This document shows, in pieces, positions 1-64,000 of a DNA stretch of 64,000 nucleotides; positions within the stretch are counted from its first letter, which is position 1, and every line of letters begins with the position of its first letter. The stretch is from NCBI RefSeq assembly GCF_041886205.1, contig NZ_CP169029.1; one strand, 5' to 3'. Position numbers and translations under genes: made by a program. Source of the DNA: Escherichia coli (GTDB taxonomy: Bacteria; Pseudomonadota; Gammaproteobacteria; Enterobacterales; Enterobacteriaceae). Below the pieces are notes generated by a model. It had not been told where the DNA came from. It did not search any database and saw only the letters and a list, made by a program, of their open reading frames with translations.

Positions 1-651
1 GCTCAAGATATCGGTAAACTGCATTCATCGAGGAAAGTCTCGCCAGATTGGTATTCCAAGTTACCAATCCCTTGGAACAAAACTGTTACTTGGATCGATA
101 GTTCGAGCCCTAATGAAGCAGGTGCAGAAGAACATAAGGGTAATGGTCGTTACTATAATCAACGAGAAGTCCGGCTACTGCTAGAGGCTTTGCAGTCATT
201 GTCGAGTGATGGCTGCATTGCACAGCTTGAGCAAACTATTACCACAGAACAGCCATATCCTATTGGTATAATCACAATGTATCGTCAGCAAAAAGAGGAA
301 ATTGACAATGCTATCAGTCGGGCTGAATGGGCTGCATCGTTACGTGGTTTGATCAAGATCGATACCGTTGATTCATATCAGGGCCATGAAAACAAGATAA
401 TTATCCTCAGTCTGGTTCGCGATAATCCCAACAAACTACAAGGTTTCCTGCGCGACGCGCCGCGAATAAACGTTGCTATTTCGCGAGCTCAAGAAAGGTT
501 ATTGATTCTGGGAGCAAGGCGTATGTGGTCAAAGACCAATAATGATTCAGCACTTGGAAACGTTCATGAATTTATTAGTAAACAGGTTGCAGTAGATGAA
601 CCCAACTACCAAATCCTGTGTGGTCAAAGTCTGCTTGGAGATAACAACTAA
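1..651 (+). CDS. SF1 (Upf1/DNA2-like) helicase, C-terminal part only; 5' end lies upstream of the window
   Basis: Frame 1 is open from position 1 to the stop at 649-651. Translation carries helicase C-terminal motifs (DTVDSYQGHE, INVAISRAQERLLILG) resembling the C-terminal helicase core. Confidence 0.6.
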   Translation, partial: AQDIGKLHSSRKVSPDWYSKLPIPWNKTVTWIDSSSPNEAGAEEHKGNGRYYNQREVRLLLEALQSLSSDGCIAQLEQTITTEQPYPIGIITMYRQQKEEIDNAISRAEWAASLRGLIKIDTVDSYQGHENKIIILSLVRDNPNKLQGFLRDAPRINVAISRAQERLLILGARRMWSKTNNDSALGNVHEFISKQVAVDEPNYQILCGQSLLGDNN

Positions 652-2198
652 TGTCAGAACCACGTCTGGGTAATCTGATTACCGTTTTACTACCTGCGCG
701 TAGTTACAAGATCAACTGCGCTTTGACCACTGAAAAACTGATGCCTGGAATTGAACAGTTTGCATGTCGCTTGCTGCTGATTTTTGATCAACTCTATCCC
801 AGCGAGTTACAGAATTACTTTGGTCTAACTGATCGTGAGCGAGAGGTATTGCTTGATGGGTTGCTGGCTAACAGACTGATCAACATTAATCCTGATGGGC
901 ATATTGAGGCTAGCTCATTCCTACGTAAGCATGCAGCTAATAATGGTGGGAAGCCAAGTTTAGTTAAATATCAAGAATGTACGGAGGAAGTTGCATTCGA
1001 TCTACTAACTCTTTCGATATGTAAACCGCAACCAAATCGTCGTTTTACTTCTGGACTGCCAGAGCTATTGCCGCGGCATCAGATCGGGGGAGATGCTGCT
1101 GCGGTAACAGAGGCTTTTAGTTCCCAGTTTAGGCACCATCTTTTGCTCAGCCGCAACAGCGAGTATGAGCGTCAACGGACTAAATTATATAAGATAATGG
1201 GCTGTAGTTCGCATGAGATGGTGCAGCTCCCAATAGAGATAGAGGTTAGCTACGGTGTTTCTGCTGGGAGCATTGAGCCGCAGAAATTTACTCGTTCCTA
1301 TGAATATTTAGGTAACACCCGGCTGCCGCTTTCAAACGAGCTGGAAGCTCATATCGCAGATTTTTTGGGAGAACATAAACTAGATGAATTCGGTATCGAC
1401 TGTGAAGATTTCTGTAAACTAGCAAATGATAAAGTGTTGTTACAATTTGCTAATGGTTATAAGTTCAACTATTCCGGCTGGATAGAGGCTCGTGAACAAC
1501 GTAAAACTGGCTACGGTACTTCATTGACTACCGGCATGTTAGGGGCTGTTTATTTGCCGCACAATTCTAAGCTGTTCATTAGTATGTTGCATAATGCATT
1601 ACGTGATTATATAGGTAAAACAGCTCCAAAAGCGCTGTGGTATAGCAGTAAAGTACCACTGTGGGGAGCTAATGGTAGTCAACTTTCGCGTTTTACTCGC
1701 GCTCTAGGCGATATACTTGGCAATTATGCCGATGATAAGATTGCTCGCATTTCGCTTTTACACTCAAGTGCAGATGAAGGTGAAAAACGTCAAGAGCGTA
1801 AGCGGCACTTAGGTCGTTTTCCTACCGGTATTGGCCTTACTTCAGAGGCTAAATTTGATCGTTTGGAGATCCTCTTAATTCCTGATGTGATTGCTTTGGT
1901 GCAATACCACGGTCAACCTAATTCTGATAGTGCATTAACCCTGCCGATTGGTTATATAACTGTTGAGCCAGAGCGTTTAGAATTACTTAAAAAACTAATG
2001 ATTAAGCGAACTGAAGGGGCTGTTGCAACCATTACTTGGTCTGAATCAAAATTTGAAAATTTAGCTTCGCTATTACCTGTTGAGTTTCTGATTAAACTGA
2101 ATAAGAAAAGCGGTGAAGATGTGGATGCTGCAATAAAAAAAATGCAGATCTATAACCGTGCTGAAACCGCACGGGCAATTTTATCGCTACGCAAGTAG
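651..2198 (+). CDS. Hypothetical 515-aa protein, translationally coupled to the upstream helicase
   Basis: ATG at 651 overlaps the helicase stop (TAATG); GGAG 13 nt upstream. Long uninterrupted ORF with no catalytic motif I can recognise. Confidence 0.6.
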   Translation: MSEPRLGNLITVLLPARSYKINCALTTEKLMPGIEQFACRLLLIFDQLYPSELQNYFGLTDREREVLLDGLLANRLININPDGHIEASSFLRKHAANNGGKPSLVKYQECTEEVAFDLLTLSICKPQPNRRFTSGLPELLPRHQIGGDAAAVTEAFSSQFRHHLLLSRNSEYERQRTKLYKIMGCSSHEMVQLPIEIEVSYGVSAGSIEPQKFTRSYEYLGNTRLPLSNELEAHIADFLGEHKLDEFGIDCEDFCKLANDKVLLQFANGYKFNYSGWIEAREQRKTGYGTSLTTGMLGAVYLPHNSKLFISMLHNALRDYIGKTAPKALWYSSKVPLWGANGSQLSRFTRALGDILGNYADDKIARISLLHSSADEGEKRQERKRHLGRFPTGIGLTSEAKFDRLEILLIPDVIALVQYHGQPNSDSALTLPIGYITVEPERLELLKKLMIKRTEGAVATITWSESKFENLASLLPVEFLIKLNKKSGEDVDAAIKKMQIYNRAETARAILSLRK

Positions 2199-2412
2199 CA
2201 TTTATATTGCAACGAATAAATTTTTCTAGGTTGCTATGAACTAGCTAAAGGGCAACAAATAGATAAACGGCGTTATTCATGTCAAATGAGATAATGTTAA
2301 ATTGATAGGGATTTATACCCCGCCGGCCATTTTGAATGGTCGGAGTTGTTATAAACGTTAAACCGCCCCGGAAATCCTGGAGACTAAACTCCCTGAGAAA
2401 GAGGTAAACAGG

Positions 2413-2739
2413 ATGACTAAAAATACACGTTTTTCCCCCGAAGTCCGTCAACGGGCAGTTCGTATGGTTCTGGAAAGTCAGGGCGAATATGACTCACAAT
2501 GGACAGCAATTTGTTCTATTGCCCCTAAGATTGGCTGTACACCGGAGACTCTGCACGTCTGGGTACTCCAGCATGAGCAGGATATTGGGGGCGGTGATGG
2601 TGGTTTCACCACCACTGAACGTCAGCGTCTGAAAGAGCTGGAACGTGAAAATCGTGAACTGAGCCGCAGTAACGATATCCTTCGCCAGGCTTCCACTTAT
2701 TTTGCGAAGGCGGAGTTCGACCGCCCCTGGAAAAAATAA
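2413..2739 (+). CDS. IS3-family transposase OrfA (IS629 OrfA-like, 108 aa)
   Basis: Translation MTKNTRFSPEVRQRAVRMVLESQGEYDSQW...LKELERENRELSRSNDILRQAS matches IS629/IS1203 OrfA as I recall it. Confidence 0.75.
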   Translation: MTKNTRFSPEVRQRAVRMVLESQGEYDSQWTAICSIAPKIGCTPETLHVWVLQHEQDIGGGDGGFTTTERQRLKELERENRELSRSNDILRQASTYFAKAEFDRPWKK

Positions 2740-3118
2740 TGCCACTGCTGGATAAGTCGCGTGAGCAGTACGGGATCGGACCGGTATGCAGTGAACTGCA
2801 TATTGCCCCGTCAACGTATTACCACTGTCAGCAACAGCGACATCATCCTGATAAACGCAATGCCCGTGCGCAGCGTGATGACTGGCTGAAGAAAAAGATA
2901 CCGTGCGTATACGATGTGCGTAAAGTCTGGCGTCAGTTGTTTCGGGAAGGTATCAGAGTGGCCAGATGCACTGTGGCACGTCTCATGGCGGTTATGGGGC
3001 TTGTCGGTGTTCTCTGGGGTAAAAGGTCCGCACTACCGTCAGCCGGAAAGCCGTTGCCGTAGACGACCGCGTAAACCGCCAGTTCGGGGCAAAGTCGTGG
3101 GTGGCTGATTTTACTTAC
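2739..3118 (+). pseudogene. IS3-family transposase OrfB, truncated and frameshifted
   Basis: Begins MPLLDKSREQYGIGPVCSELHIAPSTYYHCQQQRHHPDK like IS629 OrfB, but is short of a few residues versus the recalled sequence, stops after 107 aa, and continues in another frame (RQFGAKSWVADFTY) before homology ends. Confidence 0.6.
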
Positions 3119-3690
3119 GGTGTGCCCGGAGTTCAGGGTGAGCACGGATGCTGAAATGAACCATGAGTCTGTCTGGAATATGGAACAGATAACTCATGAC
3201 GAGAAGCCCAACAATCCCACCGGGTGTGACTGTGGTGAACCTGAGCGACTGTGACCTGCGGCATTCCCTAAGGATGATGTAACCCGCTGACAACGGGGAT
3301 TGAGGCGAGATCACTAAGCCGAGATGATCCTCAAGGTTGAGTGCTGAAAGGCTGAAGAACATGAACCCGTTAATCCGCCTCTGTGGGCTGAAAACGTCAC
3401 CACGGCCTACATGATCTGACAGGTCGTGCAGAAGTAACTGTCTGCGACACGTATGCGCGGGTCAGTCAAAGGTGTTCTGACATGTATGCAAAACACCGGG
3501 ACAGCAACGCCTATCACGCTCACGTTGCTGACTTCTGTCAACTTGCGGCAAGCAAGGACAAAGAGTGCGACGGGCAGCCTCCTCAGTATGTATGAGTTCA
3601 GACAGGTGAACTGGGGAAGGTCAGCGACGGATGTTAAGGAGGCAGTAAGCGTCAACGGAGCACCGTATTGACGCTTATTTATTGGTGAGA
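3119..3690 (+). mobile_element. Candidate group II intron 5' fragment (domain I-like structured RNA) inserted in the IS OrfB remnant; no intron-encoded protein ORF
   Basis: Starts GTGTGCCCGGAG...GGGTGAGCACGG immediately after the IS OrfB FTY codons, resembling the GUGYG...GGGUG start of bacterial group II introns. GC-rich, non-coding in all frames. Group II introns are known to target IS elements in E. coli. Confidence 0.25.
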
Positions 3691-3698
3691 ACTACGTT

Positions 3699-3900
3699 TC
3701 ATGGCAGGAGTTCGTCAACACGGTTGGATAGTAATGCACGGCTCAGTTCGACACCCTGTCGGGCAAAGATTTCACTCTGACGATACAGTGGCAGGTGTTC
3801 GCAGTATTTTCCCGTTAACACGCGGGCAAGTAATCCGGGGCCGCGATACCACGCTCTATCGGGCAGGACGGCGCCAATGATAGCATTTATACAAGCAATT
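3699..3900 (-). pseudogene. IS66-family transposase (TnpC) internal fragment
   Basis: Minus-strand translation ...GLLARVLTGKYCEHLPLYRQSEIFARQGVELSR... matches the conserved HLPLYRQSxIxARQGV block of IS66 TnpC, then hits a stop. Far too short for an intact gene. Confidence 0.45.
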
Positions 3901-4227
3901 CTGGGAGCTTATAGATTGTGTGCAAAACTTTTGATAGCAGGAGGTTACAACAGTATTGATGAAAAAGATCATTCAAATCGATTTATATATTTTGTTAATG
4001 TTATCTGTTTTCAATCTAATAACCACGAATATAGCTAATTATAGGATGATTACTAGTTTTGCTACCCTATCAACCAAACGTTCACCGGACATTAGAAAAC
4101 ATGGAAATTTCTTGTTTTTAAATGCTTTTTACACCAATAGAAAAATTTACATTCCAAAATCATTAGTCTTTGCGTAATCAAAAGATGTAATGGTTTTTTT
4201 CCTTACTACTTCTAGATAATCCGCCCA

Positions 4228-4345
4228 CTACAGCAACATCAACTTACGCTCATCTAAATGCTCCGCCTTATGGATATAAGCTACCCGCACTGAATTACAT
4301 TCCATGCGGCTCATCAGACGTCCAGTTGCTTTACTGTCTTCAGGG
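4228..4345 (-). pseudogene. P4-type integrase 3'-terminal fragment (remnant of an older island)
   Basis: Minus-strand translation ...ATGRLMSRMECNSVRVAYIHKAEHLDERKLMLL* aligns with the C-terminus of the intact integrase at 11064..12326 (...AVERQMSHQERNGVRAAYIHKAEHLEERRLMLQ...). No upstream catalytic region. Confidence 0.5.
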
Positions 4346-4584
4346 GGATGCTCTTGTAATCCCAACCTCTCGTGCTTTCTGAGCATAACACATCCATGTT
4401 GCTGCGATTATCTCTTAAACCCGTCCTTACCATTTTTATTGATACGATAAGGAACCTTCATCATACATGATCGATTTTGTCGATCGATTCGATCGAATTT
4501 TCTCTTTTTACCCTGTCTTTTACATGGTTTTAAAATAAGCACCCCATTTATTGTTCGGGGAAAGTGATAGCAGAGGTAACTGAA

Positions 4585-5313
4585 ATGAAAAAGATTATTG
4601 CGGTTTCAGCACTTGCTGTGGCAGGCATGTTTTCAGCCCAGACCCTGGCTGATGAGAGCAAAACAGGCTTTTATATGACCGGTAAGGCGGGAACTTCCGT
4701 TTTATCTCTTTCCAACCAGCGTTTTGTCGAAGGTGAAGGAGAGTGGGCGGACAGATACAAAGGTGACGATGACCATGATACGGTATTCAGTGGCGGTATT
4801 GCGGCCGGTTATGATTTTTATCCGCAGTTCAGTATTCCGGTTCGTACAGAACTGGAGTTTTACGCTCGTGGAAATGCTGACACGAAATATAATCTTTATA
4901 AAGACGACTGGTCGCGTGGTGACCTGAAGAACGAGGTGTCAGTCAACACTCTGATGCTGAATGCGTACTATGACTTCCGGAATGACAGCTCATTCACACC
5001 ATGGGTATCTGCAGGGATTGGCTACGCCAGAATTCACCAGAAAACAACCGGTATCAGTACCTGGGATTACGGGTATGGATACAGTGGTCGTGAATCGTTG
5101 TCACGTTCAGGCTCTGCTGACAACTTCGCATGGAGCCTTGGCGCGGGTGTCCGCTATGACGTCACCCCGGATATCGCTCTGGACCTCAGCTATCGCTATC
5201 TTGATGCGGGTGACAGCAGTGTGAGTTACAAGGGCGAGTGGGGCGATAAATATAAATCAGAGGTTGATGTTAAAAGTCATGACATCCTGCTTGGTGTGAC
5301 TTATAACTTCTGA
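4585..5313 (+). CDS. Outer-membrane beta-barrel protein (OmpA-like/opacity-type family), 242 aa
   Basis: Signal peptide MKKIIAVSALAVAGMFSAQTLA, alternating aromatic/hydrophilic beta-strand pattern, C-terminal ...LLGVTYNF ending in Phe. The ORF-track start at 4564 is probably an upstream extension. Confidence 0.7.
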   Translation: MKKIIAVSALAVAGMFSAQTLADESKTGFYMTGKAGTSVLSLSNQRFVEGEGEWADRYKGDDDHDTVFSGGIAAGYDFYPQFSIPVRTELEFYARGNADTKYNLYKDDWSRGDLKNEVSVNTLMLNAYYDFRNDSSFTPWVSAGIGYARIHQKTTGISTWDYGYGYSGRESLSRSGSADNFAWSLGAGVRYDVTPDIALDLSYRYLDAGDSSVSYKGEWGDKYKSEVDVKSHDILLGVTYNF

Positions 5314-5390
5314 CGACACTGCTTCTGAATGATAATTGCGCATATTTCTGCAATTAAGATAATTACGTATTTCTGTAATTAAAAAGGAAC

Positions 5391-5435
5391 ACCCTGCAGT
5401 AATATTATACTGCAGGGTTGTCTGTTATCTGCTTT
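5391..5435 (+). terminator. Putative rho-independent terminator after the outer-membrane protein gene
   Basis: Perfect 11-bp inverted repeat accctgcagta/tactgcagggt followed by a T-rich tract. Confidence 0.4.
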
Positions 5436-5488
5436 ACAGGATATTTCTGATTTTTATTATCTTATTCTCTTTATATTAAGATATTTCG

Positions 5489-6988
5489 ATGAGTATCATA
5501 AAACTATTTTTTCCGGACAATACATCCCGAATTTTATTGTTTTTATTCTTTTTTGTTGTTTCTGTCATAACCACAATTGCATGCGGATACACTGAGAAGA
5601 ATACCACCGGGAATGTGTTGCTGCTGTTCTTTCTTCTGCTTCTTGCACACAGAAATACCCTCACATCCATTACAGCGCTGTTATTTCTGTTCTGTTGTGC
5701 ACTGTATGCGCCTGCCGGTATGACGTACGGTAAAATCAACAACAGTTTTATTGTCGCGTTGTTGCAGACCACGGCTGATGAGGCAGCGGAGTTTACCGGG
5801 ATGATTCCTGTTTATCATTTTCTGGTCAGTGCCGCGATTCTGGTATTCATGGTGATTTTCTGGCGAACACACCACCGCGGTCACCGTAACTGGCTGGCAC
5901 TGCTGCTATTCGTATTATGCTCTGTAAACAGCTGGCCGTTGCGGATGGTTAAAGGAACCGTTGTGGGGACAACTGACACATTGCGTGAAATGCAGCGTTA
6001 TAAACAACTGAGTCAGCACGGGGCTGACAGCTGGAAAATCCTGCCGGGTGTACCGTTGTATGACACGATTGTTATTGTTACTGGTGAGAGTGTGCGCAGG
6101 GATTATATGTCGGTATATGGCTATCCCGTGCCAACCACACCGTGGCTGAATACTGCTCCCGGTTTATTTATTGACGGCTATACATCGGCAGCAGCCAGTA
6201 CCGTACCTTCCCTGAGCCGGACACTGATTTATGACTATGAGCAGAACCCTGATTCCGGCAACAACGTGGTGGCGCTGGCAGCAAAATCAGGATACAGCAC
6301 ATGGTGGATATCCAATCAGGGAAAACTGGGAGAGCATGACACACGCATCTCTGTTATTGCTTCTGATGCGGAGCATACCGTTTTCCTCAAGAAAGGCAGC
6401 TTCGCTTCCCGTAAAACGGATGATATGTTGTTGTTACAGGAAACAGAACGTGCGCTGGCGGATACATCCTCTCCGAAGGTGATTTTCCTGCACATGATTG
6501 GCTCTCATCCGAATCCGTGTGACCGACTTAACTCCTGGCCGAATCATTACCTGGAGCAGTATCCCCGAAAGATTGCCTGTTACCTCGCCAGCATCAGTAA
6601 ACTGGATAACTTTCTCGGTCAGCTTGATGGTATCCTTCGCCGGCATTCCCGTCATTTCGCCATGCTTTACTTTTCTGACCATGGACTGTCGGTCAGCGAC
6701 AGCGCTAATCCTGTTCATCATGATGGTCATGTGCAGGGAGGCTACAGCGTTCCCCTGATTATTACCGCCAGTGACATCACGTCTCATCAGTCCGTCAGCA
6801 GAAAAATCAGTGCCCGTCATTTCGCAGGTATTTTTCAGTGGCTGACCGGCATTCGTACTGAAAATATACCGCCATTCAATCCGCTGACAGACGAAGATAA
6901 TGAACCCGTTATGGTTTTTAACGGGGAGAGGAATGTACCGGCAGACAGTCTGAAACCGCAGCCTCTGATTCTTCCGGACAGAAGATAA
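5489..6988 (+). CDS. Sulfatase-family phosphoethanolamine transferase-like inner-membrane protein (EptA/YhbX-like), 499 aa
   Basis: N-terminal multi-span hydrophobic region followed by a soluble domain with sulfatase-like signatures (IVTGESVRRDY, HMIGSHPNPCDRL). Exact start codon uncertain. Confidence 0.65.
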   Translation: MSIIKLFFPDNTSRILLFLFFFVVSVITTIACGYTEKNTTGNVLLLFFLLLLAHRNTLTSITALLFLFCCALYAPAGMTYGKINNSFIVALLQTTADEAAEFTGMIPVYHFLVSAAILVFMVIFWRTHHRGHRNWLALLLFVLCSVNSWPLRMVKGTVVGTTDTLREMQRYKQLSQHGADSWKILPGVPLYDTIVIVTGESVRRDYMSVYGYPVPTTPWLNTAPGLFIDGYTSAAASTVPSLSRTLIYDYEQNPDSGNNVVALAAKSGYSTWWISNQGKLGEHDTRISVIASDAEHTVFLKKGSFASRKTDDMLLLQETERALADTSSPKVIFLHMIGSHPNPCDRLNSWPNHYLEQYPRKIACYLASISKLDNFLGQLDGILRRHSRHFAMLYFSDHGLSVSDSANPVHHDGHVQGGYSVPLIITASDITSHQSVSRKISARHFAGIFQWLTGIRTENIPPFNPLTDEDNEPVMVFNGERNVPADSLKPQPLILPDRR

Positions 6989-7096
6989 TCATGTCGGTAT
7001 GAATGTTATAATTAAGGACCGTGCAATAATAGCCATTCCATTCAGCCATCTTACGCTCGAAAACAATCGATAAGATGGCTACTCACCATTCCTGCT

Positions 7097-10000
7097 CTAA
7101 ACCTGACGCCTCTCAAGACTATTATAAATAGCCTCAATCTCACCCTTCAGGTTATCACCGCAATAAACCATTGAGGTATCGTATCGTTCATATCGCGCTT
7201 CCCGTGTCGCACTAAACCAGTTGAACGATCCCACGCACAGCAAACCATCATCACCAATAACAATTTTGCTATGAACACGGTTTACCAGCTTTGTAGCAAT
7301 ACCCAGCGCATTCAGTTTCTCCAGCGCCGCTTTAAAGTTTTGCTGCTTCTCTTTTCGCTTCTCAAAATCATTATGTTCAGTGTTGTAGCTTCTGTCAGTG
7401 ACTATCGTGACGTTAATTCCACGTGAACACGCCGCAATCATGGAATCAAGAAAACCTGTTTGCTCCAGCCTTTGCCAGGTCAGCCATGGAGAAACTATCG
7501 TGATGTGTTTACTGGTATTTTCAAATGTCTGATTCAGGAAATTATCATGTTGCTCCACACCATGAAGTGTGTAGATTTTGGTCCCGGAGGTTTTTAAATC
7601 CTTACGCTCTTTATAATCAAAAGAGAGCGCATTCTTCTCTGACTCAAAGAGGTATTTTGCCAGTAATCCCCGTGGAGATGAGGCTGGCTGGACCTCAAAC
7701 AGGTCCATATCGCCGAAGACCAGAAAACTGTCCTTCGCACGGGAGACTGCAACATTCAGCATGCTGTTATCGCTATCAATAAACCCGCCGTCTTCATGTT
7801 TTGAATAGACTGGCGAGAATATCACAATCGCTCTTTCCGCTCCCTGAAGAGAGTGCACGGTGCCCACTGTGAGCGACTTTTCATTCGAGCCTGTACTGAT
7901 ACCTTGTTTGCCCAGCGCCTGTTTGATAGTGGATACCTGAGCGCTAAAAGGCGTCACGATACCGACAACTTCATGAAGCGATTTACCGTAATGCGCTTCA
8001 ATATTTTGTTGGTTCTCTGCCAACCAGACCGCTATCGTTTCAGCCTCAAGCAAATTATATCGACTTCCACTACTTGCCAGCTCTCCTTTACCATCAATAT
8101 GGAGATACCCCATTGCGGGCATTAAATTGCTCTCTTCACGCCCTCTTTTAGGCAACAACTTACCGTGATAGCAGAGCGTATTACAGTATCCAATAATATT
8201 GTCGTAGCACCGGCGGTGTTCATATAGGGACATACCACGAGCCAGTTCGGGATCATATTGATAGCGCGAAGCAAACTGCGCTATTTTCATAACGCTGCCA
8301 GATGCGGCACTTTTACCAAGGTCTGCGATTGCCGTATATTTCTCGGTAATCTCTTCTTGCGTACTGCCAGACAGAATTTTTTCCGCCAGCATGTTACCGA
8401 CATCAATCGCAGGAGCAATACTCCATATTGGCGGGAGCTGCTCCGTATCGCCAATCACTAATGCCTTCTTAGCTAATGCAAACGAGGCAGCAGCCACTTC
8501 AGGAAGCACCTGCCCGGCTTCATCGACAATGAGTAAATCGGCAAAATCATACAAATAACTTTTCTCGAATTTACGCTGTCCTTTGTGCTCACTTATCTGC
8601 ATATTGCCGGGCAGCATATAGCATGTCATCACCACACATGGAGTGAGTTTCATTCGACGTTGCCAACGGGCAGTTACCCCTTTAGCGCCTTTTTTCTTCT
8701 TCTCTTCCTGCAGATCATCAATGCTGGCCATATCCATCAGCCAACGACCTTCCCAGTAGTGAGTCGTCAGTAAAAATGCAGGGAAGCGAATCTGCGTATC
8801 AGCCAGTTCATCGGCCTGTGAGAAGCTCAGTTCCTCGTCGCCCTCATACCCTAAATTAAGAGCCAGTCTCTGCCACTCCTGAACCGCCTGCTGTTCTTTA
8901 AGAATGATTTCATGGGCGGAATCAATCTGCTGCCGGTATGTTGTTTGCTCGCGCTCAGCGGAATTGAGCAGCCCATCAATATTACGTTCGATAGTTTCAG
9001 GATCAGACCACTGATTTCCTGCAATCAGCGCACCTAATTTATCTTCGAGAAACAGCTGTATTTGGTACTGTCGCTTACTGCGAACCACCGGGAGCCAGGA
9101 AAATAATGAATAGATCAGTGATTCACCGGCGCGATATTTTTTCCATTCCGTTTTAGCACTTTTCAGTAGAGTGATTTTTTGTTCTTGTCCGGAAAGTAAT
9201 TTATTTAAATTATCGAGATATTGCTCAATGTCGTTAGCAATAAGCTCACGCGCAGCCCGTACCTGGCTTAACGTTTGCCATGTTGCGTTCAGTCTTATCA
9301 GTTGCTCGGATTTTGCTGCCAACTGACCATGCAGGAGTTCAATGACCTTTTCAGGGGATGAACAATCTTTTTCAGGAAAGGCTGCCTTAGCCTTCTCCAG
9401 ATAAAACAGCAGTGCATCCTCTACATACTCTTTTGACTCAACCTGGTTGAAGAAATCTTCAGTTTGATATTTTTTGGCTGCCTCAGCTTTACGAGTGCTT
9501 GAGGGAAAATAAGCGCCGAAGCTTTTCAGCTCAGGTAACCATCGTCCGGCCATTGCACCAGTGCCCTGTGAAAAATCTTTCCCGAACGCTTCGATAATGT
9601 TCGTTACAGCCTGGTTGTTCGTTGAAGTCGCGATAATTACCGGAGGCTCAGATTTTTCGAGAGCCGCTCTGGCCCACTGCGTGGCGATGATAGAAAGCAC
9701 CAGCGTGGTTTTTCCGGTTCCCGGAGGTCCATTAACAGCAAGGATATCGCCATGTCTTGCATCCAGAAAATGGCTTAAGGCATCGCGCTGAGCCTTTGCC
9801 AGCGGAAACTTATCTCCGGAGTGTCCAAGCCTGTCGCTGAATTTTGCGCCTGGGGCCAGCAAAGACTCTGCAGCATGAACCTCTCGCGAGGCGAAGCGAT
9901 TGAAGAGCGGCACAACCTTCTTGCAAACAAGCAGGTGATCATAAAGAGAAAGGATATGGAAACAGGCACCGCCAGATTGCGCCGTTTTAACAATATAACC

Positions 10001-10612
10001 GTGCTCAGCGAGTTCATATTGCTCAGGATTTTTAATCCAGTCGCCGGCAACGTTCTTCAGCAGCCTCTCTGAATCATCCAGATATTGACGCCACTCCTGC
10101 TGCAAGGCTGCATATCGTGCTTCCCGTTCTTCATCCGTTTCGGCAGTCTTATCAATGCCGTCATCAAAGTTGATAGAGAACGAGGTATGGATTGTCTTGT
10201 ATTTGTCATACTGCCCAATCTCACCAATCGAAAATGCTCCTTTTGGCAAAGGTTCAAGCAGGTCTCTGGGAATGGAGGTCGCTGGCGTCGGATATAAAAA
10301 ACCCTCACGGCTTAGCAAGGCTGGCGTCACTATCGGGGTAACAATATCAGGCGCGCCTGCGGAACGGTCCTTACCATGCTGCAGTAACCGGAAATAAACT
10401 TTTGGGCGCAAGATGACATCGACCGTTTCGACATCGTCTTTTTCTCCCTTAAAAAATTTACTGACAATCGCTTCGTCAAGACGTCCCGCCGCTATCCCAT
10501 GCCAGTGAGTGAAATTTTTGGCGTCTTTCCGTTCAAAACTGCCCTTTCCTGACTCAGCATCCGCAAGCGAGTTGCGCCAGTATGAGGTAAACCCTAAAGC
10601 ATTTTCATCCAT
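7097..10612 (-). CDS. SF1 helicase (Upf1/DNA2-like) fused to a C-terminal PLD-family (HKD) nuclease domain, 1171 aa; candidate single-gene antiphage defense protein
   Basis: Walker [15 protein letters not shown]; Walker B/motif [11 protein letters not shown]; [11 protein letters not shown]; C-terminal helicase motifs [14 protein letters not shown] and [16 protein letters not shown]; C-terminal [19 protein letters not shown] is an exact HxK(x)4D(x)6GSxN phospholipase-D motif. ATG at 10612..10610 with AGGA upstream. Confidence 0.75.
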
Positions 10613-10665
10613 TACCAGTCCTGTGACTCAATGAAATCCATTGATTTATCGAATATAAAACCACC

Positions 10666-10688
10666 ATATGGACAACTATTGTCCATAT
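10666..10688. promoter_or_regulatory. Perfect 10-bp inverted repeat (atatggacaa-cta-ttgtccatat) 54-76 bp upstream of the helicase-PLD start; candidate operator
   Basis: Palindrome read directly from the sequence, located in the upstream region of the minus-strand gene starting at 10612. Confidence 0.3.
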
Positions 10689-11009
10689 TGAAAAAATTGG
10701 ATGCAATGTTTTGTTTATAATTCGATATCAAATGTACTGGTTGTACAAGGTTCAGAACACAAGCACATTCAACAGTACGTCAGGACTATTGATTTCATAA
10801 CAGTGAATACATTTTTTACCGTTTATAATGACTGCCTGTGTTGGACAAGGATACCAGAACAGCCGAAAACACCGGGGGTTATTACCTGCTCTCATGGAAA
10901 CCAGATATTCCTGGTGCTAATCACAGTCATAAATAGCCTGAAGAACATGACGAAGGGACTTTAATGGACGCCGGAGTAACTTGCCAGAACATCAATCTTC
11001 GTCATCATT

Positions 11010-11060
11010 TACAAAGAAAAATAATCAGTTAAAGCAGTCCGGGCTGATTGCCCGGACTGC
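11010..11060 (-). terminator. Putative rho-independent terminator downstream of the integrase
   Basis: Perfect inverted repeat gcagtccggg/cccggactgc immediately after the integrase stop, followed on the minus strand by a T-rich tract. Confidence 0.45.
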
Positions 11061-11063
11061 TTA

Positions 11064-12326
11064 CTATTTTAATGGATTGTTAATTTTTGCATATTCAAAC
11101 GGACTGATACCCTTCTCCCGGTTCGCATCCAGAAAATCGGCCCACCATTGCAACATCAGTCGCCGTTCTTCCAGATGTTCTGCTTTATGGATATACGCAG
11201 CACGTACACCATTACGCTCCTGATGGCTCATCTGACGTTCCACAGCATCGCGGGACCACAAACCTGATTCAATCAATGCACTGCACGCCATCGCCCGGAA
11301 TCCATGGCCACAGACATCCTGGGTTGTGTCATACCCCATCACCCTCAGGGCTTTATTTACAGTATTTTCACTGATTGGTTTACGCGGGTCATGTGCTCCC
11401 GTAAAGATCAGACCATTTTCACCAGCCCATGTCTGTAGTTCTGCCAGTATGGCTACAGCCTGTTTGCTGAGTGGCACAAGATGTGGTGTTCGCATCTTGG
11501 AGCCCCGGTGTGAGAATTTTACGCCAGGCAGAGGTTCGCGTTCGGCTGGAATAGTCCACATGGCATTGTCAATATCAATTTCAGACCAGCGGGCGTATCT
11601 GAGTTCACTGGAACGAATAAAAACCAGTAAATTCAGCATAACTGCCAGTCGGGTGACAGGCTGGCCTTTATAACCGTCAATACGCGACAGAAGTTCAGGC
11701 AGGCGTGAAAGATCCAGTGCAGGGCGATGCTGGCGTTTTACCGTGGTCAATGCACCAGCCATATCCAGAGCCGGGTTATATCTGATGATGCCAGACTGTA
11801 CGGCATAACGCATTACAGCAGATATTCTTTGCTGCAGACGACTGGCGATTTCATAAATTTGTTTAGCTTCTGCAGCACGAACAGGGATAAGCAGGTCCGG
11901 GGTACTGAGTGTTGTGATATCCCGGTTGCCGATAAAGGGGAAAACGTGTGTCTCGAGGCTTTTGAGTACTTTATCGCTGTGTGATTGTGCCCATTGTTTA
12001 TTACTGGCATGCCAGCGTCGTGCAATATGTTCAAAAGAGAGTTGTAAATCAGGGACTACTTTTTTAGCTCTTTTCAGTTCGCAAGGGTCAATCCCCTCCG
12101 AAATCAGTTTTCGGGCCTCATCCCGTTTTGTACGAGCTTCGGAGAGAGAAACTTCTGGATACACACCAAGTGCCAGAGTCTTCTCCTTACCCAGAATACG
12201 ATAACGGAGACGCCAGTAACGGGAACCATTAGGATGAACCAGTAGGAACATGCCAGCCCCGTCAGTGAGTTTATAAGCCTTGTCAGTGGGCTTTGCAGCC
12301 CGGATTTTTGCGTCAGTCAGTGCCAT
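11064..12326 (-). CDS. P4-type phage integrase (tyrosine recombinase), island integrase next to tRNA-Phe
   Basis: Translation from the internal Met: MALTDAKIRAAKPTDKAYKLTDGAGMFLLVHPNGSRYWRLRYR... (typical P4-family N-terminus); C-terminal catalytic region with HGFRAMA...YIHKAEHLEERR. The ORF-track start at 12389 is an upstream extension. Confidence 0.85.
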   Translation of the reverse strand: MALTDAKIRAAKPTDKAYKLTDGAGMFLLVHPNGSRYWRLRYRILGKEKTLALGVYPEVSLSEARTKRDEARKLISEGIDPCELKRAKKVVPDLQLSFEHIARRWHASNKQWAQSHSDKVLKSLETHVFPFIGNRDITTLSTPDLLIPVRAAEAKQIYEIASRLQQRISAVMRYAVQSGIIRYNPALDMAGALTTVKRQHRPALDLSRLPELLSRIDGYKGQPVTRLAVMLNLLVFIRSSELRYARWSEIDIDNAMWTIPAEREPLPGVKFSHRGSKMRTPHLVPLSKQAVAILAELQTWAGENGLIFTGAHDPRKPISENTVNKALRVMGYDTTQDVCGHGFRAMACSALIESGLWSRDAVERQMSHQERNGVRAAYIHKAEHLEERRLMLQWWADFLDANREKGISPFEYAKINNPLK

Positions 12327-12486
12327 AGTATAGCCTTCTGAATGCGTTAAAGAGGGTACAAATTCTGTCGAACTGGGGTATGCCCGCAATTATACCCACA
12401 CAATGGGGTTGATGTGGGGGGAATCTGGTTGAGTTCGGTAGAATTGATTTGTAGGTAGAACGCTTAAATTGTGGCGTTCTGAAACG

Positions 12487-12513
12487 AAAAACGGACCTCC
12501 GTGGAGGTCCGTT
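12487..12513 (-). terminator. Rho-independent terminator of tRNA-Phe
   Basis: Hairpin acggacctcc/ggaggtccgt directly 3' of the tRNA on the minus strand, followed by a TTTTTCGTTT run. Confidence 0.5.
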
Positions 12514-12523
12514 GATATGAATT

Positions 12524-12599
12524 TGGTGCCCGGACTCGGAATCGAACCAAGGACACGGGGATTTTCAATCCCCTGCTCTACCGACTGAGCTATCCGGGC
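12524..12599 (-). tRNA. pheV: tRNA-Phe (pheV locus by synteny with yqgA-speC)
   Basis: Reverse complement reads GCCCGGATAGCTCAGTCGGTAGAGCAGGGGATTGAAAATCCCCGTGTCCTTGGTTCGATTCCGAGTCCGGGCACCA, the E. coli tRNA-Phe sequence including CCA. Confidence 0.95.
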
Positions 12600-12704
12600 A
12601 ACGGGGCGCATTAAACCTGATTCGCCTCGTCTCGTCAATCAAATTTCTTCAATTTACTGCAGACTGCACAATCTATCATCACTTTGCCGCTATTGCACGC
12701 ATTG

Positions 12705-13412
12705 TCAGGCAAACCAGGCGGTCCAGGCGGCGGAAATCGGCATTGCCAGAAGGAGTGCTGGAAGCATGTTGACCACCGGGAACATTTTAATGCCACAGAT
12801 GCGTAATCCGGTTGCCAGCAGCAATAAACCGCCTACGGCGCTGAAGTCTGCCATCATCGACGGTGTGGTCAGCGGTAATATCAGCGCGGCAGCCCACGCC
12901 AGCGTTAACTGGATGATCAGTAATGGTATACTAATTACCGACACCGCGATGCCCAACGAGCAGGCGAAGATCATTGCCGTAAAGAAATCAAGAAATGACT
13001 TGGCGATTAAAATACTCGGATCGCCGGTCATCCCTTCGTTCATCGCCCCGAAGATCCCGGTGCCGCTGGCGCAAAACAGGACAATAATCGCGACATAATT
13101 CTGAATAAAAGATTCATGCGCTGGCTTCTTACGTGAGTGACGAAACAGATTTTGTGCTTTGGTGACCGCGGTATTGACGCCTTTTTCCAGCAGACAAAAT
13201 TCGCCGATTAATGCTCCAAGTAAGGTTGCTAAAACCATCGCCGGAAGGTTGGCGCATTTCACCACCAGTAAAATACCAATCCCCAGCGATGCCAGACCAA
13301 AAATTGATGTCATGGAGACGCGGATACGTTCCGGTAAGCGTTGGCTAAGTAGTGCACCGAGCACGCCACCCAGTAATACTGCACTTGCGTTGATAAAAGG
13401 ACCGATGACCAC
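12705..13412 (-). CDS. yqgA: Inner membrane protein YqgA (DUF554)
   Basis: Translation [30 protein letters not shown]... matches YqgA. GTG start chosen to give 235 aa; the ORF-track ATG at 13433 is an alternative. Confidence 0.8.
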
Positions 13413-13810
13413 AAAAGTTCCCGTTAGCTGCATTGTCTGATTTTCTTATTATGACCGTTTGGTGCCGTCGATGGCTTGTTTGTTCGCAAAGTCCTGGCTT
13501 GCACGCTCTGATGAAAGGTGCCATGATTGCGCGAATTTTCTCCTCTCTGTACGGAGTTTGCCCGATGCATGCCACCTCCTTACATTCTCTCGCTTATCGC
13601 CGTTTCGCGCGAAACTCTTCTCTTTTTATGCTACTGCTCATGCGGTGAAGTTAACGCACGCTCACTGCAGGACAACAGTAAAATCAGAGCGTTTCTGCTT
13701 TTACTGATGTCTGGCGGTCGGAGCTGGTGACCAGTTTGACCCATATCTCATGGGGCAGGGTTTTCCACCTTGTCCGGTATTCTTACTTCCCCGAAACGGG
13801 TTTTGCGCTT

Positions 13811-15946
13811 ATGAAATCAATGAATATTGCCGCCAGTAGTGAACTGGTATCCCGACTTTCTTCACATCGCCGCGTGGTGGCGTTGGGAGATACTGATTTT
13901 ACGGACGTCGCGGCAGTCGTCATTACCGCTGCGGATAGTCGCAGTGGCATTCTTACGTTGCTTAAGCGCACCGGTTTTCATCTACCGGTGTTTTTGTATT
14001 CCGAACATGCTGTTGAATTACCTGCGGGCGTTACGGCGGTAATCAATGGCAACGAGCAGCAGTGGCTGGAGCTGGAATCCGCAGCCTGTCAGTATGAAGA
14101 GAATTTACTGCCACCGTTTTATGACACGCTGACGCAGTACGTTGAGATGGGCAACAGCACCTTTGCTTGCCCTGGACATCAACATGGTGCGTTTTTTAAA
14201 AAGCATCCTGCCGGACGCCATTTTTACGATTTCTTTGGTGAGAACGTCTTTCGCGCCGATATGTGTAACGCTGACGTAAAATTGGGCGATCTGCTTATTC
14301 ATGAAGGATCGGCGAAAGATGCGCAGAAATTCGCAGCCAAAGTCTTTCATGCCGATAAAACCTATTTTGTGCTGAACGGCACATCGGCAGCGAATAAAGT
14401 GGTGACGAATGCGCTGTTAACGCGTGGCGATCTGGTGCTCTTCGACCGTAACAACCATAAGTCGAATCATCACGGCGCGCTGATTCAGGCGGGGGCGACG
14501 CCGGTCTATCTGGAAGCTTCACGCAACCCGTTTGGTTTCATTGGCGGTATTGATGCGCACTGTTTTAATGAAGAGTATCTGCGCCAGCAAATTCGCGACG
14601 TTGCGCCAGAAAAAGCTGAGTTGCCGCGCCCGTTTCGCCTGGCGATTATTCAGCTGGGAACCTATGACGGCACTGTCTATAACGCCCGTCAGGTGATCGA
14701 TACCGTTGGGCATCTGTGTGATTACATTCTGTTTGATTCCGCGTGGGTCGGTTATGAACAATTTATCCCGATGATGGCGGATAGCTCGCCGCTGCTGTTA
14801 GAACTTAACGAAAACGATCCGGGGATCTTTGTGACTCAGTCGGTGCACAAACAGCAGGCGGGATTCTCACAGACGTCGCAGATCCATAAAAAAGATAACC
14901 ATATCCGCGGACAGGCGCGTTTTTGCCCGCATAAGCGGTTGAATAACGCCTTTATGCTCCATGCTTCTACCAGCCCTTTCTATCCGCTGTTTGCTGCACT
15001 GGATGTTAACGCTAAAATTCATGAAGGAGAGAGTGGGCGTCGGCTGTGGGCTGAGTGCGTTGAGTTGGGTATTGAGTCGCGCAAGGCTATTCTTGCGCGC
15101 TGTAAGCTGTTCCGCCCGTTTATCCCGCCCGTTGTTGATGGCAAATTGTGGCAGGATTATCCGACATCTGTGTTAGCCAGCGACCGCCGTTTTTTCAGTT
15201 TTGAGCCGGGGGCGAAGTGGCACGGCTTTGAAGGATATGCCGCGGATCAGTATTTTGTTGATCCGTGCAAGCTGTTACTCACTACACCAGGTATCAATGC
15301 CGAAACTGGCGAATATAGCGACTTTGGCGTTCCGGCGACGATTCTGGCGCACTATCTGCGTGAGAACGGCATTGTGCCGGAGAAGTGCGATCTCAACTCC
15401 ATTCTGTTCTTATTAACTCCGGCGGAAAGCCACGAGAAGCTGGCACAACTGGTAGCGATGTTGGCGCAGTTTGAACAGCATATTGAGGATGACTCGCCGC
15501 TGGCTGAGGTGTTGCCGAGCGTTTATAACAAGTATCCGGTGCGCTATCGCGACTACACCCTGCGCCAGTTGTGTCAGGAGATGCACGATCTGTATGTCAG
15601 TTTCGACGTCAAAGACCTACAAAAAGCGATGTTCCGCCAGCAGAGTTTCCCGTCAGTGGTGATGAACCCCCAGGATGCGCATAGCGCTTATATTCGCGGT
15701 GACGTGGAGTTGGTGCGGATTCGTGATGCCGAAGGGCGAATTGCGGCAGAAGGGGCGTTGCCTTATCCACCTGGCGTGCTTTGCGTGGTACCCGGGGAAG
15801 TCTGGGGTGGGGCGGTTCAACGTTATTTCCTTGCACTGGAAGAAGGGGTGAATTTGTTGCCGGGATTTTCGCCGGAGCTGCAAGGTGTTTATAGCGAAAC
15901 CGATGCGGATGGCGTGAAGCGGTTGTACGGTTATGTGTTGAAGTAA
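13811..15946 (+). CDS. speC: Ornithine decarboxylase, constitutive
   Basis: MKSMNIAASSELVSRLSSHRRVVALGDTDF..., 711 aa, matches SpeC. Track ORF has an in-frame N-terminal extension. Confidence 0.93.
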   Translation: MKSMNIAASSELVSRLSSHRRVVALGDTDFTDVAAVVITAADSRSGILTLLKRTGFHLPVFLYSEHAVELPAGVTAVINGNEQQWLELESAACQYEENLLPPFYDTLTQYVEMGNSTFACPGHQHGAFFKKHPAGRHFYDFFGENVFRADMCNADVKLGDLLIHEGSAKDAQKFAAKVFHADKTYFVLNGTSAANKVVTNALLTRGDLVLFDRNNHKSNHHGALIQAGATPVYLEASRNPFGFIGGIDAHCFNEEYLRQQIRDVAPEKAELPRPFRLAIIQLGTYDGTVYNARQVIDTVGHLCDYILFDSAWVGYEQFIPMMADSSPLLLELNENDPGIFVTQSVHKQQAGFSQTSQIHKKDNHIRGQARFCPHKRLNNAFMLHASTSPFYPLFAALDVNAKIHEGESGRRLWAECVELGIESRKAILARCKLFRPFIPPVVDGKLWQDYPTSVLASDRRFFSFEPGAKWHGFEGYAADQYFVDPCKLLLTTPGINAETGEYSDFGVPATILAHYLRENGIVPEKCDLNSILFLLTPAESHEKLAQLVAMLAQFEQHIEDDSPLAEVLPSVYNKYPVRYRDYTLRQLCQEMHDLYVSFDVKDLQKAMFRQQSFPSVVMNPQDAHSAYIRGDVELVRIRDAEGRIAAEGALPYPPGVLCVVPGEVWGGAVQRYFLALEEGVNLLPGFSPELQGVYSETDADGVKRLYGYVLK

Positions 15947-15950
15947 GAAT

Positions 15951-15990
15951 AAAAAAAACGGGTCACCTTCTGGCGACCCGTTTTTCTTTG
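15951..15990. terminator. Bidirectional rho-independent terminator between convergent speC and nupG
   Basis: A-run, hairpin cgggtcacc/ggcgacccg, T-run. Confidence 0.6.
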
Positions 15991-15995
15991 CGTAA

Positions 15996-17252
15996 TTAGT
16001 GGCTAACCGTCTGTGTGCCTGTCGGGACACGAACGTGTTTATATTTGAACATCGCCATGAACGCGAAGGCCAGAACCACGGAGTAACCAGCGAAAATCAA
16101 CCATACGGTCTGCCAGTCGGTAATGCCGTTTTGGGTGTACATCTCAACAACTTTACCGCTCACGATGCCGCCGAGGATACAGCCGAAGCCGTTAGTCATC
16201 ATCAGGAACATCCCTTGTGCACTGGCGCGAATTGCCGGGCTAACTTCTTTTTCGACAAACACCGAACCAGAGATGTTGAAGAAGTCGAATGCGCAACCGT
16301 AAACGATCATCGACAGTACCAGCAGTACAGTACCGAACGGAGTCGGGTCGCCGTAAGCAAACAGCGCAAAACGCAGGATCCACGCCACAATACTGATCAT
16401 CATTACGTTCTTAATACCGTAGCGGCTTAAGAAGAACGGGATGGTCAGAATGAACAGGGTTTCAGAGATCTGCGAAATCGACATGATGATTGACGCATGC
16501 TGCACAATAAAGCTGCTGGCAAACATCGGATCTTTGTCGAAGCTGTGCAGGAAGGTATTACCGAACATGTTGGTAATCTGCAGTTCCGCGCCCAGCAGCA
16601 TTGAGAAGATAAAGAAGATTGCCATACGCTTGTTTTTAAACAGCGCGAATGCATCGAGGCCCAGCAGGGTTGTCCAGCTCTGATTCGCTTGCTGTTTAGC
16701 AACCGGAATATGCGGCAGAGTCAGGGTAAACAGAACCAGAATGGCGGAAAGTGCTGCGCCAATATACAGCTGCATGTGGCTTAATTCGAAGCCAGACAGG
16801 CTCACCACCCACATTGCCATGATAAAGCCGATGGTGCCCCAGATACGGATTGGCGGGAAGTCAGTAACGATATCCATCCCGGCATTTTGCAGGCGATAGT
16901 AAGAGATGGTGTTGATTAACCCAAGCGTTGGCATATAAGCAAACGAGTTAATCAATATCACAAGGAACATCGCCTCCGGTGTCGTGACCTGTGCCGCCAT
17001 GAACAGCGTGATAGCGCCAATGGTGTGGCAAATGGCATATACCCATTTCGCACTTAACCATTTGTCGGCCACAATCCCCAGCAGCGCAGGCATAAAGACC
17101 GCTGCGATACCCAGTGAGCTATAAACTGCGCCAATAGAAGCACCGTCAAACTTCAGGGTAACAAACATATAGGAGCCGAGGGTCGTCAGCCAACTTCCCC
17201 ACAGACAGAACTGCAGAAAAGAGAGGATTTTCAGCTGCAGCTTAAGATTCAT
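15996..17252 (-). CDS. nupG: Nucleoside:H+ symporter NupG
   Basis: MNLKLQLKILSFLQFCLWGSWLTTLG..., 418 aa, MFS transporter; RBS GAGGAA upstream. Confidence 0.93.
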   Translation of the reverse strand: MNLKLQLKILSFLQFCLWGSWLTTLGSYMFVTLKFDGASIGAVYSSLGIAAVFMPALLGIVADKWLSAKWVYAICHTIGAITLFMAAQVTTPEAMFLVILINSFAYMPTLGLINTISYYRLQNAGMDIVTDFPPIRIWGTIGFIMAMWVVSLSGFELSHMQLYIGAALSAILVLFTLTLPHIPVAKQQANQSWTTLLGLDAFALFKNKRMAIFFIFSMLLGAELQITNMFGNTFLHSFDKDPMFASSFIVQHASIIMSISQISETLFILTIPFFLSRYGIKNVMMISIVAWILRFALFAYGDPTPFGTVLLVLSMIVYGCAFDFFNISGSVFVEKEVSPAIRASAQGMFLMMTNGFGCILGGIVSGKVVEMYTQNGITDWQTVWLIFAGYSVVLAFAFMAMFKYKHVRVPTGTQTVSH

Positions 17253-17453
17253 GTTAATTTCCTCACATCGTGATGCGGATGAGTGTTTGAAAAAGCACAT
17301 TTGACCGTGCGAGATGATGGGATTCTATCAACTTCGCGGACTGGTTTTTTGTTACCTGTGGCAAATAATTGCAAACATTCCCAATTTGCAAAACGAAATT
17401 GTGATGTGGATAACATTTTTGCCCCTGAGCATCGTCAGGGGCGGTTAATGGAA

Positions 17454-18560
<1,107 letters not shown>

Positions 18561-18597
18561 TTATGCAAGTTGCCGGAGGCGTGCTCCGGCACTGTTT

Positions 18598-18876
<279 letters not shown>

Positions 18877-18900
18877 TCATCCTCTTTATCGACTCACGCG

Positions 18901-19953
18901 CTAAACCGGCGCGCCAGTGCGTAACTGCTGTAACAAACGCTCCACGGGAGCCGCCAGGCCAACTGACGGCGGTTGCGCTAAGTTATACCAGAGCGCATTG
19001 CCTTCATCCATGCAGCCGGTGAATGACGACACGGGAAGCCACATAGGCACAATATCTAAGTGGAAATGGCTGAAGGTATGCCGAAACGCGGTCAGTTGCG
19101 TCAGGTTATCGGCAGCAATCTGCCGTTGCGCCAGCCACTGCCGCAAACTTTCTTCGTCGGCAAACTGCGGGAAACAGTATAAACCGCCCCACAATCCGCT
19201 CGGCGGACGCTGCGCCAGCAATACTTCATCTTCGTGCTGTAATAGCAAAAAGTAGCCGGTGCGCTCCGGCAGCGTCTGTTTCGGTTTTTTGCCCGGATAA
19301 AGCGCCCAGCTATTGTTGGCGGCGGCAATACATCCGTTTTGTAGCGGACAGAGCGAACATTTCGGTTTCGAGCGCGTACAAATCATCGCACCCAAATCCA
19401 TCATCGCCTGATTAAACCGTTCCACGCCAACCGCGGGCGTCACCTGCTCGCTCAAACTCCATAATTTATTCTCGACCTCTTTTTTCCCTGGCCAGCCGCT
19501 TACAGCATAGCAGCGCGCCAGCACCCGTTTGACGTTACCGTCGAGAATCGGAAAGTGCTTACCCAGAGAAAGCGAGAGAATCGCGCCTGCGGTGGAACGC
19601 CCGACGCCCGGCAGTGCTGCAACTTCCTCAAAGGTTTCCGGGAATTTACCGCCGTGTAAGGTCGCCACTTGTTGTGCCGCTTTATGCAGATTGCGCGCGC
19701 GGGCGTAATAGCCAAGCCCGGTCCACAAGTGGAGAACTTCGTCGAGCGGCGCATTGGCGAGATCGGTCACCGTCGGGAAGCGCGCCATAAAGCGTTCAAA
19801 ATAGGGGATAACGGTCGCAACCTGAGTTTGTTGCAACATCACTTCTGAGAGCCATACTTTGTAGGGCGTCTTGTCAATTTGCCAGGGCAGAGTTTTTCGC
19901 CCGTATTTATCGTACCAGTCCAGAACCTGGGCTGAAAATTGCGACGCTTGCAT
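18901..19953 (-). CDS. mutY: Adenine DNA glycosylase MutY
   Basis: [25 protein letters not shown]..., 350 aa, with 4Fe-4S cysteines near the C-terminus of the catalytic domain. Confidence 0.93.
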
Positions 19954-20113
19954 GGTCACCGAATTCACTGTTGTTGGGGGCAAGATTGCAGCACAGCGAC
20001 GGCAGGGTGTAAACCGGAACTTTCCGCAGCCACGGCCTTATCATGCTTGCATCCGGCAACTAACTTTGGATAATGCCCGTTTTCAGAACACTTTCACAAG
20101 CGACTAAACCTTT

Positions 20114-20833
20114 ATGAAAAACGACGTCATTTCACCGGAATTTGATGAAAACGGCCGCCCACTGCGCCGTATCCGTAGTTTTGTGCGCCGCCAGGGGCGA
20201 CTGACCAAAGGCCAGGAACATGCGCTGGAAAACTACTGGCCGGTGATGGGCGTTGAGTTCAGCGAAGATATGCTGGATTTCCCCGCGCTTTTTGGCCGTG
20301 AAGCGCCGGTGACGCTTGAGATTGGTTTTGGCATGGGGGCGTCGCTGGTGGCAATGGCTAAAGATCGCCCTGAGCAGGACTTCCTCGGCATTGAAGTGCA
20401 TTCACCGGGCGTTGGTGCGTGCCTGGCTTCTGCGCATGAAGAAGGTTTAAGCAACCTGCGCGTGATGTGTCACGATGCGGTTGAAGTGCTGCATAAAATG
20501 ATTCCTGACAATTCATTGCGCATGGTGCAGCTCTTTTTCCCTGACCCGTGGCACAAAGCGCGCCATAATAAACGCCGTATCGTTCAGGTGCCGTTTGCCG
20601 AACTGGTAAAAAGCAAACTGCAGCTGGGGGGCGTATTCCATATGGCGACCGACTGGGAACCTTATGCGGAACATATGCTTGAAGTGATGTCTTCTATTGA
20701 CGGTTATAAAAACCTGTCAGAGAGCAATGATTACGTACCGCGTCCGGCATCACGTCCGGTGACGAAATTTGAACAACGTGGTCATCGTCTTGGTCACGGA
20801 GTATGGGACTTAATGTTCGAGAGGGTGAAATAA
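20114..20833 (+). CDS. trmB: tRNA (guanine-N7)-methyltransferase
   Basis: [34 protein letters not shown]..., 239 aa. Confidence 0.93.
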
Positions 20834-21159
20834 TGGCAAAGAACCGTAGCCGTCGTCTGCGTAAAAAAATGCACATCGACGAATTCCAGGAATTAGGATT
20901 TTCGGTGGCATGGCGATTCCCGGAAGGTACATCGGAAGAACAGATTGATAAAACCGTTGATGATTTTATTAACGAGGTTATCGAACCGAACAAACTGGCC
21001 TTTGACGGCAGCGGTTATCTGGCCTGGGAAGGTCTGATCTGCATGCAGGAAATCGGCAAATGCACCGAAGAACATCAGGCGATTGTGCGTAAGTGGCTGG
21101 AAGAGCGCAAACTGGATGAGGTACGCACCAGCGAACTTTTCGACGTTTGGTGGGACTAA
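20833..21159 (+). CDS. yggL: Ribosome-associated protein YggL (DUF469)
   Basis: [23 protein letters not shown]..., 108 aa; ATG overlaps the trmB stop (TAATG). Confidence 0.9.
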   Translation: MAKNRSRRLRKKMHIDEFQELGFSVAWRFPEGTSEEQIDKTVDDFINEVIEPNKLAFDGSGYLAWEGLICMQEIGKCTEEHQAIVRKWLEERKLDEVRTSELFDVWWD

Positions 21160-21190
21160 GAAAGCATACGGGCGATGACAAATGCAAAAC

Positions 21191-21272
21191 TGCCTGATGC
21201 GCTACGCTTATCAGGCCTGGAAAGATGCACGATCGAGTAGGCGGGATAAGGTGTTTACGCCGCATCCGGCAT
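21191..21272. repeat. REP (repetitive extragenic palindromic) elements
   Basis: gcctgatgcgctacgcttatcaggcc and gccgcatccggca motifs typical of E. coli REP/BIME. Confidence 0.7.
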
Positions 21273-21342
21273 GGAAAACGCGTACTTTGTTATCAATCTG
21301 GGGCCAGCAAATGCTGGCCTGATTTTTTCTTGAGGGAAGACT

Positions 21343-22062
21343 ATGATGCGCAAAATGCTGCTGGCGGCAGCACTTTCAGTGACGGCAATGACCGCTCACG
21401 CCGACTACCAGTGCAGCGTCACGCCGCGTGACGATGTGATTGTCAGCCCGCAAACCGTGCAGGTGAAGGGCGAAAACGGCAATCTGGTGATCACGCCAGA
21501 CGGCAACGTGATGTATAACGGTAAGCAATATTCCCTGAATGCCGCCCAGCGCGAGCAGGCGAAGGATTATCAGGCTGAACTACGCAGCACGCTGCCGTGG
21601 ATTGATGAAGGCGCGAAAAGCCGCGTCGAGAAAGCCCGTATTGCTCTGGATAAAATTATCGTTCAGGAGATGGGCGAAAGCAGCAAAATGCGCAGCCGTC
21701 TGACCAAACTTGATGCGCAGCTGAAAGAGCAGATGAACCGCATTATTGAAACGCGCAGCGATGGCCTGACGTTTCACTATAAAGCCATTGATCAGGTTCG
21801 CGCCGAAGGCCAGCAATTAGTGAATCAGGCAATGGGTGGAATTTTACAGGACAGCATTAATGAAATGGGCGCGAAAGCGGTGCTGAAAAGCGGCGGTAAC
21901 CCATTACAGAATGTGCTGGGAAGCCTGGGGGGGCTGCAATCCTCAATCCAAACCGAGTGGAAAAAGCAGGAAAAAGATTTCCAGCAGTTTGGCAAAGATG
22001 TTTGTAGCCGCGTTGTGACTCTGGAAGATAGCCGCAAAGCCCTGGTCGGGAATTTAAAATAA
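21343..22062 (+). CDS. yggN: Periplasmic protein YggN (DUF2884)
   Basis: MMRKMLLAAALSVTAMTAHADYQCSVTPRDD..., 239 aa, signal peptide. Confidence 0.9.
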   Translation: MMRKMLLAAALSVTAMTAHADYQCSVTPRDDVIVSPQTVQVKGENGNLVITPDGNVMYNGKQYSLNAAQREQAKDYQAELRSTLPWIDEGAKSRVEKARIALDKIIVQEMGESSKMRSRLTKLDAQLKEQMNRIIETRSDGLTFHYKAIDQVRAEGQQLVNQAMGGILQDSINEMGAKAVLKSGGNPLQNVLGSLGGLQSSIQTEWKKQEKDFQQFGKDVCSRVVTLEDSRKALVGNLK

Positions 22063-22237
22063 TCCTCTATTTTAAGACGGCATAATACTTTTTTATGCCG
22101 TTTAATTCTTCGTTTTGTTACCTGCCTCTAACTTTGTAGATCTCCAAAATATATTCATGTTGTAAATTGTTTAACGTCAATTTTCCCATACAAAGCTAAG
22201 GGATAATGCGTAGCGTTCACGTAACTGGAGGAATGAA

Positions 22238-23284
22238 ATGGAGTTTTTCAAAAAGACGGCACTTGCCGCACTGGTTATGGGTTTTAGTGGTGCAGCATTG
22301 GCATTACCCAATATCACCATTTTAGCAACCGGCGGGACCATTGCCGGTGGTGGTGACTCCGCAACCAAATCTAACTACACAGCGGGTAAAGTTGGCGTAG
22401 AAAATCTGGTTAATGCGGTGCCGCAACTGAAGGACATTGCGAACGTTAAAGGCGAGCAGGTAGTGAATATCGGCTCCCAGGACATGAACGATAATGTCTG
22501 GCTGACACTGGCGAAAAAAATTAACACCGACTGCGATAAAACCGACGGCTTCGTCATTACCCACGGTACCGACACGATGGAAGAAACCGCTTACTTCCTC
22601 GACCTGACGGTGAAATGCGACAAACCGGTGGTGATGGTCGGCGCAATGCGCCCGTCCACGTCCATGAGCGCAGACGGTCCATTCAACCTGTATAACGCGG
22701 TAGTGACCGCAGCTGATAAAGCCTCCGCCAACCGTGGCGTGCTGGTGGTGATGAACGACACCGTGCTGGATGGGCGTGACGTCACCAAAACCAACACCAC
22801 CGACGTTGCGACCTTCAAGTCTGTTAACTACGGCCCTCTGGGTTACATTCACAACGGTAAGATTGACTACCAACGTACCCCGGCACGTAAGCACACCAGC
22901 GACACGCCGTTCGATGTCTCTAAGCTGAATGAACTGCCGAAAGTCGGCATTGTTTATAACTACGCTAACGCATCCGATCTTCCGGCTAAAGCCCTGGTAG
23001 ATGCGGGCTATGATGGCATCGTGAGCGCTGGTGTGGGTAACGGCAACCTGTATAAATCCGTGTTTGACACTCTGGCGACCGCCGCGAAAAACGGCACTGC
23101 AGTCGTGCGTTCTTCCCGCGTACCGACGGGCGCTACCACTCAGGATGCCGAAGTGGATGATGCGAAATACGGCTTCGTCGCCTCTGGCACGCTGAACCCG
23201 CAAAAAGCGCGCGTTCTGCTGCAACTGGCTCTGACGCAAACCAAAGATCCGCAGCAGATCCAGCAGATCTTCAATCAGTACTAA
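22238..23284 (+). CDS. ansB: L-asparaginase 2 (periplasmic)
   Basis: Signal peptide then LPNITILATGGTIAG...HGTDTMEETAYFL..., 348 aa. Confidence 0.95.
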   Translation: MEFFKKTALAALVMGFSGAALALPNITILATGGTIAGGGDSATKSNYTAGKVGVENLVNAVPQLKDIANVKGEQVVNIGSQDMNDNVWLTLAKKINTDCDKTDGFVITHGTDTMEETAYFLDLTVKCDKPVVMVGAMRPSTSMSADGPFNLYNAVVTAADKASANRGVLVVMNDTVLDGRDVTKTNTTDVATFKSVNYGPLGYIHNGKIDYQRTPARKHTSDTPFDVSKLNELPKVGIVYNYANASDLPAKALVDAGYDGIVSAGVGNGNLYKSVFDTLATAAKNGTAVVRSSRVPTGATTQDAEVDDAKYGFVASGTLNPQKARVLLQLALTQTKDPQQIQQIFNQY

Positions 23285-23291
23285 TCACCTC

Positions 23292-23318
23292 GCCCCGGTA
23301 ACGTGCCGGGGCTTTTTC
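23292..23318 (+). terminator. Rho-independent terminator of ansB
   Basis: Hairpin gccccgg/ccggggc followed by TTTTT. Confidence 0.65.
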
Positions 23319-23400
23319 ACTTCAGACTCACGTCCATTGCCAATTTTCATTACCCTAATGATAATCACCGGAATAAATTATTCCGCGTGAGGTTTTTCGG

Positions 23401-24408
23401 GTGAAAAAGCAATGGATTGTTGGCACGGCACTGCTTATGTTGATGACTGGTAATGCCTGGGCAGATGGCGAACCGCCAACTGAAAATATCTTAAAAGATC
23501 AATTCAAAAAGCAGTATCACGGCATTCTCAAGCTTGATGCTATCACCTTAAAAAATCTTGATGCTAAGGGTAATCAGGCCACCTGGTCAGCGGAAGGCGA
23601 TGTCTCTTCCAGTGACGATCTCTATACCTGGGTCGGTCAGTTGGCAGATTACGAACTGCTCGAACAGACCTGGACGAAAGATAAACCGGTAAAATTCTCG
23701 GCGATGTTAACCAGTAAAGGAACGCCCGCGTCTGGCTGGTCGGTGAACTTTTACTCTTTTCAGGCGGCAGCCAGCGATCGTGGGCGGGTGGTCGACGATA
23801 TCAAAACGAATAATAAATATCTGATCGTGAATAGCGAAGATTTCAATTATCGCTTTAGTCAGCTTGAATCTGCGTTGAATACCCAGAAGAACTCGATTCC
23901 TGCGCTGGAAAAGGAAGTGAAAGCGCTTGATAAGCAAATGGTGGCGGCGCAGAAAGCAGCGGATACATATTGGGGAAAAGATGCAAACGGTAAGCAAATG
24001 ACCCGCGAAGAAGCCTTTAAAAAAATTCACCAACAGCGTGATGAGTTTAATAAACAGAACGATAGCGAGGCGTTCGCGGTTAAATATGACAAAGAGGTTT
24101 ATCAACCGGCGATTGCGGCATGTCATAAACAGAGTGAAGAGTGTTATGAAGTGCCGATTCAGCAGAAACGAGATTTCGATATCAACGAACAACGGCGACA
24201 GACTTTTCTGCAATCACAAAAACTTAGCCGTAAATTGCAGGATGACTGGGTAACGCTCGAAAAAGGGCAATATCCCTTAACGATGAAAGTTTCAGAAATA
24301 AACAGTAAAAAAGTCGCGATTTTGATGAAGATTGACGATATCAATAAGACCTGCGATCGCTGGAAAAAAGATACCGAAGCATTACGGCGCAATGGGGTGA
24401 TTAAGTAA
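23401..24408 (+). CDS. yggM: Periplasmic protein YggM (DUF1202)
   Basis: MKKQWIVGTALLMLMTGNAWADGEPPTEN..., 335 aa. Confidence 0.88.
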   Translation: MKKQWIVGTALLMLMTGNAWADGEPPTENILKDQFKKQYHGILKLDAITLKNLDAKGNQATWSAEGDVSSSDDLYTWVGQLADYELLEQTWTKDKPVKFSAMLTSKGTPASGWSVNFYSFQAAASDRGRVVDDIKTNNKYLIVNSEDFNYRFSQLESALNTQKNSIPALEKEVKALDKQMVAAQKAADTYWGKDANGKQMTREEAFKKIHQQRDEFNKQNDSEAFAVKYDKEVYQPAIAACHKQSEECYEVPIQQKRDFDINEQRRQTFLQSQKLSRKLQDDWVTLEKGQYPLTMKVSEINSKKVAILMKIDDINKTCDRWKKDTEALRRNGVIK

Positions 24409-24424
24409 GTTTGATATAGCGCAC

Positions 24425-24648
24425 GATTTGTAGCAGGATGCGGCGTTGACCCCGCATCCGGCAATCAACGTCTGATGCGACGCTTGCGCGTCTTATCAGA
24501 CCTACAACCGCTGCCACATGTCGGCTGAGGCGCTCACGCCGCATCCGACAATCAACGTCTGATGCGATGCTTGCGCGTCTTATCAGACCTACAAACGTTG
24601 CCACATGTAGGCTGGATAAGGCGTTCACGCCGCATCCGGCAATACAAG
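24425..24648. repeat. BIME cluster: tandem REP elements between yggM and hemW
   Basis: Three copies of gccgcatccggcaa / gtctgatgcga(c/t)gcttgcgcgtcttatcagacctacaa palindromic units. Confidence 0.75.
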
Positions 24649-24649
24649 T

Positions 24650-25786
24650 TTACTCCGCCAGAAAAAGCTCCAGCAGCGAATTTAAAAACAACTTCCCATG
24701 TTCCGTTATCTGCCAGTAATCCGCACATTCGGTGAGATAACCCTGGGCAATCGCCTCGTCTAACTGTGGGCGAATCACATCTTCGCAAAGCCCGGTATAC
24801 GCAATAAACTCCACGCGCGGCGCGGCCTCCAGCAGACGGAAGCGATTCATAAAGAACTCAAACGGCTTATCTGCGGCTTCGACATCACGCTGGCTTTCCA
24901 GATACCTTCCTTGCATAAAACCACGAGGATGACGCGTTTTAGTGGTACGCAGGATGCGCCCATCCGGGAAGGTGACTTTGCCGTGTGCGCCGCAGCCGAT
25001 GCCGATGTAGTCGCCAAATCGCCAGTAGTTGAGATTGTGCTGGCATTGATAACCTGGTTTGGCGTAAGCGGAAGTTTCATATTGCTGATAACCCGCTGCG
25101 GTTAACAACTGATGCCCCTGTTCGAATATATCCCACAGCGCGTCATCGTCCGGCAGTACAGGAGGGCGCGAGCCAAACAGCGTATTGGGTTCGATGGTCA
25201 GTTGATACCAAGAAAGATGCGGAGGATTCAGTTCAATAGCCTGGCGTAGATCGCCAAGCGCCTCTTCCAGTGATTGATCCGGCAGCCCATGCATCAAATC
25301 AAGGTTAAAGCTACGTAACCCTAAACCGCTCGCCAGCTTTGCCGCTCGTTTCGCTTCTTGCGGGCCATGAATGCGCCCAAGTCGTTTCAGCTTTTCTTCG
25401 CTAAAACTCTGCACACCAATAGAGATGCGGTTCACACCAGCACGCTGATAATCGACAAAGCGATCGGCTTCTACTGTTCCAGGGTTCGCTTCCATAGTAA
25501 TTTCTGCATCCGCTGCCAGCGGCAAACGCGCACGCACGCCGTCCAGCAGCGTTTGCATCGCCGGGCCGGAAAGCAGGCTCGGCGTACCACCGCCAATAAA
25601 GATTGTCTTTACTTCACGGCCCTGAGCGTAAGCCACATCGTTGTCCAGATCGTTAAGCAGATGCTGAACATAATCGTCGTGCGGCACTTCTCCTTTCAAC
25701 GCGTGAGAGTTGAAATCGCAGTACGGGCATTTCTGCACGCACCACGGGATGTGAATGTAGAGACTCAGCGGCGGTAATTTAACCAT
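24650..25786 (-). CDS. hemW: Radical-SAM heme chaperone HemW (YggW)
   Basis: [27 protein letters not shown]... (CxxxCxxC radical-SAM motif), 378 aa. Confidence 0.92.
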
Positions 25787-26372
25787 TACGTAAAGCGTCC
25801 AGCAGCAGTTTCAATGCCTGACCACGGTGGGAAATGGCGCTCTTTTCTTCGCGGGTCAGTTCGGCAGCGGTTTTTCCTTCGGAAGGTACGAAGAAGATTG
25901 GATCATAACCAAAGCCACCAGTGCCCGCCGGTTCGCGAGTAATCACGCCCGGCCAGCTGCCGTGGCACACCAGCGGAGTGGGATCTTCCGCGTGACGCAG
26001 ATATACCAGTACGCAGTGGAAACGCGCCTGACGTTGGTTGTCCGGTACGTCTTTTAGTGTTTCCAGCAGTTTTTGCAGATTCTTTTGATCGGTCGCGTCT
26101 TCACCGGAATAACGCGCGGAGTAAATGCCCGGCGCGCCGCCAAGTACATCTACCGCCAGACCAGAGTCGTCGGCAATTGCCGGTAAACCGGTCACTTTTG
26201 CCGCATGGCGCGCTTTCAGAATCGCGTTTTCGATAAAGGTCAGGCCGGTTTCTTCAGCGGAATCAACGCCGAGGTCTGTTTGGGCCACGATATCAAGACC
26301 GAAGTCGCTAAGCAGCGACGCCAGCTCACGCACTTTACCGGCATTGCCGGTTGCGAGGACAACTTTTTGCAT
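25779..26372 (-). CDS. rdgB: dITP/XTP pyrophosphatase
   Basis: [25 protein letters not shown]..., 197 aa; stop overlaps the hemW start by 8 nt. Confidence 0.93.
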
Positions 26373-26379
26373 AGGATAC

Positions 26380-26670
26380 CTAATTAATTAACGCCGCGAT
26401 TTCTGGCGGGATTTGTTGCGGATTAATGATTTTAATTTGTTTGTGGCGGCCAAGTTCGCCTTTTTCAATCACCACCTGGCTTTTGGCAACCCGGAATTGC
26501 TTACCGAGAAACTTCACCAGATGGCTGTTGGCCTGGCCGTCAACCGGCGGCGCGGTAATGGCGACTTTAACTTCGTCGCCATGTAAACCGACAATAGAAT
26601 CACGGCTGGCTTTCGGCTGAATATAGAGCCGTAAAACCAGACCGTCATCATTAACTGTTACGGCACTCAT
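26380..26670 (-). CDS. yggU: UPF0235 protein YggU
   Basis: [24 protein letters not shown]..., 96 aa; ATGA overlap with the yggT stop. Confidence 0.88.
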
Positions 26671-27233
26671 AACGCCATCCACAGCCCCGGCAACAGCATG
26701 TTTCCGGTTGCCTGTAATACTTCTGCGACACCCATATTGATGACATACAGCAGCAGAACGAGGATCATCGGCGAGAAATCAATCCCACCCATTGCCGGTA
26801 GCAGGCGGCGAATCGGGCGCAACAGCGGATCGGCCAGCTGAATCAGCACGTATTCAATCGGACTACGACCCTGGCTTACCCAGCTCATAATCGCCATCAC
26901 CAGCAGGACCCAGAAAATCAGCAGGCCGATGGTTTTCAGCAGAATCAGTAAACCGGCAATCCAGATGATTGGCAGGAAGGTCACCACTTTAAACAGCACG
27001 ATGGCTTTGATGAAACTGAGAATGTACGCAACCAGCAGCGAGGCGCTATCAATGGGACCCATTGCCGGAATAACGCGGCGCAGTGGCCCGATAATTGGCT
27101 GCGTTACCTTCACTACAAACTGTGAGAAGGGGTTGTAAAAATCACAATGAGCCCACTGCATCCAGATGCGTAATAACAGCACCATGGTATACAGCTCAAT
27201 GACCGTTGAAAGCAGGAAAGTCAACGTATTCAT
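26667..27233 (-). CDS. yggT: Inner membrane protein YggT (YGGT family)
   Basis: [27 protein letters not shown]..., 188 aa. Confidence 0.9.
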
Positions 27234-27250
27234 GGCGTTCCTTTAATTCC

Positions 27251-27955
27251 TTATTTTTTAGAGTAATCACGCGCACCAAAAATTGCAGTGCCGATACGAA
27301 CCATCGTGCTACCTGCCGCAATGGCGGCTTCCATATCGTCCGACATTCCCAGAGAGAGCGTGTCGATATGCGGGTAGCGCGTTTTCAGTCCGGCAAATGC
27401 TACAGCCATTTGGCGTGCAACTTCAAACTGCCTTACATATTCTGACTCAGGTGCAGGGATTGCCATCAGCCCGCGCAGACGTAAACGCGGTAGTTCAGCG
27501 ACCGCAGCTGCCAGCTCGTCCAGTTCTGCCAGTTGAATCCCGGACTTACTGTTTTCATCACTAATATTAATTTGAATCAGTACGTTAAGAGGGGGAAGTT
27601 CTGCCGGGCGCTGATCGTTGAGGCGGGTAGCAATGCGCAAACGGTCGATGGTATGACACCAGTCGAAATGCTCTGCCACCAGGCGGCTTTTATTAGACTG
27701 CAACGGGCCAATAAAATGCCATTCTAATCCTGTTACGCCCAGTTCCTGAAAGTGGCGAATTTTATCTACCCCTTCCTGAACGTAGTTTTCACCAAATTGA
27801 CGCTGCCCGGCATCAATGGCTTCTGCGATGGCGCTCGCAGGTTTTGTTTTACTGACTGCAAGCAGCGTAATTTCTTCTGGAGAACGGCCGCAACGCGTTG
27901 CAGCAGCTGAGATTTTGTCCCGGACCTGTGCCAGGTTATGCGCAATATCGTTCAT
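27251..27955 (-). CDS. yggS: PLP homeostasis protein YggS
   Basis: MNDIAHNLAQVRDKISAAATRCGRSPEEITLLAVSKTK..., 234 aa. Confidence 0.93.
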   Translation of the reverse strand: MNDIAHNLAQVRDKISAAATRCGRSPEEITLLAVSKTKPASAIAEAIDAGQRQFGENYVQEGVDKIRHFQELGVTGLEWHFIGPLQSNKSRLVAEHFDWCHTIDRLRIATRLNDQRPAELPPLNVLIQINISDENSKSGIQLAELDELAAAVAELPRLRLRGLMAIPAPESEYVRQFEVARQMAVAFAGLKTRYPHIDTLSLGMSDDMEAAIAAGSTMVRIGTAIFGARDYSKK

Positions 27956-27972
27956 TTTCCGAGGATCTTAGT

Positions 27973-28953
27973 ATGAATATGGAAGAAATTGTGGCCCTTA
28001 GTGTAAAGCATAACGTCTCGGATCTACACCTGTGCAGCGCCTGGCCCGCACGATGGCGCATTCGCGGCAGAATGGAAGCTGCGCCGTTTGATGCGCCGGA
28101 CGTCGAAGAGCTACTGCGGGAGTGGCTGGATGACGATCAGCGGGCAATATTGTTGGAGAATGGTCAGCTGGATTTTGCCGTGTCGCTGGCGGAAAACCAG
28201 CGGTTGCGTGGCAGTGCGTTCGCGCAACGGCAAGGTATTTCTCTGGCATTACGGTTGTTACCTTCGCACTGTCCACAGCTCGAACAGCTTGGTGCGCCAC
28301 CGGTATTGCCGGAATTACTCAAGAGCGAGAATGGCCTGATTCTGGTGACGGGGGCGACGGGGAGTGGCAAATCTACCACGCTGGCGGCGATGGTTGGCTA
28401 TCTTAATCAACATGCCGATGCGCATATTCTGACGCTGGAAGATCCTGTGGAATATCTCTATGCCAGCCAGCGATGTTTGATCCAGCAGCGGGAAATTGGT
28501 TTGCACTGTATGACGTTCGCATCGGGGTTGCGGGCTGCATTGCGGGAAGATCCTGATGTGATTTTGCTCGGAGAGCTACGTGACAGTGAGACAATCCGTC
28601 TGGCGCTGACGGCGGCAGAAACCGGGCATCTGGTGCTGGCAACCTTACATACACGTGGTGCCGCGCAGGCAGTTGAGCGACTGGTGGATTCATTTCCGGC
28701 GCAGGAAAAAGATCCCGTACGTAATCAACTGGCGGGTAGTTTACGGGCAGTGCTGTCACAAAAGCTGGAAGTGGATAAACAGGAAGGACGCGTGGCGCTG
28801 TTTGAATTACTGATTAACACTCCCGCGGTGGGGAATTTGATTCGTGAAGGGAAAACCCACCAGTTACCGCATGTTATTCAAACCGGGCAGCAGGTGGGGA
28901 TGTTAACGTTTCAGCAGAGTTATCAGCAGCGGGTGGGGGAAGGGCGTTTGTGA
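27973..28953 (+). CDS. yggR: PilT-family type IV pilus retraction ATPase homologue YggR
   Basis: MNMEEIVALSVKHNVSDLHL...; Walker A GATGSGKSTT; 326 aa. Track ORF starts at an upstream TTG. Confidence 0.9.
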   Translation: MNMEEIVALSVKHNVSDLHLCSAWPARWRIRGRMEAAPFDAPDVEELLREWLDDDQRAILLENGQLDFAVSLAENQRLRGSAFAQRQGISLALRLLPSHCPQLEQLGAPPVLPELLKSENGLILVTGATGSGKSTTLAAMVGYLNQHADAHILTLEDPVEYLYASQRCLIQQREIGLHCMTFASGLRAALREDPDVILLGELRDSETIRLALTAAETGHLVLATLHTRGAAQAVERLVDSFPAQEKDPVRNQLAGSLRAVLSQKLEVDKQEGRVALFELLINTPAVGNLIREGKTHQLPHVIQTGQQVGMLTFQQSYQQRVGEGRL

Positions 28954-28964
28954 CGTTGCCATGC

Positions 28965-29095
28965 CCGATGCGCAAGTTTATAGGGCCTATAAAGGCAATA
29001 AATGTCTGATGCGACGCTAACGCGTCTTATCAGACCTACAGCCGCTGCCAGATGTGTGCTGGATAAGGCGTTCACGCAGCATCCGGCAAAATGGC
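28965..29095. repeat. REP elements
   Basis: gtctgatgcgacgctaacgcgtcttatcagacctac and gccggatgctgcgtgaacgcc motifs. Confidence 0.7.
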
Positions 29096-29128
29096 GGTAA
29101 CGACTATCCAGCAGACTTTTAAATCGCC

Positions 29129-29545
29129 TTAATACCCCTGCTCGAAATAACTTTCGAGAATGATAACCGCAGAGGCAGAGTCAACTTTGCCTTTGTTGAG
29201 CGCCCGATAGCCGCCCTGTTCAAACAGACCGGAACGGGCTTCCACAGTGCTAAGACGCTCGTCATGGAGCTTTACTTCAACACCGAAACGACCATGAATA
29301 CGGTTGGCAAATTTACGCGCTCTGGCGGTTAACGGCTGTTCGGTGCCGTCCATATTCAGCGGCAAACCGACGATGATTTCGTCCGGCTGCCACTCTTTCA
29401 GTAAACGCTCGATGAGGTTCCAGTCCGGCGTACCGTCCTGTGCTTTAATTGCAGGCAAAGGGCGAGCGGTGCCGGTAATGCGTTGGCCGACCGCTACGCC
29501 AATGCTTTTGGTGCCGAAGTCGAAGGCGAGTAAGGTTCCACTCAT
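29129..29545 (-). CDS. ruvX: Putative pre-16S rRNA nuclease / Holliday-junction resolvase-like protein RuvX (YqgF)
   Basis: [30 protein letters not shown]..., 138 aa; ATGA overlap with the yqgE stop. Confidence 0.92.
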
Positions 29546-30108
29546 CAGGCGTGTCCTGCCACACCAGGCATGGTGAGAATATCCACACCAATCAGTTTTG
29601 CCGCCTCGCGCCAGCGGTCGGCAATCGGCGTTTTGAACAGAATATTCAGATCTGCCGGGGCCGTTAGCCACGCGTTATCGAGAATTTCTTGTTCCAGTTG
29701 ACCTTTCTCCCAGGAGGCATAGCCCAGAGCCACCAATACGTCAGACGGTTGTTTATCGGTGCCGAGCGTTTCCAGCACATCGCGGGAAGTGGTCATCACC
29801 GTGTTGTCTGAAATGCGAATGCTGGAAGCAAAATTGGAGGGCGGAGTATGCAAAATAAACCCGCGATCTTCAGCCAGTGGGCCGCCGAGCATAACCGGTT
29901 TATCCAGACGGATTGATTCATCACGCGGCTCCGGCGTGATCTTCAGCTTTTCCAGAATCCCTTCAATTTTGAGATTTTCCAGCGGCTTGTTGACGATGAT
30001 CCCCATTGCACCATTGGTATTATGTTCGCAAATGTAGACCACGGAACGACGGAAAATCGGATCCTGGAGAGCAGGCATGGCAATAAGAAAGTGATGCTGT
30101 AAATTCAT
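29545..30108 (-). CDS. yqgE: UPF0301 protein YqgE
   Basis: [30 protein letters not shown]..., 187 aa. Confidence 0.9.
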
Positions 30109-30216
30109 TGTCAGAGGTTCTGTTTCCTGGTTCAAAAAAGCAACAGCGCCCAGTATGCGTGGAAAGAAGGGCGCTGTCACTCAGAGTCTCAACGAGATCC
30201 TTCTCGCTAAGGTGGG

Positions 30217-31167
30217 TTACTGCTGCTGTAAACGTGCTTCGATGGCATCCATTAACATTCCGGTGATCGACACCGGAAACTCTGCTTCAATCTCACGAAT
30301 ACAGGTTGGGCTGGTGACGTTAATTTCAGTCAGACGGTCGCCGATGATATCCAGACCAACAAAAATCAGCCCTTTTTCTTTCAGCGTCGGCCCGACCTGA
30401 CGGGCGATTTTCCAGTCACTTTCCGTCAGCGGACGAGGTTCACCGCGACCACCGGCAGCCAGATTGCCACGGGTTTCGCCCCCCTGCGGAATACGCGCCA
30501 GGCAGTACGGTACCGGCTCGCCATCCACCACCAGCACGCGTTTGTCGCCATCTTTAATGGCTGGCAGGTAATTTTGCGCCATGCAGTAGCGAGTGCCATG
30601 CTCAGTCAGGGTTTCGGCAATCACGCCGAGGTTTGGATCGCCTTCTTTCACGCGGAAAATCGACGCGCCGCCCATACCGTCCAGCGGCTTAAGAATGATG
30701 TCGCTGTGTTTCTCCCAGAACGCTTTTAGCTGCGCTTTATTGCGCGTAACCAGCGTTTCTGGCGTTAAGTCAGAGAACCAGGCGGTAAACAGTTTCTCGT
30801 TACAGTCGCGCAGGCTCTGCGGCTTGTTAACGATCAGCGTCCCTTTCTCTTCGGCACGTTCCAGAATATAGGTCGCGTAGATAAACTCGGTATCAAACGG
30901 CGGGTCTTTACGCATCAGGATCACATCGAGATCGGCCAGCGGCAGATCCTGTTCACCGACGAATGAAAACCACTCTTCGTAGTTCTGCTTCACGTTCAGC
31001 GTGCGGGTATGGGCGCGGGCTTCGCCATTGATCAGATACAGATCGCCCATCTCCATATAGTGAAGTTCGTAACCACGACGCTGTGCTTCCAGCAACATAG
31101 CGAAACTGGAATCTTTCTTGATGTTGATGTTTGCGATGGGGTCCATCACGATGCCGAGCTTGATCAT
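30217..31167 (-). CDS. gshB: Glutathione synthetase
   Basis: MIKLGIVMDPIANINIKKDSSFAMLLEAQRRGYELHYMEM..., 316 aa. Confidence 0.95.
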   Translation of the reverse strand: MIKLGIVMDPIANINIKKDSSFAMLLEAQRRGYELHYMEMGDLYLINGEARAHTRTLNVKQNYEEWFSFVGEQDLPLADLDVILMRKDPPFDTEFIYATYILERAEEKGTLIVNKPQSLRDCNEKLFTAWFSDLTPETLVTRNKAQLKAFWEKHSDIILKPLDGMGGASIFRVKEGDPNLGVIAETLTEHGTRYCMAQNYLPAIKDGDKRVLVVDGEPVPYCLARIPQGGETRGNLAAGGRGEPRPLTESDWKIARQVGPTLKEKGLIFVGLDIIGDRLTEINVTSPTCIREIEAEFPVSITGMLMDAIEARLQQQ

Positions 31168-31179
31168 TATTCTTCTCCG

Positions 31180-31911
31180 TTAGCCCAAATCGCCAAATCG
31201 TACTTGTAGCGCGGTAATGGCGGTGAGCGCAGTTGTCTCTGTACGCAAAACGCGAGGTCCCAACAGGATATCAGTAAATTGATAGCGGGCAGTCATGGCA
31301 ATTTCATCTGCCGATAAACCGCCTTCCGGGCCAATCAGCAGGCGGACGCGTTCAACCGGTAACGGCAACGTATTGATGCTGTTACTGGCGCGCGGGTGAA
31401 GATTCAGTTTCAGTCCTTCATCCTGCTCTGCACACCAGGCTTCCAGATCCATCGCTGGGCGGATTTCCGGCACCCGGTTACGACCACACTGCTCACAGGC
31501 AGCAATTGCAATCTTCTGCCACTGCTGGAGCTTCTTGTTCAGACGTTCACTATCCAGTTTAACGCCGCAGCGCTCAGAAAAAAGTGGCGTAATGAGGCTT
31601 ACACCGAGTTCGATCGATTTCTGGATCGTAAATTCCATTTTTTCACCACGCGACATCACCTGACCGAGGTGAATATGCAGCGGAGATTCGCGATCGTCGA
31701 TCTTGCCTTCCAGCACCTTCACTTCCACGCTTTTTTTGCTGGCGCTGGTAATTTCGGCGTCAAAGACCTGGTTGCTACCGTCAAACAATTGCAACGCCTG
31801 CCCCGGCCCCATGCGCAGTACGCGCCCGATATGGTTGGCGGCATCTTCGCAAAGCGCGATGTGAGAATGGCTGGTCAGTGGTTCAGGATGATAAATGCGG
31901 GGGATACGCAT
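31180..31911 (-). CDS. rsmE: 16S rRNA m3U1498 methyltransferase
   Basis: [34 protein letters not shown]..., 243 aa. Confidence 0.92.
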
Positions 31912-31990
31912 AGTTAAAAATCCGCGTCGTCTCCCCACGCGGTTGTACGCGTGGGGTAGGGGTTAACAAAAAGAATCCCGCTAGTGTAGG

Positions 31991-32698
31991 TTAGCTCTTT
32001 CGCGCCTGGCAAGCGCGTTGCACATACGGGTTATGATTGCCCTGCACCTTCGCGATGCGTTCATCGCGCTCGCACTCCCAGTCGGTAACCGGATACATCT
32101 TGTTCCATGCGTTGAACAGCTGCGTTTGCTGGCGAGAGAGTGTCAGGTTGTATTGGTCGCGCATATAGAAGTAGGTGCGCGCAATGGCACCGCGTGCACG
32201 CGCTGGTGGTTCGGCAGCTTTTTCTTTGAAATCGACCTTCATGGCGCATTGACCGTACTGGCCTTCACCGCCATTCCACTGGCTGTACATAAAGTTGCCG
32301 CGATCGCCATTCACCTCACCGACTGACGGCTGCAGGTTATGCATATCGCTTTCCATCTTGCGATAGACCGGATCTTTAGCGCAGTTTTTACGTCCACCGT
32401 CCTGCCAGCACTGGCGCTGGTGACCGAACTGCCAGGCGGGAACGACATGTTCCCACTCTACGCGGCTGGCGCGGTTTTCATTTTTGCGCACCTGATAGCC
32501 GCACGATTGCAGATCAACAACGCCTTTTTTGCCCTGCCAGTTAATTTTACATCCGCAATAAAACGTACCGGGCGCGTCAGCGTGGACTTTTACCGCCGCG
32601 GCTTTCGCCTGAGAAAAACTATTGATACCTTCGGCCAACGCCGGGCCGGAAAATGCTGCGCTCAGTACCACCGCAGCAATAGACAAATAACGGTACAT
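31991..32698 (-). CDS. endA: Periplasmic endonuclease I
   Basis: [32 protein letters not shown]..., 235 aa. Confidence 0.93.
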
Positions 32699-32792
32699 CA
32701 CTTACTCCGTGTTAAAACGAGCCAGCAACGTAGCGAAAGTTGTTTTGGTATGCAATCAGCCAGATCAGGAAAGTTCCTGATAGTTCAGATGG

Positions 32793-33290
32793 TTATTTCG
32801 CAACCAGCTGTTCACCGCAGTGAACACAGCGATAGACGGCCTCGCCACGAACTACGCGATTATGGCGGCGTACGGTAAGCTGATGCTCCTGGCACTTGCA
32901 GCGGTAGGGGAAGGTGTTGCGACGCACGGATTGCAGTTCGAACTGATGCGTACGACGGGCGGGAACACCCAGCACGTTTTCCATCATCCACTTCCACTCT
33001 TTGCCATGTGGCGCTACGCGGCCGAAATGTTTCCATACCAGCAAATGTGCCAGTTCGTGCGGCACCACTTCTTCAATAAAGGCTTCACTGTTTTCCAACA
33101 GCAAAACGGGATTGAGGCGAATTTCATAGCTTTCCAGCCAGGCTGTTCCGGCGGAGGTTCCGCGCTGGGTGTAAGAGAGTTTTGGCTCCGGGTAGTTACG
33201 CCCTAGCTTCAGGTTGGCCTGGGCGAGTTTTTCCCGCAGGCGACGCATAACGGCCTGTTGGATGGCGATAGGGAGACGGGATGTTTTCAT
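32793..33290 (-). CDS. sprT: SprT-like zinc metalloprotein
   Basis: [27 protein letters not shown]..., HELAH zinc motif, 165 aa. Confidence 0.92.
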
Positions 33291-33366
33291 AGCGGCAGAG
33301 GATAGAGCGAAGAAAAGATGACTGCAAGAGGTGGCTTCCTCCGCGATGGGAGGAAGCTTGGGGAGA

Positions 33367-34761
33367 TTAATCGTGAGCGCCTATTTCGCGCAGTTTACGA
33401 CCTTTCATCAGATTACGTTCAATATGTTCCAGCGAAACGTGTTTGGTTTCCGGTACCAGCCACAATGTCAGCAGGATAAACAGTACGTTCAGAGCCGCAT
33501 ACACCCAGAAGGTGTTGGCGTTACCCAGCGTGTTGAGCATGGTCAGGAACGTTGCGCCAACGATCATGTTGGCAATCCAGTTGGTGGCAGTGGAGCAGGT
33601 GATGCCAAAATCGCGGCCTTTCAGCGGCTGAATTTCGGAGCACAGTACCCAAATCAGCGGACCGGCACTCATGGCAAAACCGACAATAAACATCAGCAGC
33701 ATGGCGATGGCGAAATACTGCGCCGACGGAGAGTGAATACCGATATGCATCATTGTACCGAGTACGCCCATGCCAGCAGCCATCACCAGGAAGCCCAGCG
33801 TTAGCGTTGGTTTACGTCCCCAGCGGTCAACAAGGCCGATTGCGATAAAGGTGGCAAGTACGTTGGTCAGGCCGACAATCACGGTCCCCCACATTTGCTC
33901 GGTAGTGTTGGTATAACCCGCCAGTTCGAAGATTTTCGGCGCGTAATACATGATGACGTTCATCCCGGTGAATTGCTGCATTACCTGCAACAGTACGCCA
34001 AGGAACACCGCGCGGCGGAAGTTGCTGTTCTCTTTAAACAGCGCCCAGCCACTCTGTTTAACCTGCAAACTTTCACGGATTTCATCCAGTTCGCGTTTCG
34101 CTTCCGCGCTGGTGTCACGCAGGCGTAGCAGCACGCGTTCGGCATCAACAAAACGGCGTTTGGCGGCAAACCAACGTGGGCTGTCTGGCAGGAAGAAGAC
34201 ACCAATCAGCAGCAAAATTGCCGGGATGATAATCACACCCAGCATCCAGCGCCATGCACCGGTGTAGCTGAAGGCTGTATCAGAAAGATAAGCACCGAGG
34301 ATCCCGATAGTGATCATCAACTGATACATCGAGATCATACTGCCACGAATTTTTTCCGGCGCAATTTCAGAGAGGTACAGCGGTGCGGTATAAGAGGCCA
34401 CACCCACCGCCAGCCCCAGTAGAACGCGGGAAAGAATCAGTACTTCAACGTTTGGCGCAGCCGCAGAGAACAGCGAACCGGCAACAAACAAAATTGCGCC
34501 GATCATCAGGCTCTTTTTGCGCCCGAGTTTAAAGGAGAGCCAGCCGCTGCCCACCGCACCGACTGCCGCACCGAACATCATGGAGCTTACGACCCATTCT
34601 TGCGTGTGCGAAGTAATCTGGAATTCATCTGCAATAAACGGCAGTGCGCCAGCAATTACACCGATATCCAGGCCAAAGAGTAATCCCGCCAGAGCGGCAA
34701 GGAAGCAGACGAAAAACGTCATTGCCTTGTTTGACCGCCCCTGTTTTTTAGCGTCAGGCAT
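33367..34761 (-). CDS. galP: Galactose:H+ symporter GalP
   Basis: [42 protein letters not shown]..., 464 aa, MFS sugar porter. Confidence 0.95.
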
Positions 34762-35142
34762 GATGCCCTCCAATATGGTTATTTTTTATTGTGAATTAAG
34801 ATAGGTGAGTACGACGTAAAAAGATGTGAAGCAAATCACATCAGTGTAATCGCTTACACTAACATTTATCTTAGTTATGGTTTAAGTGCATGAAAATAAT
34901 TGAGTTATATCATCATAGATTAAACGCTGTTATCTGCAATTAAGACTTTACTGAAAAGAAATGTAACAACTGTGAAAACTGAATAATAATATGAAAATAT
35001 TACAAATATTTGGCTGGTGTTATTGGTGTAATCGGTTTCAGTAGTGATGATAATTTGCGATAAAACGTGTTGAGGAAGAATGATGTTATTGTGCGGGCAG
35101 CTTTTTGCCGGATGCGGCGTGAATGCCTATCCACCGCGGTGA

Positions 35143-35176
35143 GGTAAAAGAAAAAGGCCAGCGCGAGGCTGGCCTT
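35143..35176 (-). terminator. Rho-independent terminator of metK
   Basis: Hairpin aggccagc/gctggcct followed on the minus strand by TTTTTCTTTT. Confidence 0.6.
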
Positions 35177-35196
35177 TGAAAGCAGGTGAAGAAAGA

Positions 35197-36351
35197 TTAC
35201 TTCAGACCGGCAGCATCGCGCAGCAGCTGCGCTTTGTCGGTTTTTTCCCACGGGAAATGTTCACGACCAAAGTGACCGTATGCTGCGGTTTCTTTGTAGA
35301 TCGGGTGCAGCAGATCCAGCATCTGAATCAGACCGTATGGGCGCAGGTCGAAGAACTCACGTACCAGCAGAGTCAGTTGTTCAGAAGGCACTTTCTCAGT
35401 ACCGAAAGTTTCTACCATGATGGAGGTCGGTTCAGCCACGCCGATTGCGTAGGAAACCTGAATTTCACAACGATCGGCCAGGCCAGCAGCAACGATGTTT
35501 TTCGCGACATAACGTGCTGCGTAGGCTGCGGAACGGTCCACTTTTGATGGATCTTTACCAGAGAATGCTCCGCCACCGTGACGTGCCATGCCGCCGTAGG
35601 TATCAACGATAATTTTACGACCAGTCAGACCGCAGTCACCCATCGGGCCACCGATAACAAAACGACCGGTCGGGTTGATGAAGAATTTGGTGGCAGAAGT
35701 CAGCCATTCAGCGGGCAGAATCGGCTTGATGATCTCTTCCATTACCGCTTCTTGCAACGATTTCTGGTCGATCTCTTCAGAGTGCTGAGTGGAAAGCACG
35801 ACAGCATCGATACCAACGATTTTGCCGTCGTCATACTGAAAAGTCACCTGGCTTTTCGCGTCCGGGCGCAGCCACGGCAGAGTGCCGTTTTTACGCACTT
35901 CAGCCTGACGCTGTACCAGACGGTGTGCATAGGTGATAGGTGCTGGCATCAGCACGTCGGTTTCATTAGTTGCGTAGCCAAACATCAGACCCTGGTCACC
36001 CGCGCCCTGTTCCAGCGGATCGGCACGGTCAACGCCCTGGTTGATGTCAGGAGACTGTTTGCCGATAGCGCTCAGAACCGCACAGGAGTTAGCGTCAAAG
36101 CCCATGTCGGAATGCACATAGCCAATTTCGCGAACGGTGTTACGGGTGATCTCTTCGATGTCTACCCAGGCGCTGGTGGTGATTTCGCCGCCAACTAAAA
36201 CCATGCCGGTTTTTACGTAGGTTTCGCAAGCAACGCGTGCTTTCGGATCCTGTTCGAGGATCGCGTCTAAAACGGCATCAGAAATTTGGTCAGCAATTTT
36301 GTCAGGATGCCCTTCAGAGACGGACTCGGACGTAAAAAGGTGTTTTGCCAT
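35197..36351 (-). CDS. metK: S-adenosylmethionine synthetase
   Basis: [43 protein letters not shown]..., 384 aa. Confidence 0.96.
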
Positions 36352-36654
36352 ATTTAATATCACCTAAAGAGAATTTGGTTAGCTCAAACTGTTGTGTGGA
36401 TTTTCTGTGGTAGCGGATCCTACCACGACTCTGCAGGTTAAAAACACTGGCAGTCTGAGTGTTAATCGGTATGGATGGATTAACATCTGGATGGCTATTT
36501 TAGGTCAATTCTTCACCCTATTTCCACTTTTTTTTGAATCGTGTCTCATTCTGTTAAAAACGTGGCTGGAAATTTTTCCTGACAATGCCGGCATTCTGCG
36601 TATTTATCTTTTGCAATTTTCTGCCATTGTGGGGTATAAAACGCGGCGCGCGGC

Positions 36655-36870
36655 TTAAATAAAAAGCACACGACGTTTCTTTCGTGTTGCCACTTCCAGC
36701 CGGGTTGAAATCAGAGTTTTGGCTTGTGGGTTCGTCTTAACAGGCGGCCGTGGAGGTGATACGAAATAATGAACCGTTGTCTGCTGCTTAACCTGTCTCA
36801 CCGTTCTGGTGAAGATTCGTTCCCCGCACTCTGCATCTCTGCTTTGCATACCTGCCGATGTTATACCCAT
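36655..36870 (-). CDS. yqgC: Small protein YqgC (71 aa), annotated in K-12 between metK and speA
   Basis: 71-aa ORF at the position and orientation expected for yqgC by synteny; sequence identity recalled only weakly. Confidence 0.4.
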
Positions 36871-37005
36871 CTCGGCGCTTCTCAGGATTCAAGAGCTGGT
36901 TACAGTTACTGAGGACTGAACAAGGGCGCTCTTGTAAAAACAAGAGTTTTCTCGTGGTTTCGCCGAACTGTCACACTTACGTTCGGTTATGTGCTTAATA
37001 ATGTT

Positions 37006-37137
37006 ATGAAAAAGAAACCGGTTGCGCAGTTGGAGCGTCAGCATTCACTGCTGGAAAATCCATGTGCTTATGGGTTGTTATCGCAGTTCCAGGCTGCGAT
37101 AGTCGTTAACTGTTTTACACTTAATAAAATAATTTGA
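37006..37137 (+). CDS. yqgB: Small protein YqgB (43 aa), immediately upstream of speA
   Basis: Hand-translated [43 protein letters not shown], matching K-12 YqgB. Below the ORF-track size cutoff. Confidence 0.6.
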
Positions 37138-37145
37138 GGTTCGCT

Positions 37146-39122
37146 ATGTCTGACGACATGTCTATGGGTTTGCCTTCGTCAGCGGGCGAACACGGTGTAC
37201 TACGCTCCATGCAGGAGGTTGCAATGAGCTCCCAGGAAGCCAGCAAGATGCTGCGTACTTACAATATTGCCTGGTGGGGCAATAACTACTATGACGTTAA
37301 CGAGCTGGGCCACATCAGCGTGTGCCCGGACCCGGACGTCCCGGAAGCTCGCGTCGATCTCGCGCAGTTAGTGAAAACTCGTGAAGCACAGGGTCAGCGT
37401 CTGCCTGCACTGTTCTGTTTCCCACAGATCCTGCAGCACCGTTTGCGTTCCATTAACGCCGCGTTCAAACGTGCGAGGGAATCCTACGGCTATAACGGCG
37501 ATTACTTCCTTGTTTATCCGATCAAAGTTAACCAGCACCGCCGCGTGATTGAGTCCCTGATTCATTCGGGCGAACCGCTGGGTCTGGAAGCCGGTTCCAA
37601 AGCCGAGTTGATGGCAGTACTGGCACATGCTGGCATGACCCGTAGCGTCATCGTCTGCAACGGTTATAAAGACCGCGAATATATCCGCCTGGCATTAATT
37701 GGCGAGAAGATGGGGCACAAGGTCTATCTGGTCATTGAGAAGATGTCAGAAATCGCCATTGTGCTGGATGAAGCAGAACGTCTGAATGTCGTTCCTCGTC
37801 TGGGCGTGCGTGCACGTCTGGCTTCGCAGGGCTCGGGTAAATGGCAGTCCTCCGGCGGGGAAAAATCGAAGTTCGGCCTGGCTGCGACTCAGGTACTGCA
37901 ACTGGTTGAAACCCTGCGTGAAGCCGGGCGTCTCGACAGCCTGCAACTACTGCACTTCCACCTCGGTTCGCAGATGGCGAATATTCGCGATATCGCCACG
38001 GGCGTTCGTGAATCTGCGCGTTTCTATGTGGAACTGCACAAGCTGGGCGTCAATATTCAGTGCTTCGACGTCGGCGGCGGTCTGGGCGTGGACTATGAAG
38101 GCACCCGTTCGCAGTCCGACTGCTCCGTAAACTATGGCCTCAATGAATACGCCAACAACATCATCTGGGCGATTGGCGATGCGTGTGAAGAAAATGGTCT
38201 GCCGCATCCGACGGTAATCACCGAATCGGGCCGTGCGGTGACTGCGCACCATACCGTGCTGGTGTCGAATATCATCGGCGTGGAACGTAACGAATATACG
38301 GTGCCGACCGCGCCCGCAGAAGATGCGCCGCGCGCGCTGCAAAGCATGTGGGAAACCTGGCAGGAAATGCACGAACCGGGAACTCGCCGTTCTCTGCGTG
38401 AATGGTTACACGACAGCCAGATGGATCTGCACGACATTCATATCGGCTACTCTTCCGGCACCTTTAGCCTGCAAGAACGTGCATGGGCAGAACAACTCTA
38501 TCTGAGCATGTGCCATGAAGTGCAAAAGCAGCTGGATCCGCAAAACCGTGCGCATCGTCCGATAATCGACGAACTGCAGGAACGTATGGCGGACAAAATG
38601 TACGTCAATTTCTCGCTGTTCCAGTCAATGCCGGATGCATGGGGGATCGACCAGTTGTTCCCGGTTCTGCCGCTGGAAGGGCTGGATCAAGTGCCGGAAC
38701 GTCGCGCAGTGCTGCTGGATATTACCTGTGACTCTGACGGTGCTATCGACCACTATATTGATGGTGATGGTATTGCCACGACAATGCCAATGCCGGAGTA
38801 CGATCCAGAGAATCCGCCGATGCTCGGTTTCTTTATGGTCGGCGCATATCAGGAGATCCTTGGCAATATGCACAACCTGTTCGGTGATACCGAAGCGGTT
38901 GACGTGTTCGTGTTCCCTGACGGTAGCGTAGAAGTAGAACTGTCTGACGAAGGCGATACCGTGGCGGACATGCTGCAATATGTACAGCTCGATCCGAAAA
39001 CGCTGTTAACCCAGTTCCGCGATCAAGTGAAGAAAACCGATCTTGATGCTGAACTGCAACAACAGTTCCTTGAAGAGTTCGAGGCAGGTTTGTACGGTTA
39101 TACCTATCTTGAAGATGAATAA
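37146..39122 (+). CDS. speA: Biosynthetic arginine decarboxylase
   Basis: [56 protein letters not shown]..., 658 aa. Confidence 0.96.
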
Positions 39123-39139
39123 TTAAGATTATTCCGCTG

Positions 39140-39180
39140 GCGGGTCGATTTATTTACGTAAATCGGCCCGCTTTCTTTTT
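39140..39180 (+). terminator. Rho-independent terminator after speA
   Basis: Hairpin gcgggtcgattta/taaatcggcccgc followed by TTTCTTTTT. Confidence 0.55.
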
Positions 39181-39267
39181 ATATATTCTTAAAAATAATC
39201 TCGCTGCTTTTCTTATTAAATAATCTCCCTACAATCGCTGCATTAATTAAATGCAGAGGGAACGGTT

Positions 39268-39999
39268 ATGAAAAAATGGAAAGTACGTAGCGCGTTGGTG
39301 GCATTAATCGTGCTGCTGGCCGGTTGTTCCAGTAATGCGCAGTATAATAGCAGTGCATCGGGCAATGTCGGCACTGCCTGGGGTGGGGATGTGCACTCAA
39401 CGGTTCAGGGCGTATCTGCTGAGCGAGCCTGGCGCGATCCGGCAGAGATGATCGTTATTAGTTATTCGACTAATGTTCCTTCCGGCTACGACCGCGTTTA
39501 TAGCATTCGTATTAACGAACTGGAATATGCTATTCGCGATGGTAATTTTAATTCTCTACCTATTACGCGGATTTATGATTCATCCAATAATGAACCACGC
39601 TATATTGTCCATGCCAGAGTCGGAATGAATTATCAATTATATGTCCGTAATTACAGTCGTAACACCAACTACGAGATCGTTGCTACGGTTGATGGCATGG
39701 ATGTGCTGAACGGCAAGCAAGGTTCGCTGAATAACAACGGCTATATTGTGAATGCCGGAGATTCGTTAGCGATTAAAGGATTCCGCAAAGATAAACATAC
39801 CGAAGCGGCTTTTCAGTTCGCCAACGTTGCTGATTCCTACGCAGCCAATTCGGCGCAAGGCGATGTGCGTAATACCGGTGTAATCGGCTTTGCCGCCTTT
39901 GAATTACAAGGCCCGGCGCAAAACGCGCTGCCGCCGTGCTCTGGACAAGCCTTTCCGGCAGATAACAATGGCTATGCGCCGCCACCGTGTCGGAAATAG
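39268..39999 (+). CDS. Hypothetical lipoprotein (243 aa), accessory gene inserted between speA and speB
   Basis: Signal peptide with lipobox MKKWKVRSALVALIVLLAGC|SS; RBS GAGGGAACGGTTATG. As I recall, K-12 has no gene between speA and speB. Confidence 0.65.
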   Translation: MKKWKVRSALVALIVLLAGCSSNAQYNSSASGNVGTAWGGDVHSTVQGVSAERAWRDPAEMIVISYSTNVPSGYDRVYSIRINELEYAIRDGNFNSLPITRIYDSSNNEPRYIVHARVGMNYQLYVRNYSRNTNYEIVATVDGMDVLNGKQGSLNNNGYIVNAGDSLAIKGFRKDKHTEAAFQFANVADSYAANSAQGDVRNTGVIGFAAFELQGPAQNALPPCSGQAFPADNNGYAPPPCRK

Positions 40000-40134
40000 C
40001 AACCTCGCTTGATGCCTCGCCCATTTAAGGCGATAATTAGCACAAACTTGTGTTTCGCAAATCCAACCCTTCCTCGTCGGGCCTAACGACGCGGAAGGGT
40101 TTTTTTATATCGACTTTGTAATAGGAGTCCATCC

Positions 40135-41055
40135 ATGAGCACCTTAGGTCATCAATACGATAACTCACTGGTTTCCAATGCCTTTGGTTTTTTACGCCTG
40201 CCGATGAACTTCCAGCCGTATGACAGCGATGCCGACTGGGTGATCACCGGCGTGCCGTTCGACATGGCCACCTCTGGCCGTGCCGGTGGTCGTCACGGTC
40301 CGGCAGCGATCCGTCAGGTTTCGACGAATCTGGCCTGGGAACACAACCGCTTCCCGTGGAATTTCGACATGCGTGAGCGCCTGAACGTCGTGGACTGCGG
40401 TGATCTGGTATATGCCTTCGGCGATGCCCGTGAGATGAGCGAAAAACTGCAGGCACACGCCGAGAAGTTGCTGGCTGCCGGTAAGCGTATGCTCTCTTTC
40501 GGTGGTGACCACTTTGTTACGCTGCCGCTGCTGCGTGCTCATGCTAAGCATTTCGGCAAAATGGCGCTGGTACACTTCGACGCCCACACCGATACCTACG
40601 CGAACGGTTGTGAATTTGACCACGGCACCATGTTCTATACCGCGCCGAAAGAAGGTCTGATCGACCCGAATCATTCCGTGCAGATTGGTATTCGTACCGA
40701 GTTTGATAAAGACAACGGCTTTACCGTGCTGGACGCCTGTCAGGTGAACGATCGCAGCGTGGATGACGTTATCGCCCAGGTGAAACAGATTGTGGGTGAT
40801 ATGCCGGTTTACCTGACTTTTGATATCGACTGCCTGGATCCTGCTTTTGCACCAGGCACCGGTACGCCAGTGATTGGCGGCCTGACCTCCGATCGCGCTA
40901 TTAAACTGGTACGCGGCCTGAAAGATCTCAACATCGTTGGGATGGACGTAGTGGAAGTGGCTCCGGCATACGATCAGTCGGAAATCACCGCTCTGGCAGC
41001 AGCGACGCTGGCGCTGGAGATGCTGTATATTCAGGCGGCGAAAAAGGGCGAGTAA
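40135..41055 (+). CDS. speB: Agmatinase
   Basis: [51 protein letters not shown]..., 306 aa. Confidence 0.96.
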
Positions 41056-41062
41056 GCACCAG

Positions 41063-41185
41063 ATGCGATGCCACCCGTAGGCCGGATAAGATGCAGTCAG
41101 CATCGCATCCGGCAATGCGCACAGGGTAACAAATGTGCCATTGATGTCAGATGCGGCGTGAACGCCTTATCTGACCTACGTTCGA
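41063..41185. repeat. REP elements
   Basis: gccggataagatgcag...gcatccggcaatg and gatgcggcgtgaacgccttatctgacctac palindromic units. Confidence 0.7.
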
Positions 41186-41197
41186 CACCACCAGGCT

Positions 41198-41956
41198 TTA
41201 CTTAATCCCATCCGCGCTCATGCGATCGCGAATATGCTGGGCGCGTTCGGCGGATGCCGGATGGTCGTCAAACATTGAGCTTTGACGGCCTTCTTCCAGC
41301 TTCGCCAGTTTTTCAAAGCTGGTGGCAAGACCTGCCGGGCTGATGCCGCGTTGGCGCAGAAGATCGTAAGAATAATCATCGGCTTCTGCTTCCTGGCGCT
41401 GGGAGAATTGCGAATTGACTAATTTCTCGCCCAGATCACCAAGTTGTGATTGAGATAAACTGCCGACAATCCCGCCCGCAGAGGCCGCAGCTACTCGCAC
41501 GGCATTTGTACCAAGTGCCACCTGCATCCCTTTCTTCACATGACCTAACGCCACATGGCCCATTTCATGGCCGATTACCGCTTCAACTTCGTTGTCGGTC
41601 ATCATATCCATCAGGCCGCTATAGACGCGGATGCAGCCGTTCGCCATCGCAAAGGCGTTCACATCTTTCGCTATATACACTTTGTAATTTACCGGCTGAC
41701 CGTTGATATTGTTGCCTAGCGCATTGGCAATAGTTGTCAGACGTTTAGCGTATTCGCTATTGGCTGGCGCAATCGTCGCCTTGCTGTCCATCTCCTGACA
41801 TGCCTGATCGCTCAGGGTTTTCACCTGCGCATCACTCAAACTGTAAGCCTGAAAAGCTTCCGCTCCTGATGAGAGCAGTCCGTTGGAGTCCATATTCTGG
41901 CAACCAGTCAGTACCGTTGCCACGCTCATTGCTACCAATAAGGCGCGAATTTTCAT
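41198..41956 (-). CDS. loiP: Outer-membrane metalloprotease LoiP (YggG), M48 family
   Basis: MKIRALLVAMSVATVLTGCQNMDSNGLLSS..., HEMGH zinc motif, 252 aa. Track ORF is extended upstream. Confidence 0.92.
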   Translation of the reverse strand: MKIRALLVAMSVATVLTGCQNMDSNGLLSSGAEAFQAYSLSDAQVKTLSDQACQEMDSKATIAPANSEYAKRLTTIANALGNNINGQPVNYKVYIAKDVNAFAMANGCIRVYSGLMDMMTDNEVEAVIGHEMGHVALGHVKKGMQVALGTNAVRVAAASAGGIVGSLSQSQLGDLGEKLVNSQFSQRQEAEADDYSYDLLRQRGISPAGLATSFEKLAKLEEGRQSSMFDDHPASAERAQHIRDRMSADGIK

Positions 41957-42233
41957 GTTTTCTCTTCCGCACAAGGTCAGGATTATTCTAAAAATGCGCC
42001 GTTTGCAGGTGAATCGACGCTCAGTCTCAGTATAAGGAAAAGCGCAGCGGACGGGCGAGTAGATTGCGCAACATGCGAGCATGATCCAGAGATTTCTGAA
42101 GCGGCAAAAGGATGTTCCATGTACATGACGCGCGGCTTGCGGTAAATTGTTGGCAAATTTTCCGGCGTAGCCCAAAACGCGCTGTCGTCAAGTCGTTAAG
42201 GGTGTGCCCTTCATCATCCGATCTGGAGTCAAA

Positions 42234-44225
42234 ATGTCCTCACGTAAAGAGCTTGCCAATGCTATTCGTGCGCTGAGCATGGACGCAGTACAGAAAGCCA
42301 AATCCGGTCACCCGGGTGCCCCTATGGGTATGGCTGACATTGCCGAAGTCCTGTGGCGTGATTTCCTGAAACACAACCCGCAGAATCCGTCCTGGGCTGA
42401 CCGTGACCGCTTCGTGCTGTCCAACGGCCACGGCTCCATGCTGATCTACAGCCTGCTGCACCTCACCGGTTATGATCTGCCGATGGAAGAACTGAAAAAC
42501 TTCCGTCAGCTGCACTCTAAAACTCCGGGCCACCCGGAAGTGGGTTACACCGCTGGTGTGGAAACCACCACCGGTCCGCTGGGTCAGGGTATTGCCAACG
42601 CAGTCGGTATGGCGATTGCAGAAAAAACGCTGGCGGCGCAGTTTAACCGTCCGGGCCACGACATTGTCGACCACTACACCTACGCCTTCATGGGCGACGG
42701 CTGCATGATGGAAGGCATCTCCCACGAAGTTTGCTCTCTGGCGGGTACGCTGAAGCTGGGTAAACTGATTGCATTCTACGATGACAACGGTATTTCTATC
42801 GATGGTCACGTTGAAGGCTGGTTCACCGACGACACCGCAATGCGTTTCGAAGCTTACGGCTGGCACGTTATTCGCGACATCGACGGTCATGACGCGGCAT
42901 CCATCAAACGCGCAGTTGAAGAAGCGCGCGCAGTGACTGACAAACCGTCCCTGCTGATGTGCAAAACCATCATCGGTTTCGGTTCCCCGAACAAAGCCGG
43001 TACCCACGACTCCCACGGTGCGCCGCTGGGCGACGCTGAAATTGCCCTGACCCGCGAACAGCTGGGCTGGAAATACGCGCCGTTCGAAATCCCGTCTGAA
43101 ATCTATGCTCAGTGGGATGCGAAAGAAGTAGGCCAGGCGAAAGAATCTGCATGGAATGAGAAGTTTGCGGCTTACGCGAAAGCTTATCCGCAGGAAGCGG
43201 CTGAATTTACCCGCCGTATGAAAGGCGAAATGCCGTCTGACTTCGACGCCAAAGCGAAAGAGTTTATCGCTAAACTGCAGGCTAATCCGGCGAAAATCGC
43301 CAGCCGTAAAGCGTCTCAGAATGCTATCGAAGCTTTCGGTCCGCTGTTGCCGGAATTCCTCGGCGGTTCTGCTGACCTGGCACCATCTAACCTGACCCTG
43401 TGGTCTGGTTCTAAAGCAATCAACGAAGATGCTGCGGGTAACTACATCCACTACGGTGTTCGCGAGTTCGGTATGACCGCGATTGCTAACGGTATCTCCC
43501 TGCACGGTGGTTTCCTGCCGTACACCTCCACCTTCCTGATGTTCGTGGAATACGCACGTAACGCCGTACGTATGGCTGCGCTGATGAAACAGCGTCAGGT
43601 GATGGTTTACACCCACGACTCCATCGGTCTGGGCGAAGATGGCCCGACTCACCAGCCGGTAGAGCAGGTCGCTTCTCTGCGCGTAACCCCGAACATGTCT
43701 ACATGGCGTCCGTGTGACCAGGTTGAATCCGCGGTCGCGTGGAAATACGGTGTTGAGCGTCAGGACGGCCCGACTGCGCTGATCCTCTCCCGTCAGAACC
43801 TGGCGCAGCAGGAACGAACTGAAGAGCAACTGGCAAACATCGCGCGCGGTGGTTATGTGCTGAAAGACTGCGCCGGTCAGCCGGAACTGATTTTCATCGC
43901 TACCGGTTCAGAAGTTGAATTGGCGGTTGCTGCCTACGAAAAACTGACTGCTGAAGGCGTGAAAGCGCGCGTGGTGTCCATGCCGTCTACCGACGCATTT
44001 GACAAGCAGGATGCTGCTTACCGTGAATCCGTACTGCCGAAAGCGGTTACTGCACGCGTTGCTGTAGAAGCGGGTATTGCTGACTACTGGTACAAGTATG
44101 TTGGCCTGAACGGTGCTATCGTCGGTATGACCACCTTCGGTGAATCTGCTCCGGCAGAGCTGCTGTTTGAAGAGTTCGGCTTCACTGTTGATAACGTTGT
44201 TGCGAAAGCAAAAGCGCTGCTGTAA
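42234..44225 (+). CDS. tktA: Transketolase 1
   Basis: [41 protein letters not shown]..., 663 aa. Confidence 0.96.
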
Positions 44226-44235
44226 TTAGCATTTC

Positions 44236-44266
44236 GGGTAAAAAGGTCGCTTCGGCGACCTTTTTT
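44236..44266 (+). terminator. Rho-independent terminator of tktA
   Basis: Hairpin aaaggtcgc/gcgaccttt followed by TTTTTT. Confidence 0.65.
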
Positions 44267-44533
44267 ATTGCCTTGATATGTCCGTTTGCGGACAGGCAAT
44301 AGGTAAATAGTGATGTGTATCGCAAATATTTATATGAAATAAATATTAACTATGTAATGCGTATCACAATATGCATATTGACATTTATTTTTATATCCAT
44401 AAATAACTGTTATTTATGGAATTAATAATTCATTGTTTTTAAAGCATCGATTTCCTCGCTGGATTGCTTTCATTAAACCGCACGAGTATTTTATTTTTAC
44501 CGCCGGACAGTACCCTAAAAATAAGGATAATTT

Positions 44534-44977
44534 ATGCGGCTTAGTGATTATTTTCCAGAATCATCAATCTCAGTTATATATTCAGCAAAAGATTGGCAGG
44601 AAGCTATCGATTTCTCGATGGTATCATTGCTGGATAAAAACTATATCAGCGAGAATTACATTCAGGCAATTAAAGATTCCACCATTAACAATGGCCCTTA
44701 TTATATTCTCGCACCAGGCGTGGCAATGCCTCATGCGCGACCGGAATGTGGGGCGCTTAAAACCGGGATGTCTTTGACATTACTTGAACAAGGTGTTTAT
44801 TTTCCGGGGAATGACGAACCAATTAAATTACTCATCGGACTCTCTGCTGCCGATGCCGATTCGCACATTGGCGCTATTCAGGCGTTAAGTGAATTACTGT
44901 GCGAAGAAGAAATACTCGAACAACTCTTAACAGCATCATCAGAAAAACAATTAGCGGACATTATCAGCCGCGGATAA
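44534..44977 (+). CDS. cmtB: Cryptic mannitol-type PTS enzyme IIA
   Basis: MRLSDYFPESSISVIYSAKDWQEAIDFSMVSLLDKNYISENY..., 147 aa. Confidence 0.92.
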   Translation: MRLSDYFPESSISVIYSAKDWQEAIDFSMVSLLDKNYISENYIQAIKDSTINNGPYYILAPGVAMPHARPECGALKTGMSLTLLEQGVYFPGNDEPIKLLIGLSAADADSHIGAIQALSELLCEEEILEQLLTASSEKQLADIISRG

Positions 44978-45004
44978 TTACTCTCTCCTCTACAGGATAA
45001 TATT

Positions 45005-46393
45005 ATGGAAAACAAGTCTGCTCGTGCAAAGGTCCAGGCTTTTGGGGGCTTTTTGACTGCAATGGTCATCCCCAATATTGGTGCTTTTATTGCCTGGGGT
45101 TTTATTACTGCGTTATTTATTCCCACCGGTTGGCTGCCTAACGAACATTTCGCCAAAATTGTCGGCCCGATGATTACCTATTTATTGCCCGTGATGATTG
45201 GTTCTACCGGTGGTCATCTGGTCGGCGGTAAACGCGGCGCGGTCATGGGCGGAATAGGTACTATTGGTGTGATCGTCGGCGCAGAGATCCCGATGTTCCT
45301 TGGCTCAATGATTATGGGGCCGCTCGGTGGGCTGGTCATAAAATATGTTGATAAGGCACTGGAAAAACGCATACCTGCCGGTTTTGAGATGGTTATCAAT
45401 AACTTCTCATTAGGTATCGCGGGGATGCTCCTTTGTCTGCTGGGTTTTGAAGTGATCGGCCCGGCGGTGTTAATTGCCAATACTTTCGTCAAAGAGTGTA
45501 TTGAGGCGCTGGTACATGCGGGTTATCTGCCTCTGCTGTCAGTCATCAATGAACCGGCGAAAGTGCTTTTCCTTAATAATGCGATCGATCAGGGCGTCTA
45601 TTATCCGCTGGGAATGCAACAGGCTTCGGTTAACGGCAAATCCATCTTCTTTATGGTGGCCTCTAACCCAGGTCCGGGCCTGGGGCTGCTGCTGGCGTTT
45701 ACCTTGTTTGGTAAAGGGATGAGTAAACGTTCTGCGCCAGGGGCGATGATTATTCACTTCCTCGGTAGGATCCACGAACTGTATTTCCCGTATGTGCTGA
45801 TGAAGCCGCTGACCATTATTGCCATGATTGCGGGCGGTATGTCTGGCACCTGGATGTTTAACTTACTGGACGGTGGTCTGGTGGCTGGCCCAAGTCCGGG
45901 GTCTATCTTTGCTTACCTGGCACTGACGCCGAAAGGTTCGTTCCTGGCGACAATTGCCGGTGTTACGGTAGGTACCCTGGTGTCCTTTGCTATCACTTCG
46001 CTGATACTGAAGATGGAAAAAACGGTGGAAACGGAGAGCGAAGATGAGTTTGCTCAGTCAGCCAATGCGGTTAAGGCGATGAAACAAGAGGGTGCATTCT
46101 CGTTAAGTCGGGTTAAGCGTATCGCCTTTGTTTGCGATGCGGGGATGGGCTCCAGTGCGATGGGCGCGACCACCTTCCGTAAACGCCTGGAAAAAGCGGG
46201 GCTGGCAATTGAAGTAAAACATTACGCCATAGAAAACGTGCCTGCGGATGCGGATATCGTCGTTACTCATGCCAGTCTGGAAGGGCGCGTGAAACGTGTG
46301 ACGGATAAACCACTGATATTGATTAGTAACTATATTGGCGATCCAAAACTCGACACTTTATTTAATCAATTAACCGCCGAACATAAACACTGA
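45005..46393 (+). CDS. cmtA: Cryptic mannitol-type PTS enzyme IICB
   Basis: MENKSARAKVQAFGGFLTAMVIPNIGAFIAWGFITALFIPTGW..., 462 aa, EIIC membrane domain plus C-terminal EIIB. Confidence 0.92.
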   Translation: MENKSARAKVQAFGGFLTAMVIPNIGAFIAWGFITALFIPTGWLPNEHFAKIVGPMITYLLPVMIGSTGGHLVGGKRGAVMGGIGTIGVIVGAEIPMFLGSMIMGPLGGLVIKYVDKALEKRIPAGFEMVINNFSLGIAGMLLCLLGFEVIGPAVLIANTFVKECIEALVHAGYLPLLSVINEPAKVLFLNNAIDQGVYYPLGMQQASVNGKSIFFMVASNPGPGLGLLLAFTLFGKGMSKRSAPGAMIIHFLGRIHELYFPYVLMKPLTIIAMIAGGMSGTWMFNLLDGGLVAGPSPGSIFAYLALTPKGSFLATIAGVTVGTLVSFAITSLILKMEKTVETESEDEFAQSANAVKAMKQEGAFSLSRVKRIAFVCDAGMGSSAMGATTFRKRLEKAGLAIEVKHYAIENVPADADIVVTHASLEGRVKRVTDKPLILISNYIGDPKLDTLFNQLTAEHKH

Positions 46394-46407
46394 TTACAGA
46401 GGTAAAA

Positions 46408-47685
46408 ATGAAAACCAAAGTTGCTGCTATTTATGGCAAGCGGGATGTCCGTCTGCGCGAATTTGAACTGCCAGAAATTACCGATAATGAACTTTTGGTG
46501 AGTGTAATTTCTGACAGTGTCTGTTTATCCACCTGGAAAGCGGCGTTACTCGGTAGTGAACATAAACGCGTACCCGACGATTTAGAAAATCATCCGGTCA
46601 TTACCGGGCATGAATGTGCCGGGGTTATTGTCGAAGTGGGTAAAAATCTCACTGGCAAATATAAAAAAGGCCAGCGTTTTGTATTGCAACCGGCGATGGG
46701 GTTACCAAGCGGATATTCAGCGGGCTACAGCTACGAATATTTTGGCGGTAACGCCACCTATATGATTATTCCCGAGATCGCCATTAATTTGGGCTGCGTA
46801 TTACCGTATCACGGCTCTTATTTTGCTGCGGCGTCGCTGGCAGAGCCTATGTGCTGCATTATTGGCGCTTATCATGCCAATTATCACACCACGCAATATG
46901 TTTATGAGCATCACATGGGCGTCAAACCTGGCGGCAATATTGCACTGCTGGCGTGTGCAGGTCCGATGGGCATTGGCGCTATCGATTACGCCATTAACGG
47001 CGGCATACAACCGTCGCGGGTGGTGGTGGTCGATATCGACGACAAACGTCTGGCGCAGGTACAGAAGCTGCTGCCGGTGGAACTGGCGGCCAGTAAAGGC
47101 ATTGAGCTGGTGTATGTGAATACCAAAGGGATGAGTGATCCTGTCCAGATGCTGCGGGCGCTGACAGGAGATGCCGGGTTCGATGACATTTTTGTTTATG
47201 CGGCGGTGCCTGCTGTCGTTGAGATGGCTGATGAATTACTGGCGGAAGATGGCTGTCTGAACTTCTTTGCCGGGCCGACGGATAAAAACTTCAAAGTGCC
47301 GTTTAATTTCTACAACGTCCATTACAACAGCACGCACGTAGTCGGTACATCCGGCGGTTCAACGGACGACATGAAAGAGGCGATTGCCCTTAGCGCCACA
47401 GGACAGTTACAGCCGTCGTTTATGGTGACCCATATTGGTGGCCTGGATGCGGTGCCAGAAACCGTGCTCAATCTGCCGGATATCCCTGGCGGTAAAAAAC
47501 TCATTTATAACGGCGTGACCATGCCGCTCACTGCCATTGCCGATTTTGCCGAAAAAGGCAAAACCGATCCGCTGTTTAAAGAGCTGGCGCGGCTGGTTGA
47601 GGAAACGCACGGCATCTGGAATGAACAGGCCGAGAAATATCTGCTGGCACAATTTGGCGTTGATATTGGGGAGGCCGCGCAATGA
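46408..47685 (+). CDS. yggP: Zinc-type alcohol dehydrogenase-like protein YggP
   Basis: MKTKVAAIYGKRDVRLREFELPEITDNELLV..., 425 aa. Confidence 0.88.
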   Translation: MKTKVAAIYGKRDVRLREFELPEITDNELLVSVISDSVCLSTWKAALLGSEHKRVPDDLENHPVITGHECAGVIVEVGKNLTGKYKKGQRFVLQPAMGLPSGYSAGYSYEYFGGNATYMIIPEIAINLGCVLPYHGSYFAAASLAEPMCCIIGAYHANYHTTQYVYEHHMGVKPGGNIALLACAGPMGIGAIDYAINGGIQPSRVVVVDIDDKRLAQVQKLLPVELAASKGIELVYVNTKGMSDPVQMLRALTGDAGFDDIFVYAAVPAVVEMADELLAEDGCLNFFAGPTDKNFKVPFNFYNVHYNSTHVVGTSGGSTDDMKEAIALSATGQLQPSFMVTHIGGLDAVPETVLNLPDIPGGKKLIYNGVTMPLTAIADFAEKGKTDPLFKELARLVEETHGIWNEQAEKYLLAQFGVDIGEAAQ

Positions 47686-48647
47686 TGTCCCTGGCGTGGC
47701 CATTATTTCGCGTTACGGAACAGGCAGCGTTGGCTGCCTGGCCGCAAACCGGATGTGGCGACAAAAATAAAATTGATGGCCTGGCGGTCACCGCGATGCG
47801 ACAGGCATTAAACGACGTCGCTTTTCGTGGACGAGTGGTTATCGGCGAAGGAGAAATTGACCATGCGCCGATGCTGTGGATTGGCGAAGAGGTGGGCAAA
47901 GGCGATGGGCCAGAAGTCGATATCGCGGTTGACCCGATTGAAGGCACGCGGATGGTAGCGATGGGGCAGAGCAATGCGCTGGCGGTCATGGCTTTCGCCC
48001 CTCGAGATAGCCTGTTACATGCGCCCGATATGTATATGAAAAAGCTGGTTGTTAATCGACTGGCGGCGGGCGCGATTGATCTGTCTTTGCCTCTGGCGGA
48101 CAACTTGCGCAACGTGGCGCGGGCGTTAGGCAAACCGCTGGACAAGCTGCGCATGGTTACGCTGGATAAACCGCGCCTGAGTGCCGCGATTGAAGAAGCA
48201 ACACAGCTGGGCGTGAAGGTTTTCGCTCTGCCGGATGGCGATGTCGCCGCCAGCGTGCTGACCTGCTGGCAGGATAATCCTTACGATGTGATGTACACCA
48301 TCGGCGGTGCGCCAGAAGGCGTGATTTCTGCCTGTGCCGTTAAAGCATTAGGCGGGGATATGCAGGCCGAGCTGATTGACTTTTGCCAGGCTAAAGGGGA
48401 TTACACGGAAAATCGGCAGATTGCAGAGCAGGAGCGCAAGCGTTGCAAGGCAATGGGCGTTGACGTTAACCGTGTGTACTCGCTCGATGAACTGGTGAGG
48501 GGGAACGATATCCTCTTTAGCGCTACGGGCGTGACGGGCGGTGAGCTGGTGAACGGTATCCAACAGACGGCGAATGGGGTGCGGACGCAGACATTACTGA
48601 TCGGCGGCGCGGACCAAACGTGTAATATAATAGACTCCCTGCATTGA
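47682..48647 (+). CDS. yggF: Fructose-1,6-bisphosphatase class II (GlpX-like) YggF
   Basis: MMSLAWPLFRVTEQAALAAWPQTGCGDKNKIDGLAVTAMRQALN..., 321 aa; 4-nt overlap with yggP. Confidence 0.9.
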   Translation: MMSLAWPLFRVTEQAALAAWPQTGCGDKNKIDGLAVTAMRQALNDVAFRGRVVIGEGEIDHAPMLWIGEEVGKGDGPEVDIAVDPIEGTRMVAMGQSNALAVMAFAPRDSLLHAPDMYMKKLVVNRLAAGAIDLSLPLADNLRNVARALGKPLDKLRMVTLDKPRLSAAIEEATQLGVKVFALPDGDVAASVLTCWQDNPYDVMYTIGGAPEGVISACAVKALGGDMQAELIDFCQAKGDYTENRQIAEQERKRCKAMGVDVNRVYSLDELVRGNDILFSATGVTGGELVNGIQQTANGVRTQTLLIGGADQTCNIIDSLH

Positions 48648-48668
48648 TGGTGATCTATCGGAAGACCA

Positions 48669-49178
48669 ATGGCGACGCTGACAGAAGATGATGTGCTTGA
48701 GCAACTGGATGCACAGGACAATTTATTTTCATTTATGAAAACTGCGCATTCTATTTTGCTCCAGGGGATACGCCAGTTTCTGCCGTCGCTGTTTGTCGAT
48801 AACGATGAAGAGATCGTCGAATATGCAGTGAAGCCGTTACTCGCCCAAAGCGGCCCGCTTGACGATATTGATGTTGCACTGCGTTTGATTTATGCGCTGG
48901 GGAAAATGGATAAATGGCTGTACGCCGATATCACGCATTTTTCCCAGTTCTGGCATTACCTGAACGAACAGGATGAAGCGCCCGGATTTGCCGATGACAT
49001 GACCTGGGATTTTATCAGCAACGTCAATAGCATAACCTGCAATGCGACGCTCTATGACGCGTTGAAAGCGATGAAATTCGCCGATTTCGCCGTCTGGTCA
49101 GAGGCGCGTTTTAGCGGGATGGTCAAAACGGCGCTGACGCTGGCAGTAACGACCACCTTAAAGGAATTAACGCCGTGA
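48669..49178 (+). CDS. yggD: MtlR-like protein YggD (reported as fumarase E)
   Basis: MATLTEDDVLEQLDAQDNLFSFMKTAHSILLQGIRQ..., 169 aa. Confidence 0.85.
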   Translation: MATLTEDDVLEQLDAQDNLFSFMKTAHSILLQGIRQFLPSLFVDNDEEIVEYAVKPLLAQSGPLDDIDVALRLIYALGKMDKWLYADITHFSQFWHYLNEQDEAPGFADDMTWDFISNVNSITCNATLYDALKAMKFADFAVWSEARFSGMVKTALTLAVTTTLKELTP

Positions 49179-49888
49179 AAATTGAATTAACGGTGAATGG
49201 GCTGAAGATACAGGCACAGTACCAGAACGAAGAGATAGAAAATGTACATAAACCGTTGCTGCGCATGTTGGCGGCCTTACAGACGGTAAATCCGCAGCGG
49301 CGTACGGTGGTTTTTCTTTGCGCTCCGCCGGGGACGGGTAAATCAACCCTAACCACCTTCTGGGAATATCTCGCGCAACAAGACCCGGAGCTGCCCGCTA
49401 TACAGACGCTGCCGATGGATGGTTTTCACCATTACAATAGCTGGCTGGATGCGCATCAATTGCGCCCCTTCAAAGGCGCTCCAGAGACATTTGACGTTGC
49501 GAAACTGGCGGAAAATCTGCGCCAGGTCGTGGAAGGGGATTGTACGTGGCCGCAGTACGATCGACAAAAGCATGATCCTGTTGAAGATGCGTTGCACGTT
49601 ACCGCACCACTCGTCATCGTCGAAGGAAACTGGCTATTACTGGATGATGAAAAGTGGCAGGAGTTGGCATCTTTCTGCGATTTTTCTATTTTTATTCATG
49701 CACCTGCTCAAATTCTGCGGGAGCGCTTGATTAGTCGTAAAATTGCGGGAGGATTATCGCGGCAAGCAGCCGAAGCATTTTATGCCCGAACCGATGGCCC
49801 CAATGTCGAGCGTGTGCTGATGAATAGCCGTCAGGCCAATCTGATAGTAGAGATGACTGAAGAAGGCCGGTATCACTTCACAAGCTGA
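49175..49888 (+). CDS. yggC: P-loop nucleoside kinase-like protein YggC
   Basis: Walker A CAPPGTGKST; 237 aa; 4-nt overlap with yggD. Confidence 0.88.
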   Translation: MKIELTVNGLKIQAQYQNEEIENVHKPLLRMLAALQTVNPQRRTVVFLCAPPGTGKSTLTTFWEYLAQQDPELPAIQTLPMDGFHHYNSWLDAHQLRPFKGAPETFDVAKLAENLRQVVEGDCTWPQYDRQKHDPVEDALHVTAPLVIVEGNWLLLDDEKWQELASFCDFSIFIHAPAQILRERLISRKIAGGLSRQAAEAFYARTDGPNVERVLMNSRQANLIVEMTEEGRYHFTS

Positions 49889-50172
49889 CAATTTATTCCA
49901 GTTATTGCAGGGTTATTATTACGCCAGCCTGGAATAAAGCTTCCCACAAAAGGGGATAAAAGTGTGATGTGAGTCAGATAAATGTCTTCTTCGGCTGGAC
50001 AAACATTCCTTTTATTCCACGTTTCGCTTATCCTAGCTGAAGCGTTTCAGTCGATTAAATGTTCGACAATTAACCAATCAGTCGCAGTTTGCGACAGGTA
50101 AGGTTTCCCCGGACGATTTGCTGGATTACTCTGTCTGGCAAATTTGCTCAGGGAAAACCTTGCAGGAGATCT

Positions 50173-51192
50173 ATGACCGTACGCGTAGCGATAAATGGCT
50201 TCGGTCGCATCGGGCGTAATGTGGTTCGTGCTTTGTATGAATCCGGACGCCGGGCGGAAATTACCGTGGTGGCAATCAACGAACTGGCGGATGCTGCGGG
50301 CATGGCGCATTTGTTGAAATATGACACCAGCCATGGCCGTTTTGCATGGGAAGTACGACAGGAACGCGATCAACTTTTTGTTGGTGATGACGCCATCCGC
50401 GTATTGCATGAACGTTCACTGCAATCGCTCCCCTGGCGTGAACTTGGCGTTGATGTAGTCCTCGACTGCACCGGCGTATATGGCTCCCGCGAGCATGGCG
50501 AAGCGCATATTGCCGCCGGGGCCAAAAAAGTGCTCTTTTCACATCCTGGCAGTAACGATCTCGACGCGACCGTTGTTTACGGCGTCAATCAGGATCAACT
50601 TCGTGCGGAACACCGCATCGTTTCTAACGCTTCCTGTACCACGAATTGCATAATTCCCGTCATCAAATTGTTAGATGATGCGTACGGTATTGAGTCCGGC
50701 ACTGTGACCACAATTCACTCCGCCATGCACGATCAACAGGTTATTGATGCATACCATCCTGACCTGCGTCGCACCCGGGCAGCCAGCCAGTCGATCATTC
50801 CGGTCGATACTAAACTGGCCGCCGGTATCACACGATTTTTTCCGCAATTTAACGATCGCTTTGAAGCGATTGCGGTACGTGTGCCAACCATAAATGTGAC
50901 GGCAATCGATTTAAGCGTGACGGTGAAGAAACCTGTAAAAGCCAATGAAGTCAACCTGTTGCTGCAAAAAGCAGCACAAGGTGCATTTCATGGTATAGTT
51001 GACTATACGGAATTGCCGTTGGTCTCTGTAGATTTTAACCACGATCCGCACAGTGCCATTGTCGATGGCACCCAAACCCGGGTCAGTGGCGCACACCTGA
51101 TCAAAACGTTGGTCTGGTGCGATAACGAATGGGGCTTTGCTAACCGAATGCTCGACACGACGTTAGCTATGGCTACTGTTGCTTTCAGGTAA
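50173..51192 (+). CDS. epd: D-erythrose-4-phosphate dehydrogenase
   Basis: [37 protein letters not shown]..., 339 aa. Confidence 0.95.
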
Positions 51193-51241
51193 GACGCAAG
51201 CAGCGTCTGCAAAACTTTTAGAATCAACGAGAGGATTCACC

Positions 51242-52405
51242 ATGTCTGTAATTAAGATGACCGATCTGGATCTTGCTGGGAAACGTGTATTTATCCGTGC
51301 GGATCTGAACGTACCAGTAAAAGACGGGAAAGTAACCAGCGACGCGCGTATCCGTGCTTCTCTGCCGACCATCGAACTGGCCCTGAAACAAGGCGCAAAA
51401 GTGATGGTAACTTCCCACCTGGGTCGTCCTACCGAAGGCGAGTACAACGAAGAATTCTCTCTGCTGCCGGTTGTTAACTACCTGAAAGACAAACTGTCTA
51501 ACCCGGTTCGTCTGGTTAAAGATTACCTCGACGGCGTTGACGTTGCTGAAGGTGAACTGGTTGTTCTGGAAAACGTTCGCTTCAACAAAGGCGAGAAGAA
51601 AGACGACGAAACCCTGTCCAAAAAATACGCTGCACTGTGTGACGTGTTCGTAATGGACGCATTCGGTACTGCTCACCGCGCGCAGGCTTCTACTCACGGT
51701 ATCGGTAAATTCGCTGACGTTGCGTGCGCAGGCCCGCTGCTGGCAGCTGAACTGGACGCGCTGGGTAAAGCACTGAAAGAACCTGCTCGCCCGATGGTGG
51801 CTATCGTTGGTGGTTCTAAAGTATCTACCAAACTGACCGTTCTGGACTCCCTGTCTAAAATCGCTGACCAGCTGATTGTTGGTGGTGGTATCGCTAACAC
51901 CTTTATCGCGGCACAAGGCCACGATGTGGGTAAATCCCTGTACGAAGCTGACCTGGTTGACGAAGCTAAACGTCTGCTGACCACCTGCAACATCCCGGTT
52001 CCGTCTGATGTTCGCGTAGCAACCGAGTTCTCTGAAACTGCACCGGCTACCCTGAAATCTGTTAACGATGTGAAAGCTGACGAGCAGATCCTGGATATCG
52101 GTGATGCTTCCGCTCAGGAACTGGCTGAAATCCTGAAGAATGCGAAAACCATTCTGTGGAACGGTCCGGTTGGCGTGTTCGAATTCCCGAACTTCCGCAA
52201 AGGTACTGAAATCGTGGCTAACGCTATCGCAGACAGCGAAGCGTTCTCCATCGCTGGCGGCGGCGACACTCTGGCAGCAATCGACCTGTTCGGCATTGCT
52301 GACAAAATCTCCTACATCTCCACTGGCGGCGGCGCATTCCTCGAATTCGTGGAAGGTAAAGTACTGCCTGCAGTAGCGATGCTCGAAGAGCGCGCTAAGA
52401 AGTAA
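51242..52405 (+). CDS. pgk: Phosphoglycerate kinase
   Basis: [43 protein letters not shown]..., 387 aa. Confidence 0.97.
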
Positions 52406-52619
52406 AAAATCACAGGGCAGGGAAACCTGCCCTTGTTTCAGCGCGCTTTTAGAGCACGCATTTTTTCATACTCTAAATAATTCGAGTTGCAGGAAGGCGA
52501 CAAGAGAGTGAATCCCCAGGAGCTTACATAAGTAAGTGACTGGGGTGAGCGAACGCAGACGCAGCACATGCAACTTGAAGTATGATGAGTATAAGGCCCG
52601 ACGATACAGGACAAGAGAC

Positions 52620-53699
52620 ATGTCTAAGATTTTTGATTTCGTAAAACCTGGCGTAATCACTGGTGATGACGTACAGAAAGTTTTCCAGGTAGCAAAAGAA
52701 AACAACTTCGCACTGCCAGCAGTAAACTGCGTCGGTACTGACTCCATCAACGCCGTACTGGAAACTGCTGCTAAAGTTAAAGCGCCGGTTATCGTTCAGT
52801 TCTCCAACGGTGGTGCTTCCTTTATCGCTGGTAAAGGCGTGAAATCTGACGTTCCGCAGGGTGCTGCTATCCTGGGCGCGATCTCTGGTGCGCATCACGT
52901 TCACCAGATGGCTGAACATTATGGTGTTCCGGTTATCCTGCACACTGACCACTGCGCGAAGAAACTGCTGCCGTGGATCGACGGTCTGTTGGACGCGGGT
53001 GAAAAACACTTCGCAGCTACCGGTAAGCCGCTGTTCTCTTCTCACATGATCGACCTGTCTGAAGAATCTCTGCAAGAGAACATCGAAATCTGCTCTAAAT
53101 ACCTGGAGCGTATGTCCAAAATCGGCATGACTCTGGAAATCGAACTGGGTTGCACCGGTGGTGAAGAAGACGGCGTGGACAACAGCCACATGGACGCTTC
53201 TGCACTGTACACCCAGCCGGAAGACGTTGATTACGCATACACCGAGCTGAGCAAAATCAGCCCGCGTTTCACCATCGCTGCGTCCTTCGGTAACGTACAC
53301 GGTGTTTACAAGCCGGGTAACGTGGTTCTGACTCCGACCATCCTGCGTGATTCTCAGGAATATGTTTCTAAGAAACACAACCTGCCGCACAACAGCCTGA
53401 ACTTCGTATTCCACGGTGGTTCCGGTTCTACTGCTCAGGAAATCAAAGACTCCGTAAGCTACGGCGTAGTAAAAATGAACATCGATACCGATACCCAATG
53501 GGCAACCTGGGAAGGCGTTCTGAACTACTACAAAGCGAACGAAGCTTATCTGCAGGGGCAGTTGGGTAACCCGAAAGGCGAAGATCAGCCGAACAAGAAA
53601 TACTACGATCCGCGCGTATGGCTGCGTGCCGGTCAGACTTCGATGATCGCTCGTCTGGAAAAAGCATTCCAGGAACTGAACGCGATCGACGTTCTGTAA
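52620..53699 (+). CDS. fbaA: Fructose-bisphosphate aldolase class II
   Basis: MSKIFDFVKPGVITGDDVQKVFQVAKENNFALPAVNCVG..., 359 aa. Confidence 0.97.
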   Translation: MSKIFDFVKPGVITGDDVQKVFQVAKENNFALPAVNCVGTDSINAVLETAAKVKAPVIVQFSNGGASFIAGKGVKSDVPQGAAILGAISGAHHVHQMAEHYGVPVILHTDHCAKKLLPWIDGLLDAGEKHFAATGKPLFSSHMIDLSEESLQENIEICSKYLERMSKIGMTLEIELGCTGGEEDGVDNSHMDASALYTQPEDVDYAYTELSKISPRFTIAASFGNVHGVYKPGNVVLTPTILRDSQEYVSKKHNLPHNSLNFVFHGGSGSTAQEIKDSVSYGVVKMNIDTDTQWATWEGVLNYYKANEAYLQGQLGNPKGEDQPNKKYYDPRVWLRAGQTSMIARLEKAFQELNAIDVL

Positions 53700-53723
53700 G
53701 ATATTCCTTTCTGCTTATCTCAA

Positions 53724-53748
53724 GGCCCGCTCTGCGGGTCTTTTTTTC
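53724..53748 (+). terminator. Rho-independent terminator of fbaA
   Basis: Hairpin cccgc-tct-gcggg followed by TTTTTTT. Confidence 0.65.
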
Positions 53749-53756
53749 GCCAAAAG

Positions 53757-53870
53757 CAAAATTGCCTGATGCGCTACGCTTATCAGGCCTACACGTATCC
53801 TGCAATATATTGAATTTGCAGGTTTTTGTAGGCCGGATAAGGCGTTCACGCCGCATCCGGCATGACAAAG
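53757..53870. repeat. REP elements
   Basis: gcctgatgcgctacgcttatcaggcctac and ggccggataaggcgttcacgccgcatccggca palindromic units. Confidence 0.7.
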
Positions 53871-54056
53871 CGCACATTGATATCTGTCTGAGCCCCGCTC
53901 TGCGGGGATTTTTTCGCTAAAAGCAAGGTGATTCAGATGAGAAATCTGTGATCTATTTGGCAAAATTATGCTTTATTGTTTACCCTTGTCAGACTGCCCG
54001 TCATAAGGCGGCGGAGTGTATTTCTCCATTTTGAGTCAGTTGAAAAGGAATATTGA

Positions 54057-54917
<861 letters not shown>

Positions 54918-55055
54918 TCAACGCTGAGGCCAGATAATACTCTCTGGCCTCTCTCTTATTAGTTATTCTGATTGCCAATTAATATTATCAATTTCCGCTA
55001 ATAACAATCCCGCGATATAGTCTCTGCATCAGATACTTAATTCGGAATATCCAAC

Positions 55056-55691
55056 GTGTTTTCTTATTACTTTCAAGGTCTTGCTCTTGGGGCAGCTATG
55101 ATTCTGCCGCTCGGCCCACAAAATGCTTTTGTGATGAATCAGGGCATTCGTCGTCAGTACCACATTATGATTGCCTTACTTTGCGCTATCAGCGATTTGG
55201 TCCTGATTTGCGCGGGGATTTTTGGTGGTAGCGCGTTATTGATGCAGTCGCCGTGGTTGCTGGCGCTGGTCACCTGGGGCGGCGTAGTCTTCTTGCTGTG
55301 GTATGGTTTTGGCGCTTTTAAAACAGCGATGAGTAGTAATATTGAGTTAGCTAGTGCCGAAGTCCTGAAGCAAGGCAGATGGAAAATTATCGCCACCATG
55401 TTGGCAGTGACCTGGCTGAATCCGCATGTTTACCTGGATACTTTTGTTGTACTGGGCAGCCTTGGCGGGCAGCTTGACGTCGAACCAAAACGTTGGTTTG
55501 CGCTCGGGACAATTAGCGCTTCTTTCCTGTGGTTCTTTGGTCTGGCTATTCTCGCAGCCTGGCTGGCACCGCGCCTGCGCACGGCAAAATCACAGCGCAT
55601 TATCAATCTGGTAGTGGGATGTGTCATGTGGTTTATAGCCTTGCAGCTGGCGAGAGACGGTATTGCTCATGCACAAGCCTTGTTCAGTTAG
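55056..55691 (+). CDS. argO: Arginine exporter ArgO (LysE family)
   Basis: GTG start; [35 protein letters not shown]..., 211 aa. Confidence 0.93.
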
Positions 55692-55783
55692 GCGCTATCT
55701 GATGGAAAAATAAAACAGAGGCGCTAAGCTTGCCTCCAGAGGTCCTGAATTTTGGGCAAGTCAATTAACACGGAGAGACTAAC

Positions 55784-56524
55784 GTGAAGTTCAAAGTTAT
55801 CGCCCTGGCGGCATTAATGGGTATTAGCGGGATGGCAGCGCAGGCTAACGAATTGCCGGATGGACCGCATATTGTCACCTCCGGTACGGCAAGTGTGGAT
55901 GCGGTGCCAGACATTGCCACTCTTGCGATTGAAGTTAACGTGGCCGCGAAGGATGCCGCTACAGCCAAGAAACAGGCAGATGAGCGCGTCGCACAATACA
56001 TTTCCTTCCTTGAACTCAATCAGATCGCGAAAAAAGATATCAGCTCAGCGAATTTACGCACCCAGCCAGATTATGATTATCAGGATGGTAAAAGTATCCT
56101 GAAAGGCTACCGCGCTGTGAGAACGGTGGAAGTCACGCTCCGTCAGTTAGACAAACTGAATTCCTTGCTGGATGGCGCGCTGAAGGCGGGTCTTAACGAA
56201 ATTCGTTCAGTGTCGCTGGGCGTGGCGCAGCCGGATGCCTATAAAGACAAAGCGCGTAAGGCAGCGATTGATAACGCGATTCATCAGGCGCAGGAACTGG
56301 CGAACGGCTTTCATCGTAAACTGGGGCCGGTATATAGCGTGCGCTACCATGTTTCCAACTATCAGCCCAGCCCAATGGTGCGGATGATGAAAGCCGATGC
56401 CGCGCCGGTGTCTGCCCAGGAAACTTACGAGCAGGCCGCTATTCAGTTTGATGATCAGGTCGATGTGGTCTTCCAGTTAGAACCTGTGGATCAACAACCC
56501 GCTAAAACACCTGCAGCACAATAA
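55784..56524 (+). CDS. yggE: Periplasmic oxidative-stress defense protein YggE (DUF541)
   Basis: GTG start; MKFKVIALAALMGISGMAAQANELPDGPHIVTSGTAS..., 246 aa. Confidence 0.92.
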   Translation: MKFKVIALAALMGISGMAAQANELPDGPHIVTSGTASVDAVPDIATLAIEVNVAAKDAATAKKQADERVAQYISFLELNQIAKKDISSANLRTQPDYDYQDGKSILKGYRAVRTVEVTLRQLDKLNSLLDGALKAGLNEIRSVSLGVAQPDAYKDKARKAAIDNAIHQAQELANGFHRKLGPVYSVRYHVSNYQPSPMVRMMKADAAPVSAQETYEQAAIQFDDQVDVVFQLEPVDQQPAKTPAAQ

Positions 56525-56690
56525 TACTTGTAGCCCGACGTATTCGTCGGGCTAATGCCTTTACCCGATATTGCCTCCTTTTTCTGTAATTTTCTGTAAA
56601 ACCATGACGTAATCACCTATCTTTGCTCGCGGTTTCATCAAGGATAGGCTGACTGAAACGGTTAAGCGGACAAGGATGCGGGGAGGGGGG

Positions 56691-57587
56691 ATGGACATTT
56701 TTATTTCGAAAAAGATGCGCAATTTCATTTTATTAGCGCAAACCAATAATATTGCCCGGGCGGCAGAAAAAATCCATATGACGGCTTCGCCATTTGGTAA
56801 AAGCATTGCCGCGCTGGAAGAACAAATTGGCTATACGCTATTTACCCGCAAAGATAATAATATCAGCCTCAATAAAGCCGGTCAGGAACTGTATCAAAAA
56901 CTGTTCCCGGTTTATCAACGACTTTCTGCGATTGATAATGAAATCCATAACTCAGGGCGTCGTTCACGAGAAATTGTGATTGGCATAGATAATACTTATC
57001 CGACAATTATTTTCGATCAGTTGATTAGTCTCGGAGATAAGTATGAAGGCGTGACCGCCCAGCCAGTTGAGTTCAGCGAAAACGGCGTTATCGATAATCT
57101 TTTTGACCGTCAGTTAGATTTTATTATCTCCCCACAGCATGTATCTGCACGAGTTCAGGAACTGGAAAACCTGACTATCAGTGAATTACCACCGCTGCGA
57201 TTGGGCTTTCTCGTTTCTCGCCGTTATGAAGAGCGTCAAGAGCAAGAGCTGCTTCAGGAGCTGCCCTGGCTACAAATGCGCTTTCAAAACCGGGCTAACT
57301 TCGAAGCAATGATTGATGCGAATATGCGACCTTGTGGGATCAATCCAACCATTATTTATCGTCCCTACAGTTTTATGGCCAAAATCAGCGCCGTGGAGCG
57401 CGGACATTTTCTGACGGTGATCCCGCATTTTGCCTGGCGACTGGTGAATCCGGCAACGCTGAAATATTTTGATGCACCGCACAGGCCGATGTATATGCAG
57501 GAATATCTTTATTCAATCAGAAATCATCGTTATACCGCCACGATGCTTCAGCATATTGCTGAAGATCGTGACGGGACAAACCATTAA
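56691..57587 (+). CDS. ygfI: LysR-family transcriptional regulator YgfI
   Basis: MDIFISKKMRNFILLAQTNNIARAAEKIHMTASPFGKSIAALEEQIGYTLFTR (HTH), 298 aa; G-rich RBS upstream. Confidence 0.88.
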   Translation: MDIFISKKMRNFILLAQTNNIARAAEKIHMTASPFGKSIAALEEQIGYTLFTRKDNNISLNKAGQELYQKLFPVYQRLSAIDNEIHNSGRRSREIVIGIDNTYPTIIFDQLISLGDKYEGVTAQPVEFSENGVIDNLFDRQLDFIISPQHVSARVQELENLTISELPPLRLGFLVSRRYEERQEQELLQELPWLQMRFQNRANFEAMIDANMRPCGINPTIIYRPYSFMAKISAVERGHFLTVIPHFAWRLVNPATLKYFDAPHRPMYMQEYLYSIRNHRYTATMLQHIAEDRDGTNH

Positions 57588-59062
57588 CCCAGCATCGAGC
57601 CGGTTGCAATTAAATTACGGTGTAAGTCGAAGACGTGGCTAAGATCGTGGTGAATATGTCCGCCGGGCGCATTTTCCAGATAGCGATGCAGATAATCCCG
57701 ATACATAGGATGTGCACAATTATCAATGATAGTGCGGGCGCGTTGAAGCGGGGAAAGACCGCGCAGATCGGCGATCCCTTGTTCGGTGATGATCACTTTG
57801 ACGCTGTGTTCGCTGTGATCAACATGGCTGCACATTGGCACGACGGTTGAGATCTTGCCTTCTTTAGCAATCGACGGAGCCATAAAGATCGACAGATACG
57901 CGTTGCGTTCAAAATCACCGCTGCCGCCGATGCCGTTCATCAGATCGACCCCGGCTACGTGCGTTGAGTTGGCATGCCCGTAAATATCAAACTCCAGGCC
58001 GACGTTCAGAGCGATGACGCCCAGACGACGGATGATTTCCGGGTTATTGGAAATCTCCTGCGGACGCAACACAATGCGGCTGGCAAAGTAATCCATATTG
58101 TCGTAAATCTTGCGCAGGGAATCGGCCGAGATTGTCAGGCTGGAGGCGCTGGCCCCGCTGATTTTGCCGGTTTCCAGTAAATGCACCACCGATTCCTGTA
58201 GCACTTCCGAATACATCATAAAAGGAGGAATTTCCGGATTTTCCCCCAGACGCGCCATTACCGCATTATTGATGTTGCCCACGCCACTTTGCAGCGGCAG
58301 AAATTCCGGCGGAATACGCCCATGCGCCATTTCCTGCAACAAGAACGTGACCACGTTATCGGCAATCTGCTGGCACATGGGATTTTGCTTATCCAGCGTA
58401 TTACCGGCATCGGGCAAGTTGGTTTCCACGACGGCGACAATCTTTTTCGGATCGATTTGCACATAGCGGGTACCGACGCGATCCATTGCATGGAAGATCG
58501 ACACGCTATTGCGCCGCGGTGGCGCGCCAGGAATCACAATATCCGCCAGTTCTGCAACGCGCGGATCGTGATAGTGATTGAGTTCAATGATCACTTTCTT
58601 CGCTCGCAGCAGCCAGGTCGGCGCATTACCGATCCCGCTGGTTAACCAGACTCGACCATCCGGTGCCAGTGCCGATGCTTCAATGACGGCAACATCAATG
58701 TCGCCGAAGAAACCGTAATTGACCATTTGCGCCACTTCGCTCAAATGCAGGTCAACGAAACTCACCGCGCCCTGATTGATCTTTTTACGTAAACCGGACG
58801 ATGTTTGATATGGTGCACGCCAGGAAACAGCATCGGCGTCAGAAAGTACATCGTCAGCGGCGGCGCTGATTGACGCACCCGTCAGCAGGCGAATTTGATA
58901 CGGCTTTTTGGCCTCATGCTGTTCGTTAGCTCTGCGGGCAATCGCGGTGGGTAGGGCTTTCGGCGAACCCGCCGGGGTAAAGCCGCTAAATGCCACCATG
59001 TCGTTATGCTGGATAATTTCTGCCGCTTCATCGGCGGTCATCCTTGTCCACTGAGTTTCCAT
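57584..59062 (-). CDS. scpC: Propionyl-CoA:succinate CoA transferase
   Basis: METQWTRMTADEAAEIIQHNDMVAFSGFTPAGSPKALPTAIA..., 492 aa. Confidence 0.93.
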   Translation of the reverse strand: METQWTRMTADEAAEIIQHNDMVAFSGFTPAGSPKALPTAIARRANEQHEAKKPYQIRLLTGASISAAADDVLSDADAVSWRAPYQTSSGLRKKINQGAVSFVDLHLSEVAQMVNYGFFGDIDVAVIEASALAPDGRVWLTSGIGNAPTWLLRAKKVIIELNHYHDPRVAELADIVIPGAPPRRNSVSIFHAMDRVGTRYVQIDPKKIVAVVETNLPDAGNTLDKQNPMCQQIADNVVTFLLQEMAHGRIPPEFLPLQSGVGNINNAVMARLGENPEIPPFMMYSEVLQESVVHLLETGKISGASASSLTISADSLRKIYDNMDYFASRIVLRPQEISNNPEIIRRLGVIALNVGLEFDIYGHANSTHVAGVDLMNGIGGSGDFERNAYLSIFMAPSIAKEGKISTVVPMCSHVDHSEHSVKVIITEQGIADLRGLSPLQRARTIIDNCAHPMYRDYLHRYLENAPGGHIHHDLSHVFDLHRNLIATGSMLG

Positions 59063-59085
59063 TTTTACTCCTTCGTTCGCAGGGA

Positions 59086-59871
59086 TTAATGACCAACGAA
59101 ATTAGGTTTACGTTTTTCGAGGAAAGCGTTCATTCCTTCCTGGTAATCTTCGCTGTCATAAACCGCGCGGCGCATCCCCTGAATACGTTCAAATTCATCG
59201 GAGTTCATGGTGTGCGCTTCGCCCAGTACACGCAGCTCTTCTTTGATAACAGCAATGGCTAACGGCGCTTTCTCAGAGATGTGGTGCGCCATTTGTAAGG
59301 TGAAATCTTCCAGTTCCTCCACTTCCACAACATGGTTGAGGATGCCGACAGCCAACGCGCGCTGGGCGGTGATTGGCGAAGCGGTAAAAATCAGTTCTTT
59401 AACAATGTGGAAGCCCGCGTCGCGGGTCAGGTTGTGAATACCGACCAGGTTATACGGGACGCCGAGGTTTACAGGCGTCATTGAGAAGGTTGAGGTATTG
59501 GCGGCGATGATCAGATCGGAACTCATGATCATTTCAAATGCGCCACCCCAAACACTACCTTCCACCATCGAAATGATCGGTTTCGGGAATTTTTGGATCA
59601 TGCGGGTGATTTGACGCAACGGATCATCATAGGAGAGCGGATCGCGACCGCCAGACGGCAGTTCGTGAATATCGTGGCCTGCGGAGAAGACTTTGGATCC
59701 ACTCGGCGCGCGCAAAATGATACAGCGAATTTCGGGCCGGTTGAGATCGCTTAATGCCTGCATAAGATCATCAATAAAGACTTTACTTAAGGCATTAAGT
59801 TTGCGGCCATAGTTAAACTCAATGACCGCCACTTTGTTGATAGTGACAACGTTAACATACTGATAAGACAT
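59086..59871 (-). CDS. scpB: Methylmalonyl-CoA decarboxylase (crotonase fold)
   Basis: MSYQYVNVVTINKVAVIEFNYGRKLNALSKVFIDDLMQAL..., 261 aa. Confidence 0.93.
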   Translation of the reverse strand: MSYQYVNVVTINKVAVIEFNYGRKLNALSKVFIDDLMQALSDLNRPEIRCIILRAPSGSKVFSAGHDIHELPSGGRDPLSYDDPLRQITRMIQKFPKPIISMVEGSVWGGAFEMIMSSDLIIAANTSTFSMTPVNLGVPYNLVGIHNLTRDAGFHIVKELIFTASPITAQRALAVGILNHVVEVEELEDFTLQMAHHISEKAPLAIAVIKEELRVLGEAHTMNSDEFERIQGMRRAVYDSEDYQEGMNAFLEKRKPNFVGH

Positions 59872-59881
59872 AAAAATTCCT

Positions 59882-60877
59882 TTAATCAAAATATTGCGTC
59901 TGGATAAATTCACTGAGCTGCCGCAGGCCGGTGCGCGGTGAGAGCGTATTGTTTTTGACCGCTAAAAGCGTCTGGCGGTAATAGCGATCGAAATCTTCAT
60001 TCGCGAACAGGTGATTCAGTACTTCTTCTTCGGTCTGCTTACGCAGCCATTCCACCGATTGTTGTTGCCGCACTTGTTGTAAACGACCACTGGCAGTTAG
60101 CGCGGTTTTGAAGTCGATGATGGCGTGCCAGATCTCATCGATTCCACGTTTTTCCAGTGCGCTACAAGTCAGAACCCGTGGCTGCCATTCGTCGTATTTA
60201 CGTCGCAGAATATGCAGGGCACTCTCGTACATATGCCGGGCAATGGCGACATTGGTATGGTTATCGCCATCGTCTTTGTTGATAACGAGCAGATCAGCCA
60301 CTTCCATCAGCCCTTTTTTAATGCCCTGCAGATCATCGCCGCCACCGGCAATTTGCAACGAGATAAAACAGTCCACCATGCGGGCGACTTCCGTTTCCGA
60401 CTGCCCGACGCCAACCGTTTCGACAATCACTACGTCATAACCCGCCGCTTCGCATAACAGCATTAATTCCCGCGCTCGCTGACTGGCACCGCCCAGATGA
60501 CCGGAGGATGGTACCGGGCGAATAAACGCCGCTTCGGCACGCGCCAGGTCATTCATGCGGGTTTTATCCCCGAGAATGCTACCGCCAGTGACCGGGCTGC
60601 TGGGATCGACCGCAATAACCGCGACCTTTAATCCCTCACGAATCAACAACATGCCAAAGGCTTCAAGAAAGGTACTTTTCCCCGCGCCGGGTGTGCCGGT
60701 AACGCCCAGTCGCAGGGCGTTACCGCAGTACGGCATAATGGCATCAAGCAGTTGCGTACTTAGCGCCTGATGACGCGGGTGACGGCTTTCCACCAGCGTC
60801 ATGGCCTGGGCGAGTGTGGCACGCTCACCCTGACGTAAGCGGCGAATACTTTCTGCCAGCGTGGCTTCATTAATCAT
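59882..60877 (-). CDS. argK: Methylmalonyl-CoA mutase-associated GTPase (MeaB/ArgK)
   Basis: P-loop [13 protein letters not shown]; [31 protein letters not shown]..., 331 aa. Confidence 0.93.
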
Positions 60878-63014
60878 GATGCTGGCTTATCAGATTCAGT
60901 ACGTCGCGCACACTGTCGAGCATAGGTGTACCTGGACCATAAATCGCCGCCACGCCGCGCTCTTGCAGGAAGGCGTAATCCTGCGGTGGAATGACGCCAC
61001 CGGCGACTACGCAGATATCTTCGCGTCCCCATTTTTTCAGCGCTTCGACCAGTTCCGGGATCAGCGTTTTATGACCGGCAGCCAGTGAGGATGCGCCCAC
61101 TACGTGAACGTCGTTTTCTACGGCCAGGCGGGCGATCTCTTCAGGTGTAGAGAACATCGGGCTTAAATCTACGTCGAAACCGAGATCGGAATAGGCGCTG
61201 GCGATCACTTTTGCGCCGCGATCGTGCCCATCCTGGCCCATTTTAGCGATCAGAATGCGCGGGCGACGACCATTGTCGGCAAGGAACTGCTCCGTTTGCG
61301 CAACAATGGCATCGAACTCGGAGGCCGATTTCTCAGATTGATGATAGCTTTGCGCAATCACGCCGGTAACACACTGGCTTGGCACCAGATAACGGTCGAA
61401 AGCGGCTTCCAGCGCATCGGAAATTTCACCCAGGGTGGCGCGAACGCGAGCGGCATTAACAGCGGCAGCCAGCAGGTTTTCGTTATGCTGTGCGGCGTGA
61501 GTCAGGGCGTTCAACGCGGCGGTTACGGCGGCATCATCACGGGTGGCGCGAATGCGTTCCAGCGAAGCAATTTGCTCGTTACGCACCATCACGTTGTCGA
61601 TCTCAAGTACATCGGTTTCGTCTTCGTGATCCAGTTTGTACTTGTTGACACCAACGATGACACGTTTGCCCTGGTCGATAAGCGACTGTTCGCGCGCTGA
61701 GGCCTCTTCGATCATTCGTTTTGGCAGACCTGCTTCGATCGCTTTCGCCATGCCACCGGCTTCGTCGATCTGTTGGATAATGGCTCTGGCTTGTTTGACG
61801 ATTTGATCGGTCAGCGACTCAACGTAATAGGATCCGGCCAGCGGATCGACGGTGCGGCAGAGTTCTGATTCTTCCTGGATGATGATCTGGGTGTTGCGGG
61901 CAATGCGTGCGGAGAAATCGGTAGGCAAACCAAGCGCTTCGTCAAAGGCGTTGGTATGCAGTGACTGAGTACCGCCCAGCGTCGCAGCCAGTGCTTCAAT
62001 GGTGGTGCGGATAACGTTGTTATACGGATCCTGTTCAGTCAGGCTCCAGCCTGAGGTCTGGCAGTGGGTACGCAGCGCCAGTGATTTCGGGTCCTGTGCG
62101 CCAAATCCACTGACCGCTTCGCTCCATAAATAACGTGCCGCACGCAACATGGCGACGTTCATAAACAGATCCATGCCGATGCCGAAGAAGAACGACAGGC
62201 GAGGAGCGAAGTCATCAATTTTCAGCCCGGCGGAGATTGCTGCTTTGATGTACTCAATCCCATCGGCGAGCGTAAATGCTACCTGCTGCACGCAGTTGGC
62301 ACCCGCTTCACCCATGTGGTAACCGCTGATACTGATGGTATTAAATCGCGGCATGTTGCCAGAACACCAGGCGATGATGTCGGCGATAATGCGCATTGAC
62401 GGTTTTGGCGGGTAAATATAGGTGTTGCGGCAAAGATACTCTTTGAGGATATCGTTTTGAATGGTGCCGGTCAGTTTATCAGGTGTAACACCTTGCTCTT
62501 CTGCGGCGACGATATAAAACGCCAGTACTGGTAGCACTGCGCCATTCATGGTCATCGAAACCGACATTTTTTCCAGCGGGATCTGGTCGAACAGGACTTT
62601 CATATCTTCCACGGTGTCGATAGCGACGCCCGCTTTGCCGACGTCGCCCGCCACGCGCGGGTTATCGGAGTCGTAGCCTCGGTGGGTGGCAAGGTCAAAC
62701 GCAACGGAAAGACCTTTTTGCCCGGCGGCCAGGTTACGGCGATAAAAAGCGTTGGACTCTTTTGCTGTTGAAAAACCAGCATACTGACGGATGGTCCACG
62801 GTTGGGCGGTATACATAGTGGCACGCGGGCCACGAACGTAGGGCGGCAAACCAGGAAGGGTACCTGTCACCTCCAGATTATCGAGATCGGCTTCGGTATA
62901 CAGCGGCTTGATGGCGATCCCTTCCGCGGTTTGCTGAACCAGCGAGTCGACAGTTTTCTCCCGACGGCTCAATTCCTTGTTGGCAAGCTGTTGCCACTCC
63001 TGCACGTTAGACAT
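60870..63014 (-). CDS. scpA: Methylmalonyl-CoA mutase (Sbm/ScpA)
   Basis: [48 protein letters not shown]..., 714 aa; C-terminal B12-binding region. Confidence 0.95.
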
Positions 63015-63217
63015 TATTTGCTCCGTAAAACGCAATCAAAATGAGGGTATTTGCGCCTACGGTGAGCTTTTTACGTGGGTTTGTCGCCAGCAAAAAAAAT
63101 GCATTCAGACGTCGTTTTTTGCCGCCTGAGATTTGTCTATTTTGTGATGTGATTCAAGGAATACAAAAAGAAGTGAGGGAAATGCCTGATATGTGCTATC
63201 AGGCATTATTTGATGGA

Positions 63218-64000
63218 TTAATCCTGACGAAGGACTTTGTGACCATAATCGAGTAACGCATCAGTGACTTTACGCATCATGCGGCTTTCAGGAGCAAAGC
63301 GGTGCCAGTAGAGCATCCGTCGTTGAAATAGCCCAGGCGTTAAGTCAATCAGTTCACCGCTGGCCAGCTCTTTCTCGATTTGCAGGTGCGGGATCATACA
63401 GCAGGTGGTGCCCTGGCGAGCAAGTTGTACGAACGCTTCTGAAGAATTAACGATATGGCAGGGTACGCTGCCTGGAGGCAGATCGAAGTTTTGCTGCAAA
63501 AAGGCCTGGTGCATATCGTCAAGATGGTCAAACGCGACCACTGGCGCTTTCAGTAATGCCGAACGCGTTACGCCGTTAGGGAAATATTTTTCGGCAAAGG
63601 GTTTTGAGCTGACGAACAGATAGTCGAGCGCACCGAGCTTATCGACAAGACAACTCGGCAGCGCCTGATGTTGAATACTCACCGCGCCGACCACTTCGCC
63701 GCGGCGCAGACGTTCCTGAGTGCGGGTTTCATCTTCTACCTGCAAGTTGAGGCGGATAGGCGAATCAGCCAACACAGGAGCCAGTGCCGGAAGCAACCAC
63801 GTCGCCAGACTGTCGGCGTTGACCGCCAGTGAAAGCAGCAGCGGAGTCGAACCGGTTTGTTCATCGCCCAGCCACTCTTCTTCCAGCAACTCCACCTGGC
63901 GCAGCAGTGCCAGCAGTTTTTGCCCTTGTTCCGTCGGGCGCGGCGGTACGGTACGCACCAACAGCGGCTGCCCGAACATATTTTCCAGTTGCTTAATGCG
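63218..64000 (-). CDS. argP: LysR-family regulator ArgP (IciA), C-terminal part; 5' end lies beyond the window
   Basis: ...[70 protein letters not shown]...KVLRQD* matches the ArgP C-terminus; reading frame stays open to the window edge. Confidence 0.9.

What the first reader, a model, noticed from the sequence alone, without database searches (positions are those of the whole stretch)
4585..6988. Island cargo pair: outer-membrane beta-barrel protein and a phosphoethanolamine-transferase-like membrane enzyme
These two same-strand genes sit between the integrase remnant and the helicase-PLD gene. The second has the membrane-anchor plus sulfatase-domain layout of EptA-type lipid A or core modifying enzymes. 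Horizontally acquired envelope-modifying genes can alter surface charge, with possible effects on cationic peptide or polymyxin susceptibility and on phage adsorption. An acquired transferase of this family is worth flagging.
Basis: partly seen in the sequence, partly recalled or inferred. Interest (0 to 1): 0.35.

Follow-up and report, generated by a model that had tools for sequence, protein, structure and literature searches.

The report
Island adhesin plus OpgE-like transferase pair
The two genes are real and intact: a variable outer-membrane adhesin of the known E. coli Hra/Hek/Tia family, followed by an uncharacterised membrane enzyme whose closest studied relative is OpgE, which decorates periplasmic glucans, not the lipid A enzymes behind polymyxin resistance; the pair is a common, already catalogued passenger of E. 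coli genomic islands.

Summary
Window 4585-5313 (+) encodes a 242-aa, 8-stranded outer-membrane barrel of the Hra/Hek/Hes/Tia adhesin family. Window 5489-6988 (+) encodes a 499-aa protein with a five-helix membrane anchor and a sulfatase-fold domain. It carries every catalytic residue of phosphoethanolamine (PEtN) transferases.

Both genes lie on a pheV (tRNA-Phe) island of E. coli, between a 57-codon integrase remnant and a helicase-PLD gene. That gene is MkoC, a type II Mokosh anti-phage gene.

The interpretation needs refining. The enzyme is not EptA- or MCR-like: it scores 45 bits to EptA and at most 35 bits to MCR models with cut-offs of 1075 or more. Its closest K-12 paralogue is OpgE (30% identity over the full length, 234 bits). 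It is the intact form of the K-12 pseudogene yjgX.

A full-length copy is present in 1450 of 5426 complete E. coli genomes, and the pair in 1326, at pheV, pheU, leuX and selC. The pair is listed in the LAA island ("sulfatase" + hes) and appears in a GWAS as "putative opgE".

The transferase is under purifying selection (dN/dS about 0.1). The adhesin varies at its loop tips through allele exchange. The acceptor of the transferase is unknown, and nothing supports a polymyxin link. This is known cargo of modest interest.

The parts
4159..4329 (-). Integrase remnant (C-terminal 57 codons, internal stop). It marks the distal edge of the conserved integrase-proximal module.
   Evidence: tblastn of the island integrase against 3600-4600 gives 60% identity to residues 382-438 with one stop. 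It is annotated as a partial integrase at the same place in strains YJ4, N44 and ZYB39.
4585..5313 (+). Hra-family (Hra1/Hek/Hes/Tia-type) outer-membrane adhesin gene, 242 aa. It has a signal peptide (about aa 1-22), an 8-stranded beta-barrel and a C-terminal ...TYNF.
   Evidence: Pfam OMP_b-brl E 1.3e-24. AlphaFold gives pLDDT 88.5 and 8 long strands. Foldseek hits are OmpA-TM, NspA, Ail and OmpX. It is 64% identical to the cluster NCBI names Tia, and a member of its own 90% cluster is named Hek. Differences between alleles lie at aa 44-63, 97-112, 166 and 217, the loop tips.
5391..5418 (+). Perfect 11-bp-stem hairpin between the two genes, with a weak T tract. It is terminator-like.
   Evidence: Terminator scan. 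The stem is retained with a different loop in the divergent YJ4 allele. Function not shown.
5433..5460 (+). Sigma-70-like promoter candidate (TTTACA, 16 nt, TATTAT; 10 of 12) upstream of the transferase gene.
   Evidence: Consensus scan only. The number of such sites in the region equals the shuffle expectation, so this is weak evidence.
5489..6988 (+). OpgE-like (YjgX-type) phosphoethanolamine transferase gene, 499 aa. It has five N-terminal hydrophobic helices (aa about 11-154) and a periplasmic sulfatase-fold domain (aa about 190-470). Predicted catalytic residues are E200, T238, H340, D397, H398 and H411.
   Evidence: Pfam Sulfatase E 1.4e-35. blastp to OpgE gives 30% identity, 234 bits. 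The catalytic columns are invariant in a 37-sequence family alignment. Hydropathy. AlphaFold pLDDT 89.3. Foldseek hits EcEptC 6a82, full-length MCR-1 9nww and NmEptA 5fgn. dN/dS is 0.08-0.13. It is 92% identical in DNA to the K-12 yjgX remnant.
7097..10612 (-). MkoC, the type II Mokosh helicase + PLD anti-phage gene. It is a context gene, not part of the pair's function.
   Evidence: PADLOC MkoC E 0, 1684 bits, full length. Pfam AAA_11, AAA_12 and PLDc_2. The slot is occupied by sisA in LAA or is empty in other strains.
11064..12389 (-). Intact P4-type tyrosine integrase of the island. RefSeq annotations start it about 21 codons downstream of the first possible start.
   Evidence: Pfam Arm-DNA-bind_3, Phage_int_M and Phage_integrase. 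Annotated in homologous loci.
12524..12599 (-). tRNA-Phe (pheV), the island's integration site.
   Evidence: ARAGORN. The flanking yqgA and speC define pheV.

Best explanation
These are two independent envelope genes that travel together as a cassette at the integrase-proximal end of P4-integrase tRNA islands in E. coli.

Gene 1 is an Hra-family adhesin. It is exported by Sec, inserted by BAM as an 8-stranded barrel, and displays four long surface hairpins. By analogy with Hra1, Hek, Hes and Tia, these mediate haemagglutination, autoaggregation and adhesion. The hairpin tips are diversified by allele exchange.

Gene 2 is an inner-membrane PEtN transferase of the OpgE clade, the intact form of K-12 yjgX. 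Its inferred mechanism is as follows.
- Thr238, held at a Zn site formed by E200, D397 and H398, attacks the phosphate of phosphatidylethanolamine at the periplasmic face.
- Diacylglycerol is released.
- The PEtN-enzyme intermediate passes PEtN to a hydroxyl of a periplasmic or envelope glycan.

The most likely acceptor is an osmoregulated periplasmic glucan or another envelope saccharide. Lipid A phosphates are unlikely.

Shown: gene integrity, fold, conserved catalytic residues, clade, purifying selection, island location and distribution. Inferred: enzymatic activity, donor, acceptor class, and adhesin function of this particular allele.
For: Identity and fold:
- Pfam and NCBIfam assignments.
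- AlphaFold models with pLDDT 89 and 88.5.
- Foldseek hits to EcEptC, MCR-1 and NmEptA for the enzyme, and to OmpA, NspA and Ail for the OMP.

Catalytic set: E200, T238, H340, D397 and H398 are invariant, and H411 is conserved in at least 90% of 37 homologues down to 25% identity. They align with the Glu, Thr, His and Asp-His motifs of EptA, EptB and EptC.

Clade: the protein scores 234 bits to OpgE over its full length, including the membrane domain, against 106 bits to YhbX, 93 to EptC, 55 to EptB and 45 to EptA. OpgE's function is published in PMC3818809.

Constraint: transferase dN/dS is 0.08-0.13.

Separate transcription units are suggested by the hairpin and promoter-like site.

Cassette behaviour:
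- The pair is present in 1326 of 5426 genomes, at pheV, pheU and leuX.
- The pair is retained in a Salmonella island at 54-58% identity.
- The gene next to the integrase varies: MkoC, sisA or none.

Hra family functions are described in PMC5539235.
Against: - No biochemical data exist for any member of this clade other than OpgE, and 30% identity does not fix the acceptor.
- E. coli already has a core opgE, so a second glucan enzyme would seem redundant.
- More distant homologues in Erwinia, Pantoea, Enterobacter lignolyticus, Aquitalea and IncI1 plasmids have no OMP neighbour. OMP homologues in Providencia and Yersinia have no transferase neighbour. The pairing may therefore be historical rather than functional.
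- Copies are often decayed: K-12, ATCC 8739, ZYB39 and Salmonella. This argues that selection is weak in many hosts.
- The promoter and terminator calls are consensus matches only.
Confidence: 0.6

Rival explanations
1. One reading: the enzyme adds PEtN to lipid A or the inner core (Kdo or heptose phosphate), as EptA, EptB, EptC or MCR do. This would lower surface negative charge and raise tolerance to polymyxin and cationic peptides.
For: The protein has the same overall architecture and catalytic residues as these enzymes. The best NCBIfam hit by name is CptA (105 bits), and the best solved structure is the E. coli EptC periplasmic domain (E 3e-17). Some database entries label relatives 'lipid A phosphoethanolamine transferase'.
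Against: - All lipid A and core models fall far below their curated cut-offs: CptA 105 against 404, EptA 55 against 561, EptB 47 against 493, and MCR families at most 35 against 1075 or more.
- Similarity to EptA, EptB and EptC is confined to the catalytic domain, whereas OpgE aligns over the whole length with 2.5 to 5 times the score.
- Full-length copies occur in about 27% of complete E. coli genomes, whereas polymyxin resistance in E. coli is rare. The rarity is general knowledge, not tested here.
- A K-12 yjgX deletion was a false positive in a defensin screen (PMC4808223). That allele is a pseudogene, so this is weak evidence.
Confidence: 0.12
2. The enzyme modifies a protein rather than a glycan, as Neisseria PptA does with pilin or Campylobacter EptC with FlgG. 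The target could be the adjacent Hra adhesin or another surface protein, making the pair a functional unit.
For: The pair is adjacent in 91% of E. coli genomes that carry a full-length transferase (1326 of 1450). It is kept together in a Salmonella island although both proteins have diverged to about 55%.
Against: - Cloned hra1, hes, tia and hek alone confer their phenotypes in K-12/HB101-type hosts, which lack a functional yjgX (PMC5539235).
- The pairing is absent outside Escherichia and Salmonella, seen from either gene's side.
- OMP alleles are swapped independently of the transferase.
- A terminator-like hairpin separates the two genes.
Confidence: 0.05
3. The pair is functionally inert baggage: remnants of an old island that persist only through linkage to the integrase and to selected cargo.
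For: Decay is frequent. Examples are K-12 yjgX truncation, the ATCC 8739 frameshift with IS1 in the OMP gene, IS100 in the ZYB39 OMP gene, and Salmonella sulfatase fragments. No phenotype has been published for the transferase.
Against: - In this window both ORFs are intact.
- Transferase dN/dS is 0.08-0.13 and OMP dN/dS is 0.19-0.25, so both are clearly constrained.
- Catalytic residues are invariant.
- OMP changes concentrate at surface loop tips, as expected for an expressed surface protein.
- Hes was detected in outer-membrane extracts (PMC5539235).
- 'Putative opgE' unitigs associate with a urinary portal of entry, though probably through linkage to pap (PMC8946752).
Confidence: 0.13

Closest known systems
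OpgE (YbiP) of E. coli K-12, the PEtN transferase for osmoregulated periplasmic glucans (PMC3818809)
   Same: It is the closest characterised homologue: 30% identity across membrane and catalytic domains (aa 20-492 against 22-527), 234 bits. It has the same size class, the same catalytic motifs, and the same predicted donor chemistry.
   Different: It is a paralogue, not an orthologue. opgE is a core gene at the ompX-opgE-mntS locus, whereas this gene is island-borne at tRNA sites. At 30% identity the acceptor may differ. No activity data exist for this clade.
yjgX of E. coli K-12 (pseudogene in the KpLE2 element at leuX)
   Same: Same gene lineage: 92% DNA identity over nt 317-1490, in the same position next to a P4-type integrase at a tRNA gene.
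   Different: The K-12 copy lacks its N-terminus and is frameshifted with an internal stop. Here the gene is intact and the OMP partner is present.
Hra family adhesins: Hra1 (EAEC 042), Hek (NMEC RS218, PAI II of 536), Hes (LAA of LEE-negative STEC), Tia (ETEC), Hra2
   Same: Same family and fold. It is 64% identical to the Tia-named cluster and 81-87% identical to the alleles of strains N44 and YJ4. A member of its own cluster is named Hek. The genomic arrangement matches hes in LAA module I: int, one variable gene, 'sulfatase' (1503 bp), hes.
   Different: It is a distinct allele at the 90% clustering level (254 members). Its loop 1 and loop 2 tips differ from the compared alleles. The phenotype of this allele is untested.
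EptA / MCR lipid A PEtN transferases, and EptB and EptC (CptA) core PEtN transferases
   Same: Same superfamily, with a five-helix anchor plus a sulfatase-fold domain. Foldseek aligns the whole model to full-length MCR-1 (9nww) and NmEptA (5fgn). The Thr nucleophile and Zn ligands are conserved.
   Different: Sequence similarity is weak and confined to the catalytic domain (45-93 bits). All curated family thresholds are missed by a wide margin. The membrane domain is shorter (about 155 aa).
Plasmid paralogues: the IncI1 511-aa protein (P0063) and the small ColE-type plasmid protein annotated 'Dca'
   Same: Same clade: 53% and 29% identity. Both are carried on mobile elements, as here.
   Different: Their genomic context differs and neither has an OMP partner. 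Neither is characterised, to my knowledge.

Membership tests
Phosphoethanolamine transferase superfamily (alkaline-phosphatase/sulfatase fold with N-terminal membrane anchor) | Periplasmic sulfatase-fold catalytic domain | tested here: met
   Pfam Sulfatase E 1.4e-35, aa 193-446. Foldseek gives EcEptC 6a82 E 1.7e-18 and MCR-1 catalytic domains at E about 1e-12.
Phosphoethanolamine transferase superfamily (alkaline-phosphatase/sulfatase fold with N-terminal membrane anchor) | N-terminal multi-helix inner-membrane domain | tested here: met
   Five hydrophobic segments within aa 11-154. The AlphaFold model has helices at 12-31, 39-53, 57-80, 108-127 and 135-145. Full-length Foldseek alignments of about 540 columns to 9nww and 5fgn.
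Phosphoethanolamine transferase superfamily (alkaline-phosphatase/sulfatase fold with N-terminal membrane anchor) | Thr nucleophile plus Glu/Asp/His metal ligands | tested here: met
   E200, T238, H340, D397 and H398 are invariant, and H411 is conserved in at least 90% of 37 homologues. They align to the GE(S/T), T, GSH and DHG motifs of EptA, EptB, EptC and MCR-1.
Phosphoethanolamine transferase superfamily (alkaline-phosphatase/sulfatase fold with N-terminal membrane anchor) | Transfer of PEtN from phosphatidylethanolamine to an acceptor | not testable with these tools
   Requires biochemistry or mass spectrometry.
Lipid A PEtN transferases (EptA / MCR) | Score above the curated family thresholds | tested here: not met
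   NCBIfam EptA scores 55.0 against 561 and 37.8 against 660. The generic lipid A model scores 68.5 against 500. MCR-3, -4, -5, -7, -8, -9, -10, -12 and -13 score 15.7-35.4 against 1075-1250. blastp to K-12 EptA gives 45 bits. Pfam EptA_B_N scores 22.0 against 22.3.
Lipid A PEtN transferases (EptA / MCR) | PEtN on lipid A 1/4'-phosphate and raised polymyxin MIC | not testable with these tools
   Needs lipid A MS and MIC testing.
OpgE (glucan PEtN transferase) | Full-length homology to E. coli OpgE exceeding that to the other paralogues | tested here: met
   234 bits and 30% identity over aa 20-492, against YhbX 106, EptC 93, EptB 55 and EptA 45 bits. The reciprocal pattern holds for four other family members.
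OpgE (glucan PEtN transferase) | Orthology: the core ompX-opgE locus | tested here: not met
   K-12 opgE sits at 851014-852597 between ompX and mntS. This gene is on a tRNA-Phe island and is accessory. It is therefore a paralogue.
OpgE (glucan PEtN transferase) | PEtN substitution of osmoregulated periplasmic glucans | not testable with these tools
   Needs OPG extraction and MS, or the arbutin assay of PMC3818809.
YjgX lineage (island-borne PEtN transferase next to P4-type integrases) | Near-identical DNA to K-12 yjgX and the same island position | tested here: met
   92.3% identity over nt 317-1490 to the K-12-type remnant beside intB and leuX. Same position at pheV and pheU in YJ4, N44 and ZYB39.
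Hra family of outer-membrane adhesins (Hra1, Hek, Hes, Tia, Hra2) | Signal peptide, 8-stranded barrel of about 240-250 aa with four long surface loops, C-terminal aromatic residue | tested here: met
   AlphaFold model with 8 strands and pLDDT 88.5. Foldseek hits OmpA-TM, NspA and Ail. The sequence ends ...TYNF and the N-terminus is MKKIIAVSALAVAGMFSAQTLA.
Hra family of outer-membrane adhesins (Hra1, Hek, Hes, Tia, Hra2) | Sequence identity in the family range (published members share 65-90%) | tested here: met
   64% to the NCBI-named Tia cluster P0174 and 81-87% to the alleles of N44 and YJ4. Cluster-mate P0005 is named 'adhesin/virulence factor Hek'. The family identity range comes from PMC5539235. 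Direct comparison with the reference accessions was not possible.
Hra family of outer-membrane adhesins (Hra1, Hek, Hes, Tia, Hra2) | Haemagglutination, autoaggregation or adhesion phenotype | not testable with these tools
   Needs expression assays like those used for hes and hra1.

The most novel reading that the evidence does not exclude
The island-borne OpgE-like enzyme has an acceptor different from that of core OpgE, for example the LPS outer core, O-antigen, ECA or capsule. Together with the loop-variable Hra adhesin it would form a 'surface-remodelling cassette'. Such a cassette would alter phage adsorption, conjugative-pilus recognition or host recognition. That would explain why mobile elements of several kinds (tRNA islands beside Mokosh and other defence genes, IncI1 plasmids, small ColE-type plasmids) each carry a member of this uncharacterised clade.
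Probability: 0.15. Interest if true: 0.5.

Novelty: already known. Interest (0 to 1): 0.18.

Why it matters
The finding carries little new information as it stands. Both proteins are already in public databases with identical sequences. The adhesin family is well studied. The gene pair is listed in published islands: LAA module I, PAI II of strain 536, and STEC pheU/pheV/selC islands.

The useful outcome is a correction. This widespread "phosphoethanolamine transferase" should not be read as a latent mcr- or eptA-like polymyxin determinant, because it belongs to the OpgE clade.

One real gap remains. No one has determined the acceptor of this clade, although a full-length copy sits in about a quarter of complete E. 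coli genomes, on IncI1 plasmids, and in a GWAS signal for urinary-source bacteraemia. A simple expression and mass-spectrometry experiment would settle it.

Tried and rejected
1. **Lpt-O (Opt).** I recalled the 506-aa plasmid-borne O-antigen PEtN transferase Lpt-O of Shigella flexneri pSFxv_2 as a possible close relative. I fetched it (L019 1523-3043) and found no significant similarity (best E 8.5). Rejected. The small-plasmid relative I first labelled 'Opt-like' is a different protein, annotated Dca in one record.
2. **ATCC 8739.** I hoped to use this strain as an example of an intact copy in a reference strain, to argue about polymyxin susceptibility. Its copy is frameshifted and its OMP gene is cut by IS1. 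The argument was dropped.
3. **Second tRNA-Phe 3'-end repeat.** I searched the window for a second copy, which would delimit a mini-island ending after the OMP gene. None was found with up to 3 mismatches.
4. **Deep conservation of the pairing.** It holds in a Salmonella island. It does not hold in Erwinia, Enterobacter lignolyticus, Pantoea, Aquitalea or IncI1 plasmids. It also fails for OMP homologues in Providencia and Yersinia.
5. **PADLOC.** Neither gene matches any defence-system model.
6. **BcsG** (cellulose PEtN transferase): no similarity.
7. **Literature on the IncI1 paralogue.** The search returned only mcr papers.
8. **PmrA box.** An eye scan of the intergenic region gave nothing convincing. 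This was not a formal test.
Full report
**Where the window comes from.** The window is E. coli chromosome. tRNA-Phe lies at 12524-12599 (-). It is followed by yqgA (12705-13433) and speC (13727-15946). This core stretch is 95-100% identical to 5417 of 5426 complete E. coli genomes, and the arrangement is that of pheV. To the left of the tRNA lies a genomic island containing:
- an intact P4-type integrase at 11064-12389 (-), with Arm-DNA-bind_3, Phage_int_M and Phage_integrase domains;
- a 1171-aa helicase-PLD protein at 7097-10612 (-);
- the two genes of the finding on the + strand;
- a 57-codon integrase C-terminal remnant at 4159-4329 (-), 60% identical to integrase residues 382-438 and carrying a stop;
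- IS3- and IS66-type debris;
- two further genes that run off the window start.

**Observation.** Both ORFs exist as described.
- The OMP ORF is best started at ATG 4585, which has AGAGG 8 nt upstream and gives 242 aa, the length of the database proteins. It matches Pfam OMP_b-brl at E 1.3e-24.
- The 499-aa ORF at 5489-6988 matches Pfam Sulfatase at E 1.4e-35, and EptA_B_N at 22.0 bits, just under the 22.3 cut-off.
- Both exact proteins are in public E. coli assemblies, on 73 and 61 contigs.

**The outer-membrane protein.**
- AlphaFold, run with a 34-sequence alignment (A3), gives a confident model with pLDDT 88.5: a disordered signal peptide followed by eight long antiparallel strands.
- Foldseek finds the small 8-stranded barrels OmpA-TM, NspA, Ail and OmpX.
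- By sequence the closest solved chains are neisserial Opa proteins.
- The homologue search shows a dense cloud of E. coli alleles from 94% down to about 55% identity. It includes the cluster NCBI names 'invasion outer membrane protein Tia' at 64%. A member of the query's own 90% cluster is named 'adhesin/virulence factor Hek'.

The Hra family (Hra1, Hra2, Tia, Hek, Hes) is described as integral OMPs. They share 65-90% identity, differ mainly in surface loops, and mediate haemagglutination, autoaggregation, adhesion or invasion (PMC5539235). The gene here is a further allele of that family.

Comparison with the alleles of strains YJ4 and N44 places the amino-acid differences at residues 44-63, 97-112, 166 and 217. 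In the model these are the tips of the four extracellular hairpins.

Synonymous divergence of the OMP gene (dS 0.30-0.39) is several-fold higher than that of the adjacent transferase (0.02-0.11). Between the window and N44, the integrase, MkoC and transferase are 99.4-99.8% identical in protein while the OMP is only 81% identical. The OMP allele is therefore exchanged by recombination inside an otherwise conserved module.

**The 499-aa protein: architecture.**
- Hydropathy analysis finds five hydrophobic segments within residues 11-154.
- AlphaFold, run with a 37-sequence alignment (A1), gives pLDDT 89.3 and pTM 0.83. The model has an N-terminal helical bundle and an alpha/beta domain.
- Foldseek's best hits are the E. 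coli EptC periplasmic domain (6a82, E 1.7e-18) and the full-length structures of MCR-1 (9nww) and N. meningitidis EptA (5fgn), aligned over about 540 columns.
- In the family alignment E200, T238, H340, D397 and H398 are invariant and H411 is at least 90% conserved. These align with the metal-ligand Glu, the nucleophilic Thr, the GSH His and the DHG Asp-His of EptA, EptB, EptC and MCR-1.

The 'membrane anchor plus sulfatase domain' layout is confirmed and the catalytic machinery is intact. Pairwise dN/dS of 0.08-0.13 shows purifying selection.

**The 499-aa protein: which transferase.** I fetched the K-12 paralogues from MG1655 and compared them by blastp.

| K-12 paralogue | Score (bits) | Extent of similarity |
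|---|---|---|
| OpgE | 234 | 30% identity over aa 20-492, membrane domain included |
| YhbX | 106 | not assessed in detail |
| EptC | 93 | catalytic domain only |
| EptB | 55 | catalytic domain only |
| EptA | 45 | catalytic domain only |
| BcsG | none | no similarity |

The same ranking holds for four other family members.

NCBIfam models for CptA, EptA, EptB and nine MCR families all score far below their cut-offs:
- CptA: 105 against 404;
- EptA: 55 against 561;
- MCR families: at most 35 against 1075 or more.

OpgE is the enzyme that puts PEtN on osmoregulated periplasmic glucans (PMC3818809).

The gene is also the intact counterpart of a K-12 pseudogene. K-12-type strains carry a 5'-truncated, frameshifted copy, 92% identical in DNA, next to the integrase at leuX in the KpLE2 element, between IS2 and IS4 (insG) and near nanX/nanY. 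From my own knowledge of the K-12 map, this is yjgX. A paper on STEC islands uses the same name for the island transferases (PMC6174562).

**Distribution and context.**
- 2914 of 5426 complete E. coli genomes have some match to the transferase gene.
- 1450 genomes have at least 80% of its length.
- 1326 genomes have the OMP-transferase pair.
- 608 genomes have the whole 8.25-kb module from the integrase remnant to the integrase.

The module occurs at pheV (YJ4, this window), at pheU (N44, ZYB39, ATCC 8739) and at leuX (K-12). The literature adds selC (PMC6174562). Strain ZYB39 carries a 100% identical copy of the 8.25-kb module at pheU, with IS100 inserted in the OMP gene.

The gene between the integrase and the transferase varies:
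- MkoC here;
- sisA in the LAA island, where ORF4 'sulfatase' (1503 bp) and ORF5 hes are listed with function 'unknown' (PMC5539235 supplement);
- nothing at all in strains such as 06-00048.

Beyond the integrase remnant the cargo differs from strain to strain: Dpt restriction, type I R-M, or Mokosh type I here.

A GWAS of bloodstream isolates reported 'putative opgE' genes beside integrases on the pap island. They were associated with a urinary portal of entry (PMC8946752). By description these are this gene family.

The locus is therefore accessory, mobile and previously noticed, though never characterised.

**Is the pairing functional?** Evidence for a link:
- 91% of genomes with a full-length transferase keep the OMP next to it.
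- A Salmonella island keeps the same order although both proteins have diverged to about 55% identity.

Evidence against a link:
- Homologues of the transferase at 36-53% identity (IncI1 plasmids, Erwinia, Enterobacter lignolyticus, Pantoea, Aquitalea) have no such neighbour.
- OMP homologues in Providencia (core metJ-rpmE locus) and Yersinia have no transferase.
- In other Salmonella islands the transferase is in fragments.
- An 11-bp-stem hairpin (5391-5418) and a promoter-like site (5433-5460) separate the two genes. The stem is kept with a different loop in a divergent allele.
- Cloned Hra-family genes work alone in K-12-type hosts that lack a functional yjgX (PMC5539235).

I conclude that the pair is a long-lived linkage group rather than an obligate two-component system.

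**Mechanism (inferred).** The OMP is a Sec- and BAM-dependent surface adhesin with variable loop tips. The transferase most likely acts in these steps:
1. Thr238 at a Zn site attacks phosphatidylethanolamine at the periplasmic face.
2. A PEtN-enzyme intermediate forms and diacylglycerol is released.
3. PEtN is passed to a saccharide hydroxyl.

Given the clade, the acceptor is more likely a periplasmic glucan or another envelope glycan than a lipid A phosphate. The acceptor cannot be read from sequence. The presence of a core opgE in the same species suggests the island enzyme may have a different target.

**Neighbour identity.** PADLOC identifies the helicase-PLD protein as MkoC, type II Mokosh (E 0, 1684 bits, full length). 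It identifies the two genes at the window start as MkoA (C-terminal end) and MkoB, type I Mokosh. Neither gene of the finding matches any defence model.

**Verdict.** The specific EptA/mcr and polymyxin framing is unsupported. Both genes and their pairing are already catalogued, so novelty is 'already known'. Interest is low. The one open question is the acceptor of this widespread OpgE-like clade, which could be settled experimentally.

Noticed in passing
window 7097-10612 (-), 1-651 (+) and 651-2198 (+): Two Mokosh anti-phage systems lie on the same island. One is a full-length type II MkoC (PADLOC E 0). The other is a type I pair: MkoA (C-terminal end, running off the window start) and MkoB (E 1e-61). 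They flank the adhesin-transferase pair on either side.
   Followed up: partly
window 4150-12400; L004 (strain ZYB39): The whole 8.25-kb module is 100% identical to that of a bovine strain. There it sits at pheU instead of pheV, and an IS100 is inserted in the OMP gene. The same island therefore uses both tRNA-Phe genes.
   Followed up: partly
window 4585-5313 against L002 9822-10568 (strain N44): The OMP allele is replaced within an otherwise near-identical module. Integrase, MkoC and transferase are 99.4-99.8% identical in protein, but the OMP is 81% identical and its dS is several-fold higher. Some database alleles look like loop mosaics; for example P0155 shares loop 2 with this allele but not loop 1.
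   Followed up: partly
window 5333-5384: An imperfect tandem direct repeat of about 26 nt (TAATTGCGCATATTTCTGCAATTAAGA / TAATTACGTATTTCTGTAATTAAAA) lies between the OMP stop codon and the hairpin at 5391-5418. Its purpose is unknown.
   Followed up: no
L011 4451-6598 (E. coli K-12 MG1655 850450-852597): The core paralogue opgE also lies next to a small 8-stranded barrel gene, ompX, but convergent to it rather than on the same strand. This may be coincidence or an old two-gene block.
   Followed up: no
L005 8001-9536 (IncI1-type plasmid contig); L007 3169-4335 (6.7-kb ColE-type plasmid): Members of the same uncharacterised transferase clade ride on conjugative IncI1 plasmids and on small ColE-type plasmids. 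The IncI1 copy is 53% identical and lies near exclusion, hok/gef-type toxin (Pfam HOK_GEF) and nuclease genes. The small-plasmid copy is 29% identical and is annotated 'Dca' in one record.
   Followed up: partly
L003 (K-12), L020 (ATCC 8739), L004 (ZYB39), L022 (Salmonella): The cassette is often decayed. yjgX is truncated and frameshifted in K-12. ATCC 8739 has a frameshift plus an IS1-cut OMP gene. ZYB39 has IS100 in the OMP gene. In Salmonella the transferase is split into fragments.
   Followed up: partly
window 2413-3117 and about 3713-3873: IS3-family transposase remnants (HTH_Tnp_1 and HTH_21 fragments) and an IS66-family fragment lie between Mokosh type I and the integrase remnant. The GC content of 2500-3500 (about 53%) stands out from the rest of the island.
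   Followed up: no

Follow-up and report, generated by a model that had tools for sequence, protein, structure and literature searches.

Results

Genes at the locus

The 64,000-nucleotide stretch of Escherichia coli DNA analysed here, referred to as the window, carries two neighbouring genes on its plus strand that are separated by a spacer of 175 nt (5314-5488) with an A+T content of 70%. The two genes and the landmark of the island that holds them are as follows.

4585-5313, plus strand: outer-membrane beta-barrel gene of the Hra/Hek/Tia/Hes adhesin family (Pfam OMP_b-brl, 1.4e-24)
5489-6988, plus strand: phosphoethanolamine transferase gene, 499 aa (Pfam Sulfatase, 1.4e-35, and EptA_B_N)
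12524-12599, minus strand: tRNA-Phe, the site of the island that holds the spacer (pheV island)

An integrase gene adjoins the tRNA-Phe island site, and the speC-yqgA segment of the window matches a complete E. coli genome at 100% identity. The heat-resistant agglutinin family (Hra1/Hek, Tia, Hes) and the LAA/hes context have been described for pheV islands (PMC5539235). Homologues of the adhesin gene are named 'outer membrane protein' or 'tia' in RefSeq. Translation of the gene likely starts at the ATG at 4585, which is preceded by GAGG, in place of the GTG at 4564 given in the list of open reading frames, and the stop codon is the TGA at 5311-5313. The spacer is not a general 3' UTR of the Hra family. 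That candidate was ruled out by a plasmid paralogue, 66% identical to the adhesin, in which the downstream region is unrelated and the transferase gene is missing. Because this paralogue has neither spacer nor transferase, the spacer is specific to the two-gene module and not to the whole adhesin family.

Three GATC (Dam) sites fall within 26 bp upstream of the adhesin gene (4469-4494), at 4469, 4482 and 4491, which correspond to -116, -103 and -94 from the ATG. The cluster lies within the palindrome TCGATCGATTCGATCGA and directly upstream of a promoter-like TTTACC-18-TAAAAT (4507-4536). It is kept in most alleles of the adhesin upstream region and is missing from a second, unrelated upstream type. 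GATC clusters are known at the phase-variable pap and agn43 genes, and by analogy the cluster before the adhesin gene resembles these.

The transferase has CptA/EptA-like matches in NCBIfam, all of them below the cut-offs. The K-12 pseudogene yjgX aligns to 5802-6992 with 92% identity and is a 5'-truncated copy that comes without the spacer and without the adhesin gene. The transferase gene is the intact, full-length form of yjgX. On the other side of the transferase gene, a 1171-aa helicase and PLD protein (7097-10612, minus strand) gives a full-length PADLOC match (1684 bits) to MkoC, a component of Mokosh type II anti-phage defence. At the start of the window, the end of an MkoA-like helicase (190-651, plus strand, cut by the window edge) and an MkoB-like protein (651-2198, plus strand, 207 bits) suggest that a Mokosh type I system may also be present. 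Between these genes and the adhesin gene, two short open reading frames with transposase HTH domains (HTH_Tnp_1 and HTH_21; 2413-3062) look like the remnant of an IS3-family transposase.

Distribution of the two-gene module

The spacer was found in 1512 of 5426 complete E. coli genomes (about 28%), with a median of one copy per genome. Strains with the module include E. coli H8, whose spacer has 99.5% identity to that of the window, and NCTC86 (L011). In 16 of 17 E. coli genome loci that were fetched, the adhesin and transferase genes are adjacent and on the same strand; in the 17th (L021) the adhesin gene is replaced by IS1. The contexts of the pair vary and include the pheV island, a position downstream of papG-II and a position beside atoS. 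Another 120 loci came from metagenomes, which were scanned for the final 24 nt of the adhesin gene, an anchor that is unbiased as to the spacer. The spacer reaches the transferase ATG in 134 of 138 instances; three are broken by an inserted element and one stops at a contig end. In three metagenome loci (L046 among those listed) an inserted element sits directly after the -35 hexamer described below, downstream of the hairpin. Altogether, among L001-L020 and L022-L141 the two genes are adjacent in all intact homologous loci examined. A scan of species-representative genomes with the transferase protein returned four loci only and was uninformative on spacer conservation: two are E. coli-like contaminant contigs, and two are distant homologues (30-32% identity) without a neighbouring outer-membrane gene. 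The invariable pairing of adhesin and transferase is a more intriguing point than the spacer itself, and it points to a possible functional link, such as modification of the adhesin or nearby LPS. Our literature search found no paper linking an Hra-family adhesin gene to a YjgX-type transferase gene.

For comparison of the spacer itself, 132 loci with both flanks yielded 51 distinct spacer alleles, which are visibly mosaic, and nucleotide diversity was measured over 77 haplotypes.

Sequence elements of the spacer

From the adhesin stop codon toward the transferase start codon, the spacer contains the following elements.

5323-5382, plus strand: about 2.4 tandem copies of a 25-nt unit, phased on TTCTG as TTCTGnAAT(TAA)GATAATTrCG(c)ATAT
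5331-5357, plus strand: repeat unit 1, 27 nt, an AT-rich inverted repeat with arms TAATTGC (5333-5339) and GCAATTA (5350-5356) and a 10-nt loop
5358-5382, plus strand: repeat unit 2, 25 nt, an AT-rich inverted repeat with arms TAATTAC (5360-5366) and GTAATTA (5375-5381) and an 8-nt loop
5383-5390, plus strand: A-rich linker before the hairpin, AACAGA in most other alleles
5391-5418, plus strand: G+C-rich hairpin, stem of 11 perfectly paired bp, loop of 6 nt, which presumably serves the adhesin mRNA as intrinsic terminator or 3'-end stem-loop
5419-5432, plus strand: T-rich tail with a 7-nt tandem repeat, GTCTGTT (5420-5426) and ATCTGCT (5427-5433)
5433-5460, plus strand: sigma-70-like promoter candidate for the transferase gene, with -35 TTTACA (5433-5438), a 16-nt spacer and -10 TATTAT (5455-5460)

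Nucleotide diversity over the 77 haplotypes differs widely among these parts.

-10 hexamer: 0.027, the lowest in the spacer
Hairpin arms: 0.035 and 0.075
T-rich tail: 0.085
-35 hexamer: 0.108
Whole spacer: 0.128
Repeat-unit arms: 0.06-0.19
Repeat-unit loops: 0.12-0.18
Hairpin loop: 0.381

These values place the constraint on the hairpin stem and the promoter-like hexamers and not on the repeats.

Two adjacent palindromic units upstream of the hairpin

The sequences TATTTCTGCAATTAA (5343-5357) and TATTTCTGTAATTAA (5368-5382) are identical at 14 of 15 nt and start 25 nt apart, and a 15-mer direct repeat with at least 14 of 15 identities arose in 0.15% of 2000 dinucleotide-preserving shuffles of the spacer (P about 0.0015). 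The near-identical direct repeats claimed in an earlier note on this DNA are thus real and above chance; the spacing of about 20 bp given there is actually 11 nt between the 14-mers. The similarity reaches further left, where GATAATTGCGCAT at 5331 corresponds to GATAATTACGTAT at 5358 as a second repeat family, and therefore each repeat first noticed forms the right half of a longer unit, and the two units, of 27 and 25 nt, adjoin each other. A partial third copy of the unit starts at 5323 when the array is phased on TTCTG. Tandem Repeats Finder, in which the 25/27-nt array scored too low to be reported, returned a single 9-nt repeat inside the transferase gene. Compared with unit 1, unit 2 has both arms altered together, from G-C to A-T, and unit 1 forms an RNA stem-loop by folding prediction.

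The pattern GATAATTRC-N6..12-GYAATTAA was found in only two places in the 64-kb window, with 0.00 expected, and the repeat unit and the hairpin arm are each unique within the window. A dispersed repeat of the REP/BIME, ERIC or MITE kind was rejected, the median being one place per genome and the highest count four. An Rfam scan of 4000-7200 at E<=1 gave no match in the spacer; its sole match was a sub-threshold Mu-gpT-DE at 6963-6993.

In the window allele, a C-to-T change at 5330 (AACGAT to AATGAT) makes an ATG at 5329 that opens a frame of 17 codons across both units, with the stop codon TAA at 5380-5382. The frame is missing from the other 50 alleles, and a conserved small peptide starting at this ATG was ruled out by the ACG, GCG, AAG or TAA-type sequence that other alleles have at this place.

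The number of units varies. Of 132 loci, 37 have a single copy (13 of 51 alleles) and the others have two, and the single-copy alleles fall into no fewer than two classes by deletion junction (L030 type and L126). Unit 1 is missing from 12 of the 38 distinct 3' UTR alleles, and in all 12 of these single-copy alleles the 7-bp unit stem is fully pairable. Among the 26 two-copy 3' UTR alleles, seven keep both stems intact, 15 keep one and four are mismatched in both, so that at least one unit with an intact dyad is found in 34 of 38. In the commonest allele (L010 type) one unit copy is degenerate. This pattern looks like redundancy after duplication, and it hints at one stem-loop worth keeping, with few independent lineages behind it. 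The 3' half of unit 2, the TTCTGnAAnTAAA block, is near-invariant over the 38 3' UTR alleles, which hints at a sequence-specific role that a simple gene boundary leaves unaccounted for.

The earlier note had taken the repeats for regulator binding sites of the transferase gene. In an explicit form of this proposal, the two units would be tandem dyad-symmetric sites for a transcription factor or a nucleoid protein, through which the transferase promoter is controlled from upstream. Each unit is indeed an inverted repeat, the two stand side by side, and the presence of an intact dyad in 34 of 38 alleles is in favour. The A+T content of the spacer also fits, since high A+T is typical of H-NS-bound acquired DNA. 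However, the units lie 51-102 bp upstream of the -35 hexamer (unit 2 ends at 5382 and the hexamer begins at 5433), beyond a terminator-type hairpin and in the presumed adhesin 3' UTR. Their copy number is one or two, with one copy degenerate in the commonest allele. Conservation of both repeats in homologous loci, which had been offered as a check, did not hold in the 37 single-copy loci, and the diversity of the units is not under the spacer mean. The arms change together, from G-C to A-T, across copies and alleles, which indicates that pairing is kept and not a fixed recognition sequence. The best spacer matches to the consensus sequences of PhoP, PmrA, Fur, CRP, IHF, OmpR, Lrp, H-NS, RcsB and CpxR were no better than those in shuffles, and none of these ten falls on the repeat units. 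Being upstream of the hairpin, variable in copy number and free of a consensus match, the repeats are not supported as regulator sites for the transferase gene, and we regard such a role as quite improbable.

A conserved hairpin with an interrupted T tract

The arms of the hairpin, ACCCTGCAGTA (5391-5401) and TACTGCAGGGT (5408-5418), form six G-C pairs among their 11, and the hairpin lies on the coding strand 78 nt past the adhesin TGA. A perfect stem of at least 11 bp was seen in 0.05% of 2000 dinucleotide-preserving spacer shuffles (P about 0.0005). The perfect 11-bp stem that had been noticed just past the repeats is therefore confirmed, and it begins 8 nt after the second repeat. The folding energy is -18.5 kcal/mol in the window allele and ranges from -9.8 to -19.3 kcal/mol over the alleles, with a median of -16.6 kcal/mol. 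No allele lacks the hairpin. Diversity in its arms is 5-10 times below that in its loop, and 95.4% of its helix cells are paired. RNAalifold returned the hairpin with a short lower stem as the sole consensus structure and did not recover the unit stems. None of the stem pairs is altered on both sides, and several have G.U variants. In one allele (L041), the stem gains a compensating C-G pair through one added C on its left side and one added G on its right. In the L010 type, which at 19 of 132 loci is the commonest allele, the stem contains an A.C mismatch that a better T tract partly offsets.

The A-rich stretch directly before the terminator-type hairpin is conserved, and the AACAGA of most other alleles can pair with the tail TCTGTT to make the lower stem; the window allele lacks this pairing. 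In most alleles, the AACAGA before the hairpin has either copy of the 7-nt tail repeat as a possible partner, and one copy is lost in L001- and L010-type alleles. All alleles have five to seven T among the first ten nt of the tail. The window tail, TGTCTGTTAT, has six T in ten and passes a simple terminator scan, in which the hairpin is terminator-like in both orientations. Since the T tract is interrupted, termination may be partial, and some read-through is likely.

A possible stem-loop function for the adhesin 3' UTR

The stems of the repeat units raise the question of whether the 3' UTR is itself a functional RNA. Under this proposal the adhesin 3' UTR (about 5314-5432) would either give rise to a small RNA or bind a protein as a 3' element, which we consider doubtful at best. 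Its details, in which the AT-rich stem-loops expose a conserved loop rich in pyrimidines (UCUUCUG / UUUCUG) and the G+C-rich hairpin is the terminator, are given equally little credence. Four lines of evidence speak for it. The 3' UTR folds better than shuffles in eight of eight alleles tried, with z from -3.7 to -5.5. The unit stems stay paired through the G-C to A-U change, and G.U forms are frequent. Both the TTCTGnAAnTAAA block and the A-rich stretch before the terminator are conserved, and every single-copy allele has an intact stem.

In alignment A1 the named structure pairs 94.3% of cells, compared with 25-51% when the partners are slid, and variation is so low that column shuffles still reach 93.0%. 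One column pair covaries in each unit stem, and as the units are paralogous these events are not independent. For unit 1 the pair is AU in 14 alleles, GU in seven and GC in three; for unit 2 (columns 55-67) it is AU in 16, GC in 13 and other in nine. The covariation score is 0.104 as compared with 0.094 in shuffles and was matched by three of 500 shuffles, again with paralogous units that are not independent. A.C mismatches are about as common as G.U pairs in the unit stems, so the pattern fits an RNA stem and a DNA palindrome alike. That the spacer has no Rfam match in the scan described above and that RNAalifold passes over the unit stems also weigh against a functional RNA.

A further version is that at least one stem-loop with a UCUUCUG loop by the terminator acts as a regulatory RNA or a protein-binding switch that sets read-through into the transferase gene. 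This is a long shot. If true, it would couple expression of the Hra-family adhesin to that of a dedicated phosphoethanolamine transferase.

A promoter candidate before the transferase gene

Promoter prediction placed the best sigma-70-like site of the spacer between the hairpin and the transferase ATG. With 10 of 12 consensus matches, TTTACA-16-TATTAT was the best site in a 2.9-kb scan (4300-7200), in which six promoter-like sites were found and 4.7 were expected by chance. A site of this kind (TTTACA or TTCACA, a spacer of 15-18 nt, TATTAT or TATTCT) is top-scoring at the homologous position in 47 of 51 alleles and 124 of 132 loci. The other four alleles have TTTATA..TATTGT at the position and a consensus TATAAT further downstream. 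Nearby deletions of 10, 8 and 1 bp and an insertion of 2 bp leave the site in place. In L021 (1440-1590), an IS1 interrupts the right hairpin arm; this locus no longer has the adhesin gene but retains an intact transferase gene, preceded by 83 bp of native sequence.

These observations bear on the alternative that the two genes form a single operon. The hairpin would then be an intercistronic attenuator and mRNA stabiliser that leaves much adhesin mRNA and little transferase mRNA, and the hexamers would be incidental to AT-rich sequence. The genes are on the same strand and adjacent in all intact homologous loci examined, in several island contexts, and the T tract behind the hairpin is interrupted, both of which would fit an operon. 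Neither a Shine-Dalgarno sequence nor strong signals of independent expression are visible before the transferase ATG, and the number of promoter-like sites in the 2.9-kb scan is close to the chance value. The Shine-Dalgarno sequence is missing in every spacer allele, which is unusual if the gene is independently expressed and counts against its having its own promoter. Against the operon, no part of the spacer varies less than the -10 hexamer, and the -35/-10 geometry outlives deletions of 8 and 10 bp and an insertion of 2 bp, which is hard to understand if the hexamers are incidental. The intact transferase gene of L021, with only 83 bp of native upstream sequence behind IS1, also argues against it. 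As partial read-through is likely, the operon and a boundary between two transcription units differ mainly on the reality of the internal promoter. We consider the operon unlikely. The proposal of the earlier note that the hairpin ends the outer-membrane gene, so that the two genes would be transcribed separately, fits the comparative evidence from arm and loop diversity, the T-rich tail and the kept promoter-like site.

Discussion

The spacer is probably an ordinary gene boundary, with a factor-independent terminator for the adhesin gene, a promoter of the transferase gene's own and repeats that are a duplicated small palindrome in the 3' UTR. It would thus separate two transcription units in a mobile two-gene module, in which an Hra-family adhesin gene is followed by a YjgX-type transferase gene. 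Adhesin transcription would pass through a 3' UTR of roughly 105 nt and mostly end at the hairpin (5391-5418) and its T-rich tail, which together would act as the factor-independent terminator. The transferase gene would be started from its own sigma-70 promoter, TTTACA-16-TATTAT (5433-5460). We infer termination, promoter activity and any role of a stem-loop from the sequences and their variation; in the literature on hra1, hek, hes and yjgX we found no transcript mapping or regulation data for the spacer.

The repeats find a place at such a boundary as two tandem copies of an AT-rich palindromic unit, which would have arisen by a slippage-type duplication and would not constitute a two-site operator. 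At most one copy may be needed, perhaps as an RNA stem-loop that defines or protects the 3' end of the mRNA. The sequence features, the conservation pattern and the variation in unit copy number were observed directly.

The kinds of element in the spacer are very well known; this instance of them is undescribed. Like the intrinsic (Rho-independent) terminators of enterobacteria, it has a G+C-rich stem-loop of 10-11 bp on the coding strand, 78 nt past the stop codon, which is A-rich before and T-rich after, and among alleles the stem is conserved while the loop varies freely. It differs from them in that the T tract is interrupted (five to seven T in ten) with no clean run, and in that the commonest allele is mismatched in the stem. 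Intercistronic stem-loops set differential expression within operons, for example in the papB-papA and malE-malF regions. The spacer shares with these a stable hairpin between same-strand, co-travelling genes of which the first encodes an abundant surface protein, whereas the conserved -35/-10 pair after its hairpin points to a separate start of the second gene. Unlike a REP element, the hairpin region has one copy per genome.

Two further comparisons concern the sequence upstream of the hairpin. CpxQ, SroC and MicL are 3' UTR-derived small RNAs, and as with these, conserved sequence and small stem-loops lie between the stop codon and the terminator of the parent gene. In contrast with them, the spacer is without an Rfam family and its stem-loop copy number is variable. 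Tandem dyad-symmetric operators likewise consist of two adjacent and similar inverted repeats. In the spacer, however, the units lie more than 50 bp before the promoter candidate, with a terminator-type hairpin in between, their copy number is variable, their half-sites change in step, and they have no match among the ten tested consensus sequences.

A probable transcription-unit boundary is hereby placed inside a module that about 28% of complete E. coli genomes contain, in many cases within virulence islands. Its position helps in the design of non-polar hes, hek or tia deletions and in the reading of expression data. The unit that occurs in one or two copies and the mosaic alleles are handy markers of recombination inside the adhesin-transferase module.

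A minor observation concerns the transferase start region. The promoter spacer contains TTTCTGAT (5444-5451), which in most alleles is complementary to ATCAGAAA at transferase codons 3-5 (5495-5502), where the window allele has ATCATAAA. Speculatively, this pairing could mask the start region, in read-through transcripts only.

Follow-up and report, generated by a model that had tools for sequence, protein, structure and literature searches.

A helicase-nuclease gene next to the integrase of an Escherichia coli pheV island is very likely a Mokosh type II anti-phage system

The window, that is the whole stretch of 64,000 nucleotides of E. coli DNA analyzed here, carries on its minus strand an intact open reading frame of 3.5 kb (7097..10612), which is assigned to mkoC, the Mokosh type II helicase-PLD gene, on the basis of the ORF itself, the PADLOC MkoC model, Pfam and identity to a verified MkoC. 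Translation starts at an ATG preceded 6 nt upstream by a Shine-Dalgarno-like AGGA sequence, and yields a protein of 1171 aa (plus stop) and 131.4 kDa that RefSeq labels only as 'AAA domain-containing protein'. Directly adjoining the gene, as an earlier note made from the sequence alone had pointed out, are the P4-type tyrosine integrase of the island (11064..12326, minus strand; integrase domain PRK09692 of NCBIfam, 3.5e-74), which matching genomes annotate as a tyrosine recombinase, and a tRNA-Phe (GAA) gene that serves as the island attachment site (12524..12599, minus strand; ARAGORN). The flank beyond this tRNA gene, with yqgA and speC, identifies it as pheV and led us to reject pheU, the site seen in the best megablast match, ZYB39. 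A repeat of the tRNA-Phe 3' end, which would mark the far end of the island, is not found within the window, and the island therefore extends past the window start.

Two symmetrical elements lie between the integrase and mkoC. A GC-rich hairpin with a 13-bp stem (11032..11062) immediately follows the integrase stop codon and separates int from the upstream region of mkoC. Closer to the gene, a perfect 10+10 bp palindrome (10666..10688) is located 54-76 nt 5' of the mkoC start; judging from its sequence, it is a candidate regulatory site. A consensus scan of the minus strand from 10613 to 11060 found no sigma-70 promoter for mkoC.

The earlier note had read the protein as an SF1 helicase with a C-terminal PLD nuclease, and this reading holds: the ORF and every helicase and PLD motif that it quoted were found in the 1171-aa protein, and the Pfam families that it expected were all matched, namely AAA_11 (1e-9), AAA_12 (5e-22) and PLDc_2 (1.2e-9; aa 1028-1138). 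All of the following features lie on the minus strand. The protein opens with an alpha/beta domain found only in the MkoC family (aa 1-265; 9818..10612). Downstream come the Walker A motif, or helicase motif I (GPPGTGKT, aa 295-302; 9707..9730), a large and mostly helical insertion in RecA1 (aa 347-655; 8648..9574, from the AF2 secondary structure) that contains five long helices in the segment aa 420-630, and the Walker B motif, or helicase motif II (DEAGQ, aa 697-701; 8510..8524). Helicase motif III is also present and conserved, and RecA2 holds motifs V (QGAERAIV, aa 923-930) and VI ([15 protein letters not shown], aa 954-968) at 7709..7846. The C-terminal PLD nuclease domain (aa 1011-1171; 7100..7582), delineated by Pfam PLDc_2, PADLOC MkoB/DrmC and NucT, contains a single HKD catalytic motif ([19 protein letters not shown], aa 1114-1132; 7217..7273), and the HxKx4D pattern occurs only once in the whole protein, within this motif (HKD at aa 1114-1121).

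Structure prediction, which the earlier note had suggested for confirming the domains, gave a confident AlphaFold (AF2) model (pLDDT 92.9), according to which MkoC would consist of an Upf1-like SF1B core, a helical insertion of ~300 residues and a single-HKD PLD domain. Foldseek matched UPF1, SETX, IGHMBP2, Aquarius and DNA2 (E 1e-16 to 1e-12), with a sequence identity to the eukaryotic helicases of only 12-14%. A PDB sequence search returned no solved Mokosh structure, just distant Upf1-like helicases and a weak NucT match, and nothing in the PDB matches the fold of the N-terminal domain; this domain, for which the earlier note had considered a possible sensing or targeting role, is conserved, confidently folded and occurs only in MkoC-type proteins. 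'Bagel' beta-propeller matches to the HKD segment were rejected as repeat artefacts, and a PHROGs scan of MkoC returned generic helicase families only.

Conservation was assessed across 64 homologues sharing 29-51% identity. In Walker A, P296, P297 and G300 are invariant, while K301 and T302 are kept in at least 90% of the homologues, as is the DEAGQ motif; Q923 and S957 of RecA2 are invariant. The HKD motif follows the same pattern, with D1121, G1128 and W1132 invariant, and H1114, K1116, S1129 and N1131 retained in at least 90%. The RecA1 insertion is the least conserved part of the protein, its identity to the query averaging 27%. PLD-less relatives of ~990-1005 aa also exist, one of them truncated beside an ISL3 element and another followed by a 683-aa ORF.

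A search against defense-system models, also suggested in the earlier note, matched MkoC end to end (PADLOC PDLC03924, residues 1-1169 aligned to positions 1-1135 of the 1136 in the profile, E=0, 1684 bits); for an intact 3.5-kb ORF, such a full-length match far exceeds anything attributable to chance. The experimentally verified MkoC comes from E. coli 5-366-08_S1_C1 (1171 aa, IMG 2586378093, construct SG150; Millman et al. 2022, bioRxiv 10.1101/2022.05.11.491447), and has the same length and the same domain order as the protein described here. Over the first 399 aa, which are all that Table S2 of that study prints, 390 of 399 residues (97.7%) are identical, and none of the nine substitutions (window allele to verified protein: T9A, K55E, I67V, I94L, G152S, R175H, C217S, V233D and T351S) falls in a catalytic motif. 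Among 90% cluster representatives, none was identical to the verified sequence over the 399 residues, the best showing 7 differences. The similarity continues for ~160 nt into the native sequence upstream of the start codon (the ~70 nt closest to the gene being near-identical), where the palindrome is largely kept. By sequence comparison, the gene is thus a canonical E. coli allele of MkoC, and belongs to a system that is already known. The earlier note had left a choice between a type II Mokosh-like protein and a divergent relative; the PADLOC match and the verified homologue uphold the former, and the canonical character of the allele speaks against the latter.

mkoC is an accessory, horizontally mobile gene and not part of the core genome. 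Of 5426 complete E. coli genomes, 888 (16%) carry it, always on the chromosome. The window allele is in the minority, with 29 genomes carrying a version at least 99% identical versus 849 at 95-99%. The gene occupies a slot directly after the integrase of tRNA-Phe islands, the content of which varies: in strain PM4 nothing lies between int and ept, and some related islands with this integrase carry other cargo there. The int-mkoC module is found at pheU as well as pheV, and MkoC homologues are carried by plasmids of several genera. The following features of Mokosh type II are present: a full-length profile match, an Upf1-like core with ATP motifs, a C-terminal PLD domain, close identity to a verified member and accessory mobile status. 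mkoC therefore very likely encodes a Mokosh type II system that protects against phage with a single protein, and is accessory cargo of a tRNA-Phe (pheV) island, located a short way downstream of the integrase gene.

MkoC has relatives in several defense and nucleic acid-processing systems. It shares with Mokosh type I the same Upf1-like type of helicase (PADLOC MkoA, 6.5e-38) and a related PLD domain (MkoB, 1.1e-16). Type I consists, however, of two genes, of which MkoA bears a Ser/Thr kinase domain, whereas MkoC has its own N-terminal domain instead; no kinase domain was found in MkoC with Pfam or NCBIfam and the MkoA profile matches are partial, which excludes type I. A separate type I-like pair lies at 1-2198 of the window, 5 kb away in the same island, and its MkoB-like protein (515 aa) lacks the HKD motif; ZYB39 carries a full-length mkoA (WP_000877065.1). 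In eukaryotes, MOV10L1/Armitage and Zucchini/PLD6 likewise bring together an SF1B Upf1-like helicase and a single-HKD PLD protein on single-stranded nucleic acid, but MkoC fuses both activities in one polypeptide and its reported substrate is ssDNA, not RNA. The PLD domain alone has weak sequence matches to NucT (E 0.001-0.02; 6ehi, E 0.02) and to DrmC of DISARM (1e-6), and shares with Nuc, NucT and DrmC the HxKx4D...GSxN motif in a domain of ~160 residues. Those are small stand-alone proteins, whereas the PLD domain of MkoC is tethered to a helicase in a protein reported to be monomeric. In Nuc, the PLD active site is built by a homodimer. Membership in DISARM was rejected, as the DrmC-like match is its sole sign and no DISARM component was matched among the six ORFs that flank the gene toward the island (190-6985 of the window). 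Finally, the yjhR pseudogene of E. coli K-12 corresponds to the last 338 residues of an MkoC (the end of RecA2 and the PLD domain) and is 66% identical; this truncated relic derives from another allele and lies elsewhere on the chromosome than does the mkoC of the window.

Verified MkoC protects E. coli from phage, and mutation of the Walker or PLD motifs abolished defense by the Mokosh systems examined in the same study (Millman et al. 2022, bioRxiv 10.1101/2022.05.11.491447). A 2025 preprint describes the purification of 'EcMokosh II' (bioRxiv 10.1101/2025.07.10.664194). This protein is probably the verified MkoC, as suggested by its numbering, in which the boundary of the domain constructs 'M1-A995' and 'L996-end' coincides with the A995/L996 junction of the window protein, and by its mass (132 kDa, compared with 131.4 kDa). 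According to this preprint (bioRxiv 10.1101/2025.07.10.664194), EcMokosh II is a monomer by mass photometry (132-138 kDa), and defends solely against the ssDNA microvirus SECphi17, with protection against 0 of 10 dsDNA coliphages. In vitro, it cuts circular ssDNA (M13, SECphi17), nicks plasmid and leaves linear dsDNA uncut; cleavage is lost in the PLD mutant and kept in Walker A or B mutants. The concentration data of the preprint conflict, with activity at every concentration according to the main text but cleavage at 1 uM in the legend of Extended Data Fig. 7. The window allele is intact with all catalytic residues, and phage defense is predicted for it from the near-identical E. coli protein. 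The earlier note was right about the defense role, and its wording of a 'candidate' system was too weak, since the system is already validated and partly characterized.

A plausible mechanism can be outlined. An ATP-driven Upf1-like motor would load on single-stranded nucleic acid that the phage produces and leaves exposed, such as an ssDNA genome or replication intermediates, then translocate 5' to 3' and carry the PLD nuclease onto the strand, leading to destruction of the phage genome. Two MkoC molecules would probably pair their PLD domains on the substrate, because MkoC supplies just one of the two HKD motifs that make up a PLD active site, and the free monomer would thereby stay harmless. 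This dimerization step, proposed by analogy with other single-HKD nucleases, is probable, in contrast to the monomeric state recorded by mass photometry.

The nature of the substrate leaves room for a different reading, in which MkoC acts mainly on RNA, unwinding and cleaving phage transcripts or RNA:DNA hybrids as do Upf1 or, in the piRNA pathway, MOV10L1 with Zucchini/PLD6. Such was the hypothesis of the original discoverers (Millman et al. 2022, bioRxiv 10.1101/2022.05.11.491447); the literature describes domain homology to both MOV10L1 and PLD6, the nearest solved relatives of the helicase core are the RNA helicases UPF1, senataxin, IGHMBP2, Sen1 and Aquarius, and the in vitro substrate panel of EcMokosh II consisted of DNA (bioRxiv 10.1101/2025.07.10.664194). 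Nevertheless, the purified protein cuts ssDNA and the sole reported target phage has an ssDNA genome, and the fold does not fix the substrate, as IGHMBP2 and DNA2, both Upf1-like, act on DNA too; we consider an RNA target rather unlikely.

Many helicase-nuclease defense systems act by abortive infection, and the nicking of plasmid in vitro, with no evident sequence specificity, would fit an effector that, once triggered, nicks or degrades host DNA and kills the infected cell. Yet E. coli chromosomal and other dsDNA remained uncut in vitro, and a literature search found no toxicity or culture-collapse data for Mokosh II, making this scenario quite improbable. As for a housekeeping Dna2-like repair enzyme or an island maintenance gene, the helicase-nuclease fusion, the DNA2-like fold and the adjoining integrase could be invoked, but carriage by only 16% of complete genomes, the empty or differently filled slot behind the same integrase, and the anti-phage activity demonstrated for a near-identical protein render this role exceedingly improbable. 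Defense against phage, by attack on exposed single-stranded phage nucleic acid, remains the preferred interpretation. It could be extended by assuming that the N-terminal domain is a sensor or loader of a new type that chooses the nucleic acid, that the nuclease is activated by substrate-induced pairing of single-HKD monomers, and that the nearby type I-like pair cooperates functionally with mkoC instead of sharing the island by chance, a combination that we regard as unlikely.

The discovery value of the locus is small, mkoC being a routine PADLOC/DefenseFinder match whose near-identical counterpart has already been validated and purified, and the correction of the RefSeq label 'AAA domain-containing protein' to MkoC is a useful outcome. 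For the family, Mokosh II draws attention to an ATP hydrolysis that is required in vivo yet dispensable in vitro. For E. coli, the variable slot behind the integrase of pheU and pheV islands is a convenient natural site in which to search for further defense cargo.

The mkoC gene (7097-10612, minus strand) is an uninterrupted reading frame of 1171 codons that starts with ATG, with AGGA 6 nt 5' of it. An earlier note had proposed a single-gene antiphage defence system, type II Mokosh-like or a divergent relative, from a set of helicase and PLD nuclease motifs. Each was located in the translation: GPPGTGKT (aa 295-302), DEAGQ (aa 697-701), QGAERAIV (aa 923-930), a quoted stretch of 15 residues (aa 954-968), and the 19-residue PLD motif (aa 1114-1132), which holds the sole HxKx4D of the protein. 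The three Pfam families anticipated there were all matched, namely AAA_11 (aa 272-491 and 679-729), AAA_12 (aa 776-969, 5e-22) and PLDc_2 (aa 1028-1138, 1.2e-9).

The type II reading was borne out at full length by the PADLOC MkoC (Mokosh type II) profile, which aligns its positions 1-1135 of 1136 with residues 1-1169 (E=0, 1684 bits); the type I profiles MkoA (6.5e-38) and MkoB (1.1e-16) cover the protein only partially. RefSeq names the product 'AAA domain-containing protein' because NCBIfam holds no specific model for it, the partial matches to IGHMBP2, PLuB, ProA and NucT being well below cut-off. The 'Mokosh type II' construct SG150, from E. coli 5-366-08_S1_C1, is marked verified, and its MkoC (IMG 2586378093) also has 1171 aa (Table S2, Millman et al., bioRxiv 10.1101/2022.05.11.491447). 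Over the 399 residues printed for this verified MkoC, the window protein shows 9 differences (97.7% identity), none of them within a catalytic motif, and the native upstream sequence of the construct aligns as well, over the ~160 nt nearest the start codon. 'EcMokosh II' was divided into M1-A995 and L996-end and has a mass of 132 kDa (bioRxiv 10.1101/2025.07.10.664194); the window protein carries A at 995 and L at 996, and its calculated mass is 131.4 kDa. From numbering and mass, we infer that 'EcMokosh II' is the same protein as the verified MkoC. The identity over 399 residues and the matching junction and mass make the window gene an allele of a protein already validated and purified.

The mkoC start codon is preceded, at a distance of 54-76 nt, by a perfect palindrome of 10+10 bp (10666-10688; ATATGGACAA / TTGTCCATAT), which the verified construct largely keeps in its own native upstream sequence. 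The palindrome may serve as an operator; nearby, no promoter consensus turned up. The stop codon of the integrase is followed directly by a GC-rich hairpin (11032-11062; stem of 13 bp), likely a terminator between int and mkoC.

Among 1.84 billion cluster representatives, 1129 proteins matched with E<=1e-30; in many of them the alignment spans residues ~1 to ~1170, with 31-52% identity. Across 64 full-length members, residues of Walker A and DEAGQ, motif III (G721, D722, Q725), motif V (Q923, G924, R927), motif VI (S957, R958) and the PLD motif (H1114, K1116, D1121, G1128, S1129, N1131, W1132) are invariant or at least 90% conserved. Conservation extends to the N-terminal region, where Y11, D18, R116, L119, P121, Y224 and H264 are invariant and the signatures 'YWRNSLAD' and 'IPRDLLEP' include invariant residues. 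The AlphaFold2 model built from this alignment is confident (pLDDT 92.9, pTM 0.88) and shows the domain boundaries sought in the earlier note: an alpha/beta N-terminal domain (aa 1-265), a RecA1 domain split by ~300 mostly helical residues (aa 347-655, five long helices lying between 420 and 630), RecA2 (about aa 836-975) and, at aa 1011-1171, a compact PLD domain. Foldseek matched the model to UPF1, senataxin, IGHMBP2, Aquarius, Sen1, DNA2, coronavirus nsp13 and ZNFX1 in the PDB (E 1e-16 to 1e-10); these are Upf1-like SF1B helicases, and the modelled mkoC core is of that type.

The window allele is intact, with a single HKD motif and an Upf1-like SF1B core. SF1B enzymes translocate 5' to 3', and PLD-family active sites comprise two HKD motifs, as established for Nuc and related single-HKD nucleases. 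The motor would load on exposed single-stranded phage nucleic acid, then translocate 5' to 3' and deliver the PLD nuclease. Because a PLD-family site takes two HKD motifs and each MkoC offers one, a monomer probably needs another MkoC as its partner on the substrate, a requirement that would restrain MkoC in uninfected cells. Mass photometry showed the Mokosh type II protein to be monomeric, at ~132-138 kDa (bioRxiv 10.1101/2025.07.10.664194). In the same preprint, the legend of Extended Data Fig. 7 reports cleavage at 1 uM, which would fit pairing but lends it slight support, since the main text describes cleavage as robust at all concentrations.

[quoted passage not shown] Defence was later observed against 1 of 11 phages tested, the ssDNA phage SECphi17; in vitro, only ssDNA substrates were cleaved, plasmid was nicked and dsDNA genomes were left uncut (bioRxiv 10.1101/2025.07.10.664194). 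Cleavage of M13 DNA was removed only by mutation of the nuclease site, and the Walker A and Walker B mutants kept in vitro cleavage (bioRxiv 10.1101/2025.07.10.664194). The main rival explanation, which is compatible with DNA targeting, is that MkoC acts on RNA, after the manner of Upf1 or of MOV10L1 together with Zucchini; we found no report of RNA substrates being tried with Mokosh II, and our literature search found no paper presenting a Mokosh II structure or in vivo trigger.

The mkoC gene is mobile and accessory, not a uniform housekeeping locus: of 5426 complete E. coli genomes, 888 carry it (839 at full length), in every case on the chromosome. Most E. coli alleles are 95-99% identical to that of the window; alleles at 94-97% occur in Shigella, Citrobacter, Enterobacter and Salmonella, and more distant homologues on plasmids of Agrobacterium, Acetobacter, Vibrio and Pseudomonas. 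The K-12 pseudogene yjhR (7016-8032 in comparison locus L008) is the C-terminal 338 residues of a different allele, 66% identical, covering the end of RecA2 and the PLD domain. MkoC-like helicases of ~990-1005 aa with the same N-terminal domain and no PLD domain were also observed (5001-7982 in L005; 143-3160 in L006). One ends beside an ISL3 transposase and comes after an ART-PolyVal gene, and the other is followed by a 683-aa ORF of no known kind; such proteins may be truncated forms or a subtype with another effector.

As the earlier note had it, mkoC sits beside an island integrase and a tRNA: a P4-type tyrosine integrase (11064-12326, minus strand) and tRNA-Phe pheV (12524-12599, minus strand), with yqgA and speC beyond (region 12524-15946), an arrangement common to 205 genomes. 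At pheU, on the dicD/dsbD side, strains ZYB39 and GPEC172 have this same module of int, mkoC, the phosphoethanolamine transferase gene ept and a gene for a Tia-like outer-membrane protein. The slot between int and ept (6989-11063; compared in L002 and L003) holds mkoC here, is empty in PM4 and contains a frameshifted TPR pseudogene in STEC1588; mkoC is therefore exchangeable cargo, and the slot, immediately downstream of int, has the look of a hotspot for cargo. A single further complete genome has the 12.6-kb arrangement in full.

The genes for the Tia/Adr-like outer-membrane protein (249 aa) and the phosphoethanolamine transferase (499 aa) (4564-6988, plus strand) accompany the integrase module; the transferase is similar to CptA and EptA and matches MCR families weakly, far below their cut-offs. 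In ZYB39, an additional IS100 lies within the outer-membrane protein gene. Insertion-sequence debris (2358-4400), made up of two fragments of IS3-family transposases (2413-2739 and 2739-3062) and one IS66-like piece (about 3645-3875), separates this gene from a pair resembling Mokosh type I, which the island carries ~5 kb away from mkoC. This pair, which 69 of the 5426 complete E. coli genomes have, comprises an MkoA-like helicase gene of which the window start leaves only the 3' end (within 1-2198, plus strand; PADLOC MkoA 2e-53) and a 515-aa MkoB-like ORF (651-2198, plus strand; PADLOC MkoB 1e-61), whose product lacks an HxKx4D motif and shares just 24% identity with the verified SEC470 MkoB. 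The Mokosh type II system of mkoC is already known, validated and partly characterised; the novelty left resides in its N-terminal domain, in the activation problem posed by a single HKD motif, and in the type I-like pair within the same island.

Follow-up and report, generated by a model that had tools for sequence, protein, structure and literature searches.

The mkoC locus and its upstream palindrome

The stretch of Escherichia coli chromosomal DNA analysed here (the window, 64 kb) includes an island that runs from pheU toward lower coordinates, with an integrase gene, an intergenic region and mkoC in this order (Table 1). The region around the palindrome described below is 100% identical to that of E. 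coli strain ZYB39. The mkoC product matches the PADLOC MkoC model PDLC03924 with residues 1-1169 over profile positions 1-1135 of 1136 (E=0, 1684 bits). It contains the Pfam domains AAA_11, AAA_12 and PLDc_2, in agreement with the helicase-PLD gene that an earlier sequence-only reading had placed downstream of the palindrome, and its sequence relatives in the PDB are Upf1, IGHMBP2 and Sen1. The end-to-end profile match, together with a Upf1-like SF1 helicase core and a C-terminal PLD domain, thus identifies the gene, on sequence grounds, as full-length MkoC, a single-protein Mokosh type II system with a putative anti-phage role. A defence role of the Mokosh family was reportedly described by Millman et al. 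in 2022.

A perfect 10-bp inverted repeat with a 3-nt spacer, ATATGGACAA-CTA-TTGTCCATAT on the plus strand, is located at 54-76 bp upstream of the mkoC ATG (10612..10610, minus strand). Its sequence and its distance to the start codon agree exactly with the sequence-only reading. A count of perfect inverted repeats (arms of 10 bp or longer, loops of 0-10 nt) gave 11 for the window and an average of 0.65 for 40 first-order Markov shuffles of it, about a 17-fold excess; those other than the palindrome are mostly G+C-rich terminator hairpins. The core TGGACAA-N3-TTGTCCA is found in one copy, where 0.21 matches with up to two mismatches are expected. From the shuffles and this expectation, the symmetry is therefore real and above chance. 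The half-site alone is not enriched in the window (five matches with at most one mismatch, 4.07 expected), and the half-site and core scans detected no second copy of the site in the 64 kb.

Table 1. Features of the mkoC upstream region and of the adjoining end of the pheU island, in window coordinates.
Feature	Position	Strand	Basis or remark
mkoC, Mokosh type II, 1171 aa, Upf1-like SF1 helicase with C-terminal PLD nuclease	7097..10612	-	PADLOC, Pfam, PDB relatives
Intergenic region between mkoC and integrase, 451 bp, A+T-rich (38% G+C)	10613..11063		
Predicted 5' UTR, about 57 nt	10613..10668	-	Conserved blocks TTTATAT, AAATCAAT, AGTCAC.GGA
Shine-Dalgarno AGGA	10622..10619	-	Six bases before mkoC ATG
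Perfect inverted repeat	10666..10688	none	Sequence; perfect in at least 131 E. coli genomes and E. albertii (L010)
ATG-proximal arm, TTGTCCATAT on the gene strand	10666..10675	-	Variable arm; would hold discriminator and predicted start
Octamer TGGACAAT	10678..10685	-	Invariant across 12/12 Enterobacterales orthologue lineages (alignments)
Putative -10 hexamer GACAAT	10678..10683	-	Sigma-70 position-weight scan; A at -11 and T at -7 present
Putative -35 hexamer TTGCAT	10701..10706	-	TTG invariant; spacer 17 nt here, 16 nt in other clades
Strong hairpin, 13-bp stem, 9 G-C pairs, -28 kcal/mol	11032..11062	scored as + strand terminator	Directly after integrase stop codon
P4-type tyrosine integrase of the pheU island	11064..12326	-	Pfam Arm-DNA-bind_3, Phage_int_M, Phage_integrase; RefSeq CDS in strain ZYB39
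tRNA-Phe (pheU), island insertion site	12524..12599		Minus strand; adjoins dicD-dsbD-cutA

Outside bacterial chromosomes and plasmids, a search of phage contigs gave one exact match to the palindrome, inside an AbiH coding sequence on an unrelated contig, which we treated as chance. The edge of the palindrome was also considered as a recombination breakpoint, since a pheV island that lacks mkoC becomes homologous to the window at 10688/10689. The breaks in other islands are at 10832 and 10971, so that the breakpoint at the palindrome edge is one event and not a rule.

Alleles of the palindrome and orthologous upstream regions

Of 5426 complete E. coli genomes, 1011 carry the intergenic region, and four main forms of the palindrome coexist in this species (all given on the plus strand). 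The perfect 10/10 form of the window is present in at least 131 genomes, identical over 35 nt, and in E. albertii. A 9/10 form, GTATGGACAA-CTA-TTGTCCATAT, has one mismatch and is present in about 265 genomes, with a G at 10666 in all three that were checked. The 8/10 form of the CFT073 type, GTATGGACAG-CTA-TTGTCCATAT, is carried by about 340 genomes, and a 6/10 form, GTATGGATAA-CTA-TTGTCCACGT, by about 141 genomes with leuX-island copies. The perfect form is thus a minority allele in E. coli. All polymorphism within the palindrome in this species is confined to its outer edge and the ATG-proximal arm. The mkoC gene is annotated as intact at the inspected loci with 10/10, 9/10 and 6/10 alleles; among three CFT073-type loci, it is intact in one (L023), truncated in CFT073 and frameshifted in O104:H4.

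The 6/10 form is found unchanged in Citrobacter and in a Salmonella contig, and these served as outgroups to order the substitutions. Four pair-creating substitutions occurred in the integrase-linked E. coli lineage, and one derived change, a T to C present in about 340 genomes, breaks a pair on the CFT073 branch. By this comparison, the perfect symmetry is recent and arose out of a 6/10 quasi-palindrome. Four of the five derived E. coli substitutions raised the symmetry, which is unlikely under pure drift (p about 1e-3 or less by a rough estimate).

Such a history could reflect symmetry without function, arising by drift or by mutation bias, in which template switching at replication "corrects" a quasi-palindrome. 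Mutation by this route is well established in E. coli; a model of it is said to be due to Ripley, and the Lovett laboratory reportedly studied quasi-palindrome mutation at a thyA hotspot. As at these template-switch hotspots, an imperfect repeat has been perfected by substitutions that restore complementarity, and intermediate alleles persist in the population. The extant stepwise series from 6/10 through 8-9/10 to 10/10, in which the perfect form is a minority, speaks for such a process. Unlike at the hotspots, the changes span both arms and several steps, so that a single template switch would be insufficient, and one derived change breaks a pair. Sequence data alone do not separate mutation bias or drift from weak selection, and we regard a purely functionless symmetry as rather improbable. 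An origin by mutation bias or drift is at the same time compatible with a promoter beneath the palindrome, as it concerns only where the symmetry came from. The natural series of 6/10, 8/10, 9/10 and 10/10 alleles would allow a cheap and direct test of dyad symmetry against expression.

For the comparison beyond E. coli, orthologous loci were taken from one genome per species, from plasmids and from representatives of clusters at 50% identity. Together with about 1000 E. coli genomes, 12 Enterobacterales orthologue lineages with 57-97% protein identity were covered. Of the 20 upstream regions that were aligned, 8 were E. coli alleles. The other 12 were species loci (63-97% protein identity) and represented Citrobacter, E. 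albertii, Enterobacter, Phytobacter, two Tatumella, Erwinia, two further enterobacteria and a second Escherichia clade. Homology of these regions to the window ends about 110-150 bp upstream of the ATG, and at 63-97% identity they are alignable over about 110 nt only, read on the gene strand. The invariant blocks within these 110 nt are a TTG, the octamer TGGACAAT located 16-17 nt beyond it, and short blocks in the leader. The octamer takes in the promoter-distal arm of the palindrome over its inner 7 nt, together with the first base of the spacer. The TTG was found at a fixed distance upstream of the octamer in 20 of 22 sequences; it is absent in Arsenophonus, and the Salmonella contig was unchecked. 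The sequence between the two blocks differs between clades and has a length of 16 or 17 nt.

The ATG-proximal arm, in contrast to this fixed arm, is variable. In the orthologues it reads TTATCCAT, TTAATTAT, TTAATCAT, TTAGCCAT, TTAACCAT and TTTGCCAT, and, on the gene strand, TTATCCATAC, TTAATTATGC, TTAATCATAA, TTAGCCATAA, TTAACCATGA, TTTGCCATGC or TGAATCATAA. In lineages other than that of the window, 4-8 of the 10 positions form Watson-Crick pairs between the arms, against 2.5 expected, and the columns kept in the ATG-proximal arm (T1, T2, Y5, C6, A7, T8) are mostly complementary to the fixed arm. The search for the same palindrome upstream of homologues that the sequence-only reading had proposed therefore finds one arm invariant, the other only partly paired with it, and no conserved palindrome.

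Over the 10 pairs, 73.6% of the aligned cells are paired, against 71.5% in column-preserving shuffles, 52 of 500 of which reach the observed value. The covariation score is reached by 98 of the 500 shuffles and is not significant. The RNAalifold consensus across orthologues amounts to -1.13 kcal/mol with four pairs and no compensatory change. When the register is slid, pairing falls to 31-50%, a contrast that is inflated since one of the aligned sequences supplied the tested structure. At two outer pairs both bases change between clades, with A-T and T-A in the window and T-A and C-G in two orthologous loci (L011 and L017). The residual dyad ATGG..AA-N3-TT..CCAT is inherited and appears to be explained by column conservation rather than by covariation.

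Outside Enterobacterales, the motif is absent upstream of orthologues at 40-52% identity (Vibrio, Ruegeria and metagenomic contigs), as expected for a lineage-specific promoter. More generally, no motif was found upstream of orthologues below about 55% identity, so that distant orthologues add no footprint. The plasmid-borne orthologue from Arsenophonus (57% identity) has ATATGGACAA at -25 and not at -73, with no TTG partner at the right distance.

A candidate sigma-70 promoter beneath the palindrome

We performed a position-weight scan for sigma-70 promoters on the 20 aligned sequences; the scan is crude, with hexamer frequencies after the classic promoter compilations. The combination TTGCnn-16/17-GACAAT is present in 20/20 sequences, with the -10 box mostly at -71 to -66 from the ATG. 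It ranks among the top 3 candidates in every sequence and first in 10 of them, and no other promoter candidate is common to all 20. The sequence-only reading had assigned the palindrome to the regulatory DNA of the defence gene, and it does overlap the only promoter-like element kept upstream of all Enterobacterales orthologues.

On balance, and by a modest preponderance, we favor the view that the palindrome overlies the core sigma-70 promoter of mkoC, with its -10 box, discriminator and start site. We infer the promoter identity of the boxes from their sequence. The promoter-distal arm, read on the gene strand, would carry the -10 box GACAAT, and its partner TTGCAT, 17 nt upstream, would serve as the -35 box. 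The ATG-proximal arm would then provide the discriminator and the start-site region, which predicts an mRNA leader of about 57 nt. Placed by the usual distance of 7-9 nt to the -10 box, a plausible start is C 10671, C 10670 or A 10669, within a conserved CAT. A search of one library of papers returned no start-site map for the mkoC locus and no paper on Mokosh regulation.

The conserved arrangement resembles that of ordinary sigma-70 promoters (-35 TTGnnn, 16-17 nt spacer, -10 nAnnnT). Two blocks at fixed spacing, a spacer free in sequence and a variable region downstream constitute a promoter-like footprint, and both boxes and their spacing are conserved in the 20 orthologous sequences. The hexamers lie within the 16-18 nt spacing range, the A at -11 and the T at -7 are invariant, and the element precedes the ATG by 60-95 nt, with a Shine-Dalgarno sequence after it. 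Unlike in ordinary sigma-70 promoters, the match to consensus is limited to 7-8 of 12 positions; the consensus scan, with its threshold of 9 of 12, left the element uncalled on the minus strand. In addition, the whole octamer TGGACAAT is invariant rather than the key positions alone. All 8 bases are kept, even the G at -12 and the C at -10, which depart from consensus, and the TG that precedes the hexamer, a constraint that exceeds the needs of a -10 box and would suit a sequence-specific protein. Since the start site is putative, the consensus match modest and the octamer over-conserved, we keep our confidence in the promoter moderate.

Two other promoter arrangements were considered and rejected. 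A divergent plus-strand promoter through the palindrome (TGGACA-17-AAAAAT) relies on a last T that is specific to the window allele, 5/5 other aligned E. coli alleles having AAAAAG. With TGGACA as a -35 box, or with the TTTATAT or ATCAAT blocks as -10 boxes, the spacing is 15-22 nt or the A at -11 or the T at -7 is missing in most orthologues.

The predicted mkoC promoter would be weak to moderate and, with no regulator linked to the gene, probably constitutive. It would travel with mkoC as a module of about 110-150 bp, in which the ATG-proximal arm is free to drift. The symmetry would largely be a by-product, an ancestral 6/10 quasi-palindrome having been brought by four point substitutions to 8, 9 and then 10 pairs. 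The gene moves among islands (pheU, pheV, leuX) and plasmids with what would be a self-contained control region, which would be of practical use for cloning mkoC "with native promoter". Symmetry that is young and polymorphic over a conserved promoter provides no evidence for dedicated repressor control or for insulation by a terminator.

The invariant octamer also harbors a putative start codon. ATG GAC AAT opens an upstream frame of 24 codons (10686..10612) whose stop overlaps the mkoC start (TAATG), which would couple the translation of the two. In the window and in CFT073-type alleles this frame is uninterrupted and ends in TAATG; in the Arsenophonus copy, ATGGACAA is likewise in frame with TAA-TAA-TG where mkoC starts. 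However, no Shine-Dalgarno sequence precedes it. In the clade at 63-68% identity it has a GTG start and ends within 4-7 codons, which leaves about 55 nt to mkoC; the stop comes 12 nt early in the leuX copies, in Citrobacter and in the Salmonella contig; and in two further loci (L006 and L015) the frame runs past the mkoC start. With stops that differ across clades, neither the length of the frame nor its peptide is conserved, and we consider a coupled upstream frame very unlikely.

On the minus strand, the palindrome is followed by the T-rich run GGTGGTTTTA, from which the sequence-only reading had suggested a weak terminator that insulates mkoC from integrase read-through. The run does follow the stem-loop, as in intrinsic (Rho-independent) terminators, and the consensus scan lists the site as terminator-like on this strand, with 10 pairs of which 3 are G-C and GGTGGTTTTA as the tail. 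The RNA fold has an energy of -11.2 kcal/mol (z = -2.2). Unlike in intrinsic terminators, the stem is A+T-rich and GGTGGTTTTA stands in place of a U tract, the T tract being short and interrupted (tail GGUGGUUUUA). The canonical G+C-rich type is represented nearby by the hairpin at the integrase stop codon (z about -7), which is far stronger, and the palindrome lies 344 bp beyond it. An Rfam scan of 10400..11300 gave no match above threshold; a sub-threshold match to Arrc11 covers this integrase-side hairpin with 22 bits, against a gathering score of 52. The stem of the palindrome is not kept in orthologues, with 4-8 of 10 pairs and no compensation, most orthologues have no integrase upstream, and the site overlaps the conserved promoter boxes. 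The T-rich run is there, but the proposed terminator appears highly improbable.

The operator alternative and the search for a regulator

The sequence-only reading had also interpreted the size and symmetry of the palindrome as the binding site of a dimeric regulator, with the gene repressed or induced rather than constitutive. In this case, a dimeric repressor would bind the putative operator ATGG..AA-N3-TT..CCAT over the -10 box and start site and block RNA polymerase. The site would reach 10/10 perfection in some E. coli, and the Mokosh type II system would be repressed until a signal arrives. A residual dyad is observed in every orthologue, with more pairs than expected and more than in slid registers, and the two outer pairs that change on both sides between clades, the invariance of the octamer beyond the needs of a -10 box and the gain of symmetry in E. 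coli all speak in the same direction. Against these stand the poor conservation of one arm, pairing and covariation that column-preserving shuffles match, the persistence of 10/10, 9/10, 8/10 and 6/10 alleles in hundreds of genomes, and the common derived T to C that breaks a pair. The two half-sites are not both conserved in the orthologous promoters.

Repressors of defence systems of the WYL-domain BrxR/CapW type bind inverted repeats upstream of defence operons. Like their operators, the palindrome is an inverted repeat of about 23 bp over the core promoter of a defence gene. Unlike the BrxR/CapW systems, in which the regulator is encoded beside the operon, no linked regulator gene was found in any of about 12 orthologous mkoC contexts, and one half-site is not conserved at mkoC. 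What lies upstream changes from one orthologue context to the next, with genes for DUF4926 or DUF1493, an integrase, an IS3 transposase, an HNH endonuclease, a fimbrial gene or an HD-domain gene. The 64-kb window likewise holds no further copy of the site.

A small regulator gene, which the sequence-only reading had proposed to look for between 10700 and 11060, is not credible there either, as only ORFs of 87 aa (plus strand) and 47 aa (minus strand) were found, without Pfam match. In one genome, the sequence homologous to 10813..10890 carries the annotation of a C-terminal phosphoethanolamine transferase fragment. This peptide neither resembles the transferase encoded in the window nor matches an NCBIfam model, and its homologues in a set of 5.8 billion proteins are only 33-84 aa long, with inconsistent names ("PsiE, partial", "hypothetical"). 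It is not a regulator and may be a gene remnant. An ORF of strain JNEC-KY176 related to the ORFs in 10700..10964 similarly has only short, inconsistently named homologues.

With no regulator linked to mkoC, the candidates left for a repressor would be a conserved host factor and MkoC itself. We know of no transcription-factor motif that fits the dyad. The motifs of sigma-54, LexA, CRP, RutR, the 434-type ACAA-N6-TTGT and the P2/P4 Ogr/Delta TGT-N12-ACA did not fit in spacing or orientation. Partial matches to the DnaA box (7/9) and the TorR box (8/10 to the tor box) are at chance level given the many motifs tried. Because the residual dyad exceeds the slid-register controls, we retain a small but real probability for the operator reading, well below that of the promoter. 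The factor that may bind a true operator over the -10 box and start site would be a conserved enterobacterial protein, or MkoC through its N-terminal 270 residues, and we hold this putative binding to be unlikely to the same degree. If such an operator exists, single-gene Mokosh type II would be regulated and not constitutive, its control site would travel between islands, and the site would give a first handle on the regulation of a single-gene defence system.

In the clade at 63-68% identity, a second inverted repeat, TGCGA-N6-TCGCA, with a variable centre is conserved 13 nt upstream of GACAAT. The window allele is degenerate at the corresponding columns. CRP-S sites, the Sxy-dependent elements of competence regulons, are defined by a TGCGA core with C at position 6 (PMC1635313). 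Unlike CRP-S sites, which have a class I position (PMC1635313), the repeat is centred near -25.5 of the putative promoter. Regulator-type sites thus do occur at mkoC promoters, which is a further point in favor of an operator, and if an operator at the palindrome were true the CRP-S-like site might represent a second, alternative control input in the sister clade.

Inverted repeats upstream of mkoC and in its predicted leader

An inverted repeat, TGCGA-N6-TCGCA, is conserved upstream of the mkoC orthologues that form the clade with 63-68% protein identity (loci L007, L008, L011, L015, L016, L017 and L018). The repeat has a variable centre and TTATT flanks, and the invariant GACAAT, the putative -10 box, lies 13 nt downstream of it. 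The L015 form reads TGCGA-N6-TCACA, and the window allele is degenerate at the homologous columns (TGCAT-N7-TTTCA). Sxy/TfoX-dependent CRP-S sites are defined by a TGCGA core with C as base 6 (PMC1635313), and this CRP-S-like repeat would tie the phage-defence gene mkoC to the competence regulon. However, the repeat is centred near -25.5 of the putative promoter, which is no class I position.

Two further elements are found in the predicted mkoC leader. The small inverted repeat AAATC-N3-5-GATTT is present in most orthologues at the same columns with a loop of varying length, as in the L008 form GAAATC-AAT-GATTTC. It also comes close to the IHF core WATCAA-N4-TT, and it was absent from the RNAalifold calls. 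A segment of the leader is a 9/10 match to the high-affinity H-NS nucleation motif TCGATAAATT. The intergenic region has a G+C content of 38% versus 45-50% in its surroundings, and H-NS silencing of the mkoC promoter is therefore plausible from base composition.

Coordinates of the sequence features in the window.
Feature	Window position	Strand	Location or source
Inverted repeat AAATC-N3-5-GATTT	10634..10647	minus	predicted mkoC leader
H-NS-like segment TCGATAAATC	10643..10652	minus	mkoC leader
Inverted repeat TGCGA-N6-TCGCA	about 10690..10705 (homologous columns)		~80-95 nt upstream of mkoC ATG; e.g. L017, about 2410..2425
Promoter-like site TGGACA-17-AAAAAT with TG	10692..10697	+	promoter scan
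24-codon reading frame	10612..10686	minus	start codon (ATG GAC AAT ...) within the invariant octamer
Strong hairpin, arms AGTCCGGGC / GCCCGGACT	11032..11062		directly after integrase stop
A+T-rich perfect palindrome TCCATAAATAAC-T-GTTATTTATGGA, 12-bp arms	44396..44420		inverted-repeat census
Perfect 10-bp inverted repeat ACCCTGCAGT-aatattat-ACTGCAGGGT	5391..5418		inverted-repeat census

A short reading frame and a divergent promoter-like site

The 24-codon reading frame that opens in the octamer closes with a TAA overlapping the mkoC start (TAATG). In the Arsenophonus plasmid copy, ATGGACAA is likewise in frame with a TAA-TAA-TG at the mkoC start. The length of the frame is not kept in other orthologues, and the frame is not preceded by a Shine-Dalgarno sequence. 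The octamer motif resembles the start of mkoC itself, which reads ATGGACAGCAAT in the sister clade and ATGGACAAA in Ruegeria.

On the opposite strand, the promoter-like site was rejected as a feature of the window allele only: it hinges on an A at 10696, a position occupied by G in all five of the five other aligned E. coli alleles.

Island boundaries, tRNA-Phe likeness and other palindromes

We compared the window at 10688/10689 with positions 3975..4001 of the pheV island of strain USDA-ARS-USMARC-49610. This island lacks mkoC but shares with the window both the integrase and the 375 bp that follow it. Its homology to the window starts at this edge of the palindrome, where the neighbouring gene belongs to the ArsR family; all that is left of the repeat is AACTAT-GTCC, in degenerate form. 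Islands of this type represent roughly 2% of the matching genomes under spread sampling. Other islands have their breakpoints elsewhere, at 10832 and 10971.

The arms of the hairpin that follows the integrase gene match sequence in the acceptor stem and at the 3' end of the neighbouring tRNA-Phe (12527..12536 and 12588..12601). This likeness could have arisen by chance, both being stems rich in G+C, or it could be a remnant of an attachment site or tRNA fragment.

A single exact match to the palindrome sequence TATGGACAAnnnTTGTCCATA was observed among 2.9 million viral contigs (IMGVR_UViG_3300029237_000155, 860..880). It shares the TAG spacer and lies inside an AbiH abortive-infection coding sequence adjoining a serine recombinase. 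We treat this match as chance, although AbiH is another defence gene. Finally, of the two other perfect palindromes tabulated, the 10-bp repeat sits immediately to the right of an IS100 copy and ~70 bp upstream of the gene for the phosphoethanolamine transferase (5489..6988).

Follow-up and report, generated by a model that had tools for sequence, protein, structure and literature searches.

The DNA analysed here is a 64-kb stretch of Escherichia coli sequence (hereafter the window), and the site under study is the 241-bp gap at 24409–24649 between the convergent genes yggM (+) and hemW (−). The flanking genes are as follows.

23401–24408, + strand: yggM; open reading frame, Pfam DUF1202 (E 2.4e-195), RefSeq annotation of the identical DNA in strain 6EVA
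24650–25786, − strand: hemW, radical SAM heme chaperone; open reading frame, Pfam Radical_SAM and HemN_C, RefSeq annotation

A sequence-only reading of the window had named the gap as the interval between convergent yggM and hemW, and the open reading frames, Pfam domains and RefSeq annotation bear this out. On its side of the gap, hemW is the last gene of a same-strand cluster, yggS-yggT-yggU-rdgB-hemW, that converges on the array described below. When complete E. coli genomes were searched by BLAST with a 1,051-bp query spanning the site, strains 6EVA and wlxctx60 were 100% identical to it, and 5,425 of 5,426 genomes gave a match.

Five REP palindromes fill the yggM–hemW gap

Repeat searches, pattern matching, hairpin folding and Rfam alignment resolve five repetitive extragenic palindromes (REPs) in the gap, all of them confined to the stretch from the yggM stop codon (24408) to that of hemW (24650).

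24430–24462: Y REP no. 1 (Y1); GTAG followed by the imperfect palindrome GCAGGATGCGG...CCGCATCCGGC; called from the sequence and its inverted repeat
24470–24505: Z2 REP no. 1 (Z2a); palindrome GTCTGATGCGACGC...GCGTCTTATCAGAC followed by CTAC; called from the inverted repeat and a 36-nt pattern
24520–24549: Y REP no. 2 (Y2); 4 nt shorter than Y3, with GTAG degenerated to GTCG; called from the direct-repeat family and Rfam alignment
24557–24592: Z2 REP no. 2 (Z2b); one mismatch relative to Z2a; called from repeat search, pattern match, hairpin and Rfam alignment
24607–24640: Y REP no. 3 (Y3); the most canonical copy, GTAGGCTGGATAAGGCGTTCACGCCGCATCCGGC; called from an exact 14-mer core, repeat search and hairpin

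The order is Y-Z2-Y-Z2-Y in alternating orientation, that is, two full Y+Z2 pairs and a terminal Y, with linkers of 4 nt (CAAC) and 11 nt. The gap had been described as holding three consecutive REP pairs; we count instead three Y and two Z2 units, or 2.5 pairs, and find no sixth REP in the 21 nt before the array or the 9 nt after it. The description of REPs filling nearly the whole interval is accurate, as units and linkers together span 24430–24643 and occupy 214 of the 241 bp. The stem of the first REP lies 24 nt from the yggM stop codon, and that of Y3 lies 9 nt (24641–24649) from the hemW stop codon.

Direct-repeat search and Tandem Repeats Finder (TRF) divide the same sequence into tandem units.

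24436–24522 and 24523–24609: two complete 87-nt tandem units, 89% identical, followed by a third, partial copy that runs to 24643

Hairpin folding is predicted for all five units. As DNA, Y1 folds at −11.2 kcal/mol (z = −3.8) and Y2 at −12.9 kcal/mol (z = −4.8), and the Z2a hairpin has z = −4.1; Y1 and Z2a align to the Y and Z2 hairpins, respectively, of the Rfam family naRNA4. Relative to shuffled sequence, the whole gap folds with z-scores of −6.7 (+ strand) and −6.4 (− strand). The 36-nt Z2 sequence has three matches at up to 3 mismatches in the 64-kb window, against 0.00 expected from shuffles, and the 14-nt Y core has 31 matches against 9.8 ± 3.5 expected.

The array also stands out among the repeats of the window. 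TRF run on the whole 64 kb reports a single array, at 24452–24643 (period 87, 2.2 copies, 89% matches, score 310), and the longest direct-repeat family window-wide is a 94-nt unit of this same array. The remaining REP sites hold one or two units each, which upholds the earlier description of the gap as the window's largest repeat block.

21179–21278: REP site, BIME-1-like; Z1, a linker of ~20 nt and Y
28996–29090: REP site
41075–41179: REP site
53751–53864: REP site, BIME-1-like; Z1, a linker of ~35 nt and Y

The array has the architecture of a BIME-2 element

Its palindromes are imperfect and ~30–40 nt long, with the core GCCGGATG...CATCCGGC or GCCTGATG...CATCAGGC, as is typical of REP (PU) sequences, which carry a GTAG/CTAC tetranucleotide at one end; GTAG or CTAC is present in four of the five units, Y2 carrying GTCG. 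Bacterial interspersed mosaic elements (BIMEs) of the second type are defined as z2 and y units joined by short linkers in multiple tandem copies, the number of which varies between strains (PMC3333891). BIME-1 elements are single-copy combinations of z1 and y, whose long L linker is conserved and often includes a site for IHF (PMC3333891). The yggM–hemW array shows every sequence feature of the former, namely alternating Y and Z2 units, short linkers, tandem copies and a strain-variable unit number, and lacks both Z1 and the long L linker of the latter. On these features the array is a BIME-2, built of three Y and two Z2 palindromes placed head-to-head as well as tail-to-tail.

This assignment bears on the proposal that the cluster binds IHF, which would make it an element of the BIME-1 (RIB/RIP) type. 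The resemblance extends to inverted REP palindromes in 3′ untranslated intergenic DNA, and the short linker, which reads AATCAACGTCTGA and occurs twice in the array, is one mismatch from the IHF consensus WATCAANNNNTTR. However, RIB/RIP elements combine Z1, a single copy and a conserved long linker with an IHF site, and the array, with neither Z1 nor a linker longer than 11 nt, shares none of this; it is to the L linker of BIME-1, and not to BIME-2, that IHF sites are assigned (PMC3333891). The two BIME-1-like elements of the window itself, at 53751–53864 and 21179–21278, are likewise built differently from the yggM–hemW array. A strict scan for the exact consensus WATCAANNNNTTR finds two matches in the 64 kb and none in the gap; it is a weak test, as the linkers of the two BIME-1-like elements just named escape it too. 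We reject IHF binding mainly because Z1 and the long linker are absent from the array, and consider an IHF-type identity extremely improbable.

The locus corresponds to REP217 of K-12 and resembles REP325

In K-12 the orthologous element goes by the name REP217 and is entered as 'Convergent', between hemW and yggM, at 3098414–3098534 (supplement to bioRxiv 10.64898/2026.03.23.713779), a range that corresponds to the three REPs we call in the 154-bp K-12 gap. The K-12 MG1655 locus is orthologous, with the same flanks in convergent orientation, and its first Y, its Z2 and its terminal sequence are identical to those of the window; it differs in having three REPs in 154 bp where the window has five in 241 bp, a difference of one extra Z2+Y unit. 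By sequence comparison, then, the window array is the five-REP, expanded allele of REP217 and was already catalogued. The sequence-only reading had called it a BIME cluster ordinary for E. coli, and both its BIME-2 features and its K-12 listing agree with that.

A second known relative is REP325, the BIME-2 between yjdM and yjdN that encodes naRNA1–6 and likewise consists of tandem units in which Y and Z2 hairpins alternate. REP325 has 12 units as opposed to five, and is flanked by tandem genes of one operon, whereas convergent genes flank the yggM–hemW array. The Rfam model RF02564 (naRNA4), derived from REP325's Y+Z2 unit, matches the array twice, scoring 60.9 and 64.3 bits where the gathering score is 59.5.

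24432–24502, + strand: RF02564 (naRNA4) match, both hairpins aligned
24519–24589, + strand: RF02564 (naRNA4) match, both hairpins aligned

These two + strand matches above the gathering score raise the idea that the array yields naRNA4-like non-coding RNAs, which would bind HU and help to condense the nucleoid, HU binding having been reported for the naRNAs of REP325 (PMC4550694). Because the naRNA4 model effectively fits any Y+Z2 unit, the matches speak to the type of sequence and structure and not to function. The Y–Z2 linker is also 7 nt in the array (Rfam register) against 13 nt in REP325/naRNA4, 6 nt shorter. Furthermore, REP325 and naRNA4 were found to give no measurable chromosome compaction, and REP–REP contacts were not formed (bioRxiv 10.64898/2026.03.23.713779). 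We therefore regard a nucleoid-condensing RNA from this gap as very improbable.

Strains carry one, three or five REPs at the site

The sequence-only reading had proposed comparing REP copy number at this site between strains. That comparison, made on two systematic samples of 59 E. coli chromosomes each, yields alleles of one, three and five REPs and, with an array-free allele, at least four states of the gap among E. coli genomes. Alleles were scored in these samples because BLAST query coverage does not separate them: three-REP genomes also cover 100% of the query.

241/242 bp, five REPs: the window, O157:H7, H1827/12 and ws5-3; 5/59 in sample 1 and 4/59 in sample 2
150/154 bp, three REPs: K-12, O104:H4 C227-11, LHM10-1 and JNEC-KY202; 26/59 and 27/59
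63/64/68 bp, one REP: AR Bank 0346, LB19b, 488 and TUM11356; 12/59 and 12/59
3.2 kb, three-gene TRAP transporter operon and no BIME: SE15, RM11911 and AL.H8; 16/59 and 16/59

The five-REP allele of the window is the largest array observed and a minority one, at ~8% of sampled genomes, among which none had more than five REPs. An exact count of the yggM–TRAP junction places the operon in 1,465 of 5,426 genomes (27%).

Aligned to the window, three of the shorter alleles are each explained by one contiguous deletion whose ends fall inside sequence common to two Y REPs.

K-12 allele, 154 bp: window allele minus 87 bp; breakpoint interval 24523–24528; 1 mismatch (the flank SNP)
LHM10-1 allele, 150 bp: window allele minus 91 bp; breakpoint interval 24534–24548; 0 mismatches
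AR Bank 0346 allele, 63 bp: window allele minus 178 bp; breakpoint interval 24452–24466; 1 mismatch

The step from the K-12 to the AR Bank 0346 allele is similarly a clean 91-bp event with 0 mismatches. The O157:H7 allele shows many mismatches to the shorter alleles in the same ungapped single-deletion comparison, being shifted by a 1-nt indel in the flank. Thus the 1-, 3- and 5-REP alleles differ by single events of 87, 91 or 178 bp that end in homologous Y-REP stretches, which is direct sequence evidence that the cluster is, as had been suggested, a recombination substrate; allele pairs alone do not give the direction, gain or loss, of each event.

The flank SNP, C or T at base 12 of the gap, groups the 241-bp allele of the window with the 150-bp allele of LHM10-1, and the 154-bp allele of K-12 with the 63-bp allele. 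The pairing is broken by H1827/12, which has five REPs with T, and by JNEC-KY202, which has 150 bp with T, indicating that allele lengths are not tied to one flank background.

The expanded array arose within E. coli

To place these alleles in order, ancestral states were scanned in one genome per species carrying YggM, which gave five informative Escherichia loci. In E. albertii, E. whittamii, Escherichia sp. E1V33 and a cryptic-clade 'E. coli', the gap is 64 bp long and holds a single Y REP, whose orientation and distance to the hemW stop codon are as in E. coli; the fifth locus, in Escherichia sp. MOD1-EC7003, has a TRAP operon in the gap. The 64-bp single-REP haplotype also occurs in E. 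coli LB19b and 488. We accordingly read the ancestral Escherichia state as a 64-bp gap with one Y REP, and this single REP as old. Since other Escherichia species have the 64-bp, one-REP gap, the Z2-containing array arose within E. coli.

In the same scan, tblastn alignments that stopped at residue 365 gave an appearance of HemW C-terminal divergence in the outgroups, which proved to be an artefact of alignment trimming. Walking the reading frames shows the last 13 residues of HemW to be identical in four of the five outgroup loci, with one substitution in MOD1-EC7003.

The allele comparison gives the course of events. A Z2+Y unit was gained within E. coli, and duplication and renewed loss of the 87- or 91-nt unit, by recombination or slippage between directly repeated Y REPs, followed, giving rise to alleles of 1, 3 and 5 REPs. 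The added unit resembles the Z2+Y unit at 28996–29089, which lies 4.4 kb off in the window and is 87% identical. Such similarity is consistent with a unit copied from another BIME-2.

Predicted role at the 3′ ends of two converging transcripts

A terminator scan of 24200–24900 found no intrinsic terminator inside the gap, and none of the five hairpins has a U/T tract next to it. In the absence of such a terminator, yggM and hemW have no structured 3′ elements other than the REP hairpins, and any termination should rely on Rho or pausing. The array has in common with bidirectional intrinsic terminators a palindrome in a short convergent gap that can form a hairpin in both transcripts, but differs from them in lacking the flanking U/T tract. 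Of the REPs found between convergent genes, nearly 40% lie in predicted bidirectional terminators, and REPs in this position correlate with higher expression of both genes (bioRxiv 10.64898/2026.03.23.713779). In the same study, REP325, with its 12 units, works as a terminator that depends in part on Rho and as a stabiliser of upstream mRNA; mRNA stabilisation is documented for some REPs and depends on context. The variance between loci is large, terminal REPs are not generally linked to longer mRNA half-life, and short REP fragments show no Rho dependence (bioRxiv 10.64898/2026.03.23.713779).

The K-12 locus itself is represented in the supplement to that preprint. On the hemW-sense strand, peaks are listed at 3098511–3098610 without NusG (P_R10_2587, +) and at 3098526–3098610 with NusG, their overlap with REP217, at its yggM-proximal end, being 23 and 8 bp; a BST at 3098480–3099197 overlaps the REP217 peaks (bioRxiv 10.64898/2026.03.23.713779 and its supplement). 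Mapping of the K-12 coordinates onto the window projects the longer peak onto the following interval.

~24356–24455, − strand: projected K-12 rut-type peak, covering the last 52 nt of yggM and overlapping the array at its yggM-proximal end

Here we take BST to stand for bicyclomycin-sensitive transcript and the peaks to be Rho-utilisation (rut-type) sites, the columns being undefined in the main text of the preprint.

Taken with the architecture of the gap, these observations suggest how the array may work. Both converging transcripts would run into it and fold into stacked hairpins, which in either transcript could block 3′-to-5′ exonucleases. The hairpins may also help to pause RNA polymerase, with Rho ending read-through on the array's far side. 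In this way the array would serve as a two-way 3′-end element that keeps transcription of yggM and of hemW from colliding. We infer all of these functional steps from the literature on BIME-2 and REP elements and from one K-12 data table, and consider the array most likely to be a bidirectional RNA 3′-end element that acts as an mRNA stabiliser and a partial Rho terminator. For the reading as a whole, that is, a five-REP BIME-2 allele of REP217 that originated within E. coli and has a bidirectional 3′-end role, we estimate a probability of roughly 85%.

The position of Y3 may have a secondary consequence. In work cited in PMC12306157, a REP located 15 nt or less after a stop codon is reported to stall ribosomes and lower translation of the upstream gene. 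The 9-nt spacer of hemW falls within this distance and the 24-nt spacer of yggM lies outside it; possibly, then, Y3 dampens HemW translation.

Possible action on DNA and the weight of the extra units

The array could instead act chiefly on DNA, as a strong, transcription-independent gyrase site and topological insulator that absorbs the positive supercoils of the converging units. Gyrase binding, which the sequence-only reading ascribed to such clusters, is documented for BIME-2 (PMC6379681). Gyrase cleavage sites are over-represented in BIME-2, with Y cut more often than Z2 and a BIME-2 signal that rises when transcription is blocked (PMC6379681), and BIME-2 elements are found mostly at borders between supercoiling regions (PMC10592627). 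Three Y units between convergent genes would suit such a role. The over-representation, however, concerns only 'a subset' of BIME-2 (PMC6379681), and yggM, yggW and hemW are not mentioned in the searchable Topo-Seq supplementary tables of that study, which may use coordinates in place of names. We consider it unlikely that gyrase accounts for the main role of the array; as a secondary effect alongside the proposed 3′-end function, its Y REPs may possibly be preferred cleavage sites.

A different challenge comes from the variation among strains. The array may be selectively neutral repeat DNA, a by-product of REP proliferation through TnpA-REP (RAYT) activity, gene conversion and slippage that has no function at the site. 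Strains differ freely in copy number (1, 3 or 5), the TRAP operon takes the place of the array in 27% of genomes, the GTAG of Y2 is degenerate, and the units are now 89% identical; variation in BIME-2 copy number is, moreover, a general feature linked to TnpA-REP activity (PMC3333891). Set against this are the conservation, across the range from E. albertii to E. coli, of a REP 9 nt off the hemW stop codon, the lack of any other terminator in the gap, and the overlap of a rut-type peak and a BST with the K-12 element. On balance we find complete neutrality doubtful, if still a reading to be taken seriously.

Neutrality of the extra units alone is compatible with a functional single ancestral REP. 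Because the locus tolerates one, three or five REPs, or a TRAP operon in their place, extra REP copies would carry little selective weight, which suggests that the extra units matter little. Conversely, unit number (1, 3 or 5) could be a heritable, strain-specific dial that sets survival of, and read-through between, the hemW-operon and yggM transcripts, with the gap serving as a recurrent point of exchange between TRAP operon and array; we think this quite improbable.

Implications

As a textbook BIME-2 at a locus annotated in K-12, of a kind whose copy-number variation between strains has long been described, the array is in itself of little significance. The analysis corrects the record for this site, which holds five REPs of the BIME-2 and not the IHF type, in one of at least four states of the gap. 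Its natural alleles of one, three and five REPs on near-identical flanks provide a ready series in which effects of REP number on termination, mRNA stability and gyrase binding could be compared.

A TRAP transporter operon in place of the BIME

Among the complete E. coli genomes, 1,465 of 5,426 (27%) carry a TRAP transporter operon in the yggM-hemW gap instead of the BIME. It consists of three genes, for a substrate-binding protein and for a small and a large permease, and in this haplotype the entire intergenic sequence between the two stop codons is swapped out. The operon is represented by E. coli SE15 (locus L007), recurs in comparison loci L003-L006 and L015, and likewise occupies the gap in Escherichia sp. 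MOD1-EC7003. The relevant SE15 features are as follows.

L007 8887-11722: TRAP operon
L007 11723-11777: yggM-TRAP gap, 55 bp, directly after yggM

Within the 55-bp gap lies a short hairpin, TTTGCCGGATAA-(loop)-TTATCCGGCAAA, with T and A runs on its flanks, which looks like a bidirectional intrinsic terminator. Its stem is similar to the outer stem of a Y REP.

E. coli strain 488 has a premature stop codon in yggM, at about position 440-450 of its locus (L019), and the annotated coding sequence ends 60 nt ahead of the usual stop. A 289-bp contig filed as Caballeronia mineralivorans (NZ_AEJF01000363.1) encodes YggM residues 1-64, 97% identical to those of E. coli, and probably reflects contamination of the assembly with E. 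coli DNA.

A genomic island at tRNA-Phe

A genomic island adjoins tRNA-Phe at window positions 1-12600.

12524-12599, minus strand: tRNA-Phe
11064-12389, minus strand: integrase
7097-10612, minus strand: 1,171-aa fusion of an SF1 helicase with a PLD nuclease domain
5489-6988: sulfatase/phosphoethanolamine-transferase-like protein
4564-5313: outer-membrane beta-barrel protein
651-2198: 515-aa ORF
190-651: helicase C-terminal fragment

The anti-phage models PLuB, ProA and Hhe match the helicase-PLD protein weakly, and the 515-aa ORF has no match in Pfam or NCBIfam. An IS3-family transposase remnant lies at 2413-3062, comprising orfA with HTH_Tnp_1 and a truncated orfB with HTH_21 only. Within it, the Rfam model of the ALIL frameshift pseudoknot matches at 2694-2810 (107 bits). 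No terminal inverted repeats turned up close to the remnant.

Other REP elements in the window

REP sequences occur at four further sites in the window.

21179-21278: BIME-1-like element (Z1 REP, linker of ~20 nt, Y REP)
28996-29090: REP pair, a single Z2+Y BIME-2 unit
41075-41179: REP pair
53751-53864: BIME-1-like element (Z1 REP, linker of ~35 nt, Y REP)

The two BIME-1-like elements share 81-95% identity, and the one at 53751-53864 overlaps an Rfam ES036 (CssrF) sRNA match scoring above the gathering score (53785-53827, minus strand). Because the Z2+Y unit at 28996-29090 is 87% identical to the yggM-hemW array unit at 24549-24642, it may be a relative or donor of the array units.
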